The notes under the pieces were generated by a model. It worked only from the letters and a program-made list of their open reading frames with translations, searched no databases and was not told where the DNA came from. DNA of 64,000 nucleotides from Minisyncoccota bacterium (GTDB lineage: Bacteria > Patescibacteriota > Minisyncoccia > Phycocordibacterales > UBA5272): the NCBI GenBank assembly GCA_041651055.1, contig JBAZJW010000001.1:177021-241020 (forward strand), given 5' to 3'. How positions within the stretch are numbered: position 1 is the stretch's first letter; each line of letters begins with the position of its first letter. Below are positions 1-64,000 of the stretch, piece by piece. Made by a program: the position numbers and the translations under genes.

Positions 1-13
1 ATTCAATATTCCT

Positions 14-643
14 TTGGTTCTCAAAACCCAAAACGATATGGCGTTTGCTATATCAATAGGAATCTCAGTACTCGTATCAATCGTGTATATTTATTTTTTA
101 CAGTTCATGTCCGAAACAGCAAAAGATGAAACTTCCCGTGGATATGCTCTTGCAGTAGGAATACCGATGTTTGTTGGTATGCTTTATTTCTTAAATGTTA
201 TTCCTGCTGTTCCATTATCATTGCATGCAGGCGGAACCTACCACAACATTATTCGTACAGAAGAAGGGGAATACCTTGCGAGAGAAGAAGTTGATAGTAG
301 ATTTATGGCGAAGTATCGTACTCCTGTGTATCGTCTTACGCCAGTAGATAATGGTGTGTTCTTTTTTAGTTCAATAGATGCACCCGCCGAACTGACGGCG
401 CCGATTACACATGTTTGGGAATATTATGATACGACAAAAAAAAGATGGATTCCGTCAACTGTTATTTCCTTCACCTTAGCAGGAGGAAGGGACGACGGTT
501 ACCGTGCTTATTCTCATAAAGAAAATATTACGGAGGGACTTTGGCGTGTCACGGTTAAAGTTGATCAAAGCCGTATTGTTGGACGAGTAAAGTTTTGGAT
601 AGAAAAACAAAATAGTGCTGAGATCGTAGAAACAAAAATTTAA
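14..643 (+). CDS. hypothetical membrane protein
   Basis: 209 aa ORF with N-terminal hydrophobic segments; no recognisable catalytic motif. Confidence 0.4.
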   Translation: MVLKTQNDMAFAISIGISVLVSIVYIYFLQFMSETAKDETSRGYALAVGIPMFVGMLYFLNVIPAVPLSLHAGGTYHNIIRTEEGEYLAREEVDSRFMAKYRTPVYRLTPVDNGVFFFSSIDAPAELTAPITHVWEYYDTTKKRWIPSTVISFTLAGGRDDGYRAYSHKENITEGLWRVTVKVDQSRIVGRVKFWIEKQNSAEIVETKI

Positions 644-818
644 AAAAGACGAAGAATAAAAAGGACAATGGCGACAATAAGGAGTACGTGAATAAATTTA
701 CCAAGGGAATGCCCACTAACAACTCCGAGTAGCCAAAGAACAAGTAGCACGATAGCAATATTTGTAAGCATAGTACTTCTTATGACGAATACACGTCCGA
801 AATCTTACAAAAGAGGCA

Positions 819-1718
819 TTACGGTAGGCTGCAAACTGTTTTCAGTGACTGAATATCTTCATTGCTGAGCGTCAGAGTGTTTGCGGTATTGAGTTCATAC
901 ATAATAGAAAGAGGGTTGGTATTATGGTCAAGAGAAAGGGCGTGGCCAAACTCATGTGCAAGAATACGCAGTAATTTGTATTGTGTACTAAACTCATAAA
1001 TATTTATCGTACGAGTACTCGGATCATAGGTTCCTTCCTGAAATTCTTTTCCGGCACGAGCATTGATAGTTCCGATGCGTACATTTGCATCACGCACAAG
1101 AAGATTATATTTTTGAATAAAAGCATTAACTTGATCGACTTGCGCATTTAATGCGAGGCGCTTTGATTCGAGATAGGATTGTTTTGTTTCAAGTTCTCGC
1201 TGTAGAGCTACAAGCTTTTGATACTCGGCAGCAGGAGCTCCTCCTTGATTGTTCCAATACTCTACCTGTGTCTGATACGCATTCTGGTCACTTTCAAAAC
1301 GTGCAAGGTCGGAAGCATAAGCCTCTTTACTGACAGCAAGATCTGCTTCAAGTTTTGTATACTCTTCCTTTATTGAACCAGCAAGCTCTCCTGTCTTTTT
1401 CACATCAGCTTGTAGTTCCAAATTTTGCTGTGTCACTTTTTGACGCTCATCATAAATGAGATTCACCGTAAGATCACCTTTCGGATCATACATAAATAAA
1501 TTCTTACCAACAGATGTCGACCAAACGGCAGAAGATTGTTCGAGTGCTGCAAGAAAATCTTTTTTAGATATACCAAAGTTTTCATCAAAGGAACCTATTC
1601 TGTACGTAAGCGGTGCCGCACATGGTTTTGTTTGTAGGCGATACAAAATCCCAGCAACAATAATTGTGATCATAAAGAAAACAAGGAGACCAGATACTGT
1701 GCGGGATAGGCTTGCCAT
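819..1718 (-). CDS. membrane-anchored zinc metalloprotease, matrixin/metzincin-like
   Basis: N-terminal TM helix, long coiled-coil region, C-terminal HEFGHALSLDHN (HExxHxxxxxH) zinc-binding motif. Confidence 0.6.
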   Translation of the reverse strand: MASLSRTVSGLLVFFMITIIVAGILYRLQTKPCAAPLTYRIGSFDENFGISKKDFLAALEQSSAVWSTSVGKNLFMYDPKGDLTVNLIYDERQKVTQQNLELQADVKKTGELAGSIKEEYTKLEADLAVSKEAYASDLARFESDQNAYQTQVEYWNNQGGAPAAEYQKLVALQRELETKQSYLESKRLALNAQVDQVNAFIQKYNLLVRDANVRIGTINARAGKEFQEGTYDPSTRTINIYEFSTQYKLLRILAHEFGHALSLDHNTNPLSIMYELNTANTLTLSNEDIQSLKTVCSLP

Positions 1719-1732
1719 ATGGAGAAAGTATA

Positions 1733-2338
1733 CTACAAACGCTTACCGTTTTTGTTCCAATCAGGAATTCCTGCTGACTGGCACTCTAGCTTCGTCGCAT
1801 TACGAATATATTTTTTATTTTCTTCTGGAACAATAGGGATATGATGTATATCAAAAATAGTTTCTGCAATATGCCACAAATCTTTATCTGACGAAATCCA
1901 CTTTGTCCCAAATCGATTAAGATTAATTGGCTTGGAATACCCCTCTAATGTTTTCTCTCCTGTTGTTGTCAAAAAATATTCATTAAAATAGGAGAGGGCG
2001 AGCTCGCGTATTGTTTTGTAAATCGGATCTCGATAACGAAGTACTGCATGATTCGTTTTACTAATAGCACCCCAATAACCATTTCGTTTGTAAAGAGCAA
2101 TCACATGGTCATAATCATCCTTTCTCACCTTTAAACTCATCACGAGAGGTTTACGACCTGATTGTGCAAGTGCACACGCAGCGAGCATTGCGCCTTCGAT
2201 GCAGTGTGCTTTCTTTAAAGAAAGCACACGCATAGGGGACATACAAGTCTCCCCGTGCTCCTCGTAGTTAAAAGGAATCGAATCCAAAAAATCCTGAATC
2301 TTTTCTGGAGTAGTAAGTGTTGCTAAAGGTATAGACAT
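1733..2338 (-). CDS. hypothetical protein, possible transglutaminase-like Cys/His enzyme
   Basis: 201 aa; conserved Cys (KAHCIEGAML) and downstream His (DYDHVI); family assignment tentative. Confidence 0.3.
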   Translation of the reverse strand: MSIPLATLTTPEKIQDFLDSIPFNYEEHGETCMSPMRVLSLKKAHCIEGAMLAACALAQSGRKPLVMSLKVRKDDYDHVIALYKRNGYWGAISKTNHAVLRYRDPIYKTIRELALSYFNEYFLTTTGEKTLEGYSKPINLNRFGTKWISSDKDLWHIAETIFDIHHIPIVPEENKKYIRNATKLECQSAGIPDWNKNGKRL

Positions 2339-2368
2339 GGAATGTTTACCAAAAAAAACGAGAAGCGT

Positions 2369-2569
2369 TTAATACTGTGTTAGTCCTTCGATATATGTCG
2401 AGAGGAAAGAAGGGAGGACAAAGAATAACCCAAGCAAAGGAAGAAGGATGGCGAGTACTGTAACCCACATCGTAGTAAGAAAATACTTTCTCGTCTTTTC
2501 CACAGAAACATATATCGCCTCAATTTTTGCACCTTGCGTGTCTAGTATAGTTTTTATTTCTTGATCCAT
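2369..2569 (-). CDS. small membrane protein
   Basis: 66 aa, hydrophobic core. Confidence 0.3.
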   Translation of the reverse strand: MDQEIKTILDTQGAKIEAIYVSVEKTRKYFLTTMWVTVLAILLPLLGLFFVLPSFLSTYIEGLTQY

Positions 2570-2642
2570 AGACCTTTAGTATACGTCTCTTTGTAAGATT
2601 TAAGAAAAATATACGTCATAAGGGTATATATACAAAGAATCT

Positions 2643-3089
2643 ATGAAATTTTTTACATCTATTTCTCGCATCAAAAGATACACCATCATACTTGGAATGG
2701 TTCTTTTAGTCCCACTTGCATACGCTGCAACACAAGCATCGTTCTTACAACCCAGCACTCTTTTCACTTCACCCGAGACGAATCCTCTCGCTAAGGAGTA
2801 CGAATTAAAACCGCTTTTCTCCTCCACTGAACAAGTAAAGAAAGGTTTAATTGAGGGTATTAATAAAGAACAAGGGTCTTTTGTTTTACGAACAGGAACA
2901 ACATCGCTGGTGATAGAAATTGTAAAAGATACAATAGTCGCGACAGGAAAAGAAAACATCGTTCTCTTTTCAGCGTTAGAAAATAATACAAAGGTGTATG
3001 TTTTTGGATTTATGAAAAGTGACAAGACTTCTCTTCTCGCTTCCAAAATAATTATCGTAAATAGAAGCGTACTAGAAAGAGTTCGTTAA
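2643..3089 (+). CDS. secreted hypothetical protein
   Basis: Signal-peptide-like N-terminus MKFFTSISRIKRYTIILGMVLLVPLAYAA; preferred over fully overlapping antisense ORF 2600..3046. Confidence 0.4.
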   Translation: MKFFTSISRIKRYTIILGMVLLVPLAYAATQASFLQPSTLFTSPETNPLAKEYELKPLFSSTEQVKKGLIEGINKEQGSFVLRTGTTSLVIEIVKDTIVATGKENIVLFSALENNTKVYVFGFMKSDKTSLLASKIIIVNRSVLERVR

Positions 3090-3793
3090 TTTTCCTTTTC
3101 TATATTTTCATGAAGAAAAATATCTTCTTTTGGAAACGTAGCATTATCACGGATAAAACTCTTTCCCATCCCTTTACGAAATCTATGCCGCGATCTCGTA
3201 TATGCGAAAAGTGCAAGTGTGCTTAAGGTAAGCAATGCGCCGAGTCCCGCAGATAACAAATCTTTTGTTGTATCAAAAGGGTCATTGCCTCCGATAAATA
3301 AGTACCCTATGGCCGCATCGTACTTGAGCACGGTCACCCATTCAAAAATTTCATAGAACACTCCAAGTGTGAGTACGGCCATGAAAGGAACGAGGTAACC
3401 CCAAAAACCTTTTATCTGTGCAACGCGTAAGAAAAATTCACGAAGTGGATACACAATTAAAAGCCCAAAAGAAAAGTGGACGAATTTATCGTACATATTA
3501 TCGTTCACATTAAAGATATCTCCTATAGTTTTACCGAATGGTACAGACCCGTAATTGTAATGAGATCCAACAAGATGTAGCATGATAAATATCGTAATCA
3601 ATGTAAGCGACAATTTTGAAAACTGAATATACCAAACACAAAAAAAGTAGACAACAGGAACAGAAAGAAACACTGTTTTATTTTCTAAAAACCAATTCTT
3701 TTCACTTGCTGGGTACCATGCGGACCATAGCCATACACAAACAAAGAAAAAAAGGAGAATATATTTGTAATAGGTATTAAAAAATAATTTCAT
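3086..3793 (-). CDS. polytopic membrane protein, YjdF/DUF2238-like
   Basis: 235 aa with multiple TM segments; weak resemblance to YjdF-type inner membrane proteins. Confidence 0.35.
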   Translation of the reverse strand: MKLFFNTYYKYILLFFFVCVWLWSAWYPASEKNWFLENKTVFLSVPVVYFFCVWYIQFSKLSLTLITIFIMLHLVGSHYNYGSVPFGKTIGDIFNVNDNMYDKFVHFSFGLLIVYPLREFFLRVAQIKGFWGYLVPFMAVLTLGVFYEIFEWVTVLKYDAAIGYLFIGGNDPFDTTKDLLSAGLGALLTLSTLALFAYTRSRHRFRKGMGKSFIRDNATFPKEDIFLHENIEKEN

Positions 3794-3803
3794 AAAGATA
3801 CGG

Positions 3804-4415
3804 TTAGCGTCTTGAAAGTCTCCTCATTCTTTTGAAAAGACGATACTCAATAAGCATGAGCATAATGCCTAGAGAGACAATCACGAACGTCGCCTCAAAC
3901 AAAAACTCAATATTCTGCTCCCATTCACTTCCCAAAAAATAACCAACCAGCCCATATAAGAGAACGTAGGCGATTTCCCCAGCGATTTCGATCATAAAAA
4001 ACGTTTTGTATTTCATTTTTCCAAGCCCTGCAAGAATATTCACCAAAGGACCGACAGTTGTCAAAAATCTACTAAAGAAAATAAGAGAGTACGAGAACTC
4101 TCTAAGGTAAAGGATGACAGATTCATACAAGCGAGAAGCCAAGATTCTTCTAAATCCTATTTTTTGTAATATCTCGACACCGTACAAACGAGCCAAAACA
4201 TAACCCGTCAAATCCCCAAAAAAATTACCGAGGAATGCTACGACAAGAACCCATGTAAGACTAAAATATCCTTGGGCCGCGAATGCGCCTGACGCAGCGA
4301 GAACAGCACTCGACGGAAGCGGCGCCACAAGTGCCGCAAGATAAGAAACCAAAAAAAGCGCAACATATTTATAGAGCAGGAGGAACGAAAGTACTGAATC
4401 AAGAATCGTAATCAT
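3804..4415 (-). CDS. DedA/VTT family membrane protein
   Basis: YKYVALFLVSYLAALVAPLPSSAVLAASGAF...GNFFGDLTGY typical of DedA (SNARE-associated) family. Confidence 0.7.
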   Translation of the reverse strand: MITILDSVLSFLLLYKYVALFLVSYLAALVAPLPSSAVLAASGAFAAQGYFSLTWVLVVAFLGNFFGDLTGYVLARLYGVEILQKIGFRRILASRLYESVILYLREFSYSLIFFSRFLTTVGPLVNILAGLGKMKYKTFFMIEIAGEIAYVLLYGLVGYFLGSEWEQNIEFLFEATFVIVSLGIMLMLIEYRLFKRMRRLSRR

Positions 4416-4416
4416 G

Positions 4417-4788
4417 CTACCTCTGTTTATGTTTTAGGGAATCCAGATACGTACGAACATCATCTTTGATCAGCACAAGAAAAATTGATACGGGGACTCC
4501 GCTTGTTATAGATTCCTTATTGAGTGTTATGTTCGGATACTTTTCATCTGTAATGCGCATTCTATTTTTTAAATACTCTTCCGGTATCATAAATGTTTGA
4601 TTGATATACCCAAACGTCATCCAGGGCTGTATGTTTTCAACCTGCACCTCACTTCCGCGAATATGTCTTGTGTGAAAAGTTACATTACTTGCCATGTGTC
4701 GGTAACGTAAAACAAGAAAAAAGATTGCACAAAAGAGAATGCTCATAGCTGTAAGAAAAAGAATCTGGTATGTATATTTTTTAGACAT
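4417..4788 (-). CDS. hypothetical membrane-anchored protein
   Basis: 123 aa, single N-terminal TM. Confidence 0.35.
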   Translation of the reverse strand: MSKKYTYQILFLTAMSILFCAIFFLVLRYRHMASNVTFHTRHIRGSEVQVENIQPWMTFGYINQTFMIPEEYLKNRMRITDEKYPNITLNKESITSGVPVSIFLVLIKDDVRTYLDSLKHKQR

Positions 4789-4908
4789 ATAAGAAAAAGA
4801 AAGGATTCAACATACATAAAAGTGTACCATAATTTTTTATCAATCATTAAAGGAATAGGCTTTTAGTATCAAAACCTTAACGTTGCACTCTTCCAAGAAA
4901 GGTTTAGA

Positions 4909-5757
4909 ATGAGCTACATGAACAAAATCTCAAGAAAAACGATACTTTTTCTCCTTGCACTTCTTGTGGCGATACTTGCCGTCTCTTTGGTTACTGCTCC
5001 TGATGAAAGCAAAGAAGCATCCTTCATCTCTCATATCATTGCCCCTCTTCAGAAAGAAATACCGATACTTCAAAAGAAGCAGCTCTTTGAATACGTTGAG
5101 ATTATAGATAGCTGCGGACCGTACTTTACAGGAACATGTGTCAATGTTCGAAAAGAACCAAGCAGTACATCAGAAGCGGTCACAAAACTTCGTAATGGTA
5201 TTGTTCTTAAAGTTGAGAATAAAGTGGTGACGAACGGAGAAACGTGGTACAAGGTAACCTTTGATGAGTGGCTCCGCTACCCAGAACGAGTTACGGGCGA
5301 CTGGTATGTTTCCTCTACGTATGCAAAATTATTTTTAGACGAAGGCCCACAAGAACTTTTGGAAAATGTGGTTTCGACAAGTTCGAAACATATCATCGTT
5401 GACCGCTCTTCACAAAAACTCTATGCGTATGATGGCGATGTGCTTTTTATGGAAGAACCTGTATCGACAGGAATAGAAGGCTCACTCACACCGCGTGGAA
5501 TTTTTAACATTTATAGAAAAACTCCGAGCCGTTACATGCAAGGACCTCTTATTGGTATCAGCGAAAAGTACTACGATCTCCCTGGTGTGCCGTGGAATCT
5601 TTACTTCACCGAAGATGGGGCAGTGATTCATGGAGCATACTGGCATGACCATTTTGGAAAGCGTTGGTCTAGTGGTTGTGTGAACATGTCACCAGAAAAA
5701 GCAAAAGAACTGTATGAGTGGGCAGATGTCGGAATCAAAGTTACAGTACAAGATTAA
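4909..5757 (+). CDS. L,D-transpeptidase (YkuD domain) with N-terminal TM and SH3-like region
   Basis: Catalytic signature IHGAYWHDHFGKRWSSGCVNM (His ... Ser-x-Gly-Cys). Confidence 0.8.
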   Translation: MSYMNKISRKTILFLLALLVAILAVSLVTAPDESKEASFISHIIAPLQKEIPILQKKQLFEYVEIIDSCGPYFTGTCVNVRKEPSSTSEAVTKLRNGIVLKVENKVVTNGETWYKVTFDEWLRYPERVTGDWYVSSTYAKLFLDEGPQELLENVVSTSSKHIIVDRSSQKLYAYDGDVLFMEEPVSTGIEGSLTPRGIFNIYRKTPSRYMQGPLIGISEKYYDLPGVPWNLYFTEDGAVIHGAYWHDHFGKRWSSGCVNMSPEKAKELYEWADVGIKVTVQD

Positions 5758-5809
5758 TTGCATCACTTTTTCTATAGACAAGAACCTCACAAAGAACTAC
5801 ACTTCATAC

Positions 5810-6265
5810 ATGAACACCGAAGACAAAATTGCAGAAGTATTATCGTCGCTTCATCAACCACTTGGAGTAATAAGTACCGTAAACGAAGAATGCCACCCCG
5901 AACTTGCAAGCCTCTATTACGTGCACGATGATGCTCTTAATATTTATTTCATCACACGCGAAGGAAGTAGAAAATATAAAAATATAACAAAAAATCCTCA
6001 CGTTGCATTTGTTATTACAACAGAACACCCGGCCCGTACTATTCAGCTTGAAGGAGTCGCAGCAAAAGACACTGATCCACGTGAAGAAAATGAATACTTC
6101 GCAAAACTCGTAGCCCTCGCCTCAGAGCATCTCATCATGCCGCCCGTGAGTCAGATAGAAGACGGAGAAATGCTCTTCATGAAAATGACTACCAGATGGG
6201 CACGTTTAGGTGACTTTGAAATAATGAAAGAAGGCGATAAATTCATAGAAACCAACCTTATCTAA
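5810..6265 (+). CDS. pyridoxamine 5'-phosphate oxidase-like FMN-binding protein
   Basis: PNPOx-like split-barrel pattern (HVAFVITTEHPARTIQLEGVA); start moved to internal ATG 5810 to avoid 44 nt overlap with upstream gene. Confidence 0.5.
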   Translation: MNTEDKIAEVLSSLHQPLGVISTVNEECHPELASLYYVHDDALNIYFITREGSRKYKNITKNPHVAFVITTEHPARTIQLEGVAAKDTDPREENEYFAKLVALASEHLIMPPVSQIEDGEMLFMKMTTRWARLGDFEIMKEGDKFIETNLI

Positions 6266-6345
6266 AGGTTTATTCTCGAAGTGAAAGAAACAAGAAAAGA
6301 AATACGTAGTAGAGGTAAGATATGCCATAGAATGTTTCTGAAGGC

Positions 6346-6651
6346 GTGGCTATTCTAAAAAGAATACTAATCTACATACAACATATGGAAACATTTACCA
6401 TCAACAAAAAGAAGGCGATTATTACAGGAGGTGTCATCGTCGCGTTTATTATAGGAATACTATTTGGTCTGGGTATCGGATCCCACAGAGGAAGAAATTA
6501 TGAAGGGAGGGGGATGATGAGATATTCCAATAATCAGTTCGGAGGAAATCCTACAGACCGACAAGGAATGATGTATCGCATGCATGCTGGACAGTGGAAC
6601 ACTACAGCAACAGGAACTCTTCCTGTAAGCACAACAACAGAAAACAATTAG
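6346..6651 (+). CDS. small membrane protein
   Basis: TM segment then Gly/Met/Asn-rich tail. Confidence 0.3.
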   Translation: MAILKRILIYIQHMETFTINKKKAIITGGVIVAFIIGILFGLGIGSHRGRNYEGRGMMRYSNNQFGGNPTDRQGMMYRMHAGQWNTTATGTLPVSTTTENN

Positions 6652-6671
6652 TCTTTTGTTGTATTACAAAT

Positions 6672-6702
6672 AAAAACTACACCCATACGGGTGTAGTTTT
6701 TA
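6672..6702. terminator. bidirectional rho-independent terminator
   Basis: CTACACCC-ATAC-GGGTGTAG hairpin flanked by A-run and T-run between convergent genes. Confidence 0.6.
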
Positions 6703-6715
6703 GTATTCAATACTA

Positions 6716-6979
6716 CTACTGAGCATCAGAATGAAGCCTGTTCCAAAGCACTGAAATAACAAAACCAAAGAGGTAGCCGATAAGTGTCGTGCATACAATC
6801 AGTGTAAGAGATGCTACTCCATTAAACTGGCCAACTGAAAACATTGGCGTAATCATATGTGCCCAAAAAATAACATCAAAGAAACTTTGGCCGAGATTTA
6901 AGAAAACAAGAAGTGACCAAAACGCATGAAGTCCTCCGATAAGCACTGCAAACAAAAGACCGATTTTGTTATTGTTCAT
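6716..6979 (-). CDS. small membrane protein
   Basis: 87 aa, two to three TM helices. Confidence 0.35.
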   Translation of the reverse strand: MNNNKIGLLFAVLIGGLHAFWSLLVFLNLGQSFFDVIFWAHMITPMFSVGQFNGVASLTLIVCTTLIGYLFGFVISVLWNRLHSDAQ

Positions 6980-7042
6980 AAAAATATTCTTATTGTTACT
7001 AATACACTAAAGTATATTCCTCTTTTTGTTTTTGTGAATAGT

Positions 7043-7270
7043 TTATCTACGGGGCCTCTCTACTGTTGCAATATAGAGCTCTTCTACTTTCTGACGTGCC
7101 CATGGTGTTCTTCGTAAAAATTTAAGACTCGAAGAAACACTTGGATCAGTGGTGAAACATTTTATAGTAATGCTTTCACCGAGATCTTTCCATCCATAAT
7201 AATCAACAAGATACTCTACGATAGACTGAAGTGTTTTTCCATACAGAGGGTCATTTGGATGTTCAGTCAT
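7043..7270 (-). CDS. DUF2132 (VF530-like) small conserved protein
   Basis: 75 aa; YGWKDLGE...[29 protein letters not shown] matches my memory of the DUF2132 family pattern. Confidence 0.5.
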
Positions 7271-7284
7271 GAGCGGTACATGAA

Positions 7285-8340
7285 TTATTTTTCCACAACA
7301 TCATTTACAAGATATGTGTAAATAGAAATAAACGCAAAGAGTAAACTCATCGTAAGAGAGCCTAAGAAAATACCAATAGGGCCGAAAAAGATAATACCAC
7401 CCAAAACAGAGAGAAGAACAAAGAGTGGATGGATCTGTAATTTACGACCAACAAGCTTCGGACCAAGAACATTATCAATCATACCGACAGCAATAGCTCC
7501 CCATATCATGAGACCTACAGCAGAAACAGTATTTCCAACGACGAAGAGATAGATGACGCCCGGAATAATGATCAGCGCTGTACCAATTCCAGGAATAAGT
7601 GCCGCTATAACCGTAAGCGTTCCCCAGAGGATACTATTTGGAATTCCGAAGATTGTGAATCCAATAGTAGTGAGAATTCCTTGTATAAGAGCAATAAGGA
7701 GGCTTCCTTTTACAACAGAGTTCACCGCTGACTCGAGGCGTTCAAAAACAATTTTATCATCCTTATCATCAAGAGGACTTAGCTTAATGATTGCATCTTT
7801 TACCTTAGAACCATCTCGGAGTAAGTAGTAGAGTGAAATAAAGAAAATGAAAAGGTTAAGAAGAAGTGCAGAGATTCCTGAAAGAGCAACACCGAGATGT
7901 TCGATAAGCCATGAAAGACCTTGCTTGATATACATATCGAGATTTGCGGAAAGATTCAAGAAAAATTCACCTGTTCCAGGTACTATCTTTTCAAATGTCT
8001 GCCCAGCGCTTTGAAGTACAGTGACAGCGAGGTCTTGTCTATTTTCTCCCTGAATCGTAGAGCTGTAGAGCGCAACTGCTTCATGGAATATTTGAGTGCC
8101 TAGAAATGTGAGAGGCAAAATAATACAAACGAGACTCACAAAAACAGTAGAGAGAGAAGCAAGTGCCTCTCTATTACCAAAAACACGCAAGAGCTTCCTA
8201 TATAGAGGCTGAAGCACGACTGCGAACATTGCAGCCAAGGCAAGCGGGGCCAAGAATGGCTTGAGAATAAAAAATGATAAAAGTAAAATCCCTGCAAGAA
8301 GTAAAATCAAAAAAGGAAGCTGAAGTTTTCGGTTATTCAT
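7285..8340 (-). CDS. AI-2E family transporter (UPF0118/PerM-like)
   Basis: 351 aa polytopic protein, N-terminal [22 protein letters not shown] typical of the family. Confidence 0.75.
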
Positions 8341-8409
8341 ATACTTCTAATTATATCATAATGAGATAATTCCTTTTATATACGAAAATGATTCTGAAAG
8401 AGTGTGATT

Positions 8410-8805
8410 TTATCGATAGCCTTTTGATAAAAAATCAAAGAATCCCCAAAAAGAAAGCACAAAAGCGGTGAGTGCCGTCGGACAAAAAAGAATCCAAAAA
8501 GAGACACCCATATTCACAAGAAGAAAGAATCCTAAAAGAAATCCAAGCGTCCCAAAAACCATATCCATGATGACGTTTGCTGATGGCTCGATAATAGTAA
8601 TCGCCCACTCAAAAACCTCCCATGCAAGAAGAATAAAGAAAGAGCAGACTAGGGCCAACGTAAATCCAAATCCAAGTTTGTAAAAAAGTGAAGAAAGAAG
8701 AACTCCAGACAAAAAATGTACCAAAGACCAAGTGTCAATGTATGTGCCATGTTTCCAAATATCCATATCGTAATAGTACCATATTCCACAAAATAAAATT
8801 GACAC
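8410..8805 (-). CDS. hypothetical membrane protein
   Basis: 131 aa, four TM segments. Confidence 0.4.
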   Translation of the reverse strand: MSILFCGIWYYYDMDIWKHGTYIDTWSLVHFLSGVLLSSLFYKLGFGFTLALVCSFFILLAWEVFEWAITIIEPSANVIMDMVFGTLGFLLGFFLLVNMGVSFWILFCPTALTAFVLSFWGFFDFLSKGYR

Positions 8806-8864
8806 ACCTTTTATTTTTATATACTCTTTGGTTTGACAATGTTGTCAGATATAGGGAGTCTATC

Positions 8865-9158
8865 TTGTCAGAATACGGCAACGACAGCGATGGTGATAGC
8901 GGAGGCGGTGGCTACGGCGAAAATTACGCCGAAAGAAAGGATGACGGATGCTTCTTTTCCGAGGGGGTGTTCCAAGACAAGCACGCTCTCCAGGTGGTAC
9001 GGCTTCGTCACTTCCGAGACGCCGTCTTGAAACAAAGCAAATTCGGAAGAGAGGTCATCAGACTCTACTACGCGATGTCCCCATGGGCGTCGGCAAAAGT
9101 ACAGAAACATCCACTGGCCCGTGCGGCCATCCGGAGAACCGTCTGCTTGTTCGTGTGA
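8865..9158 (+). CDS. small Gly/Asp-rich hypothetical protein
   Basis: TTG start 6 nt after GGGAG RBS, in frame with ORF 8688..9158; followed by strong terminator; higher GC than surroundings. Confidence 0.3.
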   Translation: MSEYGNDSDGDSGGGGYGENYAERKDDGCFFSEGVFQDKHALQVVRLRHFRDAVLKQSKFGREVIRLYYAMSPWASAKVQKHPLARAAIRRTVCLFV

Positions 9159-9283
9159 ACAAGTGACGCACCCCTCAGCGCTCTCCCAAGAGCGCTGTTT
9201 TTATGTGTATAAGAAAAAGGTTGTTGTAATTATTCTAAAAAGGTAGTAGAGTGCAAACATCTTTTGTTCTTAGGAGAAGAATC

Positions 9284-9805
9284 ATGGAAGCACTTCCAAA
9301 AAATGGCTTGGGCATACTCTCCCAAAACGAGATTGATTTAGAAAAGATTCTAGAAATGGTTCCGGTCGAATGTCGAGGCTTGAGATTTGAAAGAGTTATG
9401 AGAACCTTTCATCCACAAGAAGTAACCAGTATGCTTGAACTTGGTTTTGCTATCGAATGGGCTCAGCGGAATAACGGGGCAAACAATCGTCTACTCGGCA
9501 CTTTTCTGCAAGCAGACGAAGACGATCCGCGAAAAAACTCAATTCCTTGTACTGCACGCGAATGGGAAGTTGCAGAGCTCGTTGCGGCCACAATGGTGAG
9601 GTGGTTACCCACGGCCGTTGGATGCTCCTTTCTTCAAGCGGCATTTAAACAAGGAGGAGGAAGTATGAACTATACACTTCCAGACCCAGCCAAAGGAATA
9701 CCTTCATTTCCCTCATCCCCACCGGAAGCAGTAAACGACCCTGGTCCAATTACTGGCGGAGGGGGTGATGAAAATGACGGAGATGATGACTGGCCTATGA
9801 CATGA
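9284..9805 (+). CDS. hypothetical protein
   Basis: ATG preceded by AGGAGA RBS; acidic Gly-rich C-terminus. Confidence 0.35.
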   Translation: MEALPKNGLGILSQNEIDLEKILEMVPVECRGLRFERVMRTFHPQEVTSMLELGFAIEWAQRNNGANNRLLGTFLQADEDDPRKNSIPCTAREWEVAELVAATMVRWLPTAVGCSFLQAAFKQGGGSMNYTLPDPAKGIPSFPSSPPEAVNDPGPITGGGGDENDGDDDWPMT

Positions 9806-9851
9806 AAAACAAAAGGTACAACTTGAACAAACCGCTCCGGCGGTTTTATTT

Positions 9852-10625
9852 TTATACTACCGTAAACAGCACAATTACTCCTTTGAAAAATATTCTGTCG
9901 ATGAGGGGCAATCTAAGACCTGCCACACGTGTACGTTCGAAATGTTCCTTCACCGTATTGTTCACAAATTCAGGCAAGGGGATTCCTAGATCTTTTGCTT
10001 CTCTTGCAAGGTCAAAAGAAAGTCCTACGGAATTATAGAGAATGGTACGTTGCAGTGTAAGGAATCTTTTTCGTAGTACGCCCGTCTTATCCTCCTTAAG
10101 CATTCTTGTGACCTCGCTCACCCCGAATTCCATATGACCAATCTCCTCATTCAAAATCTTACCGGATAATTCACTGAGTGCCCCATCTGTATGATGCTCA
10201 AGTTCCCTCAAGAAAGAAATATTCAATCCTTCTACGATGAAATTTTGTATGAAGACGCACGCTTCATAATCTTTTCTTTCGATAGCATTAGACATTTCTT
10301 TATCCATGGTACGAAGATATGGAGATACCTGAGAATCATTACGTGGATGTGATCCCACATATGCTGTGAGCAGTTCAAGGTGTATGTCCTCTTCTCTCTG
10401 TTGTTTCAAGAGAAAATCCCGAGCGTAAGCATTGGGTGCGAAAGCTGACATTTTTCTACAATAATCAATAGCAATAGTCTCACCGAAGATGATTTGTAAT
10501 AAATAATGATACCGTGCTTTGCTATATTCTTTCGATTCAGTGGAGGGGTAGGTGAGCGCGTGTACGGACATGATGATAAGAATGAGTATAGCAGGAAAGA
10601 AGGTGTGAGATTCTAAAGTTGACAC
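9852..10625 (-). CDS. ferritin-like diiron-carboxylate protein
   Basis: Two ExxH motifs (EEDIHLE and EEIGHME) in predicted helical segments. Confidence 0.45.
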   Translation of the reverse strand: MSTLESHTFFPAILILIIMSVHALTYPSTESKEYSKARYHYLLQIIFGETIAIDYCRKMSAFAPNAYARDFLLKQQREEDIHLELLTAYVGSHPRNDSQVSPYLRTMDKEMSNAIERKDYEACVFIQNFIVEGLNISFLRELEHHTDGALSELSGKILNEEIGHMEFGVSEVTRMLKEDKTGVLRKRFLTLQRTILYNSVGLSFDLAREAKDLGIPLPEFVNNTVKEHFERTRVAGLRLPLIDRIFFKGVIVLFTVV

Positions 10626-10687
10626 TTTATTCCAAATACTCTAGAGTTGACGACGTAGCCCTTTCATCAACCAACAAGGATAGAATC

Positions 10688-11074
10688 ATGAACATCTTTA
10701 ACTGGAAACCCGTGGTCCGGCTCACTAACTTCGCCGGAAAATCGAGTGCAACAGGCACCCCGGCACTCCATTTCGAAGCCGAGATCGAGTGCCCTTTCTG
10801 CAGACGGTTTTCTGAAATTTCTACTGACGGCTTCACCCTCGGCAGTCCGACCTCAAAGCATCTGCCTTTGAGACTTGAATCCATCTTCAAGGAACTTGTT
10901 CAGCCACGGGAATGCAATTTCTGCGGCATCCTCTTTTCCTTGGTGCCGAAAGAAGTGCGTGACGACTTCGCCAAAGAAGTGCAGGCGCGCGTCCCTCCAG
11001 AATGGGTGGATGCCGAGATCGAAAAGCTCAAGAATCCGGTGGAGAAGGATCCGTTAAATCTCTTCGCGGACTGA
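10688..11074 (+). CDS. hypothetical protein with CxxC...CxxC zinc-ribbon-like motif
   Basis: ECPFCRR and CNFCGILF cysteine pairs; GC-rich relative to genome. Confidence 0.35.
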   Translation: MNIFNWKPVVRLTNFAGKSSATGTPALHFEAEIECPFCRRFSEISTDGFTLGSPTSKHLPLRLESIFKELVQPRECNFCGILFSLVPKEVRDDFAKEVQARVPPEWVDAEIEKLKNPVEKDPLNLFAD

Positions 11075-11092
11075 GCCCGTTTCGAAACCATC

Positions 11093-11278
11093 ATGAACGA
11101 CAATGAACTAGCCGAATGGCTGAATCTTCCGCTTTCGCGGATAGAGGACGATCTCGCAAAATTGACTAAATGGCTCGTCAAAAGTGGCCAGTGGGATTCA
11201 AGAAGTGTGGTAGGGGACGCCCTTATCCGCATCGAAGGCCAACTGCAACGAATCAGGCAGGACCTTCCCAAACCCTGA
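11093..11278 (+). CDS. small hypothetical protein
   Basis: 61 aa ORF directly followed by terminator. Confidence 0.3.
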   Translation: MNDNELAEWLNLPLSRIEDDLAKLTKWLVKSGQWDSRSVVGDALIRIEGQLQRIRQDLPKP

Positions 11279-11298
11279 GAGGGAACTCTCTGAAAACA

Positions 11299-11330
11299 CG
11301 CCCCGCATCACGCGGGGCTTTTTTATTTTT
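11299..11330 (+). terminator. rho-independent terminator
   Basis: GCCCCGC-ATCA-CGCGGGGC hairpin followed by TTTTTTATTTTTT. Confidence 0.7.
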
Positions 11331-11365
11331 TAAATTGAGAAAAGAAAGACTCCTTCTCCTCTTAT

Positions 11366-12142
11366 TTACAATACATCTACCTTCTTGATAGCAAGAGTTA
11401 CCGTATCACCGCCCAATGAAACAATTCCATACTCTGCTTTCGGATTATGATTCCCATCATTCTCCATAAATGAAGGAACAGTAAAATATATTATCCCATC
11501 CATTTCTTCTTTACTGTAAAAATGTGTATGTCCACTGAAGACAGCAAGAACTTTCTCAGATTTCTTCAAGACATTCCTTACAAAGAATTTATTATTGATT
11601 GATGCGCGCTCTGGTCGTTCCTTAAAATAATAATTATTCTCCATGCTTTGATTATCGAGTGGATGATGACAGTACACAATAACTTTATGCTCTGTCTTTT
11701 CTAAATCCTCATTTAGCCACACGAGCTGCTCTTCACTTATATAGTAAGGACCTCGAGGCTCAGTAACATTACCATCGAGCACGACATGATGGTAACCACC
11801 CAAGTCAAATGAATAATAACTCTTCTTCTCACCAACGAGCGAAGCCCATGTTTCTCTGGTGAGATTTCTTACGTCATGATTTCCAGCAACATGTTTTACT
11901 GTTGTCTTTGTTGAAAGAAGAGTCAATGCTTCCTTGTATGTTTCGACATCTTTTTCAGCATTCTCGTCATGAATAAAATCACCAAGATTAATAACTAAAT
12001 CACAGGCATCCATTTCACCCTTCAACTTAGGTATCAATTTTTCATACTCTTCACCGTACACGTTTACATATTCTAGTCCTCTCAGAGTTGGATAATTGGA
12101 GTTCTCTCCGTGGTGAATATCAGTAATGAGAAATATTTTCAT
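11366..12142 (-). CDS. metallophosphoesterase (calcineurin-like)
   Basis: MKIFLITDIHHG, GDFIHDEN, GNHD motifs. Confidence 0.8.
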   Translation of the reverse strand: MKIFLITDIHHGENSNYPTLRGLEYVNVYGEEYEKLIPKLKGEMDACDLVINLGDFIHDENAEKDVETYKEALTLLSTKTTVKHVAGNHDVRNLTRETWASLVGEKKSYYSFDLGGYHHVVLDGNVTEPRGPYYISEEQLVWLNEDLEKTEHKVIVYCHHPLDNQSMENNYYFKERPERASINNKFFVRNVLKKSEKVLAVFSGHTHFYSKEEMDGIIYFTVPSFMENDGNHNPKAEYGIVSLGGDTVTLAIKKVDVL

Positions 12143-12179
12143 ACGTACATTTAATCTACTAAGATAGGCCGATCAGGCA

Positions 12180-12575
12180 TTATGCATCTTGTTTTTTGTA
12201 CTGCGAGAGACCGAGAATATTTCCTTCGGAATCCTTAAACCAAGCCAAGAATCCCATTTCTCCATTTTCTCCCAGAGGCGTCTTACCTCGCACAACAGCG
12301 CCACCATTCTCAACAATTTTTTGTAACGCTAGATCAATATCCGCGACATCAACATAAAACATTGGATGAGGCATAGCGGGGTCACGTTTACTGGAGCCAC
12401 CATTAATGAAACCTGCTTCGACTGGTTGCATTTTTTCATTGACCTCTCCTGTTTGCCAACTCGTGTAGCCAAATTGTTCCCAGTCAAAAGGTTTCCAATC
12501 GAAGACGTTTTGATAAAAAGATTTTGCTCTATCTTTATCGTCCCACGGAAATTCAAAATGTGTAACTTTGTTCAT
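12180..12575 (-). CDS. VOC family protein (glyoxalase/bleomycin-resistance fold)
   Basis: VTHFEFPWDDKDRAKSFYQNVFDWK N-terminus typical of VOC family. Confidence 0.65.
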   Translation of the reverse strand: MNKVTHFEFPWDDKDRAKSFYQNVFDWKPFDWEQFGYTSWQTGEVNEKMQPVEAGFINGGSSKRDPAMPHPMFYVDVADIDLALQKIVENGGAVVRGKTPLGENGEMGFLAWFKDSEGNILGLSQYKKQDA

Positions 12576-12643
12576 AGTGAAACAATTATAGCACTTCTTT
12601 GTTCTAAAAAATCACGAATTGAAGAAGGAAATTCAAACAGTTT

Positions 12644-13456
12644 TTAATCAACCAATGGGAAAATCGCTGATGATCCTTTTGTAAAGTCTTCCACCAAACT
12701 TGGGGTTCCTGCTATGAGGTTTGTGTTTCTATAATCGTAGGTAGTAGCTCCAATATTAACAACAACTCCACCCGCCTCAGACACCAACAGGCTTCCAGGT
12801 GCGAAGTCATAATCTTTTCCAAACGGGTCATAACATATTCTTGCTTCTATTTTTCCCGTGGCAACCAGCACAAATTCATAACCAGAACATATTGTCTGTA
12901 GCAAGAGAGATTTTTCTCGCACCTTATTTCTGAGTTCTACATTTGCCGGTTTAGCCTGATTAGTTTCTAGAGCGACAACTGATTGATTTGTAGGGCGACT
13001 ACTAATACTGATTCTTTTCCCATTTTCGAAAGCACCTTTACCTTTTTCTGCATGATACATCACATCATTTCTAAAATCATAAATCGCAGAAAAAATTACC
13101 TGACCATCTTCAATCAAAGCAACCATTGTTGTACAAAATGGCATCCCTCTAACAAAGTGCAGAGTCCCATCTATCGGGTCCACAAGCCATAGTTTCTTGT
13201 GATCACGGCTACCACCAAATTCTTCACCAGCAAATTCTATCGTTGGGTCAATTTTATTAAATTCAGTTTTAAGATATGACTCAACGTCATGGTCAAGTTG
13301 TGTAACCACGTTATGTGGTGACTCATCCTTTTGTGCAATTACTTCTACCTTGCCATAAAAGGGTAGAGTAATGCTTCTTGTTGAACGAATAATTGGTAAA
13401 ACCTTTTCCGCAATATTTTCCATATGGTTGATTATATCATTTGATGAAGACGACAC
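12644..13456 (-). CDS. inositol monophosphatase family protein
   Basis: WLVDPIDGT signature and downstream Asp-rich metal-binding motifs. Confidence 0.8.
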   Translation of the reverse strand: MSSSSNDIINHMENIAEKVLPIIRSTRSITLPFYGKVEVIAQKDESPHNVVTQLDHDVESYLKTEFNKIDPTIEFAGEEFGGSRDHKKLWLVDPIDGTLHFVRGMPFCTTMVALIEDGQVIFSAIYDFRNDVMYHAEKGKGAFENGKRISISSRPTNQSVVALETNQAKPANVELRNKVREKSLLLQTICSGYEFVLVATGKIEARICYDPFGKDYDFAPGSLLVSEAGGVVVNIGATTYDYRNTNLIAGTPSLVEDFTKGSSAIFPLVD

Positions 13457-13462
13457 TGAAAC

Positions 13463-13759
13463 CTACTTATCTTCCTTAGAAAAACCCCATTGCCATTTTG
13501 GTTTGTCTCCTTTTACATAACAAATACGTATGAGGCCAGCGGTTAATAGTGCCACTGGCACGATAAAAGTAAAGAGAACTTCTCGTGCTGGTGCGTTTTT
13601 ATCAACAATTAAACTAAGGCCAACAAGAAGCTCTACGTAGACAAAAATAGCTAGCCACCCTTGCCATGTCGCTGGGGTCCAACCCCAGCCATAGAGCTTT
13701 CTTTTGAACCAAAGCTTCTTCGGATTGTCTTTAAGATATTCAATATATTCTTTAATCAT
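13463..13759 (-). CDS. hypothetical membrane protein
   Basis: 98 aa, two to three TM segments. Confidence 0.35.
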   Translation of the reverse strand: MIKEYIEYLKDNPKKLWFKRKLYGWGWTPATWQGWLAIFVYVELLVGLSLIVDKNAPAREVLFTFIVPVALLTAGLIRICYVKGDKPKWQWGFSKEDK

Positions 13760-13797
13760 GCATTTAATTATAGCAAACTAACAACATACTTCGTACT

Positions 13798-13819
13798 TGA
13801 GGGGATGAATTGGAACAAA
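13798..13819 (+). repeat. degenerate copy (#0) of the GAGCTGGGRC-N3-TGGGACGA-N2-GTTGGAAC intergenic motif
   Basis: GAGGGGATGAATTGGAACAAAT shares the GGGA..G..TTGGAACAAwT core with copy #1. Confidence 0.3.
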
Positions 13820-13821
13820 TC

Positions 13822-14154
13822 TTAAAAAGTAAGAGCTTCGATTCCACGCTTAATAGCCACAAATCCATACCCCCACAAAAATGGGAGCCATACTGGCATA
13901 ATTCCAAATAAGGAATTTCTGGTAAATGTCTCTACTCCAGTAGCTATAAAAAAGTATTCGAATATAATCATTACAACAAATCCAAAAAGTAAAACGAAAA
14001 TATCTTTTTTAGTACATTTAATAAGATAAAGTGAAAGAGAAATTATTAAGATGTAGAGTAACGTTAAATAATAATCATTTAGAATAATTGGAATAAGTCC
14101 AATCATAACGAGAACAGGGAGGGATACCATGAAAATATATTTCACTTGTTGCAT
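13822..14154 (-). CDS. hypothetical membrane protein (cassette 1)
   Basis: 110 aa, three TM segments. Confidence 0.35.
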   Translation of the reverse strand: MQQVKYIFMVSLPVLVMIGLIPIILNDYYLTLLYILIISLSLYLIKCTKKDIFVLLFGFVVMIIFEYFFIATGVETFTRNSLFGIMPVWLPFLWGYGFVAIKRGIEALTF

Positions 14155-14178
14155 ACTTGTAGTATAGCATTGGATAAT

Positions 14179-14207
14179 TCTGTGGGACGAGGTTGGAACA
14201 ATTATTT
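14179..14207 (+). repeat. intergenic motif copy #1
   Basis: TCTGTGGGACGAGGTTGGAACAATTATTT. Confidence 0.5.
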
Positions 14208-14756
14208 CCCAAAGAGATATTCAAAAGCCTCATTTCGAACACCTTCAAAATCATGCGACACATCAAAATATTTAATCGCGTATTTCTCACATTCTTGCCT
14301 CAAGTATTTACTAAACTCAATCATTTCATCAATCATGGACAACATTTCTTCATCAGAAACACTCTTCGTCCAGTCTATATCACCCTGATGATGCTCTCTT
14401 ACCAAGGCAAGCTTTTCATCTTTCGTTAACTCTGCGTAACCTAAGAAGCAACACTTAACTGGTTTCCCGGCATCAATAAGCTCACTAACTTGGCTTGGCA
14501 AAAGTGAATCACCTTCGATGAGATAGTCACGTTCTTCTTTGAAAAAGAAATTAAAGAAGTGATTTACTAGTGGCCATATTTTCTTTGGTCTATCAAGCAA
14601 AGAATCTTGGTACTTCAAACCAATCTCTGGGACGCCATGTACAACCGCACCGAAGAGAACGTCGAGAGGGAAATAGGGGATCTGTTTTTCAGCAACAGCC
14701 CTACGTGCAAGTAGTGTCTTTCCTGAACGTGACGCGCCGGCAAGTAGATATAACAT
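14202..14756 (-). CDS. P-loop NTPase, putative small-molecule kinase (cassette 2)
   Basis: Walker A GASRSGKT near N-terminus. Confidence 0.5.
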   Translation of the reverse strand: MLYLLAGASRSGKTLLARRAVAEKQIPYFPLDVLFGAVVHGVPEIGLKYQDSLLDRPKKIWPLVNHFFNFFFKEERDYLIEGDSLLPSQVSELIDAGKPVKCCFLGYAELTKDEKLALVREHHQGDIDWTKSVSDEEMLSMIDEMIEFSKYLRQECEKYAIKYFDVSHDFEGVRNEAFEYLFGK

Positions 14757-14837
14757 TTGATAATTATATCATTTATTTATGTAAACACACCAAAGATTAA
14801 AGTATAGATTTCTTTATTCTGTATAGTTATTTTACTT

Positions 14838-14867
14838 AGCTGGGACTGTGGGACGATATTCGAACGG
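14838..14867 (+). repeat. intergenic motif copy #2
   Basis: AGCTGGGACTGTGGGACGATATTCGAACGG. Confidence 0.55.
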
Positions 14868-14876
14868 TTTTAGTTT

Positions 14877-15593
14877 CTACTTCAAAGCAAACGGGTTGAA
14901 GTTTGTCCCGTGATCGTAGGTATCCAACCCCTCCTTCTCCTTAACAATTTTAATCACCCTTCTAGTAACTGGTAGGGCAAGAACCTCCCATGTAGTACAG
15001 AAAAGCACAGTAGATATAACAAGCGGTACAAGCTCTGGAAGAGTAAACCATCCGGCAAAGTAGAAGACAGCAAAGAAAGCAATTCCGTTATCTACGATTT
15101 GTCCGAATAATGTTGAAATCACAAGTCTTGCATTGAGATACTTTCCTTTGAAATGCAGTTTCATTTTCGCAACTATGTATGAGTTTGTCAGTTCACCAGA
15201 AAAGAACGCAACAATAAAAGCAACAGCAACGATTGGTGAAGCTTTAAAGATAGCGTTGAATGCATCATTTAATTCAAATGACGGGTTTGGAACGATGCTG
15301 TAAATGTATGTAAGTGTTGAAGCTAGTAACATACATCCAAATCCAGTCCATACGACTTTTCTAGTAACTCTGTATCCATATACTTCAGTAAAGATATCAG
15401 CAAAAATATAAACAAATGGATACGCTAACGCACCAACTGAGAAAACAAACGTCCCTATGTAAAAAGTTTTTAAAGAAGTAAATACCCCTACAAGAAGAAC
15501 CGTAACCCACAGCATCGCAAAAATGATTAAGTACTTATGAGGCTGATGCGCCGAAATCACTGGATCCGTTATGAGTGCGTTGTTTTGGGTCAT
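14877..15593 (-). CDS. YhhQ/VUT family membrane protein, putative queuosine-precursor transporter (cassette 3)
   Basis: YPFVYIFADIFTEVYGYRVTRKVVW resembles the YhhQ conserved block. Confidence 0.55.
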   Translation of the reverse strand: MTQNNALITDPVISAHQPHKYLIIFAMLWVTVLLVGVFTSLKTFYIGTFVFSVGALAYPFVYIFADIFTEVYGYRVTRKVVWTGFGCMLLASTLTYIYSIVPNPSFELNDAFNAIFKASPIVAVAFIVAFFSGELTNSYIVAKMKLHFKGKYLNARLVISTLFGQIVDNGIAFFAVFYFAGWFTLPELVPLVISTVLFCTTWEVLALPVTRRVIKIVKEKEGLDTYDHGTNFNPFALK

Positions 15594-15627
15594 ATGTGTA
15601 AAGTCTAGCGCATATATCTAAAAAAGC

Positions 15628-15656
15628 GAGCTGGGGCCATGGGACGAAGTTGGAAC
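15628..15656 (+). repeat. intergenic motif copy #3
   Basis: GAGCTGGGGCCATGGGACGAAGTTGGAAC. Confidence 0.55.
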
Positions 15657-15708
15657 TTTTTTTGGAAAAGAGGTAGGATACTGTCAGACAACCAAGAAAG
15701 GGTTCGAT

Positions 15709-16320
15709 ATGAACATTCCATCTTTCCAAATGACCGGCTACGTTAAGACCGTGCTCGTTGCCCACCAACATGACACACATGTTTCCACCCCATCGGAAAA
15801 GATCAAACTGATCCAGGGGCAGGGTGTGCTGCATGACAACCACTACGGGCCACGTCTCGTAGACATTCGCGATTCGAGCATTCTTCGTTTCGGTCTTCCG
15901 AAAGGTATGGAGTGCTTCAATGCAAGACAGTGGAGCGCGGTCTCCCAGGAGGAGCTTGATGAAATCTCGCAGCTCATATATATCCCGGGCATCAATCATG
16001 GACTTCTGGGTGAAAACCTTGTGATCTCCGGAATTCCGAGGTTTACCCAGCTCCCTTCGGGAACTCAACTATTCTTCAAGGGGCAGAAAGGCGAGCTGCG
16101 CTCAACTGTACTTTGTGTTCATAAAGAAAATAACCCTTGCCATCTGCCCGGCGAGATGATTCAAGCGCAGTTTCCAGGACAAGAGAAACTTGCGGGGGCA
16201 TTCACGAAGCATGCCAAGCGTCGGCGAGGCGTCGTGGGGTTCGTTATTTGTTCCGGCTTTGTGAAGAAGGGAGACACCGTCATCGCTGAAGTTCCGGAAC
16301 AACAACTCTACGAAGGATGA
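15709..16320 (+). CDS. MOSC domain protein (cassette 4)
   Basis: HGLLGENLVISGI block and conserved Cys typical of MOSC (YiiM-like) proteins. Confidence 0.6.
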   Translation: MNIPSFQMTGYVKTVLVAHQHDTHVSTPSEKIKLIQGQGVLHDNHYGPRLVDIRDSSILRFGLPKGMECFNARQWSAVSQEELDEISQLIYIPGINHGLLGENLVISGIPRFTQLPSGTQLFFKGQKGELRSTVLCVHKENNPCHLPGEMIQAQFPGQEKLAGAFTKHAKRRRGVVGFVICSGFVKKGDTVIAEVPEQQLYEG

Positions 16321-16336
16321 TGAGGCATTCGTTGCC

Positions 16337-16385
16337 GCCAAACAAAACCGCCAAGTCAGTTTTGTTTGGCGGTTTTGTTTTTGTT
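16337..16385 (+). terminator. rho-independent terminator
   Basis: 12 bp stem GCCAAACAAAAC/GTTTTGTTTGGC followed by GGTTTTGTTTTTG. Confidence 0.6.
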
Positions 16386-16393
16386 AAAACTAC

Positions 16394-16422
16394 GAGCTGG
16401 GACTGTGGGACGAAGGTGGAAT
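16394..16422 (+). repeat. intergenic motif copy #4
   Basis: GAGCTGGGACTGTGGGACGAAGGTGGAAT. Confidence 0.55.
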
Positions 16423-16473
16423 TAATTTATATAAAAGTGTAGAATAAAATCAATAGCACAAAGGAGAATACAA

Positions 16474-16800
16474 ATGCTTACCGTAACCGAAGTCCCAACC
16501 AAGTCTATCCGGCTATCCGTCCAGATTGAAGATATGGAAATTGGAAGAGCTTGGCTTGTATTGATCAAAAATGACCTCCACTTAAAACCTTACGGCCTTC
16601 TTGAAGATGTGTGGGTTGACTCTAATCACAGAAAGCAAGGTCACGCCACAGCTCTTGTGCAAAAGATCATTGAAATAGCTAAACAAGAAGGCTGTTACAA
16701 GATTATTGCAACAAGTCGTTTCGAACGAGAGAAAGTTCACGACTTATACAAACATCTGGGCTTTATTTCTCACGGATTTGAGTTCAGAATTAATTTGTAA
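16474..16800 (+). CDS. GNAT family N-acetyltransferase (cassette 5)
   Basis: VWVDSNHRKQGHATALVQKIIEIAKQEGCYKI acetyl-CoA binding motif A. Confidence 0.7.
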   Translation: MLTVTEVPTKSIRLSVQIEDMEIGRAWLVLIKNDLHLKPYGLLEDVWVDSNHRKQGHATALVQKIIEIAKQEGCYKIIATSRFEREKVHDLYKHLGFISHGFEFRINL

Positions 16801-16828
16801 AATAAATTCCAGTCAATCAAGAGTTGCA

Positions 16829-16858
16829 GACCCACTTCGGTGGGCTTTTCTTTTTCTA
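16829..16858 (+). terminator. rho-independent terminator
   Basis: CCCAC-TTCG-GTGGG hairpin followed by CTTTTCTTTTTC. Confidence 0.5.
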
Positions 16859-16864
16859 AAAACT

Positions 16865-16894
16865 CAAGCTGGGGCTCTGGGACGACGTTGGAAC
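16865..16894 (+). repeat. intergenic motif copy #5
   Basis: CAAGCTGGGGCTCTGGGACGACGTTGGAAC. Confidence 0.55.
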
Positions 16895-16960
16895 AGAATT
16901 ATTTACTTCGAGTTCTATAAAATAAGTAAGAATTTTCATGTAAAAACGTCATCATATATT

Positions 16961-17512
16961 ATGAAAGTAAAGCACTTGCAACAATCTGGGGAAAAGAGTA
17001 GTGTTAATAGTCTTAATAAAGACTATACTAAAGATATGCTTACTAAGAATCTTCAGCTTCTTAGCTACCTTACAAAGAAGCACCCTCATGCTTCAGTAAC
17101 TGTGTTAATTAAATTATGCTATTTAGTTGATTTAGTTAGTATTAAAAATGGTAGTGAGAAGATTTCAAATTTTACATATATCAGATACTTTTATGGACCT
17201 TTTGACAAAAGTATCTACACAGAATTAGACCAATTACTTGAAAGTGGTGTATTAATAGCAACACCAGAATACAAAGGCGATTCTGAAACAATAATTTATT
17301 CTTTCAACGAAGAAAAGAAACTAGATACTTCCGCTTTAGATAAAAATGAAATAGCTATTCTTGATGAAGTACTAGATTCACTCGATGGGTATGGAGCAAA
17401 GGCACTTACAGATGTTGCCTACAGTACTGCGCCTATGCAAGCACTTAACGCAACTTTAGGTGGTGACGAAAATCTTGGTGTTGAACTTAATCTAAACTTA
17501 GTAAGAGCTTAA
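16961..17512 (+). CDS. Panacea-domain (DUF4065, SocA/PanA-like) protein, candidate antitoxin
   Basis: VTVLIKLCYLVDLVSIKNGSEKISNFTYIRYFYGPFDKSIYTEL matches the KLLYLaD ... yGPv..vY core of the Panacea domain as I remember it; start set at ATG 16961 downstream of GNAT terminator. Confidence 0.45.
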   Translation: MKVKHLQQSGEKSSVNSLNKDYTKDMLTKNLQLLSYLTKKHPHASVTVLIKLCYLVDLVSIKNGSEKISNFTYIRYFYGPFDKSIYTELDQLLESGVLIATPEYKGDSETIIYSFNEEKKLDTSALDKNEIAILDEVLDSLDGYGAKALTDVAYSTAPMQALNATLGGDENLGVELNLNLVRA

Positions 17513-17517
17513 TTTTT

Positions 17518-18030
17518 ATGCCAATGTCTGACGCTGAACATCTAGCTTGTATTAAGCCACGTTCAGCATACATGGACTTCAGGTCATTAGAAGAATCTAC
17601 AGGTGAAGTTAATGCAAAGTATAAATTACTGACAAAAAAATTAGCAGGTGTTTATTTTTTTCACGTTCTTACAAAGAGTGGGATAACTTATCCTCAAGAA
17701 TATCGCATGGAGATACTCAGAAATGATTGGGAATCGCGTGAGCCCCATCCAAGAGGAATGCACCTTGATGAAGATGCTTCGTATTTAGGTTGTCAGCATT
17801 TCCATATGATGAGTGAAAGAGATGTACTCCTTAAAAGGAAAGAATTTCGTAATGGTTTCAATATAAGTGGGCTGTTAAGTCAGACAAAATTTACAGAAGT
17901 TACAGATTTTATAAAAAGAAGTGGAGGTGTCTACTCAAGAAAATCTAATGTAGTGATTCAAGAAGATATAGAGTCTGTTTTTAATAAAGGGGTTATATCG
18001 GATAAAATAAGAAATAAACTCGGGCTTTAA
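17518..18030 (+). CDS. hypothetical protein, candidate toxin partner of the Panacea-domain gene
   Basis: 170 aa ORF starting 6 nt after upstream stop; no recognisable domain. Confidence 0.35.
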   Translation: MPMSDAEHLACIKPRSAYMDFRSLEESTGEVNAKYKLLTKKLAGVYFFHVLTKSGITYPQEYRMEILRNDWESREPHPRGMHLDEDASYLGCQHFHMMSERDVLLKRKEFRNGFNISGLLSQTKFTEVTDFIKRSGGVYSRKSNVVIQEDIESVFNKGVISDKIRNKLGL

Positions 18031-18049
18031 TTATTCTTTTTTGTATAAG

Positions 18050-19711
18050 TTAAGATAATCCATCAATATACTGTATTGGTGTTATACCATAATCCCACAC
18101 AGTTGAACTTCTTGAAGGGTCAACTGCCCCATGAACCGCAACACCAAGAACACCATTGTCTTTATCAACTACTGGTGAACCACTCATTCCTTTGTAAATC
18201 GGTTTATCAATTGTAAATCTCTCAATACTAAGTATTCCTATACCGTTACTTTTTGAACTAATTTTTCCTTCGTAACATTGTGGAGTGTCATTGGTTCTAT
18301 ATCCAGGAAATCCAACAACCGTTATAGCCTCTTTAATTTGAGGAGTTTCAATTGTGCTTTTTTCAAGACTAAAGAATGTTACTGTTGTTGGTGCTAATAT
18401 TTTTAAAACTGCTAAATCAGGAATAGAGCTTTGTTTTACAACCTCAGCTTTGTATACGTCCTTAGTTTCAGAGTTGTAAACTTCAACTATTCCACAAGCA
18501 CCATCTATAACATGATAACAAGTTACAAGCCCAACATCTCTCAACATGAAAGCTGTGCCAGTATATCCGACAGAAGTTTTAATTACCCATATTGCACGTT
18601 TCAATTCATCAATTGCACTAACAGGTAAGTCTACTGAGTGTGGGTCTATTAAACGATTAAGCCTATTTTTAAACTTCCTGTATATTGGATCTTTCCCACT
18701 TCTGATAAATTTTAAGAAAGATATTTTCCCATATAAAACTGGTGTTAGATCTGGTTCATCTTGACGACTGGGATGTAATCTAAAATACACGTTCGAGGCA
18801 TTTACTTTTCCAAATCTTTCCCAAGCATATAATATTGTTCTCAATTCTCTAATGTATTTTCTGGAAACATTACTAAATTCATTAACGGTAAGGCCAGTAA
18901 CTTCTTGTCTCATATAATGTCTCTGTAACCTAACTTTTGACTGATTAATTGAGAAATTATTTTTTTGAATGATTGAAGTTAATTTTTGTCCACATGTAAT
19001 TATTCCGTGTGAACGGGAAACAATATCAAGATTTAGTTCTCTAGAGTTTGTAGAAAAAGTAATGTCATCTGCATATCTTGTATATAAACAATTAGTTTCT
19101 TTTGCTAACTTTTGTAAATCATTATCTAATGTATAGCAAATTAGATTTGATATAACTGGAGAAGTGGGGGCTCCTTGTGGAAGCTTACCCTCATAACAAC
19201 AAATTTGAGCAAGTAAAATTGCAACTTCTCTTGGGAAAGAAAAAGCTGTTGATTGAAATAATCCTATTATACGACCTACATGAATTGATGGGAAGAAGTT
19301 TTCTAAATCAATATTAAAAACAAGATTTTTTCTTGCGTGTAGTCTTGCGTTATCTAAAATATCTTTATCTTTACAAAATCCATAAACAGATGATTTTGGT
19401 TTATAAGCTAAGTATAGAATATATGCCAATTTTTTTTGTAAAATTTTAAGATTAGATATTGGTGCTAAAATCTCTCTTTGTCCACCACTTTTTTTCTTAA
19501 TATAAAATTTTGTATACGGAACTGGTTTATCTGGTCTGTAAAGTAGGTAAATTATTGTAGAGTAGTCAACCTCTAAAAGGTCAGCAACGTCTTGTTTGCT
19601 TTTTAGTGCTCTAAAAATTTTTAGAATATCGTCATCACTTCTTGTTAAGGTTGGTTTCATTTCTGTGTAAAAGAGAGAGTGGAATAATTCTTCCTCCTGC
19701 AAAACAAACAC
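18050..19711 (-). CDS. retron-type reverse transcriptase fused to C-terminal trypsin-like (S1) serine protease
   Basis: RT motifs KKKSGGQREI, NARLH (NAxxH), FNIDLENFFPSI, LPQGAPTSPVISN, YTRYADD, RQEVTGLTVN (VTG); C-terminal GTAFMLRDVGLVTCYHV (His), IPDLAVL (Asp), GMSGSPV (Ser) triad; GTG start. Confidence 0.8.
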   Translation of the reverse strand: MFVLQEEELFHSLFYTEMKPTLTRSDDDILKIFRALKSKQDVADLLEVDYSTIIYLLYRPDKPVPYTKFYIKKKSGGQREILAPISNLKILQKKLAYILYLAYKPKSSVYGFCKDKDILDNARLHARKNLVFNIDLENFFPSIHVGRIIGLFQSTAFSFPREVAILLAQICCYEGKLPQGAPTSPVISNLICYTLDNDLQKLAKETNCLYTRYADDITFSTNSRELNLDIVSRSHGIITCGQKLTSIIQKNNFSINQSKVRLQRHYMRQEVTGLTVNEFSNVSRKYIRELRTILYAWERFGKVNASNVYFRLHPSRQDEPDLTPVLYGKISFLKFIRSGKDPIYRKFKNRLNRLIDPHSVDLPVSAIDELKRAIWVIKTSVGYTGTAFMLRDVGLVTCYHVIDGACGIVEVYNSETKDVYKAEVVKQSSIPDLAVLKILAPTTVTFFSLEKSTIETPQIKEAITVVGFPGYRTNDTPQCYEGKISSKSNGIGILSIERFTIDKPIYKGMSGSPVVDKDNGVLGVAVHGAVDPSRSSTVWDYGITPIQYIDGLS

Positions 19712-19828
19712 ACTTACATAGCAACATTTGCCAAAAACACAAGGGCACGTATCATCTCACCTTAGATACATCGTCGCGTATACACAACGAATAGCAATTT
19801 CCACTCTCTCTTTTAAAAAGAAACTTAC
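19671..19828 (-). ncRNA. candidate retron msr/msd-like non-coding RNA
   Basis: 13 nt perfect inverted repeat AAGAGAGAGTGGA (19801-19813) / TCCACTCTCTCTT (19671-19683, minus-strand sense) bracketing about 117 nt directly upstream of and overlapping the RT start; TATAAT box about 25 nt upstream on the minus strand. Confidence 0.25.
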
Positions 19829-19918
19829 CAGTTGTATTATAAAACAATTACATTATTAATCCTAAAAATGTATTATTTACTCATGTGTATCTGTTTAAGT
19901 GAGTTGTATCTTCTGTTA

Positions 19919-20128
19919 TTATTTTATAATAAATTTTGCACCGGTCTTCTCCATTAAATCTCCTAGTTGCTTACTCGTCTGCCCCAAACTATTAAATAAT
20001 TCTACAATTCGGGAATCTTTTTCTTGAAGTTGTGCTACAAGTTTTCTGTTATCAATAAATAAACCAGCAGTAGCAATACAAGATATTACTAACAACACTG
20101 CTAAAAGTAGAGTGATTTTAGATTTCAT
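19919..20128 (-). CDS. small secreted or membrane-anchored coiled-coil protein
   Basis: 69 aa, N-terminal MKSKITLLLAVLLVISCIATAG signal/lipobox-like segment. Confidence 0.35.
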   Translation of the reverse strand: MKSKITLLLAVLLVISCIATAGLFIDNRKLVAQLQEKDSRIVELFNSLGQTSKQLGDLMEKTGAKFIIK

Positions 20129-20452
20129 ACGTAAGGTTCTATATTAAATTTTTGGTAGCAAAACACCGCCATAGAAATAGGAGAACCTTACGAGTAGACC
20201 CACTCCATGGCGGAGCTTTTATCACAAGGTATTAGGTTTGTTTTGTAAACATAGCATAACAGGGTACAAGGAACCTCTCCCTCAGTAAACTTTTGTCGTC
20301 ACAAAAGTTTCTTCGGGCAACTCTCGTGGTTTCTTTTGCTAAAGAAACATCACTCCGAGTATTCGAGTCCTTGCCGTGAAGGACCCAACGTCCTTCACTT
20401 ACCCCAGCTCACACGACAAAAAAGCGTACTTCGTACTCGATGAAAAGTGTGA

Positions 20453-20523
20453 GCTGGGGTACAAGGACTCGAACCTCGATACTCAGGACCAAAACCTGAT
20501 GTCCTACCATTAGACGATACCCC
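20453..20523 (-). tRNA. tRNA-Gln (anticodon UUG)
   Basis: Cloverleaf folds by hand: 7 bp acceptor stem (U1-A72), U8, D arm GTCT/GGAC, anticodon stem TCAGG/CCTGA with loop TTTTGGT (U33, anticodon TTG), T arm CGAGG-TTCGAGT-CCTTG, discriminator G, no encoded CCA. Confidence 0.75.
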
Positions 20524-20813
20524 AAGATGTAAGTTTTTAGTTGATAGTTATTATTTTTTAGTTAATGCAAAATGAAATTCATTGTGCGGCATGCAATACC
20601 AAAAAAATGACTATCAGTTATTAGCTAGGAGAAATTAAATTCAGAGAATTTCTTACCCCTAACTCCTAACCGTAAACTCCTAACTAACCAAAACACAATA
20701 CCATTTTTGAGAGATTTTTGGAAGAGGGAAGGAAAGATTCTCGGTGAGAGCGCTGTCACAGTAAGCTTTTTGAAATTATACACAGCGTCCACAGAACACC
20801 ACGAAAATTTTGC

Positions 20814-21092
20814 TTGCGCGAGAGGAAAAGAGGGGAGTATACTCTCCTACATTACACACCAATTGTTGCAACTTTTATGTCATCCACGTCATCTCCACTT
20901 TTCCACGCATCGAATACATCAACAGACAGCAACAATTTTAAGCCTTCGGAAAAACTTCCAGAGCACCTGACACATTTCCAGGAAATTGGAAAAGACACTC
21001 GTAAGAAAATGACAGACGTAATGCAATCTCTCCTTGAACTCACTGACAAAATGGCATTACGCGGAGCAGCGACACTTCAAGAAGTAAACTAA
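20814..21092 (+). CDS. hypothetical protein (weak)
   Basis: 92 aa ORF, overlaps another frame; no support beyond ORF length. Confidence 0.2.
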   Translation: MRERKRGEYTLLHYTPIVATFMSSTSSPLFHASNTSTDSNNFKPSEKLPEHLTHFQEIGKDTRKKMTDVMQSLLELTDKMALRGAATLQEVN

Positions 21093-21185
21093 GACCTATA
21101 CACACCTCCTCTTGACGAATTGACGATTGTATGAGAGAGTGAGTATATTATTTACCTTTATTCATAAGGTGAAATAGATATAGTC

Positions 21186-21476
21186 ATGGCACTCAATCAA
21201 GATCTACGATACATTCTCGAACAATCTGAACTCACTTTTGAAGAAGTGAGGGCTTTCGAAACGGGATTCCTTTTGCTTACCGCAGGGGAGCAAGCTGAAT
21301 TCGCAGAGATTATCAAAAACGATCCTGAACTTATCTATCCTCTCTATATTAACTTCAAAGCAAAGCTTCGTGCTGCACGTGGAACAGAACAAGACTGGAC
21401 TGAAGCTATCGAAACAGAAATTGTACAGCTCGAAGACTTTCTCGCAAAACGAAGAGTTGGAGATGAGATAATGTAA
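21186..21476 (+). CDS. hypothetical small acidic protein
   Basis: 96 aa ORF followed by AACACC-GAG-GGTGTT + T-rich terminator at 21524-21552. Confidence 0.4.
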   Translation: MALNQDLRYILEQSELTFEEVRAFETGFLLLTAGEQAEFAEIIKNDPELIYPLYINFKAKLRAARGTEQDWTEAIETEIVQLEDFLAKRRVGDEIM

Positions 21477-21699
21477 AATAGTTTGCAGTCAACAGACTAC
21501 AAGTCAACAGAAAGATTCAAAATAACACCGAGGGTGTTATTTTAATTTTGAATCTCTATCGTCTCACTTACGTTCTTTGTTTTGTATTGTCACCCCAATG
21601 AAAATTGGGGTCCAGTGGACACTGGATTCCAAATCGAGTTTGGAATGACACCTGGTGCCCCGCCTGCTTGCTGCGAGGTGGTTCATTTTTGAATCTCAG

Positions 21700-21762
21700 T
21701 ATGTCATTCCCGCGAAGGCGGGAATCCATTACCTAGATTCCCGCCTTCGCGGGAATGACATA
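21700..21762. repeat. GC-rich twin-hairpin palindrome
   Basis: Two 26 nt perfectly complementary arms TATGTCATTCCCGCGAAGGCGGGAAT / ATTCCCGCCTTCGCGGGAATGACATA separated by 11 nt; each arm is itself a hairpin. Confidence 0.6.
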
Positions 21763-21896
21763 TACTCTTCCGTTTGAATATTGAAAATTGTTTCATTGAA
21801 TATTGCCTAGAATATTGTGCGTATCTTTTCCCATATTCACACTCCTCATATATACTGTTCTCTATGAAGCTACTCGTTCTCAGTCTACGTCTCATC

Positions 21897-22403
21897 ATGG
21901 AACGTCGTGATAGTCGCATGGTCATTATTATTTCGACACTCGTCTTTTTGTTTCTCCTTCTTCTGACACAAAATGGAACAGCAGCATACGATGCACTCGG
22001 GTTCACCTCACTCTCACTTTCTGCGCGTATTGGTCTCTTCTTTTCTACACTTTTTGATATAAAAAACACCTTCACCACAGGATCATTCATTCTTGCCGTG
22101 CTCGGATCATTCTTGGGTGGCATCAATATATCGCTTGCGTACACCTACATGCGTCTACGTGGCCAAATTATCCTCCGTAGCGGACTCTATAGTGGAATAG
22201 GGGTATTCATGGCTTTCTTGGGAATTGGCTGTGCCGCGTGCGGCACAGCCCTTCTCAGTATTCTTCTCGGATTCTTTGGACTTTCGGCCATGCTCAACCT
22301 TCTCCCATACCAAGGACAAGAAATCGGGTACATTGGACTCATTTTTCTTTCTATCGCATCCTATTCACTTGCACAAAAAGTATCAGCACCAAACGTGTGT
22401 TAA
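21897..22403 (+). CDS. hypothetical polytopic membrane protein
   Basis: ORF 21774..22403; several TM segments from about residue 45; true start uncertain (ATG at 21850 or 21897). Confidence 0.4.
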   Translation: MERRDSRMVIIISTLVFLFLLLLTQNGTAAYDALGFTSLSLSARIGLFFSTLFDIKNTFTTGSFILAVLGSFLGGINISLAYTYMRLRGQIILRSGLYSGIGVFMAFLGIGCAACGTALLSILLGFFGLSAMLNLLPYQGQEIGYIGLIFLSIASYSLAQKVSAPNVC

Positions 22404-22412
22404 ACTTTACAC

Positions 22413-22994
22413 ATGTCATCCATTCCTGCAGACGTTTTATCACGAGCAAATGCAATAGGATTCTTTGGTGTTCTGATTCTTCTCATCGCATATTTCTTTG
22501 AAGGTCCACCACTTGGACTTTTTGATATTGGTAAGCATTTACCATCACAAGAAATACCTACGTATTACCAAGTGACGAAAGTTACCGATGGCGACACGAT
22601 TCATGTGAATATAGAAGGTGCAGATGAGGTGATCCGTCTTATTGGTATCAACACACCTGAAACTGTCGACCCACGACGACCAGTACAATGCTTCGGCAAA
22701 GAAGCCTCTGCCAGAATGAAAGAACTTGTCGGAGGGAAAATAGTACGTCTCGAATATGACGACTCTCAAAGCCTTCGTGATACTTACAATCGTTTACTTG
22801 CTTACGTGTACCTTGAAGACGGGGAAATGATCAATCGTAAAATGATTGCAGAAGGGTATGCCTATGAATACACCTACATGACACCGTACAAATATCAGCG
22901 TGAATTTCGTGAATTACAAACCCTCGCACGCACGTCAGCGCGTGGCCTTTGGGCACCAGAAACCTGTAACGGAAGTAAAACACTTTCGAAATAA
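22413..22994 (+). CDS. membrane-anchored thermonuclease (SNase-like)
   Basis: TDGDTIHVNIEGADEVIRLIGINTPE ... RLLAYVYLEDGEMINRKMIAEGYA typical of staphylococcal nuclease homologues. Confidence 0.75.
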   Translation: MSSIPADVLSRANAIGFFGVLILLIAYFFEGPPLGLFDIGKHLPSQEIPTYYQVTKVTDGDTIHVNIEGADEVIRLIGINTPETVDPRRPVQCFGKEASARMKELVGGKIVRLEYDDSQSLRDTYNRLLAYVYLEDGEMINRKMIAEGYAYEYTYMTPYKYQREFRELQTLARTSARGLWAPETCNGSKTLSK

Positions 22995-23000
22995 ACCATT

Positions 23001-23744
23001 ATGGAGACCATACAATTTCTTCTCAAATTTCTTTTTAAATTAGCAATCGCACTCATCATCGCAAGCTTCGTATGGTGGCTTGTAACTGCACTGTATCCCG
23101 CACTAAGTCTTCGAACATTTTTCCTTGCGTCTGGCACTGAAAATAGTTGGTTACCTGCTCCTGGAAGTTGGGGGCCATTACTCGGCAAACAAAAAGTTCC
23201 GAGTGAGTACGATAATATTTATGTTCCGGGTCCACCATACAACGGATATTCCGATGTATACAATAATCCATATGGTAGCGGCGCACAGGTAGATTTCATT
23301 ACCTACACAACTACAGGTGTACAAATAACACGTAATGGGCAAGACATCACAAGAGATGTATCGCAAGGTGGCCAAACTGGAACATCACAAGGAGGGGTGG
23401 ACCGAAACGGATATGCTTCGAAAGAACTCTACATACGCAACCTTTCTATTTATCAAGGTGGATCTATTTATACTGGTATCAGTTTTGTCGGTGAAGCGCG
23501 AAATGTAATGTTTAGTAATGGGAAGTTTCCTATCATCATCGTGGACAATATGGGGCGTGTGGCAACGGTTGCCATTGCGGAAGCAACATCGAATTGGTCA
23601 GTACCAGGATGGGCAAGATTCCAAGTGAAAATAAATGGGGTGATGCCGGTGAAAACGGCGTGCACAATGGTGTTCCAGTCCGGTGTGCCAGAGAATTACA
23701 ATCAGACACCGCTTCGTGTCGCAATACCGATAGTGTGTAATTAA
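23001..23744 (+). CDS. hypothetical secreted/membrane-anchored protein
   Basis: N-terminal TM, Gly/Thr/Tyr-rich body; followed by AAGCCATC/GATGGCTT terminator at 23753-23782. Confidence 0.4.
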   Translation: METIQFLLKFLFKLAIALIIASFVWWLVTALYPALSLRTFFLASGTENSWLPAPGSWGPLLGKQKVPSEYDNIYVPGPPYNGYSDVYNNPYGSGAQVDFITYTTTGVQITRNGQDITRDVSQGGQTGTSQGGVDRNGYASKELYIRNLSIYQGGSIYTGISFVGEARNVMFSNGKFPIIIVDNMGRVATVAIAEATSNWSVPGWARFQVKINGVMPVKTACTMVFQSGVPENYNQTPLRVAIPIVCN

Positions 23745-23837
23745 GAAAAGAAAAAAGCCATCACAGAGGATGGCTTTTTTCATAAAGAAAGGTTCGTATA
23801 TTCTACGTATGAATATGAAGAAGACACAATAGAGATA

Positions 23838-24245
23838 TTATACAATTTCGAAAGCTCCATCTGAACCTCTTCTTACTTCCGGATGATCGACATCACCAGC
23901 CGCAGCTCTTTTTATGTCACCAACATCAGGGGGGAGGGTTGGTCTCAAAACTCTTGAATGTGAACCCCACTCGTGTGGGGGTTCTTTAGGTTCCCATTCA
24001 GAAACCTCTGATGGCCTAGCATCTCCCAGAACCGTTATCCCTTTTTCTTTCAAAAATTTTTCGAGATCATTGTTTGAAAGATTTAAGTGGACAGCGACTC
24101 CAAATAACTTGAAGCGTTCTTTTGGTGTAAGCACAGTACCGAGAATTCCTGCTTCCTGTCTCTCTCGCAGTACTACTTCCAGCGCTTCATCAAGTGAATT
24201 CGGTATTACTTTTTCCGGAGCACTGTTATTTCCAAATGACTCCAT
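23838..24245 (-). CDS. hypothetical protein
   Basis: 135 aa ORF co-directional and adjacent to yqeY-like gene. Confidence 0.3.
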   Translation of the reverse strand: MESFGNNSAPEKVIPNSLDEALEVVLRERQEAGILGTVLTPKERFKLFGVAVHLNLSNNDLEKFLKEKGITVLGDARPSEVSEWEPKEPPHEWGSHSRVLRPTLPPDVGDIKRAAAGDVDHPEVRRGSDGAFEIV

Positions 24246-24251
24246 AGAAGT

Positions 24252-24719
24252 TTATGCGGTGAGTCTATCGATAACAGCTTTTACAAGTGCACCGTCAGCA
24301 TTCGCACCAAGTTCTTTCATCATAATTCCCACGAACTGTCCTTTCTTTGTCGGATCAAGTGGAGAAGCAATGAGTTTCGCTTTCACTGCGGCTTCGATAT
24401 CTGCTTCAGACATCTGTGCAGGGAGAAGCTCTTCGATGATGGCGAGTTCATTTCTTTCATCATCAGCGAGTTCTGGACGACCACCTGAGATGAACTGTTC
24501 CATAGAATCTTTACGCTGCTTTGCGAGGCGCTTGATGACCTTCATACAGTCCTCATCTGAGAGAACTTCCTGTGGAGGACGACCTTGCGTCACGAGTTCA
24601 TTGGTAAATGCAGCTGAAAGCATACGAAGTGTACCGAGACGTACAGCGTCTTTTGCAATCATTGCCGCTTTGATTTCAGCTTTAATTTTTTCTTGCATAG
24701 TCATTTTATTATAGCACAA
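24252..24719 (-). CDS. yqeY: GatB/YqeY domain protein
   Basis: MQEKIKAEIKAAMIAKDAVRLGTLRMLSAAF ... EELLPAQMSEADIEAAV characteristic of YqeY. Confidence 0.8.
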   Translation of the reverse strand: MCYNKMTMQEKIKAEIKAAMIAKDAVRLGTLRMLSAAFTNELVTQGRPPQEVLSDEDCMKVIKRLAKQRKDSMEQFISGGRPELADDERNELAIIEELLPAQMSEADIEAAVKAKLIASPLDPTKKGQFVGIMMKELGANADGALVKAVIDRLTA

Positions 24720-24836
24720 AATGCCTAGTCAAAAGTCTGTAAAGTTAAAAGCCCATAAAGGAGACTCGGACACAAAGAGTCAAACAAAAAACCAGCCGCG
24801 TACGGCTGGTGGGTGAATCGCGAGACATTTCTCGGC

Positions 24837-25133
24837 TCATTGTGATTGTGTGAACAATCTTTCGAGGTCATCGAGACCATTTACGTGCAGTACTGTTCCA
24901 TCTCTCGTGGTTATGACAATATGAGGAACGACCTTTGCAGGATATTCCTCCATGAGCTCCTTCCATTTTGGTCCTCCGAAGAAGAACTCTTCAGGGACGA
25001 CGTTCTGAAGTCGGTGTTTAAGCAAGCTTTTGGCTCGAGCGCAAAAACCGCACGGCGGAGATATTCTGGTGAAAATCACGACTCCTCGGACCTCTTCGGA
25101 TGAGAGTGCTCTAGGTTGTTCGACGGCAAACAT
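24837..25133 (-). CDS. glutaredoxin/thioredoxin-like protein
   Basis: CGFC (CxxC) redox motif after a beta-strand VVIFTRISPP; start placed at internal ATG. Confidence 0.5.
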   Translation of the reverse strand: MFAVEQPRALSSEEVRGVVIFTRISPPCGFCARAKSLLKHRLQNVVPEEFFFGGPKWKELMEEYPAKVVPHIVITTRDGTVLHVNGLDDLERLFTQSQ

Positions 25134-25167
25134 CTTTTGTGAACCTTTCTGAAAGGAGAAGATTATC

Positions 25168-25210
25168 AACAAGGCGAGGCCTTGTAGCTACAAGGCCTCG
25201 CCTTGTTACC
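25168..25210. repeat. perfect palindrome (twin hairpin) AACAAGGCGAGGCCTTGT-AGCT-ACAAGGCCTCGCCTTGTT
   Basis: Each 18 nt arm is itself the hairpin ACAAGGC-GAG-GCCTTGT; a single arm recurs at 30735-30752. Confidence 0.6.
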
Positions 25211-25542
25211 AGCAAAAGTGCTGACACTTATTCATACCATATTTATATGGAAGCGGGCAAATGGGAAAATATTTAATACAACAATATTTAATATTCAAAT
25301 GAATCAAATGCATTTAATCCAAAAAACTCCTCTAGGCTTGCAGGGGTTCTCTGAATTAGTATTTACCTCTTTGTATTTAATTGAATATTATTACGAGCAG
25401 TCTGTATAAAAAAATAGAACCCCCAAAGTGGAGGTTCAGAATGGTCCTTAAGCATTCAATGTGTGAGGATGTTTCGTCAACGGACGATCCACACAGGTTA
25501 CGGAATGGGCGCCGAATGGCTCGGGCCCAACCACCACGCAGT

Positions 25543-26016
25543 TCAGGAGAACGTGCCCGCAGCGACCGTGCCAGCGTCGTCGGCCTGCTTCAGCGCAACT
25601 TCGTCGGCGCCGGGCTGATCCTTGGCCGTGTCGGTCGTGCCGGCGTCCTGCTGCTGTTGACCTTCGATGTTTTCACCAGCGCCGAACTGCTTTTCGCCGT
25701 GCAAAATATCGGTGGTGCCCGCCGCGGTCTTGGCCACGCCGCCTTGCTGCTGCTGGATCAATTTCGACTCGTCGTTGCCGATCTGGTTCACGGCGCCCGT
25801 GGTGCCTTGTTCCATCTGCGGGCTTTGGCCGGTGGCGGTCACGCTGATGTCGGCAGGTTGCGCGCCGGCGTTCACGGTGGTCTTGTGCGGATCGGAGGCG
25901 GCCAGCGCGTCGGGCTTCACGGCGGAATGGATCACATCGGTGCCGTGCGCGGCGCCAACGGCCTGATTCAAAAACAGCGCACCGAGGATCGAGAGACGCA
26001 ATTTCAAGTGGTTCAT
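25543..26016 (-). CDS. secreted Ala/Gly/Thr/Gln-rich protein encoded in a ~65% GC insert
   Basis: ATG preceded by AGGAG RBS, signal peptide MNHLKLRLSILGALFLNQAVGAAHG; composition sharply different from flanks. Confidence 0.45.
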   Translation of the reverse strand: MNHLKLRLSILGALFLNQAVGAAHGTDVIHSAVKPDALAASDPHKTTVNAGAQPADISVTATGQSPQMEQGTTGAVNQIGNDESKLIQQQQGGVAKTAAGTTDILHGEKQFGAGENIEGQQQQDAGTTDTAKDQPGADEVALKQADDAGTVAAGTFS

Positions 26017-26285
26017 GGAAAGCTCCTGGTTGAATTGAAGGGAACGGGAACAACGTGCCACAACGGGATGTTGCGACAAGTAATACTCTACCACATACAT
26101 CAAAATCCTGTCAAGGGATATGGGGATAGTCAAAAGTCTATAAAGTTGAAAGTTCATAAAGTAAATACGGCATACAAATATTCAATGATTCAATTTTCAA
26201 TATTCAAACGATAATCAAAACCACTCCCTCAGTATCCACTTTTGACTTTACGGACTTTCTAAACTTTATAGACTATACTAAGACC

Positions 26286-27344
26286 ATGTCTCCCACCATT
26301 ATCATCACCATTTTCGGCACCATTATCACGGTACTTCTTGCATTACTTCTCATTAAATTAAATACGCCAAAGAAAAAAGACGAAGAGGACCAAACCTTTC
26401 TTATTCTTCAAGACCAACTCGAGCGATTGCGAAATACCGTCGAAAATAAATTGGAACGCTCATCGTCCGAGCTCCATCAAGTACTTCATCGCCAAGGAAC
26501 AGAGGCGAACCGTCTCATCACTGAAATCACCCGTGAACTCACTGAAGTGAAAGAAGGGAACAAGCAAGTTTTCTCCATGACCGAGCAACTTCAAAATCTT
26601 GAAAAGGTTCTGACTCACCAAAAGCAACGAGGAAATCTCGGTGAAGCATCCCTTGAACTCATTCTCTCGAATATGCTCGCCCCAGGCCAGTACGAAATGC
26701 AACACTACTTCAAAAATGGTGAAGTAGTGGACGCCATCATTCATACCAAAGAAGGAATTATTCCTATTGATGCGAAGTATTCACTGGATAATTACCAACG
26801 CCTCATGAATGCAACGGATGAAGAAGAAACAGCGTACTATCAAAATGAATTCAAAAAGGATATTCAAAAAAGAATCGATGAAACCTCAAAGTACATTCGT
26901 CCGGAAGAGGGGACGCTACCCTTTGCTTTCATGTTCATTCCCGCAGAAGGAATATACTACGACCTTCTCGTGAACCAAGTATCAAAAGGTGCTATCAATA
27001 CACAGAATCTTATCGAATATGCGTACAACAAACGAAAAGTAATTATCGTGTCTCCGACGACATTTTATGCATACTTACAATCAGTACTCTATGGATTCAA
27101 GGCGTTTAAGATCGAAGAAAGTGCGAAGCATATTCAACAACGCGTAGAAGAGCTTGGTCGTCACCTCACAGCCTATGAAGACTATATGAAGAAGTTAGGT
27201 GTAACACTTGGCACCAGTGTGAATCATTACAATGCTGCCTATAAAGAATTAAAAAAGGTAGACAAAGATGTACTACGTATTACAGGTGAAGCAATGGGGA
27301 TAGAACCAGCGCTCTTGGATAAGCCGACATTTGAGGAAGAATAA
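26286..27344 (+). CDS. rmuC: DNA recombination protein RmuC
   Basis: N-terminal TM, coiled coil, C-terminal block AFMFIPAEGIYYDLL typical of RmuC. Confidence 0.75.
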   Translation: MSPTIIITIFGTIITVLLALLLIKLNTPKKKDEEDQTFLILQDQLERLRNTVENKLERSSSELHQVLHRQGTEANRLITEITRELTEVKEGNKQVFSMTEQLQNLEKVLTHQKQRGNLGEASLELILSNMLAPGQYEMQHYFKNGEVVDAIIHTKEGIIPIDAKYSLDNYQRLMNATDEEETAYYQNEFKKDIQKRIDETSKYIRPEEGTLPFAFMFIPAEGIYYDLLVNQVSKGAINTQNLIEYAYNKRKVIIVSPTTFYAYLQSVLYGFKAFKIEESAKHIQQRVEELGRHLTAYEDYMKKLGVTLGTSVNHYNAAYKELKKVDKDVLRITGEAMGIEPALLDKPTFEEE

Positions 27345-27385
27345 AAGATAGTCGAGAGCTGATAGTCGGCAGGTCAAATACACAT

Positions 27386-27418
27386 AAAAAAGCCGCCAGT
27401 ACTCTGGCGGCTTTTGAT
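27386..27418. terminator. bidirectional terminator
   Basis: AGCCGCCAG-TACT-CTGGCGGCT hairpin flanked by A-run and T-run. Confidence 0.6.
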
Positions 27419-27431
27419 TCATTGGTGGCAC

Positions 27432-27758
27432 TTACTGAAAGCGCGACCAAAGTGTTTTTCGCGGTGAAGCATCTTTGATGTCGATCTTTTTCGGCCTGTC
27501 AAAAATGGCATAGATGGCGACGAACAGGGCAACGGGCGCGAAAAGGATCATTGCCCAGAAACAGCACCGCTCCTCATCGTCCCCTGAAAAAGAGATTCGC
27601 CCTTTCGCAAGGAAGCGATAAATCAGTATCCCGAGCAGTCCGGGAGTAAAGTAAAGCGCAGGCCCGGCGAGGTCGGGGGACAATCCGAACACCACAAGCA
27701 ATTGAGCCATGTGACTCAGAAGCCAGTCCAGCCAAGCAATCAAACTTTCTTTCATCAT
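27432..27758 (-). CDS. hypothetical membrane protein in a ~55% GC segment
   Basis: 108 aa, three TM segments; a 29 aa TM peptide ORF (27755..27844, minus) overlaps its start by ATGA. Confidence 0.4.
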   Translation of the reverse strand: MMKESLIAWLDWLLSHMAQLLVVFGLSPDLAGPALYFTPGLLGILIYRFLAKGRISFSGDDEERCCFWAMILFAPVALFVAIYAIFDRPKKIDIKDASPRKTLWSRFQ

Positions 27759-27962
27759 TTACCACTCAGGTAAATTGAAATCACCGCCCAGACGGTCCCG
27801 ACGACCACCAAAAGTGAAGCCATAAAACCCCAGTCAATTTCCATGATTTTCTCCGGTGAAGGTGTTAAAACTAAGAGCCCTCCATCATACTACCATTCTT
27901 GTGAGTATAGTCAAGAGCATACTCTTGCACACAATTGTAAAATAGTGTATAATTTCACAACT

Positions 27963-28280
27963 ATGTCATTCGCAGTTATTCAAACAGGGGGTAAACAATA
28001 CAAGGTTGCCGTTGGCGACGAAATCGCAGTTGAGAAATTGGCCGGCGATTTGAAGGTTGGAGATAAAGTTACTATTAGTGAAGTAGTCCTTAAGGATGAC
28101 GGCGCATCGACAACTCTCGGAGCTCCTTATATCACAGGATCTAAAGTAGAAGCTACTATTATCGAATCAGGCAAGCTTGATAAGGTAATGGTCGTACGTT
28201 ATCGACAGAAATCACGTTATCACAAGCGTAACGGTCACCGTCAGCCGTACATGAGTTTGAAGATTGAAGCAATTAACTAA
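27963..28280 (+). CDS. rplU: 50S ribosomal protein L21
   Basis: MSFAVIQTGGKQYKVAVGDEIAVEKL N-terminus; TGTATAAT extended -10 about 12 nt upstream. Confidence 0.85.
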   Translation: MSFAVIQTGGKQYKVAVGDEIAVEKLAGDLKVGDKVTISEVVLKDDGASTTLGAPYITGSKVEATIIESGKLDKVMVVRYRQKSRYHKRNGHRQPYMSLKIEAIN

Positions 28281-28390
28281 AACACAGAAGTAAGGAGAAT
28301 GAAGAAAGGATAAAGAAAAGTCGCATCTACGATGCGACTTTTCTTTATCCTTGTATCACCATCTTCCTACTTCGTACTCCTTGCTTCTTT

Positions 28391-29017
28391 TTAATTCCTT
28401 CTCTCCAGCGCTGACTTAAACGTATCTCTATCCACGTACTCAAGTTCGAGTCCGCTCGATAGCCCTCGTGCAAGGTGTGAAAGAGTAACTTTTTCAATAC
28501 CGACAATTTGCTTAATTATCTTTTCTACATACTCCGTAGTCGTATCTCCATAATCCGTAACAGGAAGGGCAAAAATGACTTCTGTGAGGCTTTCATCTTT
28601 CAATGCGGTATGTATGTGATTCGTGAGTTCTCGTATACGTATGAGCTCAGAAGGCTTTTCTGTAAGTGGTGGCACAAGACCGCCCAAAATAAAATAGAGA
28701 CCATTGTATGAGCCTGTCTTCTCCACTGCATCTAAGTCAAGTTCTTTTTCGACAATCATCAACTCTCTATGATCACGAGAAGCATTATCGCAAATATCAC
28801 ATAAAACTTTTGCCATTTGGGCATTTTTATCACCAAAGAATCGATAGCATTTTTCGCACTGTTTACCAGTGAACTTTAATTCTTCAAGCGCTTTTATGAG
28901 CTGCTCTTTGTAATGAGAATGTTCACGCAACAAAAAATATACGAAGCGTTTTGCTTGCTTCGGACCAATGCCAGGGAATCTCATAAAGAGTTCAGTAAGT
29001 CTGTCGGTAGCGTTCAT
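28391..29017 (-). CDS. recR: recombination protein RecR
   Basis: HhH N-terminus, C4 zinc finger (CEKCYRF ... CDIC), Toprim-like C-terminus. Confidence 0.9.
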   Translation of the reverse strand: MNATDRLTELFMRFPGIGPKQAKRFVYFLLREHSHYKEQLIKALEELKFTGKQCEKCYRFFGDKNAQMAKVLCDICDNASRDHRELMIVEKELDLDAVEKTGSYNGLYFILGGLVPPLTEKPSELIRIRELTNHIHTALKDESLTEVIFALPVTDYGDTTTEYVEKIIKQIVGIEKVTLSHLARGLSSGLELEYVDRDTFKSALERRN

Positions 29018-29116
29018 AATTTTGTTAAGTATAACAAAATTCGTTATTCGTTAGTAGTTATTCGTTAGGAAATGCAAAACTAATAACGAATAACATCCTA
29101 ACGACTAACGGTATTA

Positions 29117-30595
29117 CTAGAATTCTGGTACATTCACCGTTGGCATAGAGAAGTCGCCAAACTCAGACTTTTCAACGGATACGAAAGACGTCTTCTTGTC
29201 ATCAAAGTAAAGCTCAATCATTCCTGTTGGACCGTTACGGTGCTTTTCAATCAAAATTTCTACAATGTTTTTGCGTTCTGTATTCTCGCCGTATTTATCT
29301 TCACGATGAATAAACATAACCACGTCCGCATCTTGTTCGATAGATCCTGAATCACGAAGGTCAGAAAGTCGAGGTTTACCACCACGAGATTCAACAGCAC
29401 GAGAAAGCTGCGAGAGTGCGATCACTGGAGTATTAAATTCCTTGGCAAGCGCTTTCAATGATCGAGAAATTTCTGTCACTTGGTTTACCATATTGTCATA
29501 ACTCTTGGATGTTCCCATCAACTGCAAGTAGTCCACGATAATGAGTCCGATAGGTTTGTCAGTGTTAAGTCGACGAAGTGTACTTCTCATATTCAAAATA
29601 GTATTCGCGGCTTTATCATCGACGAAAATCGGAGCCTTCATGAGCTCGTGCATGCCTTGCTGAAGGCGAGAAAACTCTTCATCAAGGGTGAGCTTCGCAG
29701 TGCGGAGTTTCCAGCTATCCACCTGAGACTGAGCCGAAAGCATACGGTCGACAAGTTGTTCCTTGCTCATTTCCAGTGAGAAAATGGCCACAGGAATACC
29801 ATGCTTCACCGCAGCGTTACGTGCAAAGTCGAGCGCGAGAGATGTCTTTCCAACAGATGGACGTGCCGCGAGAATAATGAGGTCAGATGGCTGAAAGCCA
29901 GAGAGTTTGTTGTCTAAATCTCTGAAGCCACTCGGCGTACCACGCATACCACCATCTTTTTCGGACATCTTTTCAATACGAGACCAGGTTTCATCAATCA
30001 ATTCGTTGAAACCAATAAGACGATCCGAAGATCCACCCTTGGTTGTGATTTCATAAATACTTTTTTCGGATTCTTCGAGGATAGACTCGAGTGAATCAGC
30101 TTCTTCGTAGGCTATTTCTCCAATATGAGATGTTGCCTCGATGAGCTTTCGCAGTAATTCCTTTTTTCGAACAATCTGAGCGTAGTACTTTACGTTTGCC
30201 GCCGAACCAACAAGCCCGAGAAGGTCAGATAAGTACGGTGCACCACCGATTTGATCAAATTCTTTTCTTTGACGAAGCGCAGCTGATACTGTGAGAATAT
30301 CTACTGGTTCTTTTTTGTTGACGAGCTCATCAATGACTTCATAAATAATCTGATGCTTAGCTGCATAAAAACTCTGTGCATTTACAATATCTGCAATATC
30401 AAAAAGTGCATCTGATGAGAGAAGAAGTGACCCAAGCAGTGCCTTTTCAGATTCCAAATCTTGAGGAGGAATGCGCGGACCGCGAAGAGGATCTTCTACC
30501 TGCTTTCGATCGTAGCTTTCATAATTCCCTCCGTATTTCCCACGTGAACGAGGTTTGCTTTTTGAAGAGGCGGATAGTTGGTCAAGTGGAATCAT
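29117..30595 (-). CDS. dnaB: replicative DNA helicase DnaB
   Basis: Walker A ARPSVGKTSLALDFARNAA, RecA-like C-terminal domain. Confidence 0.9.
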   Translation of the reverse strand: MIPLDQLSASSKSKPRSRGKYGGNYESYDRKQVEDPLRGPRIPPQDLESEKALLGSLLLSSDALFDIADIVNAQSFYAAKHQIIYEVIDELVNKKEPVDILTVSAALRQRKEFDQIGGAPYLSDLLGLVGSAANVKYYAQIVRKKELLRKLIEATSHIGEIAYEEADSLESILEESEKSIYEITTKGGSSDRLIGFNELIDETWSRIEKMSEKDGGMRGTPSGFRDLDNKLSGFQPSDLIILAARPSVGKTSLALDFARNAAVKHGIPVAIFSLEMSKEQLVDRMLSAQSQVDSWKLRTAKLTLDEEFSRLQQGMHELMKAPIFVDDKAANTILNMRSTLRRLNTDKPIGLIIVDYLQLMGTSKSYDNMVNQVTEISRSLKALAKEFNTPVIALSQLSRAVESRGGKPRLSDLRDSGSIEQDADVVMFIHREDKYGENTERKNIVEILIEKHRNGPTGMIELYFDDKKTSFVSVEKSEFGDFSMPTVNVPEF

Positions 30596-30929
30596 GTAGG
30601 TAAGTGTACAGGAGCAGGCAGGTCTTGCACAAAAGAAAATAGTATTGTACTCCGCGTAAAACAGTGGATTGTGGGGATAAGGGGGCAGTTTTCAGTTTGT
30701 AGCTTACAGTTTACAGAAAATACGAAATTACAAGGCGAGGCCTTGTAGTAAATAGAATAGTATTATAGAATAATAAAGCTTCACCCCCCCTTCAGCAAGG
30801 AGACTTCCACACCCACCGAGACTCGAAAAGCAAGCAGTTGCCATGTTCCTCGGTCGGGTACTTTTTATTTTCAACAGCCGAGAGTGTCGACAGTATTTGT
30901 TTGAATATTGAATATTTAATTATTAAATA

Positions 30930-32342
30930 TTACTTTGAAATCTCCTGTCCTCCTCCGGTATCTTTCACGCTATAGCCAAGCTTTTTTAATTCATCACGAA
31001 GTCGGTCTGCTTCAGCGAAGTCCTTTGCAAGACGTGCTTTCAAGCGAGCATCGAGCAATGCTTCTACATCTTTTGATACCGTCAACATTTCTTTCGAAGC
31101 TTTATGAAGAGAAAAACCAAGGATAGAACTCATTTCCATAAGAGTTGCGTACTTGTCTTCATTGTTTACCTGTTCATCTTTAAGCAGTGCCCACATTTCA
31201 GCAATACAGGTCGACGTCCCTAAGTCATCGTAAAGAGCTTCCAAAAACACCTTCGTATGGTTCTGATTCACTACACCGCTATGTGTAATGTGTTCCGCTG
31301 ACCAGTCCCATAATTTTTTGTACGCAACAGAAGACGCATCGAGCGCTTCGAAAGAGAACGCAAGTTCTTTACGGTAATGCGTTGTTAAAAGATAGTACCG
31401 AAAGGCGATAGGGTCATATCCTTTATCGACAAGTGTTTGTAATCTCAAAAACTCACCGCTTGATTTTGCCATTTTCCCTGCAGTATCATTCAAGAAATTA
31501 TTGTGCATCCAATAGTTTACGTACGTCTCACCGTTAGCACATTCACTTTGTGCTATTTCATTCGTGTGATGCACAGGAATATGATCGATACCACCTGTGT
31601 GAATATCAAAATGCGGTCCGAGAATCTTCTTTGACATCGCAGAACACTCAATATGCCAACCAGGGAAGCCTTTTCCCCAAGGAGAATCCCATTCCATTTG
31701 ACGTTGTTCATTTTTGGGGACTTGCCCTGAGCGTGTCGAATGGGAGAATTTCCACAGTGCAAAGTCGGTGATGTTTTTCTTCTCTGTATTTTCTTCTACA
31801 CGGGCACCACTTTGTAGTCCTTCTATATCTAAATGTGCGAAATCTGCATACCGTGGGAACTTTGATGTATCGAAATAGATACCATCTGAAATGGCGTAGG
31901 TGTAGCCTTTTTCTTCAAGCGTTTGCACAAGTGCAATTTGTTCAGGAATAGTATCCGTCGCTCTCGGAAAAATGTATTCACTGCGGTTGATATTAAGGAG
32001 GTCTAAACAATGAAAATATTCTTTCGTGTAAAAGTCCGCTATTTCCCACACAGTCTTACCTTCACGCTTTGAACCTTTCTCCATTTTATCTTCACCAGTA
32101 TCACCGTCAGTCACCAAATGACCAACATCTGTGATATTAATAACATGCGTAACATCATATCCAGCAGAAAGAAACATATTGTGGAGAGTATCCGCAAAAA
32201 CCACCGCGCGCATATTACCGAGGTGCTGATAATGATACACCGTCGGACCACATGAATACATACCAACCTTACCTTCAGTTATCGGTTTAAATTCTTCAGT
32301 GGTTCTAGATTTTGTATTGTGAAGTTTAATTATCGGGGTCAT
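30930..32342 (-). CDS. cysS: cysteinyl-tRNA synthetase
   Basis: MYSCGPTVYHYQHLGN (HIGH-type) and KMAKSSG (KMSKS) motifs. Confidence 0.9.
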   Translation of the reverse strand: MTPIIKLHNTKSRTTEEFKPITEGKVGMYSCGPTVYHYQHLGNMRAVVFADTLHNMFLSAGYDVTHVINITDVGHLVTDGDTGEDKMEKGSKREGKTVWEIADFYTKEYFHCLDLLNINRSEYIFPRATDTIPEQIALVQTLEEKGYTYAISDGIYFDTSKFPRYADFAHLDIEGLQSGARVEENTEKKNITDFALWKFSHSTRSGQVPKNEQRQMEWDSPWGKGFPGWHIECSAMSKKILGPHFDIHTGGIDHIPVHHTNEIAQSECANGETYVNYWMHNNFLNDTAGKMAKSSGEFLRLQTLVDKGYDPIAFRYYLLTTHYRKELAFSFEALDASSVAYKKLWDWSAEHITHSGVVNQNHTKVFLEALYDDLGTSTCIAEMWALLKDEQVNNEDKYATLMEMSSILGFSLHKASKEMLTVSKDVEALLDARLKARLAKDFAEADRLRDELKKLGYSVKDTGGGQEISK

Positions 32343-32356
32343 ATATTCCGTAAAAG

Positions 32357-33628
32357 ATGTTCCTTCATTCTATCATAAAGACAAGGTATACTGATGGCTA
32401 TATGAATGAACATCCACGTATATCTAAAAAATACATTATTCGCAGTATCGGCATAGGAGGTCTGGTCTTCGGGCTTTTTGCTTTTGGTTTTTTGATGGGA
32501 AATGCGATGGGTAGCCCAAGTTATGCATCTCAAGTAACCGGACAAATGAATAGCACCCTTCTCGGAAAGGTACAGTCAACACTTGGTGAAAAATTCGTGT
32601 TCTGGAAAGCGTCGTCAACACTTCCAACAGATAAAGAACTCGAGTACGGCATGATAAAAGGCTACGTCGAAAGTTACAAAGATCCGTACACGGTCTTTTT
32701 CCCACCAGCAGAGGCAAAAAGCTTCACTGAAAATGTACAAGGATCCTTCGGTGGTGTAGGAATGAATGTTGGCATGAAAGATGGCAACATCGTCGTTATT
32801 TCCCCACTCAAAGATTCTCCAGCAATGAAAGCCGGAATAAAGGCAGGGGATATAATCACTGCCGTAAACGATAAAAACATGGTTGGGCTTTCATCAGACG
32901 AAGCAGTGAATCTCATTCGTGGACCGATTGATACAAGTGTAAAGATAACCGTACTTCATACAGGAGGAAAGGCGGTAACAGATATCACTATTGTTCGTAA
33001 AGAAATAAAAATCCCAACAATAGATACTGAAACTAAAAATGGCGTATTCGTAATTCATTTGTATAACTTCTCTGCTGAATCTCCGGCACTTTTCGGTGGA
33101 GCATTAAATAGTTTTCTTACATCAAAGCTAAAATACCTCGTGATTGATCTTCGAGGAAACCCAGGAGGATACCTTGAGGCTGCAGTGAATATGGCAAGTT
33201 ACTTTTTGAAAGATGGAGCCGTAGTAGTGAGCGAGAGACAGGGAAAGGATGAGCTTGTTGTAAATCATAGAAGCACAGGAATTAGAGCTCTAGAAGCGTC
33301 GACAAAAGTGGTTGTCTTGATTGATGGAGGGTCAGCTTCAGCATCTGAAATATTAGCTGGAGCTTTGAAGGATTCAGCTGGCGCAAAAATTGTCGGTGAA
33401 AAGTCGTTTGGCAAAGGATCTGTGCAAGAACTTGTAAACTTTGACGATGGATCATCACTTAAAGTAACGATTGCAAAATGGTATACGCCAAACGGTGTGA
33501 ACATTTCTGTGAACGGTATCAAGCCTGACGTGGAAAGTGTTGCAACGACAACGGTAAAAGGAAAAGATGGTAAACCACTTGATGTACAACTTTTGAAAGC
33601 GATCGAGGTGGTGAAGGGGATGAGGTAA
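32357..33628 (+). CDS. ctpA: C-terminal processing protease (S41, CtpA-like) with PDZ domain
   Basis: DLRGNPGGYL and LIDGGSASASEILAGAL S41 motifs; start may instead be ATG at 32402. Confidence 0.8.
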   Translation: MFLHSIIKTRYTDGYMNEHPRISKKYIIRSIGIGGLVFGLFAFGFLMGNAMGSPSYASQVTGQMNSTLLGKVQSTLGEKFVFWKASSTLPTDKELEYGMIKGYVESYKDPYTVFFPPAEAKSFTENVQGSFGGVGMNVGMKDGNIVVISPLKDSPAMKAGIKAGDIITAVNDKNMVGLSSDEAVNLIRGPIDTSVKITVLHTGGKAVTDITIVRKEIKIPTIDTETKNGVFVIHLYNFSAESPALFGGALNSFLTSKLKYLVIDLRGNPGGYLEAAVNMASYFLKDGAVVVSERQGKDELVVNHRSTGIRALEASTKVVVLIDGGSASASEILAGALKDSAGAKIVGEKSFGKGSVQELVNFDDGSSLKVTIAKWYTPNGVNISVNGIKPDVESVATTTVKGKDGKPLDVQLLKAIEVVKGMR

Positions 33629-33676
33629 AAACAGTTTTTAGTTTCCAGTTTTTAGTTTTTAGAAAATACAAACACA

Positions 33677-33716
33677 CGAAGAAGCGCGCCTACAGCGCGC
33701 TTCTTGTATTGTATTA
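33677..33716 (+). terminator. rho-independent terminator
   Basis: 13 bp stem CGAAGAAGCGCGC/GCGCGCTTCTTG followed by TATTGTATT. Confidence 0.6.
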
Positions 33717-33796
33717 ACTCACAACCCCTAACTGCCAACTCCTAACTCTTGCCCCCACTGGGCCCCTCTGTAATTATTTGCTATAATCAACCTACT

Positions 33797-34237
33797 ATGA
33801 AAATAATTCTCCTCAAAGATACGGCAAATCTCGGTAAACGAGGCGATGTAAAAGATGTGCCAGAAGTGTATGCAATCAACGTCCTCATCAAAAAAGGTAA
33901 CGCTCTCCAAGCCACACCAGCTGAACTTCTTAAGTGGAAACAAAAGAACGAATCAGAGAAGCATAAGAAGGAAATTCAAACGAACACCTTCCTACAACTC
34001 ATTGATAAACTTCACAAAGAAAAAGTCACCATTACTGGCAAGAAGCATGATGATAAAGGACAACTCTTCGCTCAAATAAAAGATGTCGATATAGCTGATG
34101 CTATTTTTGCACTCACATCCTTTTCAATAGATCCGAAGCAAGTAACAATCTCGTCACCAATTAAATCAATCGGCGCACACATCGTAGAACTCAAACAAGG
34201 AGCACAAAAAGAAAAGATAACGATAGAGGTGAAATAA
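33797..34237 (+). CDS. rplI: 50S ribosomal protein L9
   Basis: MKIILLKDTANLGKRGDVKDV N-terminus; TATAAT 8 nt upstream of ATG. Confidence 0.85.
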   Translation: MKIILLKDTANLGKRGDVKDVPEVYAINVLIKKGNALQATPAELLKWKQKNESEKHKKEIQTNTFLQLIDKLHKEKVTITGKKHDDKGQLFAQIKDVDIADAIFALTSFSIDPKQVTISSPIKSIGAHIVELKQGAQKEKITIEVK

Positions 34238-34238
34238 C

Positions 34239-34838
34239 ATGCCAAAATTACAACTGTCAGATATTCTACAGTTCACAGAACTCCTTAATACTTTTACTGG
34301 CATAAAAAGAGTTTGTTATATACCTAAAACTAATATTCGGGAGAATGACGTAGAGCACAGCTATGGGCTTGCGATACTGGCATGGTATATAGCAGAAAAT
34401 AGCTCTATTGTTTTAGATAAAAATCTAGTTCTTAAATATGCTTTAATACATGATCTGGTAGAAGTCTACGCGGGGGATACGTATCTCTACTCTGAAAACC
34501 AAAACGACCATGATAGTAAAAAAGAAAGGGAGGAATCTGCTCGTTTACGCATACTTGAAGAGTTTCCTCTATTTAAAGATCTGCACAAAACTATCTTAGA
34601 TTATGAAAAGAGAGAAGATGAAGAAAGTCGTTTCGTTTATGTGTTAGATAAAATTCATCCCGTAATTCAAATGTATTTAGATAACGGAAGAATGTGGAAA
34701 GAACAGAAAGTCACTCTTGCTATGCTTATAGAAAAGAAAGCGGACAAAGCGCTTCTTTCTACAGAACTCTTGCCGTATTGGGATGAGTTACTAAAGCTAT
34801 TAACAGAGAGTGAGGACAAACTATTCCATAAAAAATAA
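34239..34838 (+). CDS. HD-domain phosphohydrolase (YfbR-like)
   Basis: VEHSYGLAILAW ... IHDLVEVYAGDT (H...HD...D) motifs. Confidence 0.7.
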   Translation: MPKLQLSDILQFTELLNTFTGIKRVCYIPKTNIRENDVEHSYGLAILAWYIAENSSIVLDKNLVLKYALIHDLVEVYAGDTYLYSENQNDHDSKKEREESARLRILEEFPLFKDLHKTILDYEKREDEESRFVYVLDKIHPVIQMYLDNGRMWKEQKVTLAMLIEKKADKALLSTELLPYWDELLKLLTESEDKLFHKK

Positions 34839-34867
34839 AACCGCTCAGATGAGCGGTTTTATTTTGA

Positions 34868-35158
34868 CTACTTTGTCTTTGGTTCGAGACCGACGTTTGC
34901 CACCTTCTTTCGCTTGAGTGTTCCATCAAGATGCTTCATGCGTCGTTCTGTAAATGATACCTTTCCTTCCACAAGTGCGAAAAGAGTGTGATCACGTCCA
35001 AGTCCAACGTTCTTTCCTGGCATGATTTTTGTACCACGCTGGCGAACGATAATAGCACCAGCTGACGCTGTTTCTCCAGCATAAAGCTTAGTACCAAGGT
35101 ACTTTGGCTTACTGTCTGTTAGGTTTTTTGCCGAACCTGCGGCTTTTCTTGTTGCCAT
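34868..35158 (-). CDS. rpmA: 50S ribosomal protein L27
   Basis: [29 protein letters not shown] ... [32 protein letters not shown]. Confidence 0.85.
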
Positions 35159-35170
35159 AGCGTATACTAA

Positions 35171-35530
35171 ATGTTAAATATTATGTTGCGTAGTATACAA
35201 GATTATGCAAAAAGAATCAATAGCAGTCTCCCGCGTGCGAATGTCTTTAGTCTTTTGATTACAGCATTATTCCTCCTTTGTTTTACGGTTTTTCTGTACA
35301 TAAAGAGGGGAGCAGACGATATTCCTGTATCTTATATACCAAACAACAGCCCTTCCACTGACCAAAAAGAAGTCGATTCACGTCCATTTGCAAGCAAAAA
35401 CGGCAAGACCTACACATTTTCATGGTGCAGTGGTAGCACGAACATTTCCCTGAAAAATAAGATTTATTTTGTGGACGAGGCTACCGCTCAAGCTTCGGGG
35501 CGTACGCTTTCAAAATTGTGTACTAAATAA
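35171..35530 (+). CDS. hypothetical membrane-anchored protein
   Basis: N-terminal TM; C-terminal [10 protein letters not shown]...[18 protein letters not shown] weakly reminiscent of Ada-type metal-binding folds. Confidence 0.3.
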
Positions 35531-35722
35531 TAGTTGTCCACTTTCAACTTTATACTTTTAACTTTACACTGTGTACATATGGCAAAAAAAGAACAACACG
35601 GAACACGTGAAAAAAAGAAGGCAAAGAAGGTAGTCGTTAAATAATATAAAGTAAGCAATAAAAAATGCCCATCCGAGTAAACCCGGAGGGCGTTTGTTGA
35701 TTAAGAGGAGGGCAGACCCTGC

Positions 35723-36145
35723 TTAGTCTTGCAGTGGTAGGGCGCGAAGGATTTTCATCTCCTTGCGTACACGCAGGAATGCAAACACTGTAGCAATGGC
35801 AGCCAGCGATATGCCGCACCATGCCATGAATGATACGTAGTCAGTGTGCACATACTTTGTGATCCAGAGATACAAGAATCCTGCGATCAAAGCCCCTCCA
35901 GCGACACCAGACAACATCTTCTTCATGATAGATGCTGCTATGAAGAAGAAGGAAGCTGTGAATGATATGACCACGAATGTGGTGATCTCGTCTTCCCACT
36001 TGGGGTACAGGGTCGTCGCATCAGTTCCCAAAAAGAGCAGGACAGACCACGGCAAAAGCATCCAAAATGCGAAACCGTAGAGCATGTCTGAATATGCCTT
36101 GGAAAAGACGGGACCCCAATCAACCTTTTCAACGTCTGATTGCAT
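35723..36145 (-). CDS. hypothetical membrane protein (GC-rich insert)
   Basis: ATG preceded by AAGGAG RBS; four TM segments; about 58% GC. Confidence 0.4.
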   Translation of the reverse strand: MQSDVEKVDWGPVFSKAYSDMLYGFAFWMLLPWSVLLFLGTDATTLYPKWEDEITTFVVISFTASFFFIAASIMKKMLSGVAGGALIAGFLYLWITKYVHTDYVSFMAWCGISLAAIATVFAFLRVRKEMKILRALPLQD

Positions 36146-36159
36146 GGCAATCTCCTTGA

Positions 36160-36594
36160 CTATGTGCGGCGCAATTTCTGTGCCGCGATGTGAACGAACA
36201 AGAATACCGTCGCGATGGCCGGCAAGACCACGGCGCAGACGACCGTGATGGTGGTAGCGTAGACCGTGCCCGCCTGTGCGAACAACGCGAAGGAAGACGC
36301 TGCCCAAAACATGCTGCATGCGACCAAAAGTACCACACGTCCTTGCCTCAACTCCATAAGGTTCCACACTTGCAATAGAACCATTACAAGCGGGGTAAAG
36401 AAACACCCCGTCATGCCGATGCCCATGGACCAGAACCATTCTTGCTGCCACTCGGGCCCGCTGAGCACTGCGCGCCTGAGCACGAGGGTCAGGAGACCAA
36501 AAACAGCTGCGACGGCAGACACGCTGTAAAAACGCATCAGCCACCAGTTAAAGTACTCCAAAGCCGATTCAGGCTTTTCCAAGACGATTGTCAT
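36160..36594 (-). CDS. hypothetical membrane protein (GC-rich insert)
   Basis: ATG preceded by AAAGGAGCACCCC; four TM segments. Confidence 0.4.
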   Translation of the reverse strand: MTIVLEKPESALEYFNWWLMRFYSVSAVAAVFGLLTLVLRRAVLSGPEWQQEWFWSMGIGMTGCFFTPLVMVLLQVWNLMELRQGRVVLLVACSMFWAASSFALFAQAGTVYATTITVVCAVVLPAIATVFLFVHIAAQKLRRT

Positions 36595-36727
36595 GGGGTG
36601 CTCCTTTCTAAATAATGTTGAGCAAGTTTACAATACTATATTTTTAGTAGTCTGTCAATGAATACCCTCTATACACACATCTTAAATCTGGCGACTGATA
36701 TACTCAACACTTCACCTCCTAAAAATT

Positions 36728-37462
36728 ATGCTCGAACTATATCTCCCCATACTCATTTCACTTTTTATTATTGAAGTTTTGCTTTCTGTCGACAACGCAC
36801 TTGTAAACGCAACACTCGCAGAATCTCTTCCGGAGGAAAAACGAAAGCGCGCGATACGTATCGGTATTTTACTCGGAGCAGTTTTCCGTATCGTCGCACT
36901 TTTCTTGGTGGCGATTATTATTCAAAATGTGTGGCTAAAAGTTTTAGGAGGTCTCTATCTTGTATACCTTGCAATTGCCCATCTTGGAAAAGCGGTAACG
37001 GAAGAAGGTAAAGCCATAACCCCGAAAACCACATATCGAGGGGTCATTATACAAATCGCACTCGCAGACATTGTTTTTAGTATTGATAACGTTATTTCTG
37101 CGGTAAGTTTTTCAGAAAATATTTATATCGTCATGCTGGGTGTCGGCATCGGTGTCATCAGTATGCTTTTCATTACGCCAATTCTTTCGAAACTTATTCA
37201 CAAGTATAAAGGTATGCCACAAGCCGCATATGCAATAGTGGGGATTGTTGGAATAACACTTCTCATTGAAACACTCACAACCCTACACATAACCGAAGCT
37301 GCAAAATTCGCGATGGTTCTTGGTATTGTCTTCTTTACTATATTCTACGAACACAGTCTTAGGTTACGGAGACTTTCAAATCCGATTCTTATCAAATTAC
37401 AATATATCATTGCGCTTCCTCTGGATATCATGTACGCCATCAGAGCCCATCTCCAAAAATAA
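36728..37462 (+). CDS. TerC family membrane protein
   Basis: LSVDNALVNA and IDNVISAVS duplicated TerC motifs. Confidence 0.75.
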   Translation: MLELYLPILISLFIIEVLLSVDNALVNATLAESLPEEKRKRAIRIGILLGAVFRIVALFLVAIIIQNVWLKVLGGLYLVYLAIAHLGKAVTEEGKAITPKTTYRGVIIQIALADIVFSIDNVISAVSFSENIYIVMLGVGIGVISMLFITPILSKLIHKYKGMPQAAYAIVGIVGITLLIETLTTLHITEAAKFAMVLGIVFFTIFYEHSLRLRRLSNPILIKLQYIIALPLDIMYAIRAHLQK

Positions 37463-37492
37463 GAAAGTTGTTTCTTTTGCTATACTGATCTC

Positions 37493-40400
37493 ATGGAACC
37501 AACTTTCGAGAGTCGTTACAAAGCACTCAATCAAGCACAGAAGAAAGCTGTAGATACTACTGACGGCCCTGTGATGGTTATAGCTGGTCCTGGAAGTGGA
37601 AAGACAGAACTTCTCTCACTTCGCGTGGGAAACATTCTTAAAAACGGCACAGCGAAGGCCTCGAACATTCTCCTTCTCACTTTTACTGAGACAGCTGCAC
37701 AAAATATGCGCGAGAGATTGGAAGCGCTCATCGGAGCAGATGCGTATCGTGTCGCTATCTACACCTTCCATGGATTTTGTACGGACATTATAGGGAGATA
37801 CCCGGAATACTTTTTCAATGCCACACACTTCAGACCAGCGAGTGACTTGGCTCAAAGTGAAATTTTGCAGACGATTTTCGAGCATCTTCCTCACAAGCAC
37901 ATACTCGGGAGCTATCACCCAGAGCGAGGGTATGCTTATTTGAAAGAATGTCAGGTGAGAATTAAAGATATTAAAAAAGGTGGACTGACACCGATGAGAT
38001 GGAGGGAGTTGATGGGGGAAAATGCGGCAGCATTTTCCACATTAAACGATATTCTTGCAACCCACCTCCCAGAGCGAATCGGAAAAGATTCTCACACTGC
38101 TTTTGAAACAATGCAATCACTCTTTGAAAAAACGGGAAGCAATCTCGGTCACATGTATGCACTTTCAATTAAAGAAGCACTTGATGAGGTAGACGCTACC
38201 GAAAAAACAACACCACTTTCAGAATGGAAAACAGACTTCACAGGAAAAGACGAGAATGGTAAGCGGGTATTCAAAGATTTTTTGTTGCTTCCGAAGCTTA
38301 TAGCACTCGGAGATGTGTATGAGATGTATCAGAATGCACTTCACACTGCCGGATACTTTGATTATGAAGATATGATTCTTCAAGTAGTGGAAGCTCTCGG
38401 CAAACATGTGACGCTTCGCACAGAGCTTGAAGAAATGTATCAGTACATCATGGTGGACGAATTCCAAGACACCAACAATGCACAACTCTCACTTGTAAAA
38501 GCTATTTCGAGTAACCCAGTGCATGAAGGTAGACCGAATGTCTGTGTGGTAGGGGATGATGATCAAGCCATTTACAAATTCCAAGGGGCGGAGATTTCAA
38601 ACATTCATTCCTTCAAAGAACTTTACAACGATGTGGAGACTATCGTTCTCACAGAAAATTATCGATCGACTCAAAAGGTGCTGGATTTTGCACGTGCCAT
38701 TGTAACCCAAGGTGTGAATCGTCTCGAAACTCGTTATGAAGAAATTAGTAAAGTGCTCATTGCTAAAAATAAAAAACTAGAATCAGGGACCATTTATACA
38801 CAGGCTTTTTCGACAGCCGAAGAAGAGTACGTCTACATCGCTGGAGAAGTGGAACGACATTTAGCAGAAGGTGTTCCTGCAAAAGAGATAGCCCTCATCG
38901 CACGCGAACACAAACAGCTCATTTTATTATTGCCATATCTCGACGCACTCCATGTACCGTACACATACACGCGCAAAGAAAATGTGTTCGACGAGAAACA
39001 TGTAAAAGAACTTATTATGTTATGTCGTTTTTTGGCAACTGTAAGCGATAGCACTAATGAACGAGATGATTTATTGCCGGAGATTTTGGCCTTCCCATTT
39101 TGGGGGCTCAATCGTATCAGTATTTGGCGCATCGCCGAACATGCTAAAAGAGAAAACATTTCGTGGCTTACCGCAATGTCACAGTCGGAAGACATTCGTA
39201 TCAAAGATCTCGCAGCATTCTTGATAGAGCTCGGTGTCGCCAGCCAAACCACACCACTAGAAATTATTTTGGACACGCTCATTGGCAGTAAAGACGTACC
39301 ACTTACAACTGAGTCACCAGAAGATGATGCGAACTTTGACCCGACATCACTTCATTTAGAAACATCTTTCACCTCACCATACAAAGAATACTATTTTGGA
39401 AAAGACGCACTCAAACATAATGCGAGTACATATATTAATTTCCTTTCATCACTTCGTGTTTTTATGCATGCACTTCGTGAATATAAAGAAGGGGAGACCC
39501 TTCGCACGCATGATGTCGGAGCCTTCGTCGATATTCATACTGACTACAATATTCCACTCATCAATGAGACACCCTTTGCGCATAATGAAAACTCTGTGTC
39601 GCTCCTTACCTCTCACGGCGCGAAGGGACTGGAGTTCGCTTATGTCTTTGTCGTGTCCGTTAACGATGCTATTTGGGCCGGAAGTAAAAAGGGGAACAAA
39701 CTTTCATTTCCAATCAACCTTCCACTTGCAAGTGCGGGGGACAACGAGGACGATTTCATTCGACTCTTTTACGTAGCACTCACACGCGCACGTCACACAC
39801 TCTATATCACACATCACAAAAGTCCATTACGATTTTTATCGACGAGTGAATTGCCGGATACAGAAACATCACGCCCAACACTTGAAGTCCCGGACCTTCT
39901 TGCTCACGGTCTTTCTGTGTATCACGCTCCTCCATTTGCAAAAGATGAAAAAGCCTTGCTTCAAAAAGTGGTAGAAGGGTACATGTTGTCACCGACGCAT
40001 CTCAATAACTTTTTGGACTTAACAAAAGGGGGTCCGATGATGTTCCTGGAACAGAACCTCCTTCGTTTTCCTCAAGCCAAGAATGCAAGCAGTGTCTATG
40101 GTACAGCGATTCACAAGGCGCTCGAAGATGCACACATCATGGCTCGCAAAGATGGGAAAGTTCCACCACTTGAAACACTTATCAAAACATTTGTTCATGA
40201 ACTAAAACGTGGCCGCCTACAGGACTTTGAAGAAGATAAATTATTAGCACGTGGAGAAAAAGTGTTGACGCAGTATTACGATATCAAGAAAAAAGATATT
40301 AGCGGTGAACATATTGTCGAACTCAACTTCTCCAAGCAGTCCGTGATGGTTGGCGGAGCATTGCTCACAGGAAAGATAGATAAAATTATTGAAGATGAAA

Positions 40401-40798
40401 ATAAAGACTGGACCGTGGTAGATTTAAAAACAGGAAAAGGATTCAGTGCATGGGACGAGCCGAAGCAAAGTGTGTACGACGAAATAAAACTTCACCACTA
40501 CAAGTACCAACTAATGATGTACAAAGTGCTCGTAGAAAATTCTCGAGATCATAATACGCGGACCGTAAAAGAAGGAGTGCTTGAATTCGTCGAAGAAGAA
40601 GTGGCAGGGAAAATACAAGAGCTGTCGCTTTCTTTTAAAGATAAAGACGTGGAGCACGACCTCGCAAAATTTACCAAGCTTATTATGGCGGTGTACACCA
40701 AAATCACGAACCTCGATTTCCCAGATACAAGCACGTACGCAGAAAGTTTGGAGGGCATCAAAGAATTCGAAGAAGATTTAATCGCCGGAGTTATATAA
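37493..40798 (+). CDS. UvrD/PcrA-type helicase fused to C-terminal RecB-family (PD-(D/E)xK) nuclease, AddA-like
   Basis: Walker A AGPGSGKTE, helicase motifs (DEFQDTN, VVGDDDQAIYKFQGA), C-terminal GKIDKI...VVDLKTGK nuclease motif. Confidence 0.8.
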   Translation: MEPTFESRYKALNQAQKKAVDTTDGPVMVIAGPGSGKTELLSLRVGNILKNGTAKASNILLLTFTETAAQNMRERLEALIGADAYRVAIYTFHGFCTDIIGRYPEYFFNATHFRPASDLAQSEILQTIFEHLPHKHILGSYHPERGYAYLKECQVRIKDIKKGGLTPMRWRELMGENAAAFSTLNDILATHLPERIGKDSHTAFETMQSLFEKTGSNLGHMYALSIKEALDEVDATEKTTPLSEWKTDFTGKDENGKRVFKDFLLLPKLIALGDVYEMYQNALHTAGYFDYEDMILQVVEALGKHVTLRTELEEMYQYIMVDEFQDTNNAQLSLVKAISSNPVHEGRPNVCVVGDDDQAIYKFQGAEISNIHSFKELYNDVETIVLTENYRSTQKVLDFARAIVTQGVNRLETRYEEISKVLIAKNKKLESGTIYTQAFSTAEEEYVYIAGEVERHLAEGVPAKEIALIAREHKQLILLLPYLDALHVPYTYTRKENVFDEKHVKELIMLCRFLATVSDSTNERDDLLPEILAFPFWGLNRISIWRIAEHAKRENISWLTAMSQSEDIRIKDLAAFLIELGVASQTTPLEIILDTLIGSKDVPLTTESPEDDANFDPTSLHLETSFTSPYKEYYFGKDALKHNASTYINFLSSLRVFMHALREYKEGETLRTHDVGAFVDIHTDYNIPLINETPFAHNENSVSLLTSHGAKGLEFAYVFVVSVNDAIWAGSKKGNKLSFPINLPLASAGDNEDDFIRLFYVALTRARHTLYITHHKSPLRFLSTSELPDTETSRPTLEVPDLLAHGLSVYHAPPFAKDEKALLQKVVEGYMLSPTHLNNFLDLTKGGPMMFLEQNLLRFPQAKNASSVYGTAIHKALEDAHIMARKDGKVPPLETLIKTFVHELKRGRLQDFEEDKLLARGEKVLTQYYDIKKKDISGEHIVELNFSKQSVMVGGALLTGKIDKIIEDENKDWTVVDLKTGKGFSAWDEPKQSVYDEIKLHHYKYQLMMYKVLVENSRDHNTRTVKEGVLEFVEEEVAGKIQELSLSFKDKDVEHDLAKFTKLIMAVYTKITNLDFPDTSTYAESLEGIKEFEEDLIAGVI

Positions 40799-40802
40799 CT
40801 GT

Positions 40803-41114
40803 GTGAAAAAAGTAAATGAACGAGGAACGCACACGACAACTATTGAGGGTGCAAAAGATATACTGAAAGCTTTTAATAAAATTGGAGTGGTTGTATCGCC
40901 TGGGGTAATCGAAGCCAATGCAAAATCAAGAGGCAAAAGCGTGAAGTTAAAAAAAGTAAACAATGAGACATTCGAAATGGTTGTCGTTGTGAATAGTAGC
41001 AAACAAACATTCAAAGTATACGGTGAAAATCAAAGAGATATTATCAAGCTTATCAATAGTTTCAAATCAGAAAATTGGAATGTGCAGAAGGTGTTGGATA
41101 TTTCGGGAAAATAA
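40803..41114 (+). CDS. hypothetical protein
   Basis: 103 aa ORF 5 nt after helicase stop; followed by terminator 41142-41178. Confidence 0.35.
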   Translation: MKKVNERGTHTTTIEGAKDILKAFNKIGVVVSPGVIEANAKSRGKSVKLKKVNNETFEMVVVVNSSKQTFKVYGENQRDIIKLINSFKSENWNVQKVLDISGK

Positions 41115-41187
41115 AACACAGTAGCAAAATATAAGGCAAATAAAAAAGCCGTCCCGTAGGGGCGGCCTTTGTTGCGAACAAGGAAGG

Positions 41188-41598
41188 TCAGGCTTCAATA
41201 CGAATCCTGCTGTTGTACGCATCCCACAACTTGCGAAGAGCAAGGGGGTACTGCACCCGGAAGTTATTGTGGAGCTCATTTCCCACTTCAACCCTTGGGG
41301 CAAGGACGAAGGCTCCGAGATTGAATATTTTCCTGTTCTTGAGGTGCCTTGCGAACCTGCTGGAAAATCTCTTGTTCGGAAAGGCTTCAAAGAAGCTGAT
41401 AACCGGGAAATTTTCCCAATTGGCGCCGTCCTGAAACATCTCCCTTAAAGCTTTGAGATCACTGAGAGCCTTCGGGGCCTCCAGTTTTCCTTGGCGATCG
41501 AGGATTTCAACCCTTTCAATCGCCCAGTTGACAGCGAACTTTGCCTGAGCCAAATGTTCAGGGTCGGGTTTTTCCTTCTTTTTCACAGAGGTTACCAT
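41188..41598 (-). CDS. hypothetical protein (GC-rich insert)
   Basis: ATG preceded by AAGGAGAAGCTC RBS; about 52% GC. Confidence 0.35.
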   Translation of the reverse strand: MVTSVKKKEKPDPEHLAQAKFAVNWAIERVEILDRQGKLEAPKALSDLKALREMFQDGANWENFPVISFFEAFPNKRFSSRFARHLKNRKIFNLGAFVLAPRVEVGNELHNNFRVQYPLALRKLWDAYNSRIRIEA

Positions 41599-42053
41599 GA
41601 GCTTCTCCTTGAGGTTGTTGCGTGGTGGTTACCACGGGCGGCCGGGGTCCTTGCTTGCAGAGCAAGTGCGTACAAGTGGCGCTGCCTCTCCGCGCCAGAC
41701 TTTTCGAGCTCGTGAAGAATGAAAAACAGTTCCCGTGTGGAAGCTGTTAGGAATGCCGACACTGTCGAGATCCCAACTTCTTCAAAACGAAGAACTGTCA
41801 TCTTGCACGTACAAATCTCTCCCAGCGCAAAATCAATAGGGCCAAGAGATTCAGAAACGGAGATGCGAGCATGGAGCAACAGTTCTAACGCCCCTCTCAG
41901 TCGTGCGGCATCCTCTTCCGTAACTTCCAAAGGGGGAAGGAATCTTAACGCAAAATCATTTTTAAGTCGCAACAATAGACGACAAGACTGAGCGGCGTGA
42001 GATAAGTCATTCCTCATCTCCACTCGGTCCAAAAGATGTGGCTTTTGATTCAT
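41592..42053 (-). CDS. hypothetical protein (GC-rich insert)
   Basis: Start set at ATG with GAAGGAAAACC RBS; ORF-track version 41592..42203. Confidence 0.3.
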   Translation of the reverse strand: MNQKPHLLDRVEMRNDLSHAAQSCRLLLRLKNDFALRFLPPLEVTEEDAARLRGALELLLHARISVSESLGPIDFALGEICTCKMTVLRFEEVGISTVSAFLTASTRELFFILHELEKSGAERQRHLYALALQARTPAARGNHHATTSRRSSW

Positions 42054-42203
42054 GGTTTTCCTTCTTATTGTGATCACCTTACGGGGATCGGGGTTGAAAA
42101 AACTAAGAACTGAAGGGAATACTATACCACGCAGATAGTTTGAGGTCAATAATTTTTTACATGCACAACAACCCTTTCCTCTTACTGCTATACTAGAATA
42201 CAT

Positions 42204-43091
42204 ATGCCAGACAAATATTCAGCAGTATGGGTGTCACATTCTTCGATGGGGGACTTTCTAAAATGTCCTCGACTGTACTACTTGCACAACATGTACAAGA
42301 GTCCAAAAACGGGACACAAGATGTCTATCGTGAGTCCACACATGTCTCTCGGTATCGCAGTACATGAAGTATTGGAAGGGCTCGCGGAATATCCATCACA
42401 TGAAAGAATGAACATTGACCTTCGTGCAAAGTTCGAAGAAGCTTGGCTTAAGGTGACGGGGAAAAAAGGAGGGTTCACCTCAGTCGACGAAGAGGAGGGG
42501 TTCAAGTCTCGCGGCAAAGAAATGATAAACAACGTCATCAAAGATCCACGTTTTTTACCGAATAAATGCATCAAGCTAAAGCGCGATACCATGCCGTGTA
42601 ATTTTTACATTAGCGAAGATCACAATATTATTCTAAACGGCCTTGTTGACTGGATTGAATATCTTCCAGAAACCGACTCCCTTCATATTGTTGACTTCAA
42701 AACAGGAAAGCATGAGGAGAAAGAAGGGTCACTGCAACTTCCAATTTATCTTTTGCTTTGTAATGCATTACAAAAGCGTGCAGTGACGAAGGCGAGTTAT
42801 TGGTATCTCGAAACAGACGAAATGAAAGAGGTGTCTCTCCCCGACAAAGACAAGGCCGAGAAAGATGTGCTCGCTATCGCCATGCAAGTAAAAGAAGCTC
42901 GCGTGAAAGCAAAGAGAGAAGGTGAGAAGAGCGTATTCGTTTGTCCACAGGGGCCGTATAATCCAGAAACAAAAGAAGGCGGATGTTTCGGGTGTCGGCC
43001 ATATGAGATGATTCTTGCGGGCGACGAAAGCATGGAATCAGTCGGTATCGGAGGGTTCAATCAGGACATGTACATAGTAAGAACTATGTAA
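42204..43091 (+). CDS. PD-(D/E)xK nuclease with C-terminal Cys cluster (Cas4/AddB-nuclease-like)
   Basis: IVDFKTGK nuclease motif; C-terminal CPQGPYNPETKEGGCFGCRPYE cysteines typical of Fe-S nucleases. Confidence 0.6.
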   Translation: MPDKYSAVWVSHSSMGDFLKCPRLYYLHNMYKSPKTGHKMSIVSPHMSLGIAVHEVLEGLAEYPSHERMNIDLRAKFEEAWLKVTGKKGGFTSVDEEEGFKSRGKEMINNVIKDPRFLPNKCIKLKRDTMPCNFYISEDHNIILNGLVDWIEYLPETDSLHIVDFKTGKHEEKEGSLQLPIYLLLCNALQKRAVTKASYWYLETDEMKEVSLPDKDKAEKDVLAIAMQVKEARVKAKREGEKSVFVCPQGPYNPETKEGGCFGCRPYEMILAGDESMESVGIGGFNQDMYIVRTM

Positions 43092-43100
43092 ACTATTCAT

Positions 43101-43577
43101 ATGACAAAAATAACAACAAAACAATTATTGCTTGCTCAAACTATTGTTCTTCTTCTTGGAACACTCTTTGCATGGTCAAAACTACTGGAACAAATAAGCA
43201 CATTCCAACTTCGCTATGGTACTTTATTTCGCTTTCGCGACTGTACACTACCAAACCCATTTACCACACCGTGTCTCTATGGATCTATTGCTTTTCTTGT
43301 CGCTCTTGCGTGGAGTTATTATCTTTTCCTCAAACCAAATGAAAAGCAAGAAAGACTCCTTCGCAATTTTCTCATCTTTTGTGTGGCTTTTGCCGGTACA
43401 GTATTTGCGTATGAACTCATCGACTATTACAAAGTGTTTGATACCGGGGGCATTATCAAAAGCTGCTCACCGGGGACCGTGCCATTTAAGACACCATGTT
43501 TCTACGGACTGATATTCTTTACCTTAGCGTGCAGTGTTTCATTTGTCATTACAAAAAACAAAAAACTCCACTTGTAA
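43101..43577 (+). CDS. membrane protein with internally duplicated Cys motif
   Basis: DCTLPNPFTTPCLYG and SCSPGTVPFKTPCFYG each followed by a TM helix. Confidence 0.4.
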   Translation: MTKITTKQLLLAQTIVLLLGTLFAWSKLLEQISTFQLRYGTLFRFRDCTLPNPFTTPCLYGSIAFLVALAWSYYLFLKPNEKQERLLRNFLIFCVAFAGTVFAYELIDYYKVFDTGGIIKSCSPGTVPFKTPCFYGLIFFTLACSVSFVITKNKKLHL

Positions 43578-43604
43578 TATCCAAAAAGTGATACACTTAT
43601 TATT

Positions 43605-44000
43605 ATGAATACATACGATTACTATCTAACACTTATCAGACCAACATGGGCGCCACCAGCATGGATATTTGGCCCTGTCTGGACCGTGCTGTATATCATC
43701 ATTGCGGTTACGTTTGGGTATGTCTTGTATCAGTGTTGGAAAGGTAAACTTACAAGGGGGACATTCTTTCCTTTCATGCTCAACATTATCTTTAACCTTG
43801 CGTTTACACCAATTCAATTCGGATTACAGAACAACCTCCTCGCGTCTCTTGATATCATTTTAGTTCTCATCACTCTTCTTTGGGCAATGTTTTCTATACA
43901 AAAGAAATATACATGGGTAGCACTTGCAAACTTTCCTTACCTCGTATGGGTATCCTTCGCAACCGTACTACAACTTACAGTCACCTATTTAAATCTCTAA
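43605..44000 (+). CDS. tspO: TspO/MBR family protein
   Basis: IRPTWAPPAWIFGPVWTVLYIIIAVTFGY matches the TspO conserved N-terminal block. Confidence 0.7.
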   Translation: MNTYDYYLTLIRPTWAPPAWIFGPVWTVLYIIIAVTFGYVLYQCWKGKLTRGTFFPFMLNIIFNLAFTPIQFGLQNNLLASLDIILVLITLLWAMFSIQKKYTWVALANFPYLVWVSFATVLQLTVTYLNL

Positions 44001-44456
44001 ATGGCAGCAACTAAAACTAAACAAAAATATTTACTCGGAGTAGTTTTACTTATTCTTGGAATTTATCTTGGTGGGGGACTTGTGCAGTATGTACATGAAC
44101 AGAAAAAAGAAACAGCTAAGAAGCAAGTGGCAGATGATCTTAACAATACAGACACCCGTGTCAAAGGTTTGTATACGCAGATGAGCAACACCCTCTATGA
44201 CTCGATTCCGGATAAAGATTTCGTAAACTTCGCAAAGACTATCATCGAACCACGATGTCCATTCTATGTGCCTAACGGCATCACATATCGTGAATGTCTC
44301 TCAGATTGGGAACAAGGTCTCGAAGCAAAAACATTGACTGAAGCCGTGGATGAAGTGCATGCGTATTGCACAACATTTACAAAAAAGTATACCGACGAAA
44401 GCTCTCTTGAAGGGCAAGAGCTTTTTCTCAAATGTGCCATCTATAAACTTCAGTGA
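44001..44456 (+). CDS. hypothetical membrane-anchored protein
   Basis: N-terminal TM, Cys-containing body; terminator at 44483-44516. Confidence 0.35.
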   Translation: MAATKTKQKYLLGVVLLILGIYLGGGLVQYVHEQKKETAKKQVADDLNNTDTRVKGLYTQMSNTLYDSIPDKDFVNFAKTIIEPRCPFYVPNGITYRECLSDWEQGLEAKTLTEAVDEVHAYCTTFTKKYTDESSLEGQELFLKCAIYKLQ

Positions 44457-44551
44457 CAGTAAGAAAATAACAAAGAGAAAATAAAGAGCGGTGCCACAGG
44501 CACCGCTCTTTATTTGAATTATTTTAGTTATACACAGTTGTTCTATTGTAC

Positions 44552-44567
44552 TAGAACAACTGTTCTA
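44552..44567 (+). promoter_or_regulatory. LexA (SOS) box TAGAACAACTGTTCTA overlapping the lexA promoter
   Basis: GAAC-N4-GTTC palindrome 6 nt upstream of TAGAAT -10, which is 2 nt upstream of the lexA ATG; a third half-site GTTCTA lies at 44540-44545. Confidence 0.55.
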
Positions 44568-44581
44568 CTACACTAGAATAC

Positions 44582-45145
44582 ATGAAAGACGATCAAGAAC
44601 TAGCAGCATTCTTCACGAGATGGAAGCGCATGCCGACATACGAAGAAATGAAAGATCTTTTCGGTGTCGCTTCGAAAAACACCGTCGCGTACAGAGTCAA
44701 AAAAATGATTGAGGCCGGTATATTGGAGAAGAATGGCAACAAGCTCTCTCTCGTACAAACAGGCAGCGTCATGAGGCTTGGAACCGTTCAGGCGGGATTC
44801 CCGACAGCGGCCGAAGAAGATATCGCCTCAGAACTCATGTCACTCGATGACTTCCTTATCGAAAGAAAACAATCGACCTATATGTTAGAAGTCAGAGGGG
44901 AGTCAATGAAAGACGCAGGTATCATGGAAGGAGATCTCGTGCTCGTAGAAAGAGGAAGGACGGCCAAAAGAGGAGACATCGTCCTTGCCCTCGTAGACAA
45001 TGAATACACGCTTAAATATTTAGAAACAGAAAAAGGTAAACCCGTACTCGTTCCCGCAAACAAAGCTTTCAAAAAAATTTATCCTAACCCAAACACCTTA
45101 CGCATAGAAGCAGTCCTTAAAGCAGTTATTAGAAAATACAAATAA
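44582..45145 (+). CDS. lexA: LexA-family repressor (S24 peptidase)
   Basis: N-terminal wHTH, VQAGFP cleavage-site region, EVRGESM (Ser) and KRGDIVLA (Lys) S24 dyad. Confidence 0.8.
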   Translation: MKDDQELAAFFTRWKRMPTYEEMKDLFGVASKNTVAYRVKKMIEAGILEKNGNKLSLVQTGSVMRLGTVQAGFPTAAEEDIASELMSLDDFLIERKQSTYMLEVRGESMKDAGIMEGDLVLVERGRTAKRGDIVLALVDNEYTLKYLETEKGKPVLVPANKAFKKIYPNPNTLRIEAVLKAVIRKYK

Positions 45146-45292
45146 TCCATGAACACATTACACCTCATCATCAGTACTATCCGGTCACCTAAAAAAGTAG
45201 AGCGAGTACATCTCAGTCGAGATATCAAAACTCTTCTCGAATGGAGTGTCCAGTAATCTATTTACAAAAAATATCAAACCTAAATTATCATC

Positions 45293-45724
45293 ATGACATC
45301 CACCCGAGCAATCATTCACATACGAGCGGCAAGTAAAGTAGTTACCTCCATCAACTACAGTAGACGCATGTATGCTGTCATCAGACGCTACACACCGGAC
45401 GTTGTAGAAGGAAGCGCAAATGAATGCCTTGCGGACCTCACTGGATTGCGTACATTCTTTAAAATGACCTATGCCGAAATCGCTGAAAATATAATCAAAG
45501 AACTTTCTCGAGAAATCGGTGTGAAGTTCACACTTAGTATTGCGACCAACAAAGCGTTTACCGACGCCAAAAACAAAGGCAAGAAAGTGCAGAGCATTTC
45601 TACCTACAAAGAAATCAATTCACTCTTCGCTGGATCTTCATTTGTACACAAAGGACATCGCTCGCGGATTGGAAAAGTGCACGGAAGACGTCTCGCCGTT
45701 CCTTTCATTGGAAAAGTTTCATAG
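45293..45724 (+). CDS. hypothetical protein
   Basis: 143 aa ORF, no recognisable motif. Confidence 0.3.
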   Translation: MTSTRAIIHIRAASKVVTSINYSRRMYAVIRRYTPDVVEGSANECLADLTGLRTFFKMTYAEIAENIIKELSREIGVKFTLSIATNKAFTDAKNKGKKVQSISTYKEINSLFAGSSFVHKGHRSRIGKVHGRRLAVPFIGKVS

Positions 45725-45744
45725 AGTATCGTATCATAAAGGGA

Positions 45745-46260
45745 ATGATACCTACTCCACAAACAGTTGTTGTCCATGATAGCTTTCAGAAAAACTATAC
45801 CTATACACGCACAGAAGAAGTGGGTAAGAATTTTGACCCACTTTTTAAACCAGACCTTACTCCGAAAGAAATGCTCGCTCTCGGTGTCTTCGGTGGGAAA
45901 TATATGACAGATTGTAGGGATGAATTTCCGGCGGATTGGTTTACGCACGCCAAACTTTCTCCAATCAAAAAAGATAAAGAGCTGAACTATTTTAAAGTAA
46001 ACGCTAGCCAGTCACTTTCCATGTGGAAACTTAATGGATGGCTTCATAAAGATGATCCTAGAGGATGGTTCCAGTGGTACTGTAGATATTACATGGGTAG
46101 ACGCCTTCCAAAAGAAGACGAGAGGCAGATCAAGCGCTGGCGCAACATGACTCGCCATGTGGCACAACTGCGAAACAAGTGTAGAGCAGGGGACGCGTCA
46201 TGTAATACCAGACAACGACAAGCCTTGCTTCACTGGGCCTATGATTCGAGAAAACTTTAA
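45745..46260 (+). CDS. conserved hypothetical protein (possibly DUF4385-like)
   Basis: LFKPDLTPKEMLALGVFGGKYM ... DPRGWFQWYCRYYMGRR pattern recalled from a conserved family of unknown function. Confidence 0.35.
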   Translation: MIPTPQTVVVHDSFQKNYTYTRTEEVGKNFDPLFKPDLTPKEMLALGVFGGKYMTDCRDEFPADWFTHAKLSPIKKDKELNYFKVNASQSLSMWKLNGWLHKDDPRGWFQWYCRYYMGRRLPKEDERQIKRWRNMTRHVAQLRNKCRAGDASCNTRQRQALLHWAYDSRKL

Positions 46261-46261
46261 T

Positions 46262-46816
46262 ATGCAACACCAACTCATGTTTGAGGGAAATACTATTACC
46301 TATACTCGTACCCTAAGCACGCGTGCAAGAGCGATTCGACTAGCTGTATACCACGACGGAAGCTGTAAACTTACTACACCACGACATGTACGTGAAGATT
46401 TTGTAGAAAAATTTCTCAATGAGAAAGCTGCTTGGATATACGAGAAAGTAACACATTTCAAAAATAACCCTCGCACCGTTCTAGGAAAAGGGACCAAGAA
46501 AGAATTAAACGTTCACAAAGAAGCTGTACATACACTTGTAATGGAACGACTCCTTCACTTCAACCAACACTACAAGACAAAATGGAACAAGATCACCATC
46601 AGAAACCAGTCGTCACGCTGGGGAAGCTGTTCAAAGCAGGGAAATTTAAGTTTTAATTACAAATTGATTGATATACCACAAGCACTTTCGGATTACATTA
46701 TTGTGCATGAACTTTGCCATTTGAAAGAAATGAACCACTCAGCTAATTTTTGGAAACTTGTTGAACAAACAATTCCTGACTATAAGAATCGCCGGAAACT
46801 TTTGAAAAATCTGTAG
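46262..46816 (+). CDS. YgjP-like metal-dependent hydrolase (DUF45, M48-related)
   Basis: WGSCSKQGNLSFNYKLIDIPQALSDYIIVHELCHLKEMNHSANFW signature. Confidence 0.7.
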   Translation: MQHQLMFEGNTITYTRTLSTRARAIRLAVYHDGSCKLTTPRHVREDFVEKFLNEKAAWIYEKVTHFKNNPRTVLGKGTKKELNVHKEAVHTLVMERLLHFNQHYKTKWNKITIRNQSSRWGSCSKQGNLSFNYKLIDIPQALSDYIIVHELCHLKEMNHSANFWKLVEQTIPDYKNRRKLLKNL

Positions 46817-47011
46817 ACTGTTTGCTGTAGACTGTTATACTGTCTACATGCAACTTATTTCACTTATTCTCAATTTTATTCTCAGTATACTTAGTATGCT
46901 CCTTCAAGCGTTGGCTGATTTCTTCAATTTCATTCTCCATTTTTTTAGTATTATCTTCTCGTAAGATACTTGGTTTACTTAGATGAGGTAGAGGTCTATA
47001 CTAAATGGCAT

Positions 47012-47770
47012 ATGACACTATTAGGAAAAACGATTACGGGTATTTTTATTATTAGCGTATTACTTGGTTCATATGTATGGTTTTCTCATCAGAAAAACAA
47101 AACTGAACCTATTACCTTTACAATAAACGGTGAAACCGTAACGCTCGCCGATGAGACTCATGTAGAAGATTCTCTCGGCGGAGTCACATCAAGAACACTA
47201 ACAACCTATTTCGGCAATGATGTGCGAGGAGACTTTAATGGAGACACAAAAGAAGATAAAGCCTTTCTCGTTACTCAAAACACAGGTGGCTCAGGCACCT
47301 TCTATTATGTAGCAACAACATTAGGAGGTGAAGCACTTTTCCTTGGTGACCGTATCGCACCTCAATCGACCGACTATAAAAATGGAGAAATTGTTGTGAA
47401 CTATGCAGATAGAAATAACACTGACCCAATGACCACACAACCCTCCGTTGGTGTTTCAAAATATTTTATCGTGAAAGAAGGAAAGCTTACAGAAGTGAAA
47501 CATGATATACCAGAGGCACAAGAAAGCCCTGTTACACCTACTGGTACAACGACACCGAAAGAATCAACGACGGGGACAACGACGTCAAACGGAATGGCGT
47601 GCACGAAAGTTGGCGGCACCTGGTCCGAAACTTACAAAGAATGCACAGGAATATCGGAAGTATCATGTAAAGAAATTAAAGGAGTGTTCAACGAATGCGC
47701 TTCTGCCTGCCGCCATGACCCAGAGGCAAAGGTCTGTGTCATGATGTGTGCTATCATCTGTCAGCTCTAA
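47012..47770 (+). CDS. secreted hypothetical protein with Cys-rich C-terminus
   Basis: N-terminal TM/signal, Thr/Gly-rich linker, C-terminal eight Cys; terminator 47803-47835. Confidence 0.4.
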   Translation: MTLLGKTITGIFIISVLLGSYVWFSHQKNKTEPITFTINGETVTLADETHVEDSLGGVTSRTLTTYFGNDVRGDFNGDTKEDKAFLVTQNTGGSGTFYYVATTLGGEALFLGDRIAPQSTDYKNGEIVVNYADRNNTDPMTTQPSVGVSKYFIVKEGKLTEVKHDIPEAQESPVTPTGTTTPKESTTGTTTSNGMACTKVGGTWSETYKECTGISEVSCKEIKGVFNECASACRHDPEAKVCVMMCAIICQL

Positions 47771-47906
47771 AAGATCTACTACGAATACCAGAAGTAAAAA
47801 TAAAAAGAACCTACCGCAAGCAGGTTCTTTTTTAATATTGTCGTGACAATACTCTGAGAGTTAAAGGGTGCTAAATTACAATAAATATGCTATACTGTCT
47901 AGTACT

Positions 47907-48668
47907 ATGACAGAAAACACCTATCTCTACGGGAGAAACCCTTTACAGGAGGCACTTCTTGCTAAAAAACGAGGACAGGTACTTTCTATTGAACAACTTT
48001 TACTCACTAAAACAGCAGAGGAAGACCCGGCCATTATGAGTCTTGTTCAGAGTAATAATCTTGACTACAAAATAGTTACCGTAGCCGAAATCGAAAGCCT
48101 CATCGGGCGCGGTGCTGTACACCAAGGAGTCTGTGCTTTGCTGAATGAAAAAGAACTCTACACCCCACTTGAAGATGTGCTCGCAAAAGCAGCAGCTAAG
48201 GAAAATCTCGGAAAGAAATCTGTCTTTGTTCTTCTCGATGAATTACAAGACCCTCACAATGTCGGAGCGATTATTCGTAGTGCTGTAGCCTTCGGAGCAG
48301 ATGCAATACTTATTCCCGATCATGATCAGACACAAATCACAGGGACCGTCATCAAGACATCCTCAGGTATGACCTTTGCTATTCCTATTGTACGTATTGG
48401 CAATGTAAACACAATACTTACAAAATTAAAAGAACAGAAGTTCTGGGTGTATGGTCTCACCGGAAACGGAGATTCGAAGCTGCATACAACAAAATTTGAT
48501 GCAAATGCAATAATCATAATCGGAAGTGAAGGTGAAGGTATTCGTCCAAAGACACTTGAGCTATGTGACTTCAAACTTTCAATAGAAACAAGTAAGCTTT
48601 GTGAATCATTGAATGCTTCAAATGCAGCTGCAGTAGTGCTTCACGAATGGTATACACAAAATAACTAA
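47907..48668 (+). CDS. SpoU/TrmH family RNA 2'-O-methyltransferase (RlmB-like)
   Basis: LLDELQDPHNVGAIIRSAVAFGADAILIP and IIIGSEGEGI motifs; alternative start 47868. Confidence 0.8.
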   Translation: MTENTYLYGRNPLQEALLAKKRGQVLSIEQLLLTKTAEEDPAIMSLVQSNNLDYKIVTVAEIESLIGRGAVHQGVCALLNEKELYTPLEDVLAKAAAKENLGKKSVFVLLDELQDPHNVGAIIRSAVAFGADAILIPDHDQTQITGTVIKTSSGMTFAIPIVRIGNVNTILTKLKEQKFWVYGLTGNGDSKLHTTKFDANAIIIIGSEGEGIRPKTLELCDFKLSIETSKLCESLNASNAAAVVLHEWYTQNN

Positions 48669-48669
48669 T

Positions 48670-49941
48670 ATGAAAAATCAATCCGGAGACGCAAAGATCT
48701 GGGATGTTGTTGTTATTGGTGGTGGTCCAGCGGGCATGATGGCTGCAGGTCGCGCAGCGGAACGAGGAAAATCTGTACTCCTTGTAGAAAAGAATCCTGC
48801 TCTTGGTAAAAAACTTCTCATCACAGGTGGAGGGCGATGCAACGTCACCAACAATAAGCCAGATAATCGCGCAATGCTCGCGAAATATAAAGGAAACGAC
48901 CAGTTTCTTTTTTCGGCATTCTCACAATGGAACGTAGAGAGTACACTTTCATTTTTTAATTCTCGAGGCATGGCAACCAAAGAAGAAAACGAGGGAAGAA
49001 TTTTCCCAGTGTCTAATTCTTCACAATCAGTCTTTGATGTTCTCTATAACTACATGCAAAAAGGAGGAGTTGTTATTCATAAAAGCACCAATGTCCGAGG
49101 TATTGATATCGAAAAACACACAGGAGATATTGTCATAAATACAGCGAGCGGAAATAGTATTCGTGCAAAAGCTTGCGTCTTAGCTACGGGAGGTACATCT
49201 CGTCCAGAAACAGGATCAACTGGTGAAGGTTTCCAATGGCTCAAAAAACTTCATCACACTATCGTGGAGAATGATGTCGCTCTTGTACCTATCGCATTAC
49301 GTGATGAATGGGTCAAGAAAATAAGTGGTGTTACGCTCACAGACATCAAGCTTACAACCTTCCAACACCATGAAGATAAATCCGTAAAGCAAGAATCTTA
49401 CAAAGGGAAACTTCTTTTTACGCACACAGGAATCAGCGGTCCAACCGTATTAAATATGAGCAAGGACGTTGGGGAATTGCTCAAGTACGGCGAGGTCACA
49501 CTTGCTCTTGATCTCTTTCCGGCAAAAGACGAAGGGAAATTACGTCAGGAACTTCAAACTATTCTCGTAGAAGATAGCAACAAGAAATTAAAAAATGTTC
49601 TTGCGCAACTAGTGCCTGCGGCACTACAGTCTGTTCTTCTTGAAATTTCAGGAATTGACGGAGAGACATTTTGTCATAGTGTACGAAGCGAAGACCGTGC
49701 AACACTTGCCAAAGTGCTGAAAGCAGTCCCACTTCATGTAAAAGGATTACTTGGCAAAGAAAAAGCCATCGTCTCATCAGGTGGTGTAGCGCTTACGGAA
49801 GTTGATTTCAAAACAATGCAATCACGCGTCGTACCAAATCTCTACCTCGTAGGAGATGTTTTAAATATTGATCGTCCGTCGGGAGGATACAGTCTTCAGC
49901 TATGTTGGACAACGGGATTCGTCGCGGGGGACAATTGTTAG
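48670..49941 (+). CDS. HI0933-like FAD-dependent oxidoreductase
   Basis: VVVIGGGPAGMMAA dinucleotide-binding motif and GGGRCNVTN block. Confidence 0.7.
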   Translation: MKNQSGDAKIWDVVVIGGGPAGMMAAGRAAERGKSVLLVEKNPALGKKLLITGGGRCNVTNNKPDNRAMLAKYKGNDQFLFSAFSQWNVESTLSFFNSRGMATKEENEGRIFPVSNSSQSVFDVLYNYMQKGGVVIHKSTNVRGIDIEKHTGDIVINTASGNSIRAKACVLATGGTSRPETGSTGEGFQWLKKLHHTIVENDVALVPIALRDEWVKKISGVTLTDIKLTTFQHHEDKSVKQESYKGKLLFTHTGISGPTVLNMSKDVGELLKYGEVTLALDLFPAKDEGKLRQELQTILVEDSNKKLKNVLAQLVPAALQSVLLEISGIDGETFCHSVRSEDRATLAKVLKAVPLHVKGLLGKEKAIVSSGGVALTEVDFKTMQSRVVPNLYLVGDVLNIDRPSGGYSLQLCWTTGFVAGDNC

Positions 49942-50023
49942 GAGCAGATGTAGAGATTAGATTTTAGACTTTAGAGTTCATACAAAAAGCCACCTTCACG
50001 GTGGCTTTTTCTCTTTTCATTAC

Positions 50024-53000
50024 TTACTTCATATCCTTATATTTCTTCCCGGGGTATCTATAGAAGAGTAACGGTACAAGTACGAGCGTGAGCACCATAG
50101 CAAAGGCAAGTCCGAACATAATTGCAAACGCAAGCGGCCCCCATAATGCAGACGCTCCGGCGAGTGGAATCATACCAATCACGGTCGTGATTGTGGTGAG
50201 GAAAATCGGACGAAGACGAATCGCAGATGATTCAACAATCACATCATGTAAGTTCGCAGTGCTTCCACTTTCTTTCTCTTGCTCTAGCCTGTGTAAAATA
50301 GAATCAAGCAAAATAATACCATGATTAATAATCACTCCGGCGAGGGCAATGAACCCGAGCATTGATGAGAATGAAAGAGATTGTCCAGTTATTGCAAGCC
50401 CCCCGAGCACACCAATCAAAGAAAATGGAACAGCAAGGAGAAGATACATTGCATAGCGTATAGAATTAAATTCAAGAACAAGTATTGCAAGCATGCCAAC
50501 CATTCCAGCAATAAGTGCAAGACTCATTTCTTTGAAAGAGTTGTTCACATCTTCTGTTTCTCCACCGTAACTAATGACTACAGACTCTGGAAGATGTAAA
50601 TCTTTTTCATGTTTCTTAAATTCAGCGACAACCTCTGTCGCCGTTTTGTCTGGACGCAAAGAGCTCGTAACACTTGCTACGCGCTTTTTATCTTCATGAC
50701 TAATGACAGCACGTGACGGTACAAGCGATGTACTAATGAGAGAGCCAAGGAGCACCGTCTGTCCGCTCGGTGTCGAAATAGGAAGTTGTTTAATACTGTC
50801 AACACTTGTCTTAATCGTATCCTCAGGATTAATGAATGCTGGATTAAGATCCGTCTTTACAAGCACGTCGATATCGTCTGACTGTTTTTTGATTGTTGTT
50901 GCTACTGTTCCCGAAACAGAAGCGCGCAGTACTTGCGCAACAGATGATGCAGAAAGACCAACCTGAGAAGCTTTTGCTCTATCGATGGTAATTTCAAATT
51001 GAGAACCATCATCACGAAGTGATGTTTGTACATCAAGGGTACCATCAATACCTTGAAGTATTTTTTCAGCTGCATCAACTGCAAGTGAAATATCATCAAG
51101 ATTGTCACCCAAGAATTTTATCGTAACAGGAGAACCTGACGGAGGACCATTGCTTCCTTGGCCCACACGCACCTCCGCTGACACAATAGGTGCGAATTCT
51201 TTACGAAAAACTTCAACGGCTTCTGTCGAGGTTATCGTGCGCTTTTTGTTCAACATTACCGTAATGTTTGCTGTCTTTGTATTTGCTCCTCCGCCACTAT
51301 TAGAAAAAGCAGATCCTGCTCCAACAGTTGTGACAAACGAATCAACAAGAGGACTTGTATACAAAAGCTCTTCAACTTCACGAACAGAAAGATCTGTCTG
51401 CAAAAGAGGAGTTCCTTGAGGCTTTTCGATGGTCACGAAAACAAATTCTTGGTCATCTTGAGGGAAAAATTGCACCTTCACGAGCCCGAGAACTGGCAAC
51501 ATGATCGCTACCACAAAACCGAGCCCGAGCGCCGCTAGGAAGCGATTTTGTGCCTTTCGACTAGAAAGAATACCTCCCAAAAAACCCTTGTACCATGCTC
51601 TCGCTTTTTCGGACCACTGCTCCTGCATTTCTTCAAAACGGTTTTTATGTGGTTTGGTGAGTAAAATAGCAAGTAGTGGAACCATGCCGAGTGCCACGAA
51701 AATAGATGCGAGTAGTACAAAGATAATCGTGAAAGGAATAGATGAAATAAATTTTCCAACAACACCGGAAAGGAAAAAGAGTGGTGCGAACACTGCGACC
51801 GTCGTCATTGTTCCGGCAATAAGCGGCCACGCATACTCTTTAATGGCTGCAACAGCGGCGCCTTCAGCGTTACCATATTTTTTTAAACGTGTGTGAATTG
51901 CTTCGGCAACTACAATACCTGAGTCCACTAAAATCCCAATTGCTAAAATAAGAGAGAAGAGCGAAATGAAGTTAATCGTATTTCCAGAAACATAGAGACC
52001 TGTGAAAGCAATCACAAACGAAAGGGGAATGGAGAGACCTGCAACAATAGACTCTCTCCAACCAATGGTGAGAAAGAGCATAAGCATCACGAGGGCAACT
52101 GTCTCAAAACCAACACGTGTAAGTTCCGTTAAATCTTTTTCTACACGCTCACCTCCGTCAAAAGAAATTACAACCTGCGCACCGGCTAATTTTGTTGTCT
52201 TCAATTCTTCAAGCTTCGCGCGCACATCTCTAGCAACACGCGTCACATCACCACCTGATTTTTTGTAAATATTTAATGTGAGTGACTGTTCAGCGGGAGC
52301 TGCTGCTACCGAGACCCTCGAAAGCGTTGAAGGTGGAGCGAGGCCGTCTGCCACAAAAGCAACATCTCGCAAGTATACTGGCACGCCATTTTTTGAGGTA
52401 ATAGTGATATCAGGAATTTGAATCGCTTCTGTAATTGATCCTGCAAAACGAATTGGATAATCGATATCAGAAACCGTGATCGTTCCGATCGGGAACGATG
52501 CATTTGCCGAAGCAATAGCCCCAATGACCTCATTGATAGAAAGACCGTAATTTGCTAACTGATCTTTACGAATAACTACTTGTACTTCACGTTTACGAGT
52601 TCCTGCAATATTTACCTTAGAAATACCGGGAACTTTTTTTATTTCACTTTCAAGATCTGCTCCGAGGGCTGTCAATCCAGCAGGGGACGTGTCTTGTGAA
52701 ATAGAAACAATAAGTATAGGTTGGTCCGCAAAGTTTACTTTGGATACGACCGGATCGAGAGCGTCAGATGGAAATTTCACCTTTGCACGATCCACAGCAT
52801 CTTTCAAATCTTGAATAGATTTTTCTATATCTGCTTTGGCATTAAACTGGGCCGTTACAACAGACACACCTTCACGTGATGATGATGTGACCGTATCAAT
52901 ATTTTCAATATTCGCGACTTCGTCTTCTATGCGATTTGTAATTAACTTCTCAGTATCTTCTGCTGACGCCCCACGAAGCACTGTAGAAACAACGCCAATA

Positions 53001-53131
53001 GGAACAATAACTTCCGGTGAAGATTCTTTTGGTATAGCTACAAGAGAATAAGTTCCGATGGAAATAAGTGCGAACATCACCATGTAGGTGAACGATCGTT
53101 TATTGAGAAAAAAGATCCAGAAATTATGCAT
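50024..53131 (-). CDS. RND family efflux transporter permease (AcrB-like)
   Basis: 1035 aa, 12 TM architecture with two large periplasmic loops. Confidence 0.85.
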   Translation of the reverse strand: MHNFWIFFLNKRSFTYMVMFALISIGTYSLVAIPKESSPEVIVPIGVVSTVLRGASAEDTEKLITNRIEDEVANIENIDTVTSSSREGVSVVTAQFNAKADIEKSIQDLKDAVDRAKVKFPSDALDPVVSKVNFADQPILIVSISQDTSPAGLTALGADLESEIKKVPGISKVNIAGTRKREVQVVIRKDQLANYGLSINEVIGAIASANASFPIGTITVSDIDYPIRFAGSITEAIQIPDITITSKNGVPVYLRDVAFVADGLAPPSTLSRVSVAAAPAEQSLTLNIYKKSGGDVTRVARDVRAKLEELKTTKLAGAQVVISFDGGERVEKDLTELTRVGFETVALVMLMLFLTIGWRESIVAGLSIPLSFVIAFTGLYVSGNTINFISLFSLILAIGILVDSGIVVAEAIHTRLKKYGNAEGAAVAAIKEYAWPLIAGTMTTVAVFAPLFFLSGVVGKFISSIPFTIIFVLLASIFVALGMVPLLAILLTKPHKNRFEEMQEQWSEKARAWYKGFLGGILSSRKAQNRFLAALGLGFVVAIMLPVLGLVKVQFFPQDDQEFVFVTIEKPQGTPLLQTDLSVREVEELLYTSPLVDSFVTTVGAGSAFSNSGGGANTKTANITVMLNKKRTITSTEAVEVFRKEFAPIVSAEVRVGQGSNGPPSGSPVTIKFLGDNLDDISLAVDAAEKILQGIDGTLDVQTSLRDDGSQFEITIDRAKASQVGLSASSVAQVLRASVSGTVATTIKKQSDDIDVLVKTDLNPAFINPEDTIKTSVDSIKQLPISTPSGQTVLLGSLISTSLVPSRAVISHEDKKRVASVTSSLRPDKTATEVVAEFKKHEKDLHLPESVVISYGGETEDVNNSFKEMSLALIAGMVGMLAILVLEFNSIRYAMYLLLAVPFSLIGVLGGLAITGQSLSFSSMLGFIALAGVIINHGIILLDSILHRLEQEKESGSTANLHDVIVESSAIRLRPIFLTTITTVIGMIPLAGASALWGPLAFAIMFGLAFAMVLTLVLVPLLFYRYPGKKYKDMK

Positions 53132-53146
53132 AGAGGTTCGTGAAGA

Positions 53147-54763
53147 TTATTGAGTTACGGTTACAATCATTCCTTCTTTGAGACCGCGTGCATCTTTTAC
53201 AATCTGAAGATCTCCCGTTATGCCAGAAAGTATTTGAATCTCTTCACCCATTAATGCTCCAATCTCAACAGGAACAGAGACAAGGGAGCTCGATGTACTC
53301 ATGGTAAAAACAAAGGATCCTTTTGGTGTGATTTTGAGCGCAGAAAGGGGAATATGGATAGGACCTTGCACGGCCGTTGTTACTTTTGTTTGTGTACGAC
53401 TCACCGAAATACGAACAGATTGACCATTAATAAGGGATGATGTTTTATCAGTAATACCGATACGTACTTCTATTTTCTTTGTGCGAGGATCAATAGCTGA
53501 CGCAATACGTGTGATTACCCCTTTAAAGACCCCATCAATCATAACAGGACTTCCAACAGCTGCACGTTTGGCGTCATCTTCTGTTACGTAGGCGAGCACT
53601 TCAAGTGCTCCATTATTAGAAACAATAGCCACTTCTGTAAACGCAGAAACAAAGTCTCCTGTTTCTATGGAAAGGGAATTAAGTGTTCCTGTGATAGGAC
53701 TTCGTACTACTGTTTTTTCAAGACGGGAAAGCGCCGCATTGTACGCACCTTGTGCTTGTTTTACCTGAGCATCCGCTGATGTAACATTTGCATCTGTATC
53801 ACCGGATGTTTTTCCTGCGACAAGTGACGCTGCAAGGCTCGCATTCAGTGCTGTACGACTAGCGCTCAGCGACCCGATTGTACCTGCGATAGTACTTCTA
53901 GCAATACCAACCGTAGTCTTACCACTATCGATCGCTGCTTGTGTAAAAGAAGAATCGGTAAGTGCTTTTGAGTATGCGGTAGCCAAATCATCAAAGTAGC
54001 TTTTTACTGCTTGTGCTTCTGTTTGAACAGTATTTAATTCCGCGACAAGATCGCTATCTGTTGTAAGCGTACGATTACGAGCCTCACGAAGGACGAGACT
54101 ACGTTCTATATTCCTTCGGCGATCTTCAAGAGAAAGCGTAAGATGTGCATCTGGAACAGACATCATAAAATGAACACTGCTTTCACGGGGAGAACTATAA
54201 ACGTTGTCTGTTTTCGCACGAATAACATCATCCATCGTAGCGTACGCATTTGAAATAGCACTGAGTGCATTTGTTTTAGTGTCTGAGAGAGAAGAATTCG
54301 TACTACCGCTATTGATACGAGAAATATCACGAGCAGCTTTTGCGGCATCGTAAGAACCTTCAGCTTGAAGGAGGGATGCTCTTTCTGCAGAGTTTTCAAA
54401 TTCAGCAATCACTTGACCAGCAGTTACATAGTCACCAAGTTTTTTATAGACACGAGTAAGCTTGCCAGATGATTCTGCTCGGATTGTTGCTTCGCTTGTA
54501 GAGGTCACTGTACCCAAAAGAGGAAGAGCTGATTCATTGTTTGTTAAATCGGAAACAAGGGCAAGGGTAACTGCACGGGGCGCTTTTACAATTTCTGATA
54601 CTGGTGCAGTTCCCGTGAATGCACGCACAATAACTACAAAGAGAACAAGAACAGCTGCACCAACCCCAATCTGTTTTGGGCGAGACAATTCCTTGTACCA
54701 ACTCCAGAGTTGATTCTTAATGTCCTTTGTATCATTAATGACTTTTTCTAAGTGTCTGTTCAT
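53147..54763 (-). CDS. RND efflux periplasmic adaptor (membrane fusion protein) with extended coiled coil
   Basis: N-terminal TM, biotinyl/lipoyl-like hairpin, long alpha-helical insert, C-terminal beta-barrel region. Confidence 0.65.
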   Translation of the reverse strand: MNRHLEKVINDTKDIKNQLWSWYKELSRPKQIGVGAAVLVLFVVIVRAFTGTAPVSEIVKAPRAVTLALVSDLTNNESALPLLGTVTSTSEATIRAESSGKLTRVYKKLGDYVTAGQVIAEFENSAERASLLQAEGSYDAAKAARDISRINSGSTNSSLSDTKTNALSAISNAYATMDDVIRAKTDNVYSSPRESSVHFMMSVPDAHLTLSLEDRRRNIERSLVLREARNRTLTTDSDLVAELNTVQTEAQAVKSYFDDLATAYSKALTDSSFTQAAIDSGKTTVGIARSTIAGTIGSLSASRTALNASLAASLVAGKTSGDTDANVTSADAQVKQAQGAYNAALSRLEKTVVRSPITGTLNSLSIETGDFVSAFTEVAIVSNNGALEVLAYVTEDDAKRAAVGSPVMIDGVFKGVITRIASAIDPRTKKIEVRIGITDKTSSLINGQSVRISVSRTQTKVTTAVQGPIHIPLSALKITPKGSFVFTMSTSSSLVSVPVEIGALMGEEIQILSGITGDLQIVKDARGLKEGMIVTVTQ

Positions 54764-54801
54764 ATATGTTGTATGTATAAATGCGTTAATAAATATTCCT
54801 T

Positions 54802-55281
54802 CTACTTCTTGATGAGAAGATTTGAGAGGACTGTGGTGAAGTTTTTCATAATACCTTTACGTTCACTATCTTTAATGACATCAAAAATAATATGTAGTTC
54901 GTGTTCGATAATGGTACGAGCTTGTTCAAAAGCCTTGCGACCTTTTGCGGTAATCGTAATGATGTGTTTACGGCGATTTTCTTTATTTTCAACACGAGAA
55001 AGATACCCAAGGGCTACAAGCGTAGAGATATGTCTACTCACAGTAGCCTCGGTCACATGGAGTTGCTCTGCAATAGCAGTTTGAGACACTGGTCCAGTAG
55101 CCGAGCATTGAAAGCCGACCAAAACCATAAACTGAGAAAAAGATAAAGAGCTTTTTTGCGAAAGGATATGCTCGAGTCGTTTTTCCACCAAGAAGTACAT
55201 CTGGTGGATAGAATACATGAAGCTCTTCGAGAAGTCATGAGAGTCGTCACAATGGTCTATATTGTTGCATTGGGTTATCAT
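54802..55281 (-). CDS. MarR family transcriptional regulator
   Basis: LSFSQFMVLVGF ... QTAIAEQLHVTEATVSRHISTLVALGYLSR wHTH. Confidence 0.75.
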   Translation of the reverse strand: MITQCNNIDHCDDSHDFSKSFMYSIHQMYFLVEKRLEHILSQKSSLSFSQFMVLVGFQCSATGPVSQTAIAEQLHVTEATVSRHISTLVALGYLSRVENKENRRKHIITITAKGRKAFEQARTIIEHELHIIFDVIKDSERKGIMKNFTTVLSNLLIKK

Positions 55282-55851
55282 AGATCAATTCTACAACTTC
55301 AAGGAACTATTAGCAAGCTAAGTAAGAAATTCAGCCGATGTGCTCCACAGGCTTATTACGTTAACTATTTCTTATTTTTAAATAAGAAGGGAAGAGTCTT
55401 GTCTTCACCCGGATGGCAGGCGAGGGAGCTAATAAATAAAATAAGGAAAAAATAAGGAAGGAAGAGCAATTACCAAAAACGCTTTATGGATATGGTCGAG
55501 GGGCCGGTTTTGATTATAGGTCAATGTCGCACAATATATCTTTTACGACGTACAGTGGGCAAAGATGCCCGCGTAAGTACGTTGTAAAAGATCCGGCTAC
55601 TGTGCGACATTAATGTACTCATAATGTCGCACAGTAGTGTTTTACGACCACATTTAAACCAAAAGAAAACACCCCCTCGTGTTTATCTATTAAAAATAAA
55701 AACAAGAAAAGAATTTTACTTCATCTTCACAAGAATGAACCATGAAGCAACAGCAGCTCCAACTAAAAATGCGAAGAAGAGTACAAGAATAAATGCGGGC
55801 GTAGTGAATGAAATCATGGGTATGAAAATTATGTGTATAGAGTACAGTCTA

Positions 55852-57147
55852 CTACAAGTAGCTGAGTGGGTTAAGGTATCCAGCCTTTGGGGCAAGTGGC
55901 ATGATCATGTATGTACCACACACTTTACTCTTGTATTCCGTCGGAGCTGATATGTGTACTGAGTCCGAAGCGTATACCGTGAAGTGAAGATGTGGACCGG
56001 TACTGTAACCGGTGTTACCGGAGAGTCCGACCTTATCTCCAGAAGCAACCGTCTGGCCAGAGGTTGCTTGTATGACGGACAAGTGGGCATACAGTGTCGT
56101 TAGACCATTCGTGTGACGTATAAGAACCCATTTACCGTACGAGACACCGGAACAAGCAGAATCTGTGTTTCCAGTTCCGACAACAGTGCCGGCAGCTGCA
56201 GCTAGGATCGGCGTACCAACTTTTACCCCGAAGTCTATACCATTATGTCCAGAGCCATTATAGACCTGAGGATTTTTACTGGCAAATGGCGTATTACCAA
56301 AATACTGCGTAATAATAACGTTGGCGACAGGGTACTGCAGTACCCCCTTTCCGTATTTAGGGAGTTTACTTGCATCAACAATAACTTTAAGCTTAGATTC
56401 AACATCGAGCATCTCGGCCTCCAACTCCCCTTTTTTACGCTTTCGATCGGCAAGTAATTTTTGATATTCAGTCTCTTTATTTTTCGTCTGAACAAGAAGT
56501 GAATTTTTATCTTTCGTTGTCTGATCAACGAGAAGCTTTTGATCCGTGAGCGTTGCGTTTAAACTTTCGAGTGTTTTTTTATTTGACTCAAACGTTTCTT
56601 TTTGTGTGTTTAATTCTTGTTTGACCGAACTAAGCTCGTCAACCTTTTGATTGATGGCATGCGAAACATCTGCTCCACGTTTGATGATATCTAGTGCATC
56701 TGATAAATGTGAACCGGGAGCAAGGACACTCATAACTGCTGGCATACCCGTATCTTGATATACGAGAGATCGCAATGTTTCTGCAAGTGCAGACTGGGTG
56801 CGGGTAAGTCGCTTCGTAGTAACATTGATCTCGGTAACCGTTGTACTAATATGTGTTTGAGCTTCAGTAATGCGCAACTTTGTACGATCAATCTCTTTGG
56901 AAAGAGCGGTACGTCTTAACTCAAGACCTGCAAGCGCTTGCTTTAATGTCTTTGCCTCGCCTTGTGTTGTGTTAATTTTAGAATTAAATTCTTTAATCTC
57001 TTTATCGAGCGACTGAATCTGTGAAGACAGTGAATTGAGATTAGACTGTAATTGATCAGCTGTTTGAGCACGAGAAAAAACTGGCATCAAAAGCATGGTT
57101 CCAAAAGTAAGTGTAAGCAGAAGAGAAGAAAAAGAGCGAGAAGACAT
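55852..57147 (-). CDS. M23 family peptidase with N-terminal coiled coil (EnvC/LytM-like)
   Basis: GHNGIDFGV ... TLYAHLS ... GPHLHFTVY zinc-binding motifs. Confidence 0.8.
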   Translation of the reverse strand: MSSRSFSSLLLTLTFGTMLLMPVFSRAQTADQLQSNLNSLSSQIQSLDKEIKEFNSKINTTQGEAKTLKQALAGLELRRTALSKEIDRTKLRITEAQTHISTTVTEINVTTKRLTRTQSALAETLRSLVYQDTGMPAVMSVLAPGSHLSDALDIIKRGADVSHAINQKVDELSSVKQELNTQKETFESNKKTLESLNATLTDQKLLVDQTTKDKNSLLVQTKNKETEYQKLLADRKRKKGELEAEMLDVESKLKVIVDASKLPKYGKGVLQYPVANVIITQYFGNTPFASKNPQVYNGSGHNGIDFGVKVGTPILAAAAGTVVGTGNTDSACSGVSYGKWVLIRHTNGLTTLYAHLSVIQATSGQTVASGDKVGLSGNTGYSTGPHLHFTVYASDSVHISAPTEYKSKVCGTYMIMPLAPKAGYLNPLSYL

Positions 57148-57163
57148 ATAACAATACTAACAG

Positions 57164-58594
57164 TTATGAATCTAGTGTGTGACAAACTTCTCTAAGGCGA
57201 GCGAGAGTTTCCTCTTTACCCAACACATAGCAAATCGTAAATGGGTCAACAGATTTTTCTTGACCTGATAGGGACATACGGAGTGGCCATAACACATTCC
57301 CCTTCCCTTCCGCTTCAGCGTAGGGCATAATAGCTTGCTTAATTGCTTCCGCTGAAGAAAAATCTGCAGCAGATATAATTTCTTGCACTTTTTCTAAATG
57401 ACGAATTGCAACGTGAGCTTCATCATCTTTGTAGAGTACTCGTTCTTTTTCAATCGTCGGGCGTTTTACAAAAAAACCAAACTCTGCATCTGCAATAGAG
57501 GTCAGTTCTCCGTAGGTAGAGATACGATCGACGATTGTTGGAACAAGTCTGTGCAAGAGGCCGGCTGGGTATGTCGACATATACGGAGCAATTGCTTCAA
57601 GTTGCTTTTCCTTAGACTGTGCACGTATATGCTCCTTGTTCATCCACAATAATTTTTCTTCATCAAACATAGCTCCTGCTTTGTGTATTTTTGCAATATC
57701 AAAAAGAGAAACAATTTCCTGTGGGGTCATGACTTCTTTGTCCCCTCCTGGATTCCAACCAAGAAGAGCTAAGAAGTTCATCATTGCCTCTGGTAGATAC
57801 CCTTCATTTTTATAGTCTAAAATATCTTTCGCTCCATCACGTTTGCCAAGTTTTTTATTTCCTGCCGGAGCAAGAATCGGGGGTAAGGTGACAAACACCG
57901 GGTACGTAATACCGAGAGCATCATAGAGAGCCAGATAGTTCGGCATAGACGCAATGAATTCATCAGCGCGCATAATATGTGTCACACCCATCTCAAGGTC
58001 ATCAATAATATGCGCGAAGTTGTACGTCGGATACCCGTCACTCTTAATGAGTACAAAATCATCCAACGCTTCAGGACCGGCTGAGAGCTCTCCGCGTACC
58101 GCATCCTGCCATGTGTAACTTTTTATTTCAGGAATCTTAAAACGAAGAGGAGTGGTTCCATCCCATACCGCTGTCGTCGTTGGGCGATGATCACGATACA
58201 AAAACGCACGCTTCTCAGATTCTGCTACCACACGAAAGGCAGCAAGCTCCTCTTTCGTATAAGGGTCAGCATATGCATATCCTTTTTCGATAAGAACTTC
58301 GGCATATTTTTTATATGAATCGAGACGTTCTGATTGAATGTAGGGTGCGTGTGGACCACCAATATCTACCCCTTCATCCCATGTAATACCAAGCCATGTT
58401 AGCGACTCAATAATATGTGGAATAGAACCCTCTACTTCTCGAGCTTTATCAGTATCTTCAATACGAAGAATAAATCTTCCATTATTTTTTCGTGCCCAAG
58501 CCCATGCATAGAGTGCAGTTCTGACACCTCCTACATGCATGTACCCAGTAGGTGATGGTGCGAATCGTGTAACGACGTGAGGTATAGTAGACAT
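57164..58594 (-). CDS. gltX: glutamyl-tRNA synthetase
   Basis: FAPSPTGYMHVGGVRTALY (HIGH-type) and KKLGKRDG (KMSKS-type); start trimmed to internal ATG. Confidence 0.9.
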   Translation of the reverse strand: MSTIPHVVTRFAPSPTGYMHVGGVRTALYAWAWARKNNGRFILRIEDTDKAREVEGSIPHIIESLTWLGITWDEGVDIGGPHAPYIQSERLDSYKKYAEVLIEKGYAYADPYTKEELAAFRVVAESEKRAFLYRDHRPTTTAVWDGTTPLRFKIPEIKSYTWQDAVRGELSAGPEALDDFVLIKSDGYPTYNFAHIIDDLEMGVTHIMRADEFIASMPNYLALYDALGITYPVFVTLPPILAPAGNKKLGKRDGAKDILDYKNEGYLPEAMMNFLALLGWNPGGDKEVMTPQEIVSLFDIAKIHKAGAMFDEEKLLWMNKEHIRAQSKEKQLEAIAPYMSTYPAGLLHRLVPTIVDRISTYGELTSIADAEFGFFVKRPTIEKERVLYKDDEAHVAIRHLEKVQEIISAADFSSAEAIKQAIMPYAEAEGKGNVLWPLRMSLSGQEKSVDPFTICYVLGKEETLARLREVCHTLDS

Positions 58595-58601
58595 GGTAAT
58601 T

Positions 58602-59714
58602 TTATGATGAATGAGAAAGACTAATGCGCACAAGTTCTCGAGCAATGACGGCGGACGCATTGCGTGAAGTTTCAACAGCTCGACAACTTTCTACCATCTT
58701 TGTATATGCTGCCTCGTTTCCAAGAATACGTCCAACCTCAGACACTAAGACTGAAGTTCCAATATTATTTTCTTCGAGGACTGTTGCCACACCACGCCCT
58801 GCCATAGCGTAAGCATTGCTACATTGATCACGACTTATTGTTTCCGGGATTGGAATAATGATCATAGGTAATTGCCATTCGATAGCTTCAAACAAAACAG
58901 AAGATCCTGCACGAGTAATAATCATATCGACCTTAGGATAAAAAATTCCAACATCGATAAACCCGTCGATAAAATATCTGTCCTTGTACTGATGCTGTAG
59001 TAACACTGATGTAGTAATCTGTTTCATCTCTTCTAAGTTATTGACGCCGACTTGGTGAACTACGTCGTACGTGTCGAGAAGCAGAGGAAGAGAATTGAGT
59101 ATCGCTTCATTCATTCGCTTACTACCTTGTGAACCTCCTAAAATCAGAATCACAGGCCTTTCTTTTTGACTATATGTACGTTTAAAACTTTCAAGAGGCA
59201 AGAGTGCGTCACGTATTGGCTGACCAGTAAGTGCGGTTGTTTCTTTCGGATAAAAGGGAGCTGCTTCTGGATAAGAAATAGCGACGCGTTCAGCAAATTT
59301 TCCTGCCCACAATGTCGTACGGCCAGGGACTGTATCGCTTTCATGGACAACGACAGGAATAGAAAGGATGCGCGCTGCGAGTAAAGTTGGGAAACTTGCA
59401 TACCCCCCTTTTGCGAAAACAACATCAGGATACACTGCGTACAATTTAAAAAGCGCAACAACACACCCCCATGCAGTCTTGAAGAGGTTCGTGACTGTCT
59501 CAAGTGATGGATACACATGAAGTTTGCCTGCAGGAACTTTTACAAATTTTATCTGAGAATCAAAGAGCGCCTTTTCATCATACGGTGCGTCAGAGAAAAA
59601 GTACAAATCTGGTTGAACAAGCTTCTGAACAAACACTTCTTTCCGCATACGTTCAGCAACCGCAATAAGCGGATAAAAATGCCCCCCTCCTGCTCCTGTT
59701 AAAACTACTTTCAT
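58602..59714 (-). CDS. murG: UDP-N-acetylglucosamine--N-acetylmuramyl-(pentapeptide) pyrophosphoryl-undecaprenol N-acetylglucosamine transferase MurG
   Basis: MKVVLTGAGGGHFYPLIAV N-terminal glycine-rich motif, GT-B fold. Confidence 0.85.
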   Translation of the reverse strand: MKVVLTGAGGGHFYPLIAVAERMRKEVFVQKLVQPDLYFFSDAPYDEKALFDSQIKFVKVPAGKLHVYPSLETVTNLFKTAWGCVVALFKLYAVYPDVVFAKGGYASFPTLLAARILSIPVVVHESDTVPGRTTLWAGKFAERVAISYPEAAPFYPKETTALTGQPIRDALLPLESFKRTYSQKERPVILILGGSQGSKRMNEAILNSLPLLLDTYDVVHQVGVNNLEEMKQITTSVLLQHQYKDRYFIDGFIDVGIFYPKVDMIITRAGSSVLFEAIEWQLPMIIIPIPETISRDQCSNAYAMAGRGVATVLEENNIGTSVLVSEVGRILGNEAAYTKMVESCRAVETSRNASAVIARELVRISLSHSS

Positions 59715-60811
59715 ACGTATAATTGTGTTGTTTTAGAAATGTTAAGAAGTACGCCGAGTTCAAATAGTGCTGCCATAAGTGCTGTTCCCCCATGGGACAC
59801 AAGAGGCAGAGGGACTCCCGTGAGAGGCAATAATCCAAGCATGGAAGCAATGTTTAAAGTTGCCTGAGCTAGAATGATTACGGTTATACCGATTGCCAGT
59901 AAACTACTAAATTGGTCCGGGGTATTTTTTGAAATCATATACCCTCGTACCCCTACTATACCATAGAGTGTAAGAAGAAATAGCACCCCAACAAAACCAA
60001 GCTCTTCTCCTAAAACAGCAAAGATGGAGTCGCCTATCGGCTCAGGAAGATAGTTAAATTTCTGCACACTTTGCCCAAGACCTCTTCCCATTACCCCTCC
60101 CCCACCAAGAGCAATAAGCGACTGATTAAGCTGCCAAGAAGAACCCCGTGGGTCATGTCCACTATCTACGAAAGTCTTCACACGCTCCAACATGTATGGA
60201 CGAAGTGATACCAATACAATGAGACCAATCAAACCTAAACCAATAAGCGTAAGAATATGTTTCCTTCTCGCTCCCCCTACGAAATAGACAGCAAACGATG
60301 CCGTCATTATTACAAGATACGTACCGAAATCCGGCTGCGCAAGTAACACCAAAGAAACGAACCCTGCACTTATTAAATATGGAAGAAGCCCATACTTCCA
60401 ATCTTTAAACAAAGGGCGATACGTCGCGCACCAAAATGCCATAAAAACAACAAAGGCAAACTTAAGCATTTCGCTTGGCTGCAGCGATAGCGGACCAAGA
60501 TCTATCCAGCGATGTGCTCCTCCGTGGTAGACAGAAAGACCCGGAACAAAGACGAGCATTGTCACAAGAAGAGCTCCCACAAAAATACCATATGCATACT
60601 TTTTATAGAATGAGGTTGGAATACGTACTCCAAGATACAGTGCAAATGTTCCACCAACAAGCGCATAAATAAGTTGCGTCTTAATAACAGCATAAAACTT
60701 CACTTCGTTTACTGCGAGCACACCAAGTGCTGCAGATCCGAAAATAACAAGACCACCCAAGAGTAAAATAATGATTGTTACAAAAAGAGTTTTATCGACG
60801 CGTGCAAACAT
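59711..60811 (-). CDS. ftsW: FtsW/RodA/SpoVE family peptidoglycan glycosyltransferase
   Basis: 366 aa, about 10 TM helices with conserved family blocks. Confidence 0.8.
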   Translation of the reverse strand: MFARVDKTLFVTIIILLLGGLVIFGSAALGVLAVNEVKFYAVIKTQLIYALVGGTFALYLGVRIPTSFYKKYAYGIFVGALLVTMLVFVPGLSVYHGGAHRWIDLGPLSLQPSEMLKFAFVVFMAFWCATYRPLFKDWKYGLLPYLISAGFVSLVLLAQPDFGTYLVIMTASFAVYFVGGARRKHILTLIGLGLIGLIVLVSLRPYMLERVKTFVDSGHDPRGSSWQLNQSLIALGGGGVMGRGLGQSVQKFNYLPEPIGDSIFAVLGEELGFVGVLFLLTLYGIVGVRGYMISKNTPDQFSSLLAIGITVIILAQATLNIASMLGLLPLTGVPLPLVSHGGTALMAALFELGVLLNISKTTQLYV

Positions 60812-60815
60812 AACA

Positions 60816-61883
60816 TTAACTTACCAAAACAATTACAACACCAAGGAGCGCGCACACATACGAAACGATCCAATACCGCATAACAATTTTATGACGAGGC
60901 CAACCCTTGGCTTCAAAGTGATGATGAAGCGGCGCAACCAAAAATAACTTTCTCTTAAAAATCTTCTTCCATGAAAGCTGAAAAATCACCGATAGCACTG
61001 TAACAACCAGAGGGAAAGCGATGATGGGAAGATACATGACGGCATTCGTCAAAAACGCAATGATAGAAAGCGCTAACAAAATAGCCATAATACCTGTCTC
61101 CCCCATCATAAATGCTGCCGGTGGAATATTAAACCACAAGAATGAAACTATCGCTCCCGCAATAACAAAACACAAAGCTGCTATGTCTATCTGGTGATGC
61201 ATGAACGCAATAGCACCGTAGGCAGAAAAAATAGCTGAGAAAATACCACCAGATAACCCATCAATACCATCGATAACACTTGTTGAAAAAAGTGCAACAG
61301 TTACGAGCACAAAAAATAATACAAAAACAACACCTCCTACAGTGAACATTCCGTAGAATGGAAGGTATATAGCTGACACTCCAAGTTTAAAATAAAACCA
61401 AAACCCAGCAAAGGCCCCCATAGAAGCAACAGCACTTAATCGCACAGGAAAAGAGAGTCCCCCTCCGATATATGTACCAACCCTTCCTGCAACTTGAGAA
61501 ACAAGGAGGTCATCTAGTCCTCCAACAATTGCGCCAACAAGCATACCCATAAGAGGTAGCCATGTTTGATTACGAGAAATAAAATCTAATTTTTCAGTTA
61601 GTGCTGTTGGATATACTCTAGAAACTGTCCAAAATAAAAGAGCAGTAAAAAATACCGAGACCCAGACAACAATACCCCCCATTCGAAGAAGCTTTTTTTC
61701 TTCATCATTATGCAATGCTGATGTAATGGGCGCATCATGACCATCCATACTCTTTGAGACGCTTTTCTTTTTCCAAATTTTATGACGTGCTAAAAATCGC
61801 ATGACAAAAGGTGCAATAATAATTCCAAACACAAAGGCAACAATGGCCGGAAGAAGAACCTTGAAGGGGTCGAGTGCAAACAT
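60816..61883 (-). CDS. mraY: phospho-N-acetylmuramoyl-pentapeptide transferase MraY
   Basis: 355 aa polytopic; LHHHFE block near C-terminus. Confidence 0.85.
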   Translation of the reverse strand: MFALDPFKVLLPAIVAFVFGIIIAPFVMRFLARHKIWKKKSVSKSMDGHDAPITSALHNDEEKKLLRMGGIVVWVSVFFTALLFWTVSRVYPTALTEKLDFISRNQTWLPLMGMLVGAIVGGLDDLLVSQVAGRVGTYIGGGLSFPVRLSAVASMGAFAGFWFYFKLGVSAIYLPFYGMFTVGGVVFVLFFVLVTVALFSTSVIDGIDGLSGGIFSAIFSAYGAIAFMHHQIDIAALCFVIAGAIVSFLWFNIPPAAFMMGETGIMAILLALSIIAFLTNAVMYLPIIAFPLVVTVLSVIFQLSWKKIFKRKLFLVAPLHHHFEAKGWPRHKIVMRYWIVSYVCALLGVVIVLVS

Positions 61884-61931
61884 AAAACCTAGTATATCAC
61901 GAAAGAAATACTCCTGTCTCTGTGTACAGCC

Positions 61932-62855
61932 TTACGGCGTAACGCTTTTTCTAAGTGCGTTATAGAGTATTTCTACGTCAGAAAACCTCTCATCTCGAGT
62001 AGACCCGAGTACGACAATCGCAACAGGATGACCAACAGTTATATCAACAATAACCGCAAGATTTCCTCCTGCACTATCAGTAAAACCAGTTTTCGAAGCC
62101 TCGGCCCCACTTAAATTTGTAATGACTTGGTTTGTATTTGGAATACCTGAAACTTTTCCCGTACTTGCTGTCACTGTCAGTCGAGCATGTGTTGTGGCAT
62201 CGAGCAATTCAGGAAATCGCTTACGTGCAGCTACGAGTAATTTTGCAACATCAAGAACTGTTCCCTCGCCTCCTAATTTTCCATTCACATCAAGCCCTGC
62301 AGGGTCGGTAAAATGTAGAGCAAGACCAAGCAATGCAGCGTCGGTGTTCATTTGTTCTACATACAAGGCATGTCCACCAAAGGTGTTCGCTATTGCTTGC
62401 GCTCCATCATTTGAAGAAAATACAAGCGTATATTTAAGCAGTTCACTTAATTTCCATGTCTGTCCCTTTTTGAGACCAAGATCAAAACCTCCTTGGGGTA
62501 CTATTTTTCCTATAGTCACTGTAGTTTTCATATCGTGATGAATACGAGCAGTCATTGCCATCATAATTTTTGAAATACTCGCAAGAGGTAGCACTGCTGT
62601 TTCATTTTTTGAAGCAATAATTTTTTCGTCAACGATATCATATACAATATATGCTTTTGCCCGCACAGTAACGGTATCAAATGTCTTTGAAGTAAAGAGC
62701 GCTGAGGTTTCTTCTTTCGCTTTTTGTGGAGCAATAATACCAAGACGTGAACCCTCCATAGGACTCGCAATCAAAGAAAGTAAAAAAACTGCAATAATAG
62801 CACCCCCATAAAGAAGTACAGGTGCGAAGTGGTCGTGTCGTGCGTGATGAATCAT
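61932..62855 (-). CDS. D-alanyl-D-alanine carboxypeptidase (S11, PBP5-like)
   Basis: ASISKIM (SxxK), SND, KTG-type motifs. Confidence 0.75.
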   Translation of the reverse strand: MIHHARHDHFAPVLLYGGAIIAVFLLSLIASPMEGSRLGIIAPQKAKEETSALFTSKTFDTVTVRAKAYIVYDIVDEKIIASKNETAVLPLASISKIMMAMTARIHHDMKTTVTIGKIVPQGGFDLGLKKGQTWKLSELLKYTLVFSSNDGAQAIANTFGGHALYVEQMNTDAALLGLALHFTDPAGLDVNGKLGGEGTVLDVAKLLVAARKRFPELLDATTHARLTVTASTGKVSGIPNTNQVITNLSGAEASKTGFTDSAGGNLAVIVDITVGHPVAIVVLGSTRDERFSDVEILYNALRKSVTP

Positions 62856-62866
62856 GTGCTGGAATA

Positions 62867-63373
62867 TTATATTTCTCGTGCCTCTAATTTTTCTTTCAAT
62901 TCTCTATGAATGGTTTCGTACTCTGGAAGCTCTTCCACAGTAGTTACGCCGAGATGTTTGAGCGCTTCTGCAGTGAGAACACATACTTCAGCCTGGCGAC
63001 TTATCAAACCACGAACAGTGAGCGTACGAACAGACTGTGATGATTGCACTCCGCGGATATAGGATATTTGTTCTCGCGTAGCATTTCCAAGATAAGCAAC
63101 GAGTGTGAGTACTTGAAGTGTTGCGGGTGTGAGTTCACCGGAGAGTTCTTCTTTCCAGAACGCTTCCACAAGCGGCGCATAGGTTGATTGCGTTACAATA
63201 GATAATTCACCGTTACTTCGTAAGAGCGCTAAACCAATTTGATTAAGTGCTGTTGCTAGCCCTTCAATATTTGCTTCTACTTCTTCCGGTTTCACTTGAA
63301 GAAGTGTTGCAATAGCGGTGATGGGCAAAGGGTCACCGGAAAGGTAGAGGAGTGTAACGATTTGTTGCAGCAT
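62867..63373 (-). CDS. scpB: segregation and condensation protein B
   Basis: Tandem winged-helix pattern LLYLSGDPLPITAIATLL ... LTVRGLISRQ. Confidence 0.8.
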   Translation of the reverse strand: MLQQIVTLLYLSGDPLPITAIATLLQVKPEEVEANIEGLATALNQIGLALLRSNGELSIVTQSTYAPLVEAFWKEELSGELTPATLQVLTLVAYLGNATREQISYIRGVQSSQSVRTLTVRGLISRQAEVCVLTAEALKHLGVTTVEELPEYETIHRELKEKLEAREI

Positions 63374-63672
63374 GGTAGCTTCATTGTACCATAGGAGATT
63401 TTTAATTTAGAAGTTCAAGTAATAATTTCTTCTCCTTTTAACATCAGTCGCTCAGGACGAATTCAATTCTTTTTCCTTTTTATCTTTTTCCATCGAACTA
63501 AACGGTATAATTTTTTGCTAAAAATTTGCCTCACTCTCGCGCCGTCAGTCGACCGGTAAATTGGTCGACACCTGTAGACGGGCTGCGAGAGTTAGTTCTC
63601 ACGGAAAAAGATGGGTTTAATTGAATATTGATTCATTGAATATTTTTACTCCTAACCCCTAACTGCTGCCTC

Positions 63673-64000
63673 CTAACGCATCTGCTGTATCTCTATCTCT
63701 CCCCTGTCGTTTTGCTCGGCGTTCAGTGCGCCGGAACGAAGTAGTTCAAGTAATGCAATAAAATTTACAATCAATAATTTCTTTCTCTCTTCAACTGTCT
63801 TTGCACCCTCAGCCAAGCTCGCGAGTGTCATCGATTGCATCGTTCTCACACGCGAAAGAAGCGACTCAATCACATTCTCGATACGAAGTGCTTGCTCTAC
63901 CGCCACCTTCACGAGAGCTTTAGGCGTCACAAATGACGCGAGAGTGAGGAGCGCAATAGATTGTAACATTGAAGCATCCACTCGTGGATCAGGTACAAAA
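63673..64000 (-). CDS. scpA: segregation and condensation protein A (C-terminal part; gene continues beyond window end)
   Basis: C-terminal LALLELLRSGALNAEQNDRGEIEI typical of ScpA; reading frame open to the window edge. Confidence 0.6.
   Translation of the reverse strand, partial: FVPDPRVDASMLQSIALLTLASFVTPKALVKVAVEQALRIENVIESLLSRVRTMQSMTLASLAEGAKTVEERKKLLIVNFIALLELLRSGALNAEQNDRGEIEIQQMR

Follow-up and report, generated by a model that had tools for sequence, protein, structure and literature searches.

The lexA region in a 64 kb window of a Candidatus Paceibacterota genome (CPR/Patescibacteria; a small-genome bacterium of the candidate phyla radiation) very probably contains a single genuine SOS element, the operator through which lexA regulates itself, and the promoters of the nearby helicase-nuclease and Cas4-like genes appear to be ordinary and to carry no LexA operator. 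The window is the whole 64,000-nucleotide stretch that was analysed and the features discussed are listed in Table 1. All sequences quoted in a first-pass annotation of this DNA are found where it placed them. Part of what it observed has held up, namely a lexA box beyond chance, and part has not: the palindrome at the helicase gene, the 12-mer and the choice of the lexA -10. From its interpretation the lexA operator and a third half-site are retained, and the helicase operator and the 12-mer module are given up. Promoter elements, leaderless starts and the mechanism of repression are deduced for this uncultured organism from conservation and from the LexA paradigm.

Table 1. Coordinates in the window of the genes and of the observed or predicted sequence elements.
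Feature	Position	Strand	Remarks
Palindrome AAGAAAGTTGTTTCTT (AAGAAA-GTTG-TTTCTT)	37461..37476		Starts inside terC stop codon; 4 mismatches, -6.5 bits
Predicted extended -10 TGcTATACT, helicase-nuclease	37478..37486	+	6 nt before ATG at 37493
UvrD-type helicase with C-terminal PD-(D/E)XK nuclease, 1101 aa	37493..40798	+	UvrD-helicase, UvrD_C and PDDEXK_1 domains
Predicted extended -10 TGcTATACT, Cas4-like gene	42186..42194	+	9 nt before ATG
12-mer ACTAGAATACAT, copy 1	42192..42203	+	Last 3 nt of -10 and 9-nt spacer
Cas4-like PD-(D/E)XK nuclease, 295 aa	42204..43091	+	Near helicase in 5 related loci
Predicted bidirectional intrinsic terminator, strong	44479..44515		17-pair stem, 8 G-C pairs, T tails on both strands
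DnaA-box-like 9-mer TTATACACA	44528..44536	+	Fits consensus TTATNCACA; 9 nt upstream of -35
Putative auxiliary LexA half-site GTTCTA	44540..44545	+	Abuts -35; same exact position in 27/36 orthologous promoters
Predicted lexA -35 TTGTAC	44546..44551	+	TTGnnn directly 5' of box in 36/36 LexA-subfamily promoters; 17 nt to -10
Predicted LexA operator TAGAACAACTGTTCTA (TAGAAC-AACT-GTTCTA)	44552..44567		Perfect palindrome, 27.5 bits, kept 35/35
Predicted lexA -10 TACACT	44569..44574	+	7 nt before ATG; TAnnnT one base past box in all orthologues
12-mer ACTAGAATACAT, copy 2	44572..44583	+	Last 3 nt of -10, 7-nt spacer and AT of ATG
TAGAAT, -10 proposed in first-pass annotation	44574..44579	+	Too near ATG for a -10; TAGAA in 7/36
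lexA, 187 aa	44582..45145	+	Winged-HTH N-terminal domain and S24 self-cleaving C-terminal domain
Y-family-polymerase (IMS)-like gene, 143 aa	45293..45724	+	PF00817, E = 2.9e-8

LexA from the window shares 100% identity with a LexA of Candidatus Paceibacterota and falls in a cluster that carries this name at both NCBI and JGI. The protein matches Peptidase_S24 (E = 6e-26), and its Ala71-Gly72 cleavage site and Ser108/Lys145 dyad are invariant, with A71, G72, S108 and K145 matched in the alignment to the E. coli LexA motifs VAAG, SMKD and VKRL. TIGR00498 spans residues 15-186 at 104.1 bits, just below its equivalog cut-off of 110.95, and the Pfam model LexA_DNA_bind gives no match in this protein. 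Residues 17-184 align with residues 25-197 of E. coli LexA and the N-terminal DNA-binding domain is therefore homologous.

The lexA box is, on the comparative evidence, a true and deeply conserved LexA operator inside the promoter of lexA itself. It consists of a Cheo-type GAAC-N4-GTTC core with TA flanks, and TAGAAC-N4-GTTCTA is kept in 35/35 species-level orthologous lexA promoters, which bears out the earlier identification of a perfect SOS box of the Gram-positive type. More distant Patescibacteria keep variants of the same core at lexA, either GTGAAC-N4-GTTCAC between TTGACA and TATACT or AAGAAC-N4-GTTCTT, and the C of GAAC and the G of GTTC are without variation in about 50 operator sites. 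A matrix derived from the orthologous sites, whose training sites score between 19.8 and 32.8 bits, assigns 27.5 bits to the lexA site and 1.9 bits to the runner-up in the window, although a matrix trained solely on lexA promoters may be too strict, because these usually have the strongest sites. The GAAC-N4-GTTC core occurs three times in the window and the two copies besides the lexA box are intragenic. The third half-site reported at lexA is likewise real, and this flanking GTTCTA, kept in 27 of the 36 promoters, probably assists the binding of LexA.

The orthologues share a layout of TTGnnn, TAGAAC-N4-GTTCTA, one base, TAnnnT, 6-7 nt and ATG (35/35), and conservation thus points to a promoter in which the 17-nt spacer between TTGnnn and TAnnnT is filled by the LexA box. 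The conserved -10 is TACACT and takes the place of TAGAAT, which had been proposed earlier and lies 6 nt past the box, separated from the lexA ATG by 2 nt; TAGAAT is not the -10 because a -10 ending that close to the ATG cannot give an mRNA containing it. TAGAA at 6-7 nt past the box is found in 7/36 lexA promoters and is not generally conserved, compared with 3/60 helicase promoters that carry it after the -10. The motif may not be wholly neutral and might represent a weak fourth half-site-like element. A -10 situated 6-7 nt from the ATG implies a leaderless mRNA, whose start would coincide with or adjoin the ATG, at a distance of 7 nt from the -10 and without a Shine-Dalgarno sequence. This transcript may extend through the small IMS-like gene downstream, which is a conserved partner of lexA with synteny in 33 loci. 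Putative leaderless promoters are recognised by a start codon that follows the -10 by about 6-9 nt and by the lack of a Shine-Dalgarno sequence, and both traits are present here; among the 74 ORFs of the window a -10 at 5-9 nt from the start codon is found in 19 with a strict pattern (1.4% of random positions) and in 27 with a loose pattern (9% of random positions), and Shine-Dalgarno-like sequences in three, below the random rate. The strong terminator upstream would insulate the lexA promoter from the preceding gene.

The palindrome upstream of the helicase-nuclease gene had been read as a weak or divergent LexA operator that would place an AddA-like enzyme under partial SOS control, a reading that now deserves hardly any credence. 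AAGAAAGTTGTTTCTT has the same 6-N4-6 geometry as the lexA box, is promoter-proximal and precedes a gene for an enzyme of DNA-repair type, and a second near-match with one core mismatch, GAACCAACTTTC at 37496-37507, overlaps the start codon; the latter, however, is explained by the conserved codons M-E-x-x-F-E and does not exceed chance expectation. The palindrome was also said to occupy the same position as the lexA box, which is correct insofar as AGAAAGTTGTTTCT at 37462-37475 ends 5 nt before TATACT (37481-37486), but AAGAAAGTTGTTTCTT itself ends 4 nt before its -10 whereas the lexA box lies 1 nt from the true one. Both positions that are constant in about 50 operator sites are changed, so that the site reads GAAA-N4-TTTC, and 4 of the 12 specified bases of TAGAAC-N4-GTTCTA are mismatched. 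With the lexA-site matrix it scores -6.5 bits against 27.5 for lexA and ranks only 52nd in the window, where sites with up to three mismatches number 29 against 32 expected. The relaxed GAAM-N4-KTTC form is in excess within the helicase gene, mostly owing to in-frame GAA...TTC codons. A LexA box is present in 0/66 orthologous helicase upstream regions, a comparison blind to a weak site gained solely in this lineage; best-mismatch counts to GAAC-N4-GTTC are 0/5/24/37 there, in line with the 0.1/2.6/25.6/36.7 of shuffles, and no box type is enriched. GAAA-N4-TTTC occurs at the helicase in the window only and is absent from the 66 orthologous regions, the palindrome is missing from the closest syntenic relative, L010, which has the same terC-helicase junction, and 465 kb of metagenomic loci hold no LexA box near the helicase bar one conserved coding motif. 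A function of the palindrome unrelated to LexA, whether in binding another regulator or in weakly terminating or attenuating transcription behind terC, is also very unlikely. The perfect inverted repeat, with arms of 6+6, lies directly at the terC stop codon, upstream of the helicase -10, and its exact AAGAAA-N4-TTTCTT form is found once in the window. Yet the predicted hairpin does not exceed shuffled sequence in stability (RNA fold z = 0.63) and has no G-C-rich stem, the palindrome is kept neither in L010 nor in any other orthologue, and a calculation from base composition gives about 18 chance palindromes of this kind (6-bp arms, 4-nt spacer) per 64-kb window. The palindrome is thus best regarded as an A/T-rich inverted repeat that arose by chance where terC ends, and not as a LexA operator. 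Many helicase orthologues have a TATACT-type -10 about 6-8 nt before the ATG, TGn-extended in several, and both the helicase and the Cas4-like gene are predicted to have ordinary extended -10 (TGnTATACT) promoters that are leaderless or near-leaderless and lack a LexA operator.

Similar considerations apply to the 12-mer ACTAGAATACAT, which the first-pass annotation described as an identical promoter/start module abutting the ATG of both lexA and the Cas4-like gene. Both copies exist, but only that of the nuclease abuts the ATG; the lexA copy includes the AT of the start codon and the two are 2 nt out of register. It is highly improbable that ACTAGAATACAT is a specific cis-element, either a TAGAAT half-site-like sequence or a target for some other factor, through which the two genes are co-regulated at the start of transcription or translation. 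The exact identity of 12 nt is nominally unusual, as all nine bases after the -10 are identical in two promoters in 0.6% of column permutations anchored on the -10 (p ~0.006), ACTAGAA is similar to ACTAGAAC, the left half of the operator, and the seven lexA promoters with TAGAA after the -10 all have the upstream auxiliary half-site too. Against this, none of nine Cas4-like and 35 lexA orthologues conserves the 12-mer: TATACT is kept in 9/9 of the former, with a TG at a distance of two bases before it in about six, and the bases after it vary so that 0/9 keep anything beyond it, and the stretch differs in most of the latter. The nuclease promoter has no partner half-site, and the 8-mer of the element is enriched neither in the window nor in related loci; TAGAATAC occurs three times in the window where about three are expected from base composition, and CTAGAATAC shows no enrichment in related loci. 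The window contains 759 distinct repeated 12-mers, and an unrelated gene pair (14877-15593 and 22413-22994) has the 8-nt TTACACAT in common behind the -10, likewise shifted by 2 nt in register. ACTAGAATACAT would rather be the tail of a common TAYACT -10 with a coincidentally identical spacer and start context than an SOS element. It is generic in a genome in which roughly one ORF in three or four has a -10 at 5-9 nt from its start codon, which is essentially the generic context that the first-pass annotation had named as the outcome that would speak against a module. With regard to the lexA operator itself, a 2017 study by Sanchez-Osuna, Barbe and Erill (Environ Microbiol 19:3465) reportedly dealt with the LexA motif and SOS network of CPR bacteria, and thus with the same question in the same superphylum. 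In the citing description (PMC7739468, ref. 52) this work, the single published one on Patescibacteria LexA, is placed among those with direct-repeat motifs, and GTTCTA does recur 22 bp apart (44540 and 44562) in 27/36 promoters. An operator made of the direct repeat TGTTCTA ... 22 bp ... TGTTCTA, in which the palindrome is incidental, is nevertheless very unlikely: 9/36 promoters are without the upstream GTTCTA and all keep the palindrome, the distant lineages L037-L053 keep the palindrome only, and the palindrome has the core GAAC-N4-GTTC that experiments have established for the Cheo box (PMC2248561). Unlike the direct repeat, as far as it is known from the citing description, the sampled lineages here have a palindromic Cheo-type box.

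The palindromic lexA operator is most closely comparable to the Cheo box, the operator CGAACRNRYGTTYC of B. subtilis DinR/LexA with the Firmicutes consensus TACGAACATATGTTCGTA (PMC2248561). The consensus here, TAGAACATTTGTTCTA, has the identical palindromic core and an A/T-rich spacer, and its location in the lexA promoter would likewise provide autoregulation, with 1-3 sites or half-sites per lexA promoter (PMC2248561). In contrast to the C/G flanks of the Cheo box (CGAAC...GTTCG) those in this CPR bacterium are TA/TA (TAGAAC...GTTCTA), the spacer between -35 and -10 of a presumably leaderless promoter is taken up by the box, and the N-terminal domain of LexA is divergent, as judged from the Pfam and TIGR00498 results. 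The helicase-nuclease shares with AddA and RecB the order of an SF1 UvrD-type helicase followed by a C-terminal PD-(D/E)XK nuclease, but all NCBIfam AddA/RecB equivalog models remain far below their cut-offs (addA_Gpos, 105.9 bits against 707.65). As in AddAB, a second PD-(D/E)XK/Cas4-like nuclease gene is nearby in the five related loci, although this candidate partner has 295 aa whereas AddB has about 1100. LexA box searches and promoter comparison found no sign of SOS regulation at either gene.

The DnaA-box-like 9-mer upstream of the lexA -35 is an unexpected additional feature that the first-pass annotation did not cover. It is found in 41/51 lexA promoters compared with 0.19% of random 70-nt windows, its conservation extends over exactly 9 bp and stops at the edges of the 9-mer, and it stands at one of just two distances from the -35, 8-10 or 18-20 nt. 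The 9-mer matches TTATNCACA with its variation concentrated at the degenerate position 5 (C/A/G), as befits a DnaA box, and TTATCCCCA occurs in seven promoters. In relatives the 9-mer is also located upstream of mraZ promoters, reminiscent of B. subtilis, where yllB(mraZ)-ftsL is under DnaA control (PMC2533591). DnaA acts together with LexA at the E. coli SOS promoters uvrB and recN (PMC8203912), and here too a consensus DnaA box adjoins a LexA operator. These precedents differ in that the target here is lexA itself and in that a single putative box appears upstream of the -35, in either of two discrete helical phases; a literature search turned up no description of such a box at lexA promoters.

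Overall, the arrangement suggests that a LexA dimer bound to the 16-bp palindrome would block RNA polymerase at the lexA promoter, and that upon DNA damage RecA-stimulated self-cleavage of LexA would lead to derepression, as in the LexA/RecA paradigm. The upstream DnaA-box 9-mer would probably feed the replication status of the cell into the control of lexA.

The lexA promoter carries the palindrome TAGAACAACTGTTCTA, whose core, GAAC-N4-GTTC, is that of the Cheo box, the SOS box of Gram-positive bacteria (PMC2248561), with flanks that are here TA and not C/G. For comparison 57 lexA loci were taken from species-representative genomes, and all 35 promoters of the same subfamily (57-87% protein identity) share one layout: TTGnnn, TAGAAC-N4-GTTCTA, a single base, TAnnnT, 6-7 nt and the ATG. 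The 16-bp palindrome occupies the 17-nt spacer between the -35 and -10 of the lexA promoter, the classic site for steric repression. More distant Patescibacteria (LexA 37-55% identity) retain the core, as TTGACA-GTGAAC-N4-GTTCAC-C-TATACT in some and AAGAAC-N4-GTTCTT in others. When both strands of the 64 kb were scanned with a matrix trained on the 35 orthologous sites, the window's own site being left out, the lexA site scored 27.5 bits and the runner-up 1.9 bits. Perfect in 35 of 35 orthologous promoters and with this score, the Gram-positive-type LexA box proposed in the first-pass annotation is borne out, and every string quoted there was recovered at its place. This includes a third half-site, GTTCTA, which in 27 of 36 promoters stands directly against the -35 and appears to be auxiliary, since the nine promoters without it still have the palindrome.

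The product of lexA is 100% identical to a LexA-family regulator, so named by NCBI, from a Candidatus Paceibacterota MAG, and this assigns the window to a CPR/Patescibacteria bacterium. Its residues 17-184 align with E. coli LexA, and the alignment retains the Ala-Gly cleavage site and the Ser/Lys dyad. Pfam and NCBIfam uphold the earlier calls of lexA, the helicase-nuclease and the Cas4-like nuclease; the helicase-nuclease has an AddA/RecB-like architecture and scores far below every equivalog cut-off of NCBIfam. Downstream of lexA lies a gene that 33 related loci also have in synteny with lexA. Its 143-aa product resembles the Y-family polymerase (IMS) domain and may be a truncated polymerase-like SOS partner. 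Among 1.35 Mb of related loci no further LexA-regulated gene was found near lexA or the helicase gene, the box matches there being conserved coding sequence only, for example the ENYRS motif of the helicase. The only published LexA study of the superphylum is cited as finding a direct-repeat motif (PMC7739468).

Placement of the -10 element depends on how transcripts start in this genome. The 50 nt 5' of 76 ORFs were listed, and 74 ORFs entered the promoter counts. A -10-like hexamer (TATACT, TATAAT, TACACT or similar, often after TGn) recurs 5-9 nt before the start without a Shine-Dalgarno sequence; the strict pattern is present at 19 of 74 ORFs as against 1.4% of random positions, and the loose one at 27 of 74 as against 9%. 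GGAG, GAGG or AGGA precedes the start by 4-10 nt at only three of the 74 ORFs, less often than at random positions (5.5%). We infer that operon-first genes mostly give rise to leaderless or near-leaderless mRNAs, which would appear to be the norm in this genome. A generic sigma-70 consensus scan called none of the lexA, helicase and Cas4-like promoters, because they are of weak -35 or extended -10 type, and added only terminators; Rfam and tRNA scans of the window returned nothing except a tRNA-Gln. Transcription normally begins about 7 nt downstream of a -10. TAGAAT, earlier taken as the lexA -10, ends 2 nt from the lexA ATG and therefore cannot serve it, and in all orthologues a conserved TAnnnT precedes the ATG by 6-7 nt. 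TACACT fits as the lexA -10. TAGAAT might instead be a weak extra half-site; TAGAA follows the -10 in 7 of 36 lexA promoters versus 3 of 60 helicase promoters.

The palindrome upstream of the helicase-nuclease gene, AGAAAGTTGTTTCT, had been read as a possible weak or divergent LexA operator in the same position as that of lexA. Measured to the true -10, however, the lexA palindrome leaves a gap of 1 nt and the helicase one a gap of 4 nt. AAGAAA-GTTG-TTTCTT is mismatched to TAGAAC-N4-GTTCTA at 4 of 12 specified positions, including the C of GAAC and the G of GTTC, both of which are invariant in about 50 operator sites. Sites with three or fewer mismatches number 29 in the window against a chance expectation of 32, and a four-mismatch site is therefore unremarkable; its matrix score of -6.5 bits ranks 52nd. 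For the helicase gene the comparison drew on five orthologues present in the lexA loci, together with 80 loci supplied by a metagenome scan. GAAC-N4-GTTC is absent from all 66 helicase upstream regions (-150 to +20), whereas the same test on lexA found 35 of 35 perfect. The best match in these 66 regions has 0, 1, 2 or 3 mismatches in 0, 5, 24 and 37 cases, as against 0.1, 2.6, 25.6 and 36.7 for shuffled sequence. The palindrome itself fares no better: outside the window GAAA-N4-TTTC occurs in none of the 66 regions, and L010, a related locus with the same junction between the helicase gene and terC, the gene directly upstream, has no such palindrome. On matrix score, mismatch count and absence from the 66 orthologues, the palindrome was rejected as a LexA operator. 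As a terminator the palindrome was also rejected, its fold being no better than that of shuffled sequence (z = 0.63). What helicase promoters do keep, about 6-8 nt before the ATG, is a -10 of the TATACT type, which several of them extend with TGn. The relaxed GAAM-N4-KTTC search suggested earlier gives 15 sites against 8.6 expected. Five of these fall within the helicase gene or at it, and the surplus, which sits inside that ORF, is a codon effect, most sites being in-frame GAA...TTC codons. The nearest core match to a LexA box in the vicinity of the helicase gene is GAACCAACTTTC, which overlaps the start codon and has one mismatch; it derives from conserved M-E-x-x-F-E codons and is within chance expectation. 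Upstream of the helicase orthologue of loci L058/L059 is TAGAATACTTTAAAGTATTCTA, a palindrome that falls within the C-terminal codons (LEYFKVF and stop) of the upstream gene.

The lexA and Cas4-like promoters share an identical 12-mer, which had been regarded as a common module abutting both start codons. It does abut the ATG of the nuclease gene, but at lexA it includes the AT of the ATG, so that the two copies are 2 nt out of register relative to the start codon. The string is composed of ACT (the end of TAYACT), the spacer AGAATAC, and AT. Its bases after TATACT are kept in none of nine Cas4-like orthologues, most lexA orthologues diverge in this stretch, and TAGAAT at the nuclease promoter has no partner half-site. 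The 8-mer TAGAATAC was discarded as a factor site, given that the palindrome of L058/L059 is coding sequence and that the 8-mer lacks enrichment, with three occurrences in the window where base composition gives roughly three; CTAGAATAC likewise shows no enrichment across 1.35 Mb of related loci. The window contains 759 distinct repeated 12-mers. Two of 24 -10-anchored promoters are identical over the nine following bases in 0.6% of column permutations, and the coincidence is thus nominally unusual. The promoters of a vitamin-uptake-type transporter and a staphylococcal-nuclease homologue, however, have TTACACAT in common after the -10, with the same 2-nt register shift. The two genes are unrelated, and the shared stretch suggests a preferred start context (...AC-ATG or ...ACAT-ATG) and not gene-specific regulation.

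Directly 5' of the lexA promoter is the 9-mer TTATACACA, which in relatives takes the form of the consensus DnaA box, TTATCCACA. It is found in 41 of 51 lexA promoters versus 0.19% of random 70-nt windows. Exactly nine bases are conserved, and variation is chiefly at the fifth position, the degenerate one in TTATNCACA. The gap from the 9-mer to the -35 is either 8-10 nt (23 loci) or 18-20 nt (18 loci) with nothing between, two classes one helical turn apart, as expected for a protein that faces RNA polymerase. In seven related loci the same 9-mer lies about 31 nt 5' of the -10 (TATAAT) of the conserved mraZ promoter, the transcript of which contains GTGGG repeats and encodes an MraZ-like protein; judged by size and position only, the genes that follow look like a cell-division cluster. 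An Rfam scan of the initial 6 kb of L009 gave no match, nor did it 3' of the DnaA box there, where the gene is mraZ. The arrangement parallels that in B. subtilis, where DnaA binds and represses the yllB(mraZ)/ftsL promoter (PMC2533591), and in E. coli uvrB and recN are co-regulated by DnaA and LexA (PMC8203912). A literature search turned up no description of lexA promoters with a DnaA box. We infer that DnaA could bind the lexA 9-mer, and tentatively, at somewhat less than even confidence, propose that the lexA promoter of Paceibacterota has two inputs, a LexA operator for DNA damage and a single consensus DnaA box, kept to one helical face, for replication status. With the same box at mraZ, DnaA would directly tune SOS repressor level and cell division together in minimal genomes. 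In L039 the DnaA box is contained in an extended motif, GGTACTTTATCCACAGGTA, present eight times within 20 kb, on either strand and frequently beside terminators, which may be a genome-wide dispersed repeat of that lineage.

Two overlapping minus-strand ORFs of 136 aa and about 154 aa separate the helicase operon from the Cas4-like gene. They have 50% G+C compared with about 41% for the window, and counterparts are nearly absent from related loci. Neither has a match in family searches, and the second has a Shine-Dalgarno sequence and a TTGACC-17-TATAGT promoter. The pair resembles a recent insertion and is possibly toxin-antitoxin-like. In some relatives an intergenic repeat, aaaaattagaaattaaaaatt followed by the palindrome AACACTGCCCC(A)AGCAGTGTT, lies 5' of both the helicase and Cas4-like genes and could be a small mobile or terminator-like repeat. 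Elsewhere in the window a retron-type reverse transcriptase forms a fusion with a trypsin-like protease, matching NCBIfam retron Ec67/TIR-type models with E ~1e-100, below their cut-offs; it probably represents a CPR defence system. The adjoining 740-nt ORF-free gap could hold a retron ncRNA. Beside the retron-like gene a SocA/Panacea antitoxin-domain protein adjoins an unannotated 170-aa ORF, a possible toxin-antitoxin pair.

Positions of features in the window and in related loci fetched for comparison (L handles)
Feature	Position	Basis or remark
ORFs with a -10 5-9 nt before the start (examples)	13822-14154, 26286-27344, 29117-30595, 43605-44000	
Vitamin-uptake-type transporter	14877-15593	
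SocA/Panacea antitoxin-domain protein	16706-17512	
170-aa ORF	17518-18030	
Reverse transcriptase-protease	18050-19711	minus strand
Non-coding gap	19712-20452	
tRNA-Gln	20453-20524	tRNA scan
Staphylococcal-nuclease homologue	22413-22994	
AGAAAGTTGTTTCT	37462-37475	full 6-N4-6 palindrome 37461-37476
Helicase TATACT	37481-37486	6 nt before ATG
UvrD-type helicase with C-terminal PD-(D/E)XK nuclease	37493-40798	Pfam, NCBIfam
GAACCAACTTTC	37496-37507	
Overlapping ORF pair	41188-42056	minus strand
TTGACC-17-TATAGT	42149-42121	
12-mer copies	42192-42203, 44572-44583	
PD-(D/E)XK/Cas4-like nuclease, 295 aa	42204-43091	Pfam, NCBIfam
Strong bidirectional terminator	44479-44515	separates lexA promoter from upstream transcription
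TTATACACA	44528-44536	
GTTCTA half-site	44540-44545	
TAGAACAACTGTTCTA	44552-44567	
TACACT	44569-44574	
TAGAAT	44574-44579	
LexA	44582-45145	Pfam, NCBIfam
Partial IMS-domain protein, 143 aa	45293-45724	only part of the domain matched
DnaA-box 9-mer at lexA	within L001-L049, e.g. L009 9938, L038 4624	
TTATCCACA at mraZ promoters	L009 1818, L011 1626, L013 1881, L014 1258, L019 3905, L020 2191, L021 3585	
GGTACTTTATCCACAGGTA copies	L039 3628, 3781, 4478, 9503, 9538, 10994, 13714, 15248	
aaaaattagaaattaaaaatt repeat with palindrome	L001 (upstream of 2873 and of 7588), L004 (upstream of 116), L061	

Sequence and conservation argue firmly for the LexA protein features, the operator, its place between conserved hexamers, the missing Shine-Dalgarno sequence, and helicase and nuclease genes devoid of LexA operators. 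By the LexA/RecA paradigm and the promoter geometry, a LexA dimer would occlude the spacer of the lexA promoter, and RecA-stimulated self-cleavage at Ala71-Gly72 would derepress a leaderless lexA transcript, possibly reaching into the conserved IMS-like gene. The helicase-nuclease and Cas4-like genes would be transcribed from LexA-independent extended -10 promoters. As a new member of the Cheo-box family on an apparently autoregulated lexA, accompanied by two coincidences, this is mostly ordinary, and the DnaA box is the one side observation that deserves follow-up. Promoters in this genome need to be read in a leaderless frame, with the -10 at 6-9 nt from the ATG, as -10 elements and operators are otherwise mis-assigned, and a palindrome at a repair gene that looks like an SOS box should be annotated as one only after invariant positions and orthologues have been checked. 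Overall, lexA in a large uncultured CPR lineage appears to be autoregulated through a Cheo-type operator, which probably also governs the small Y-family-polymerase-like gene next to it; if the DnaA-box observation holds, it would link replication initiation with SOS control and cell division in minimal genomes in a directly testable way.
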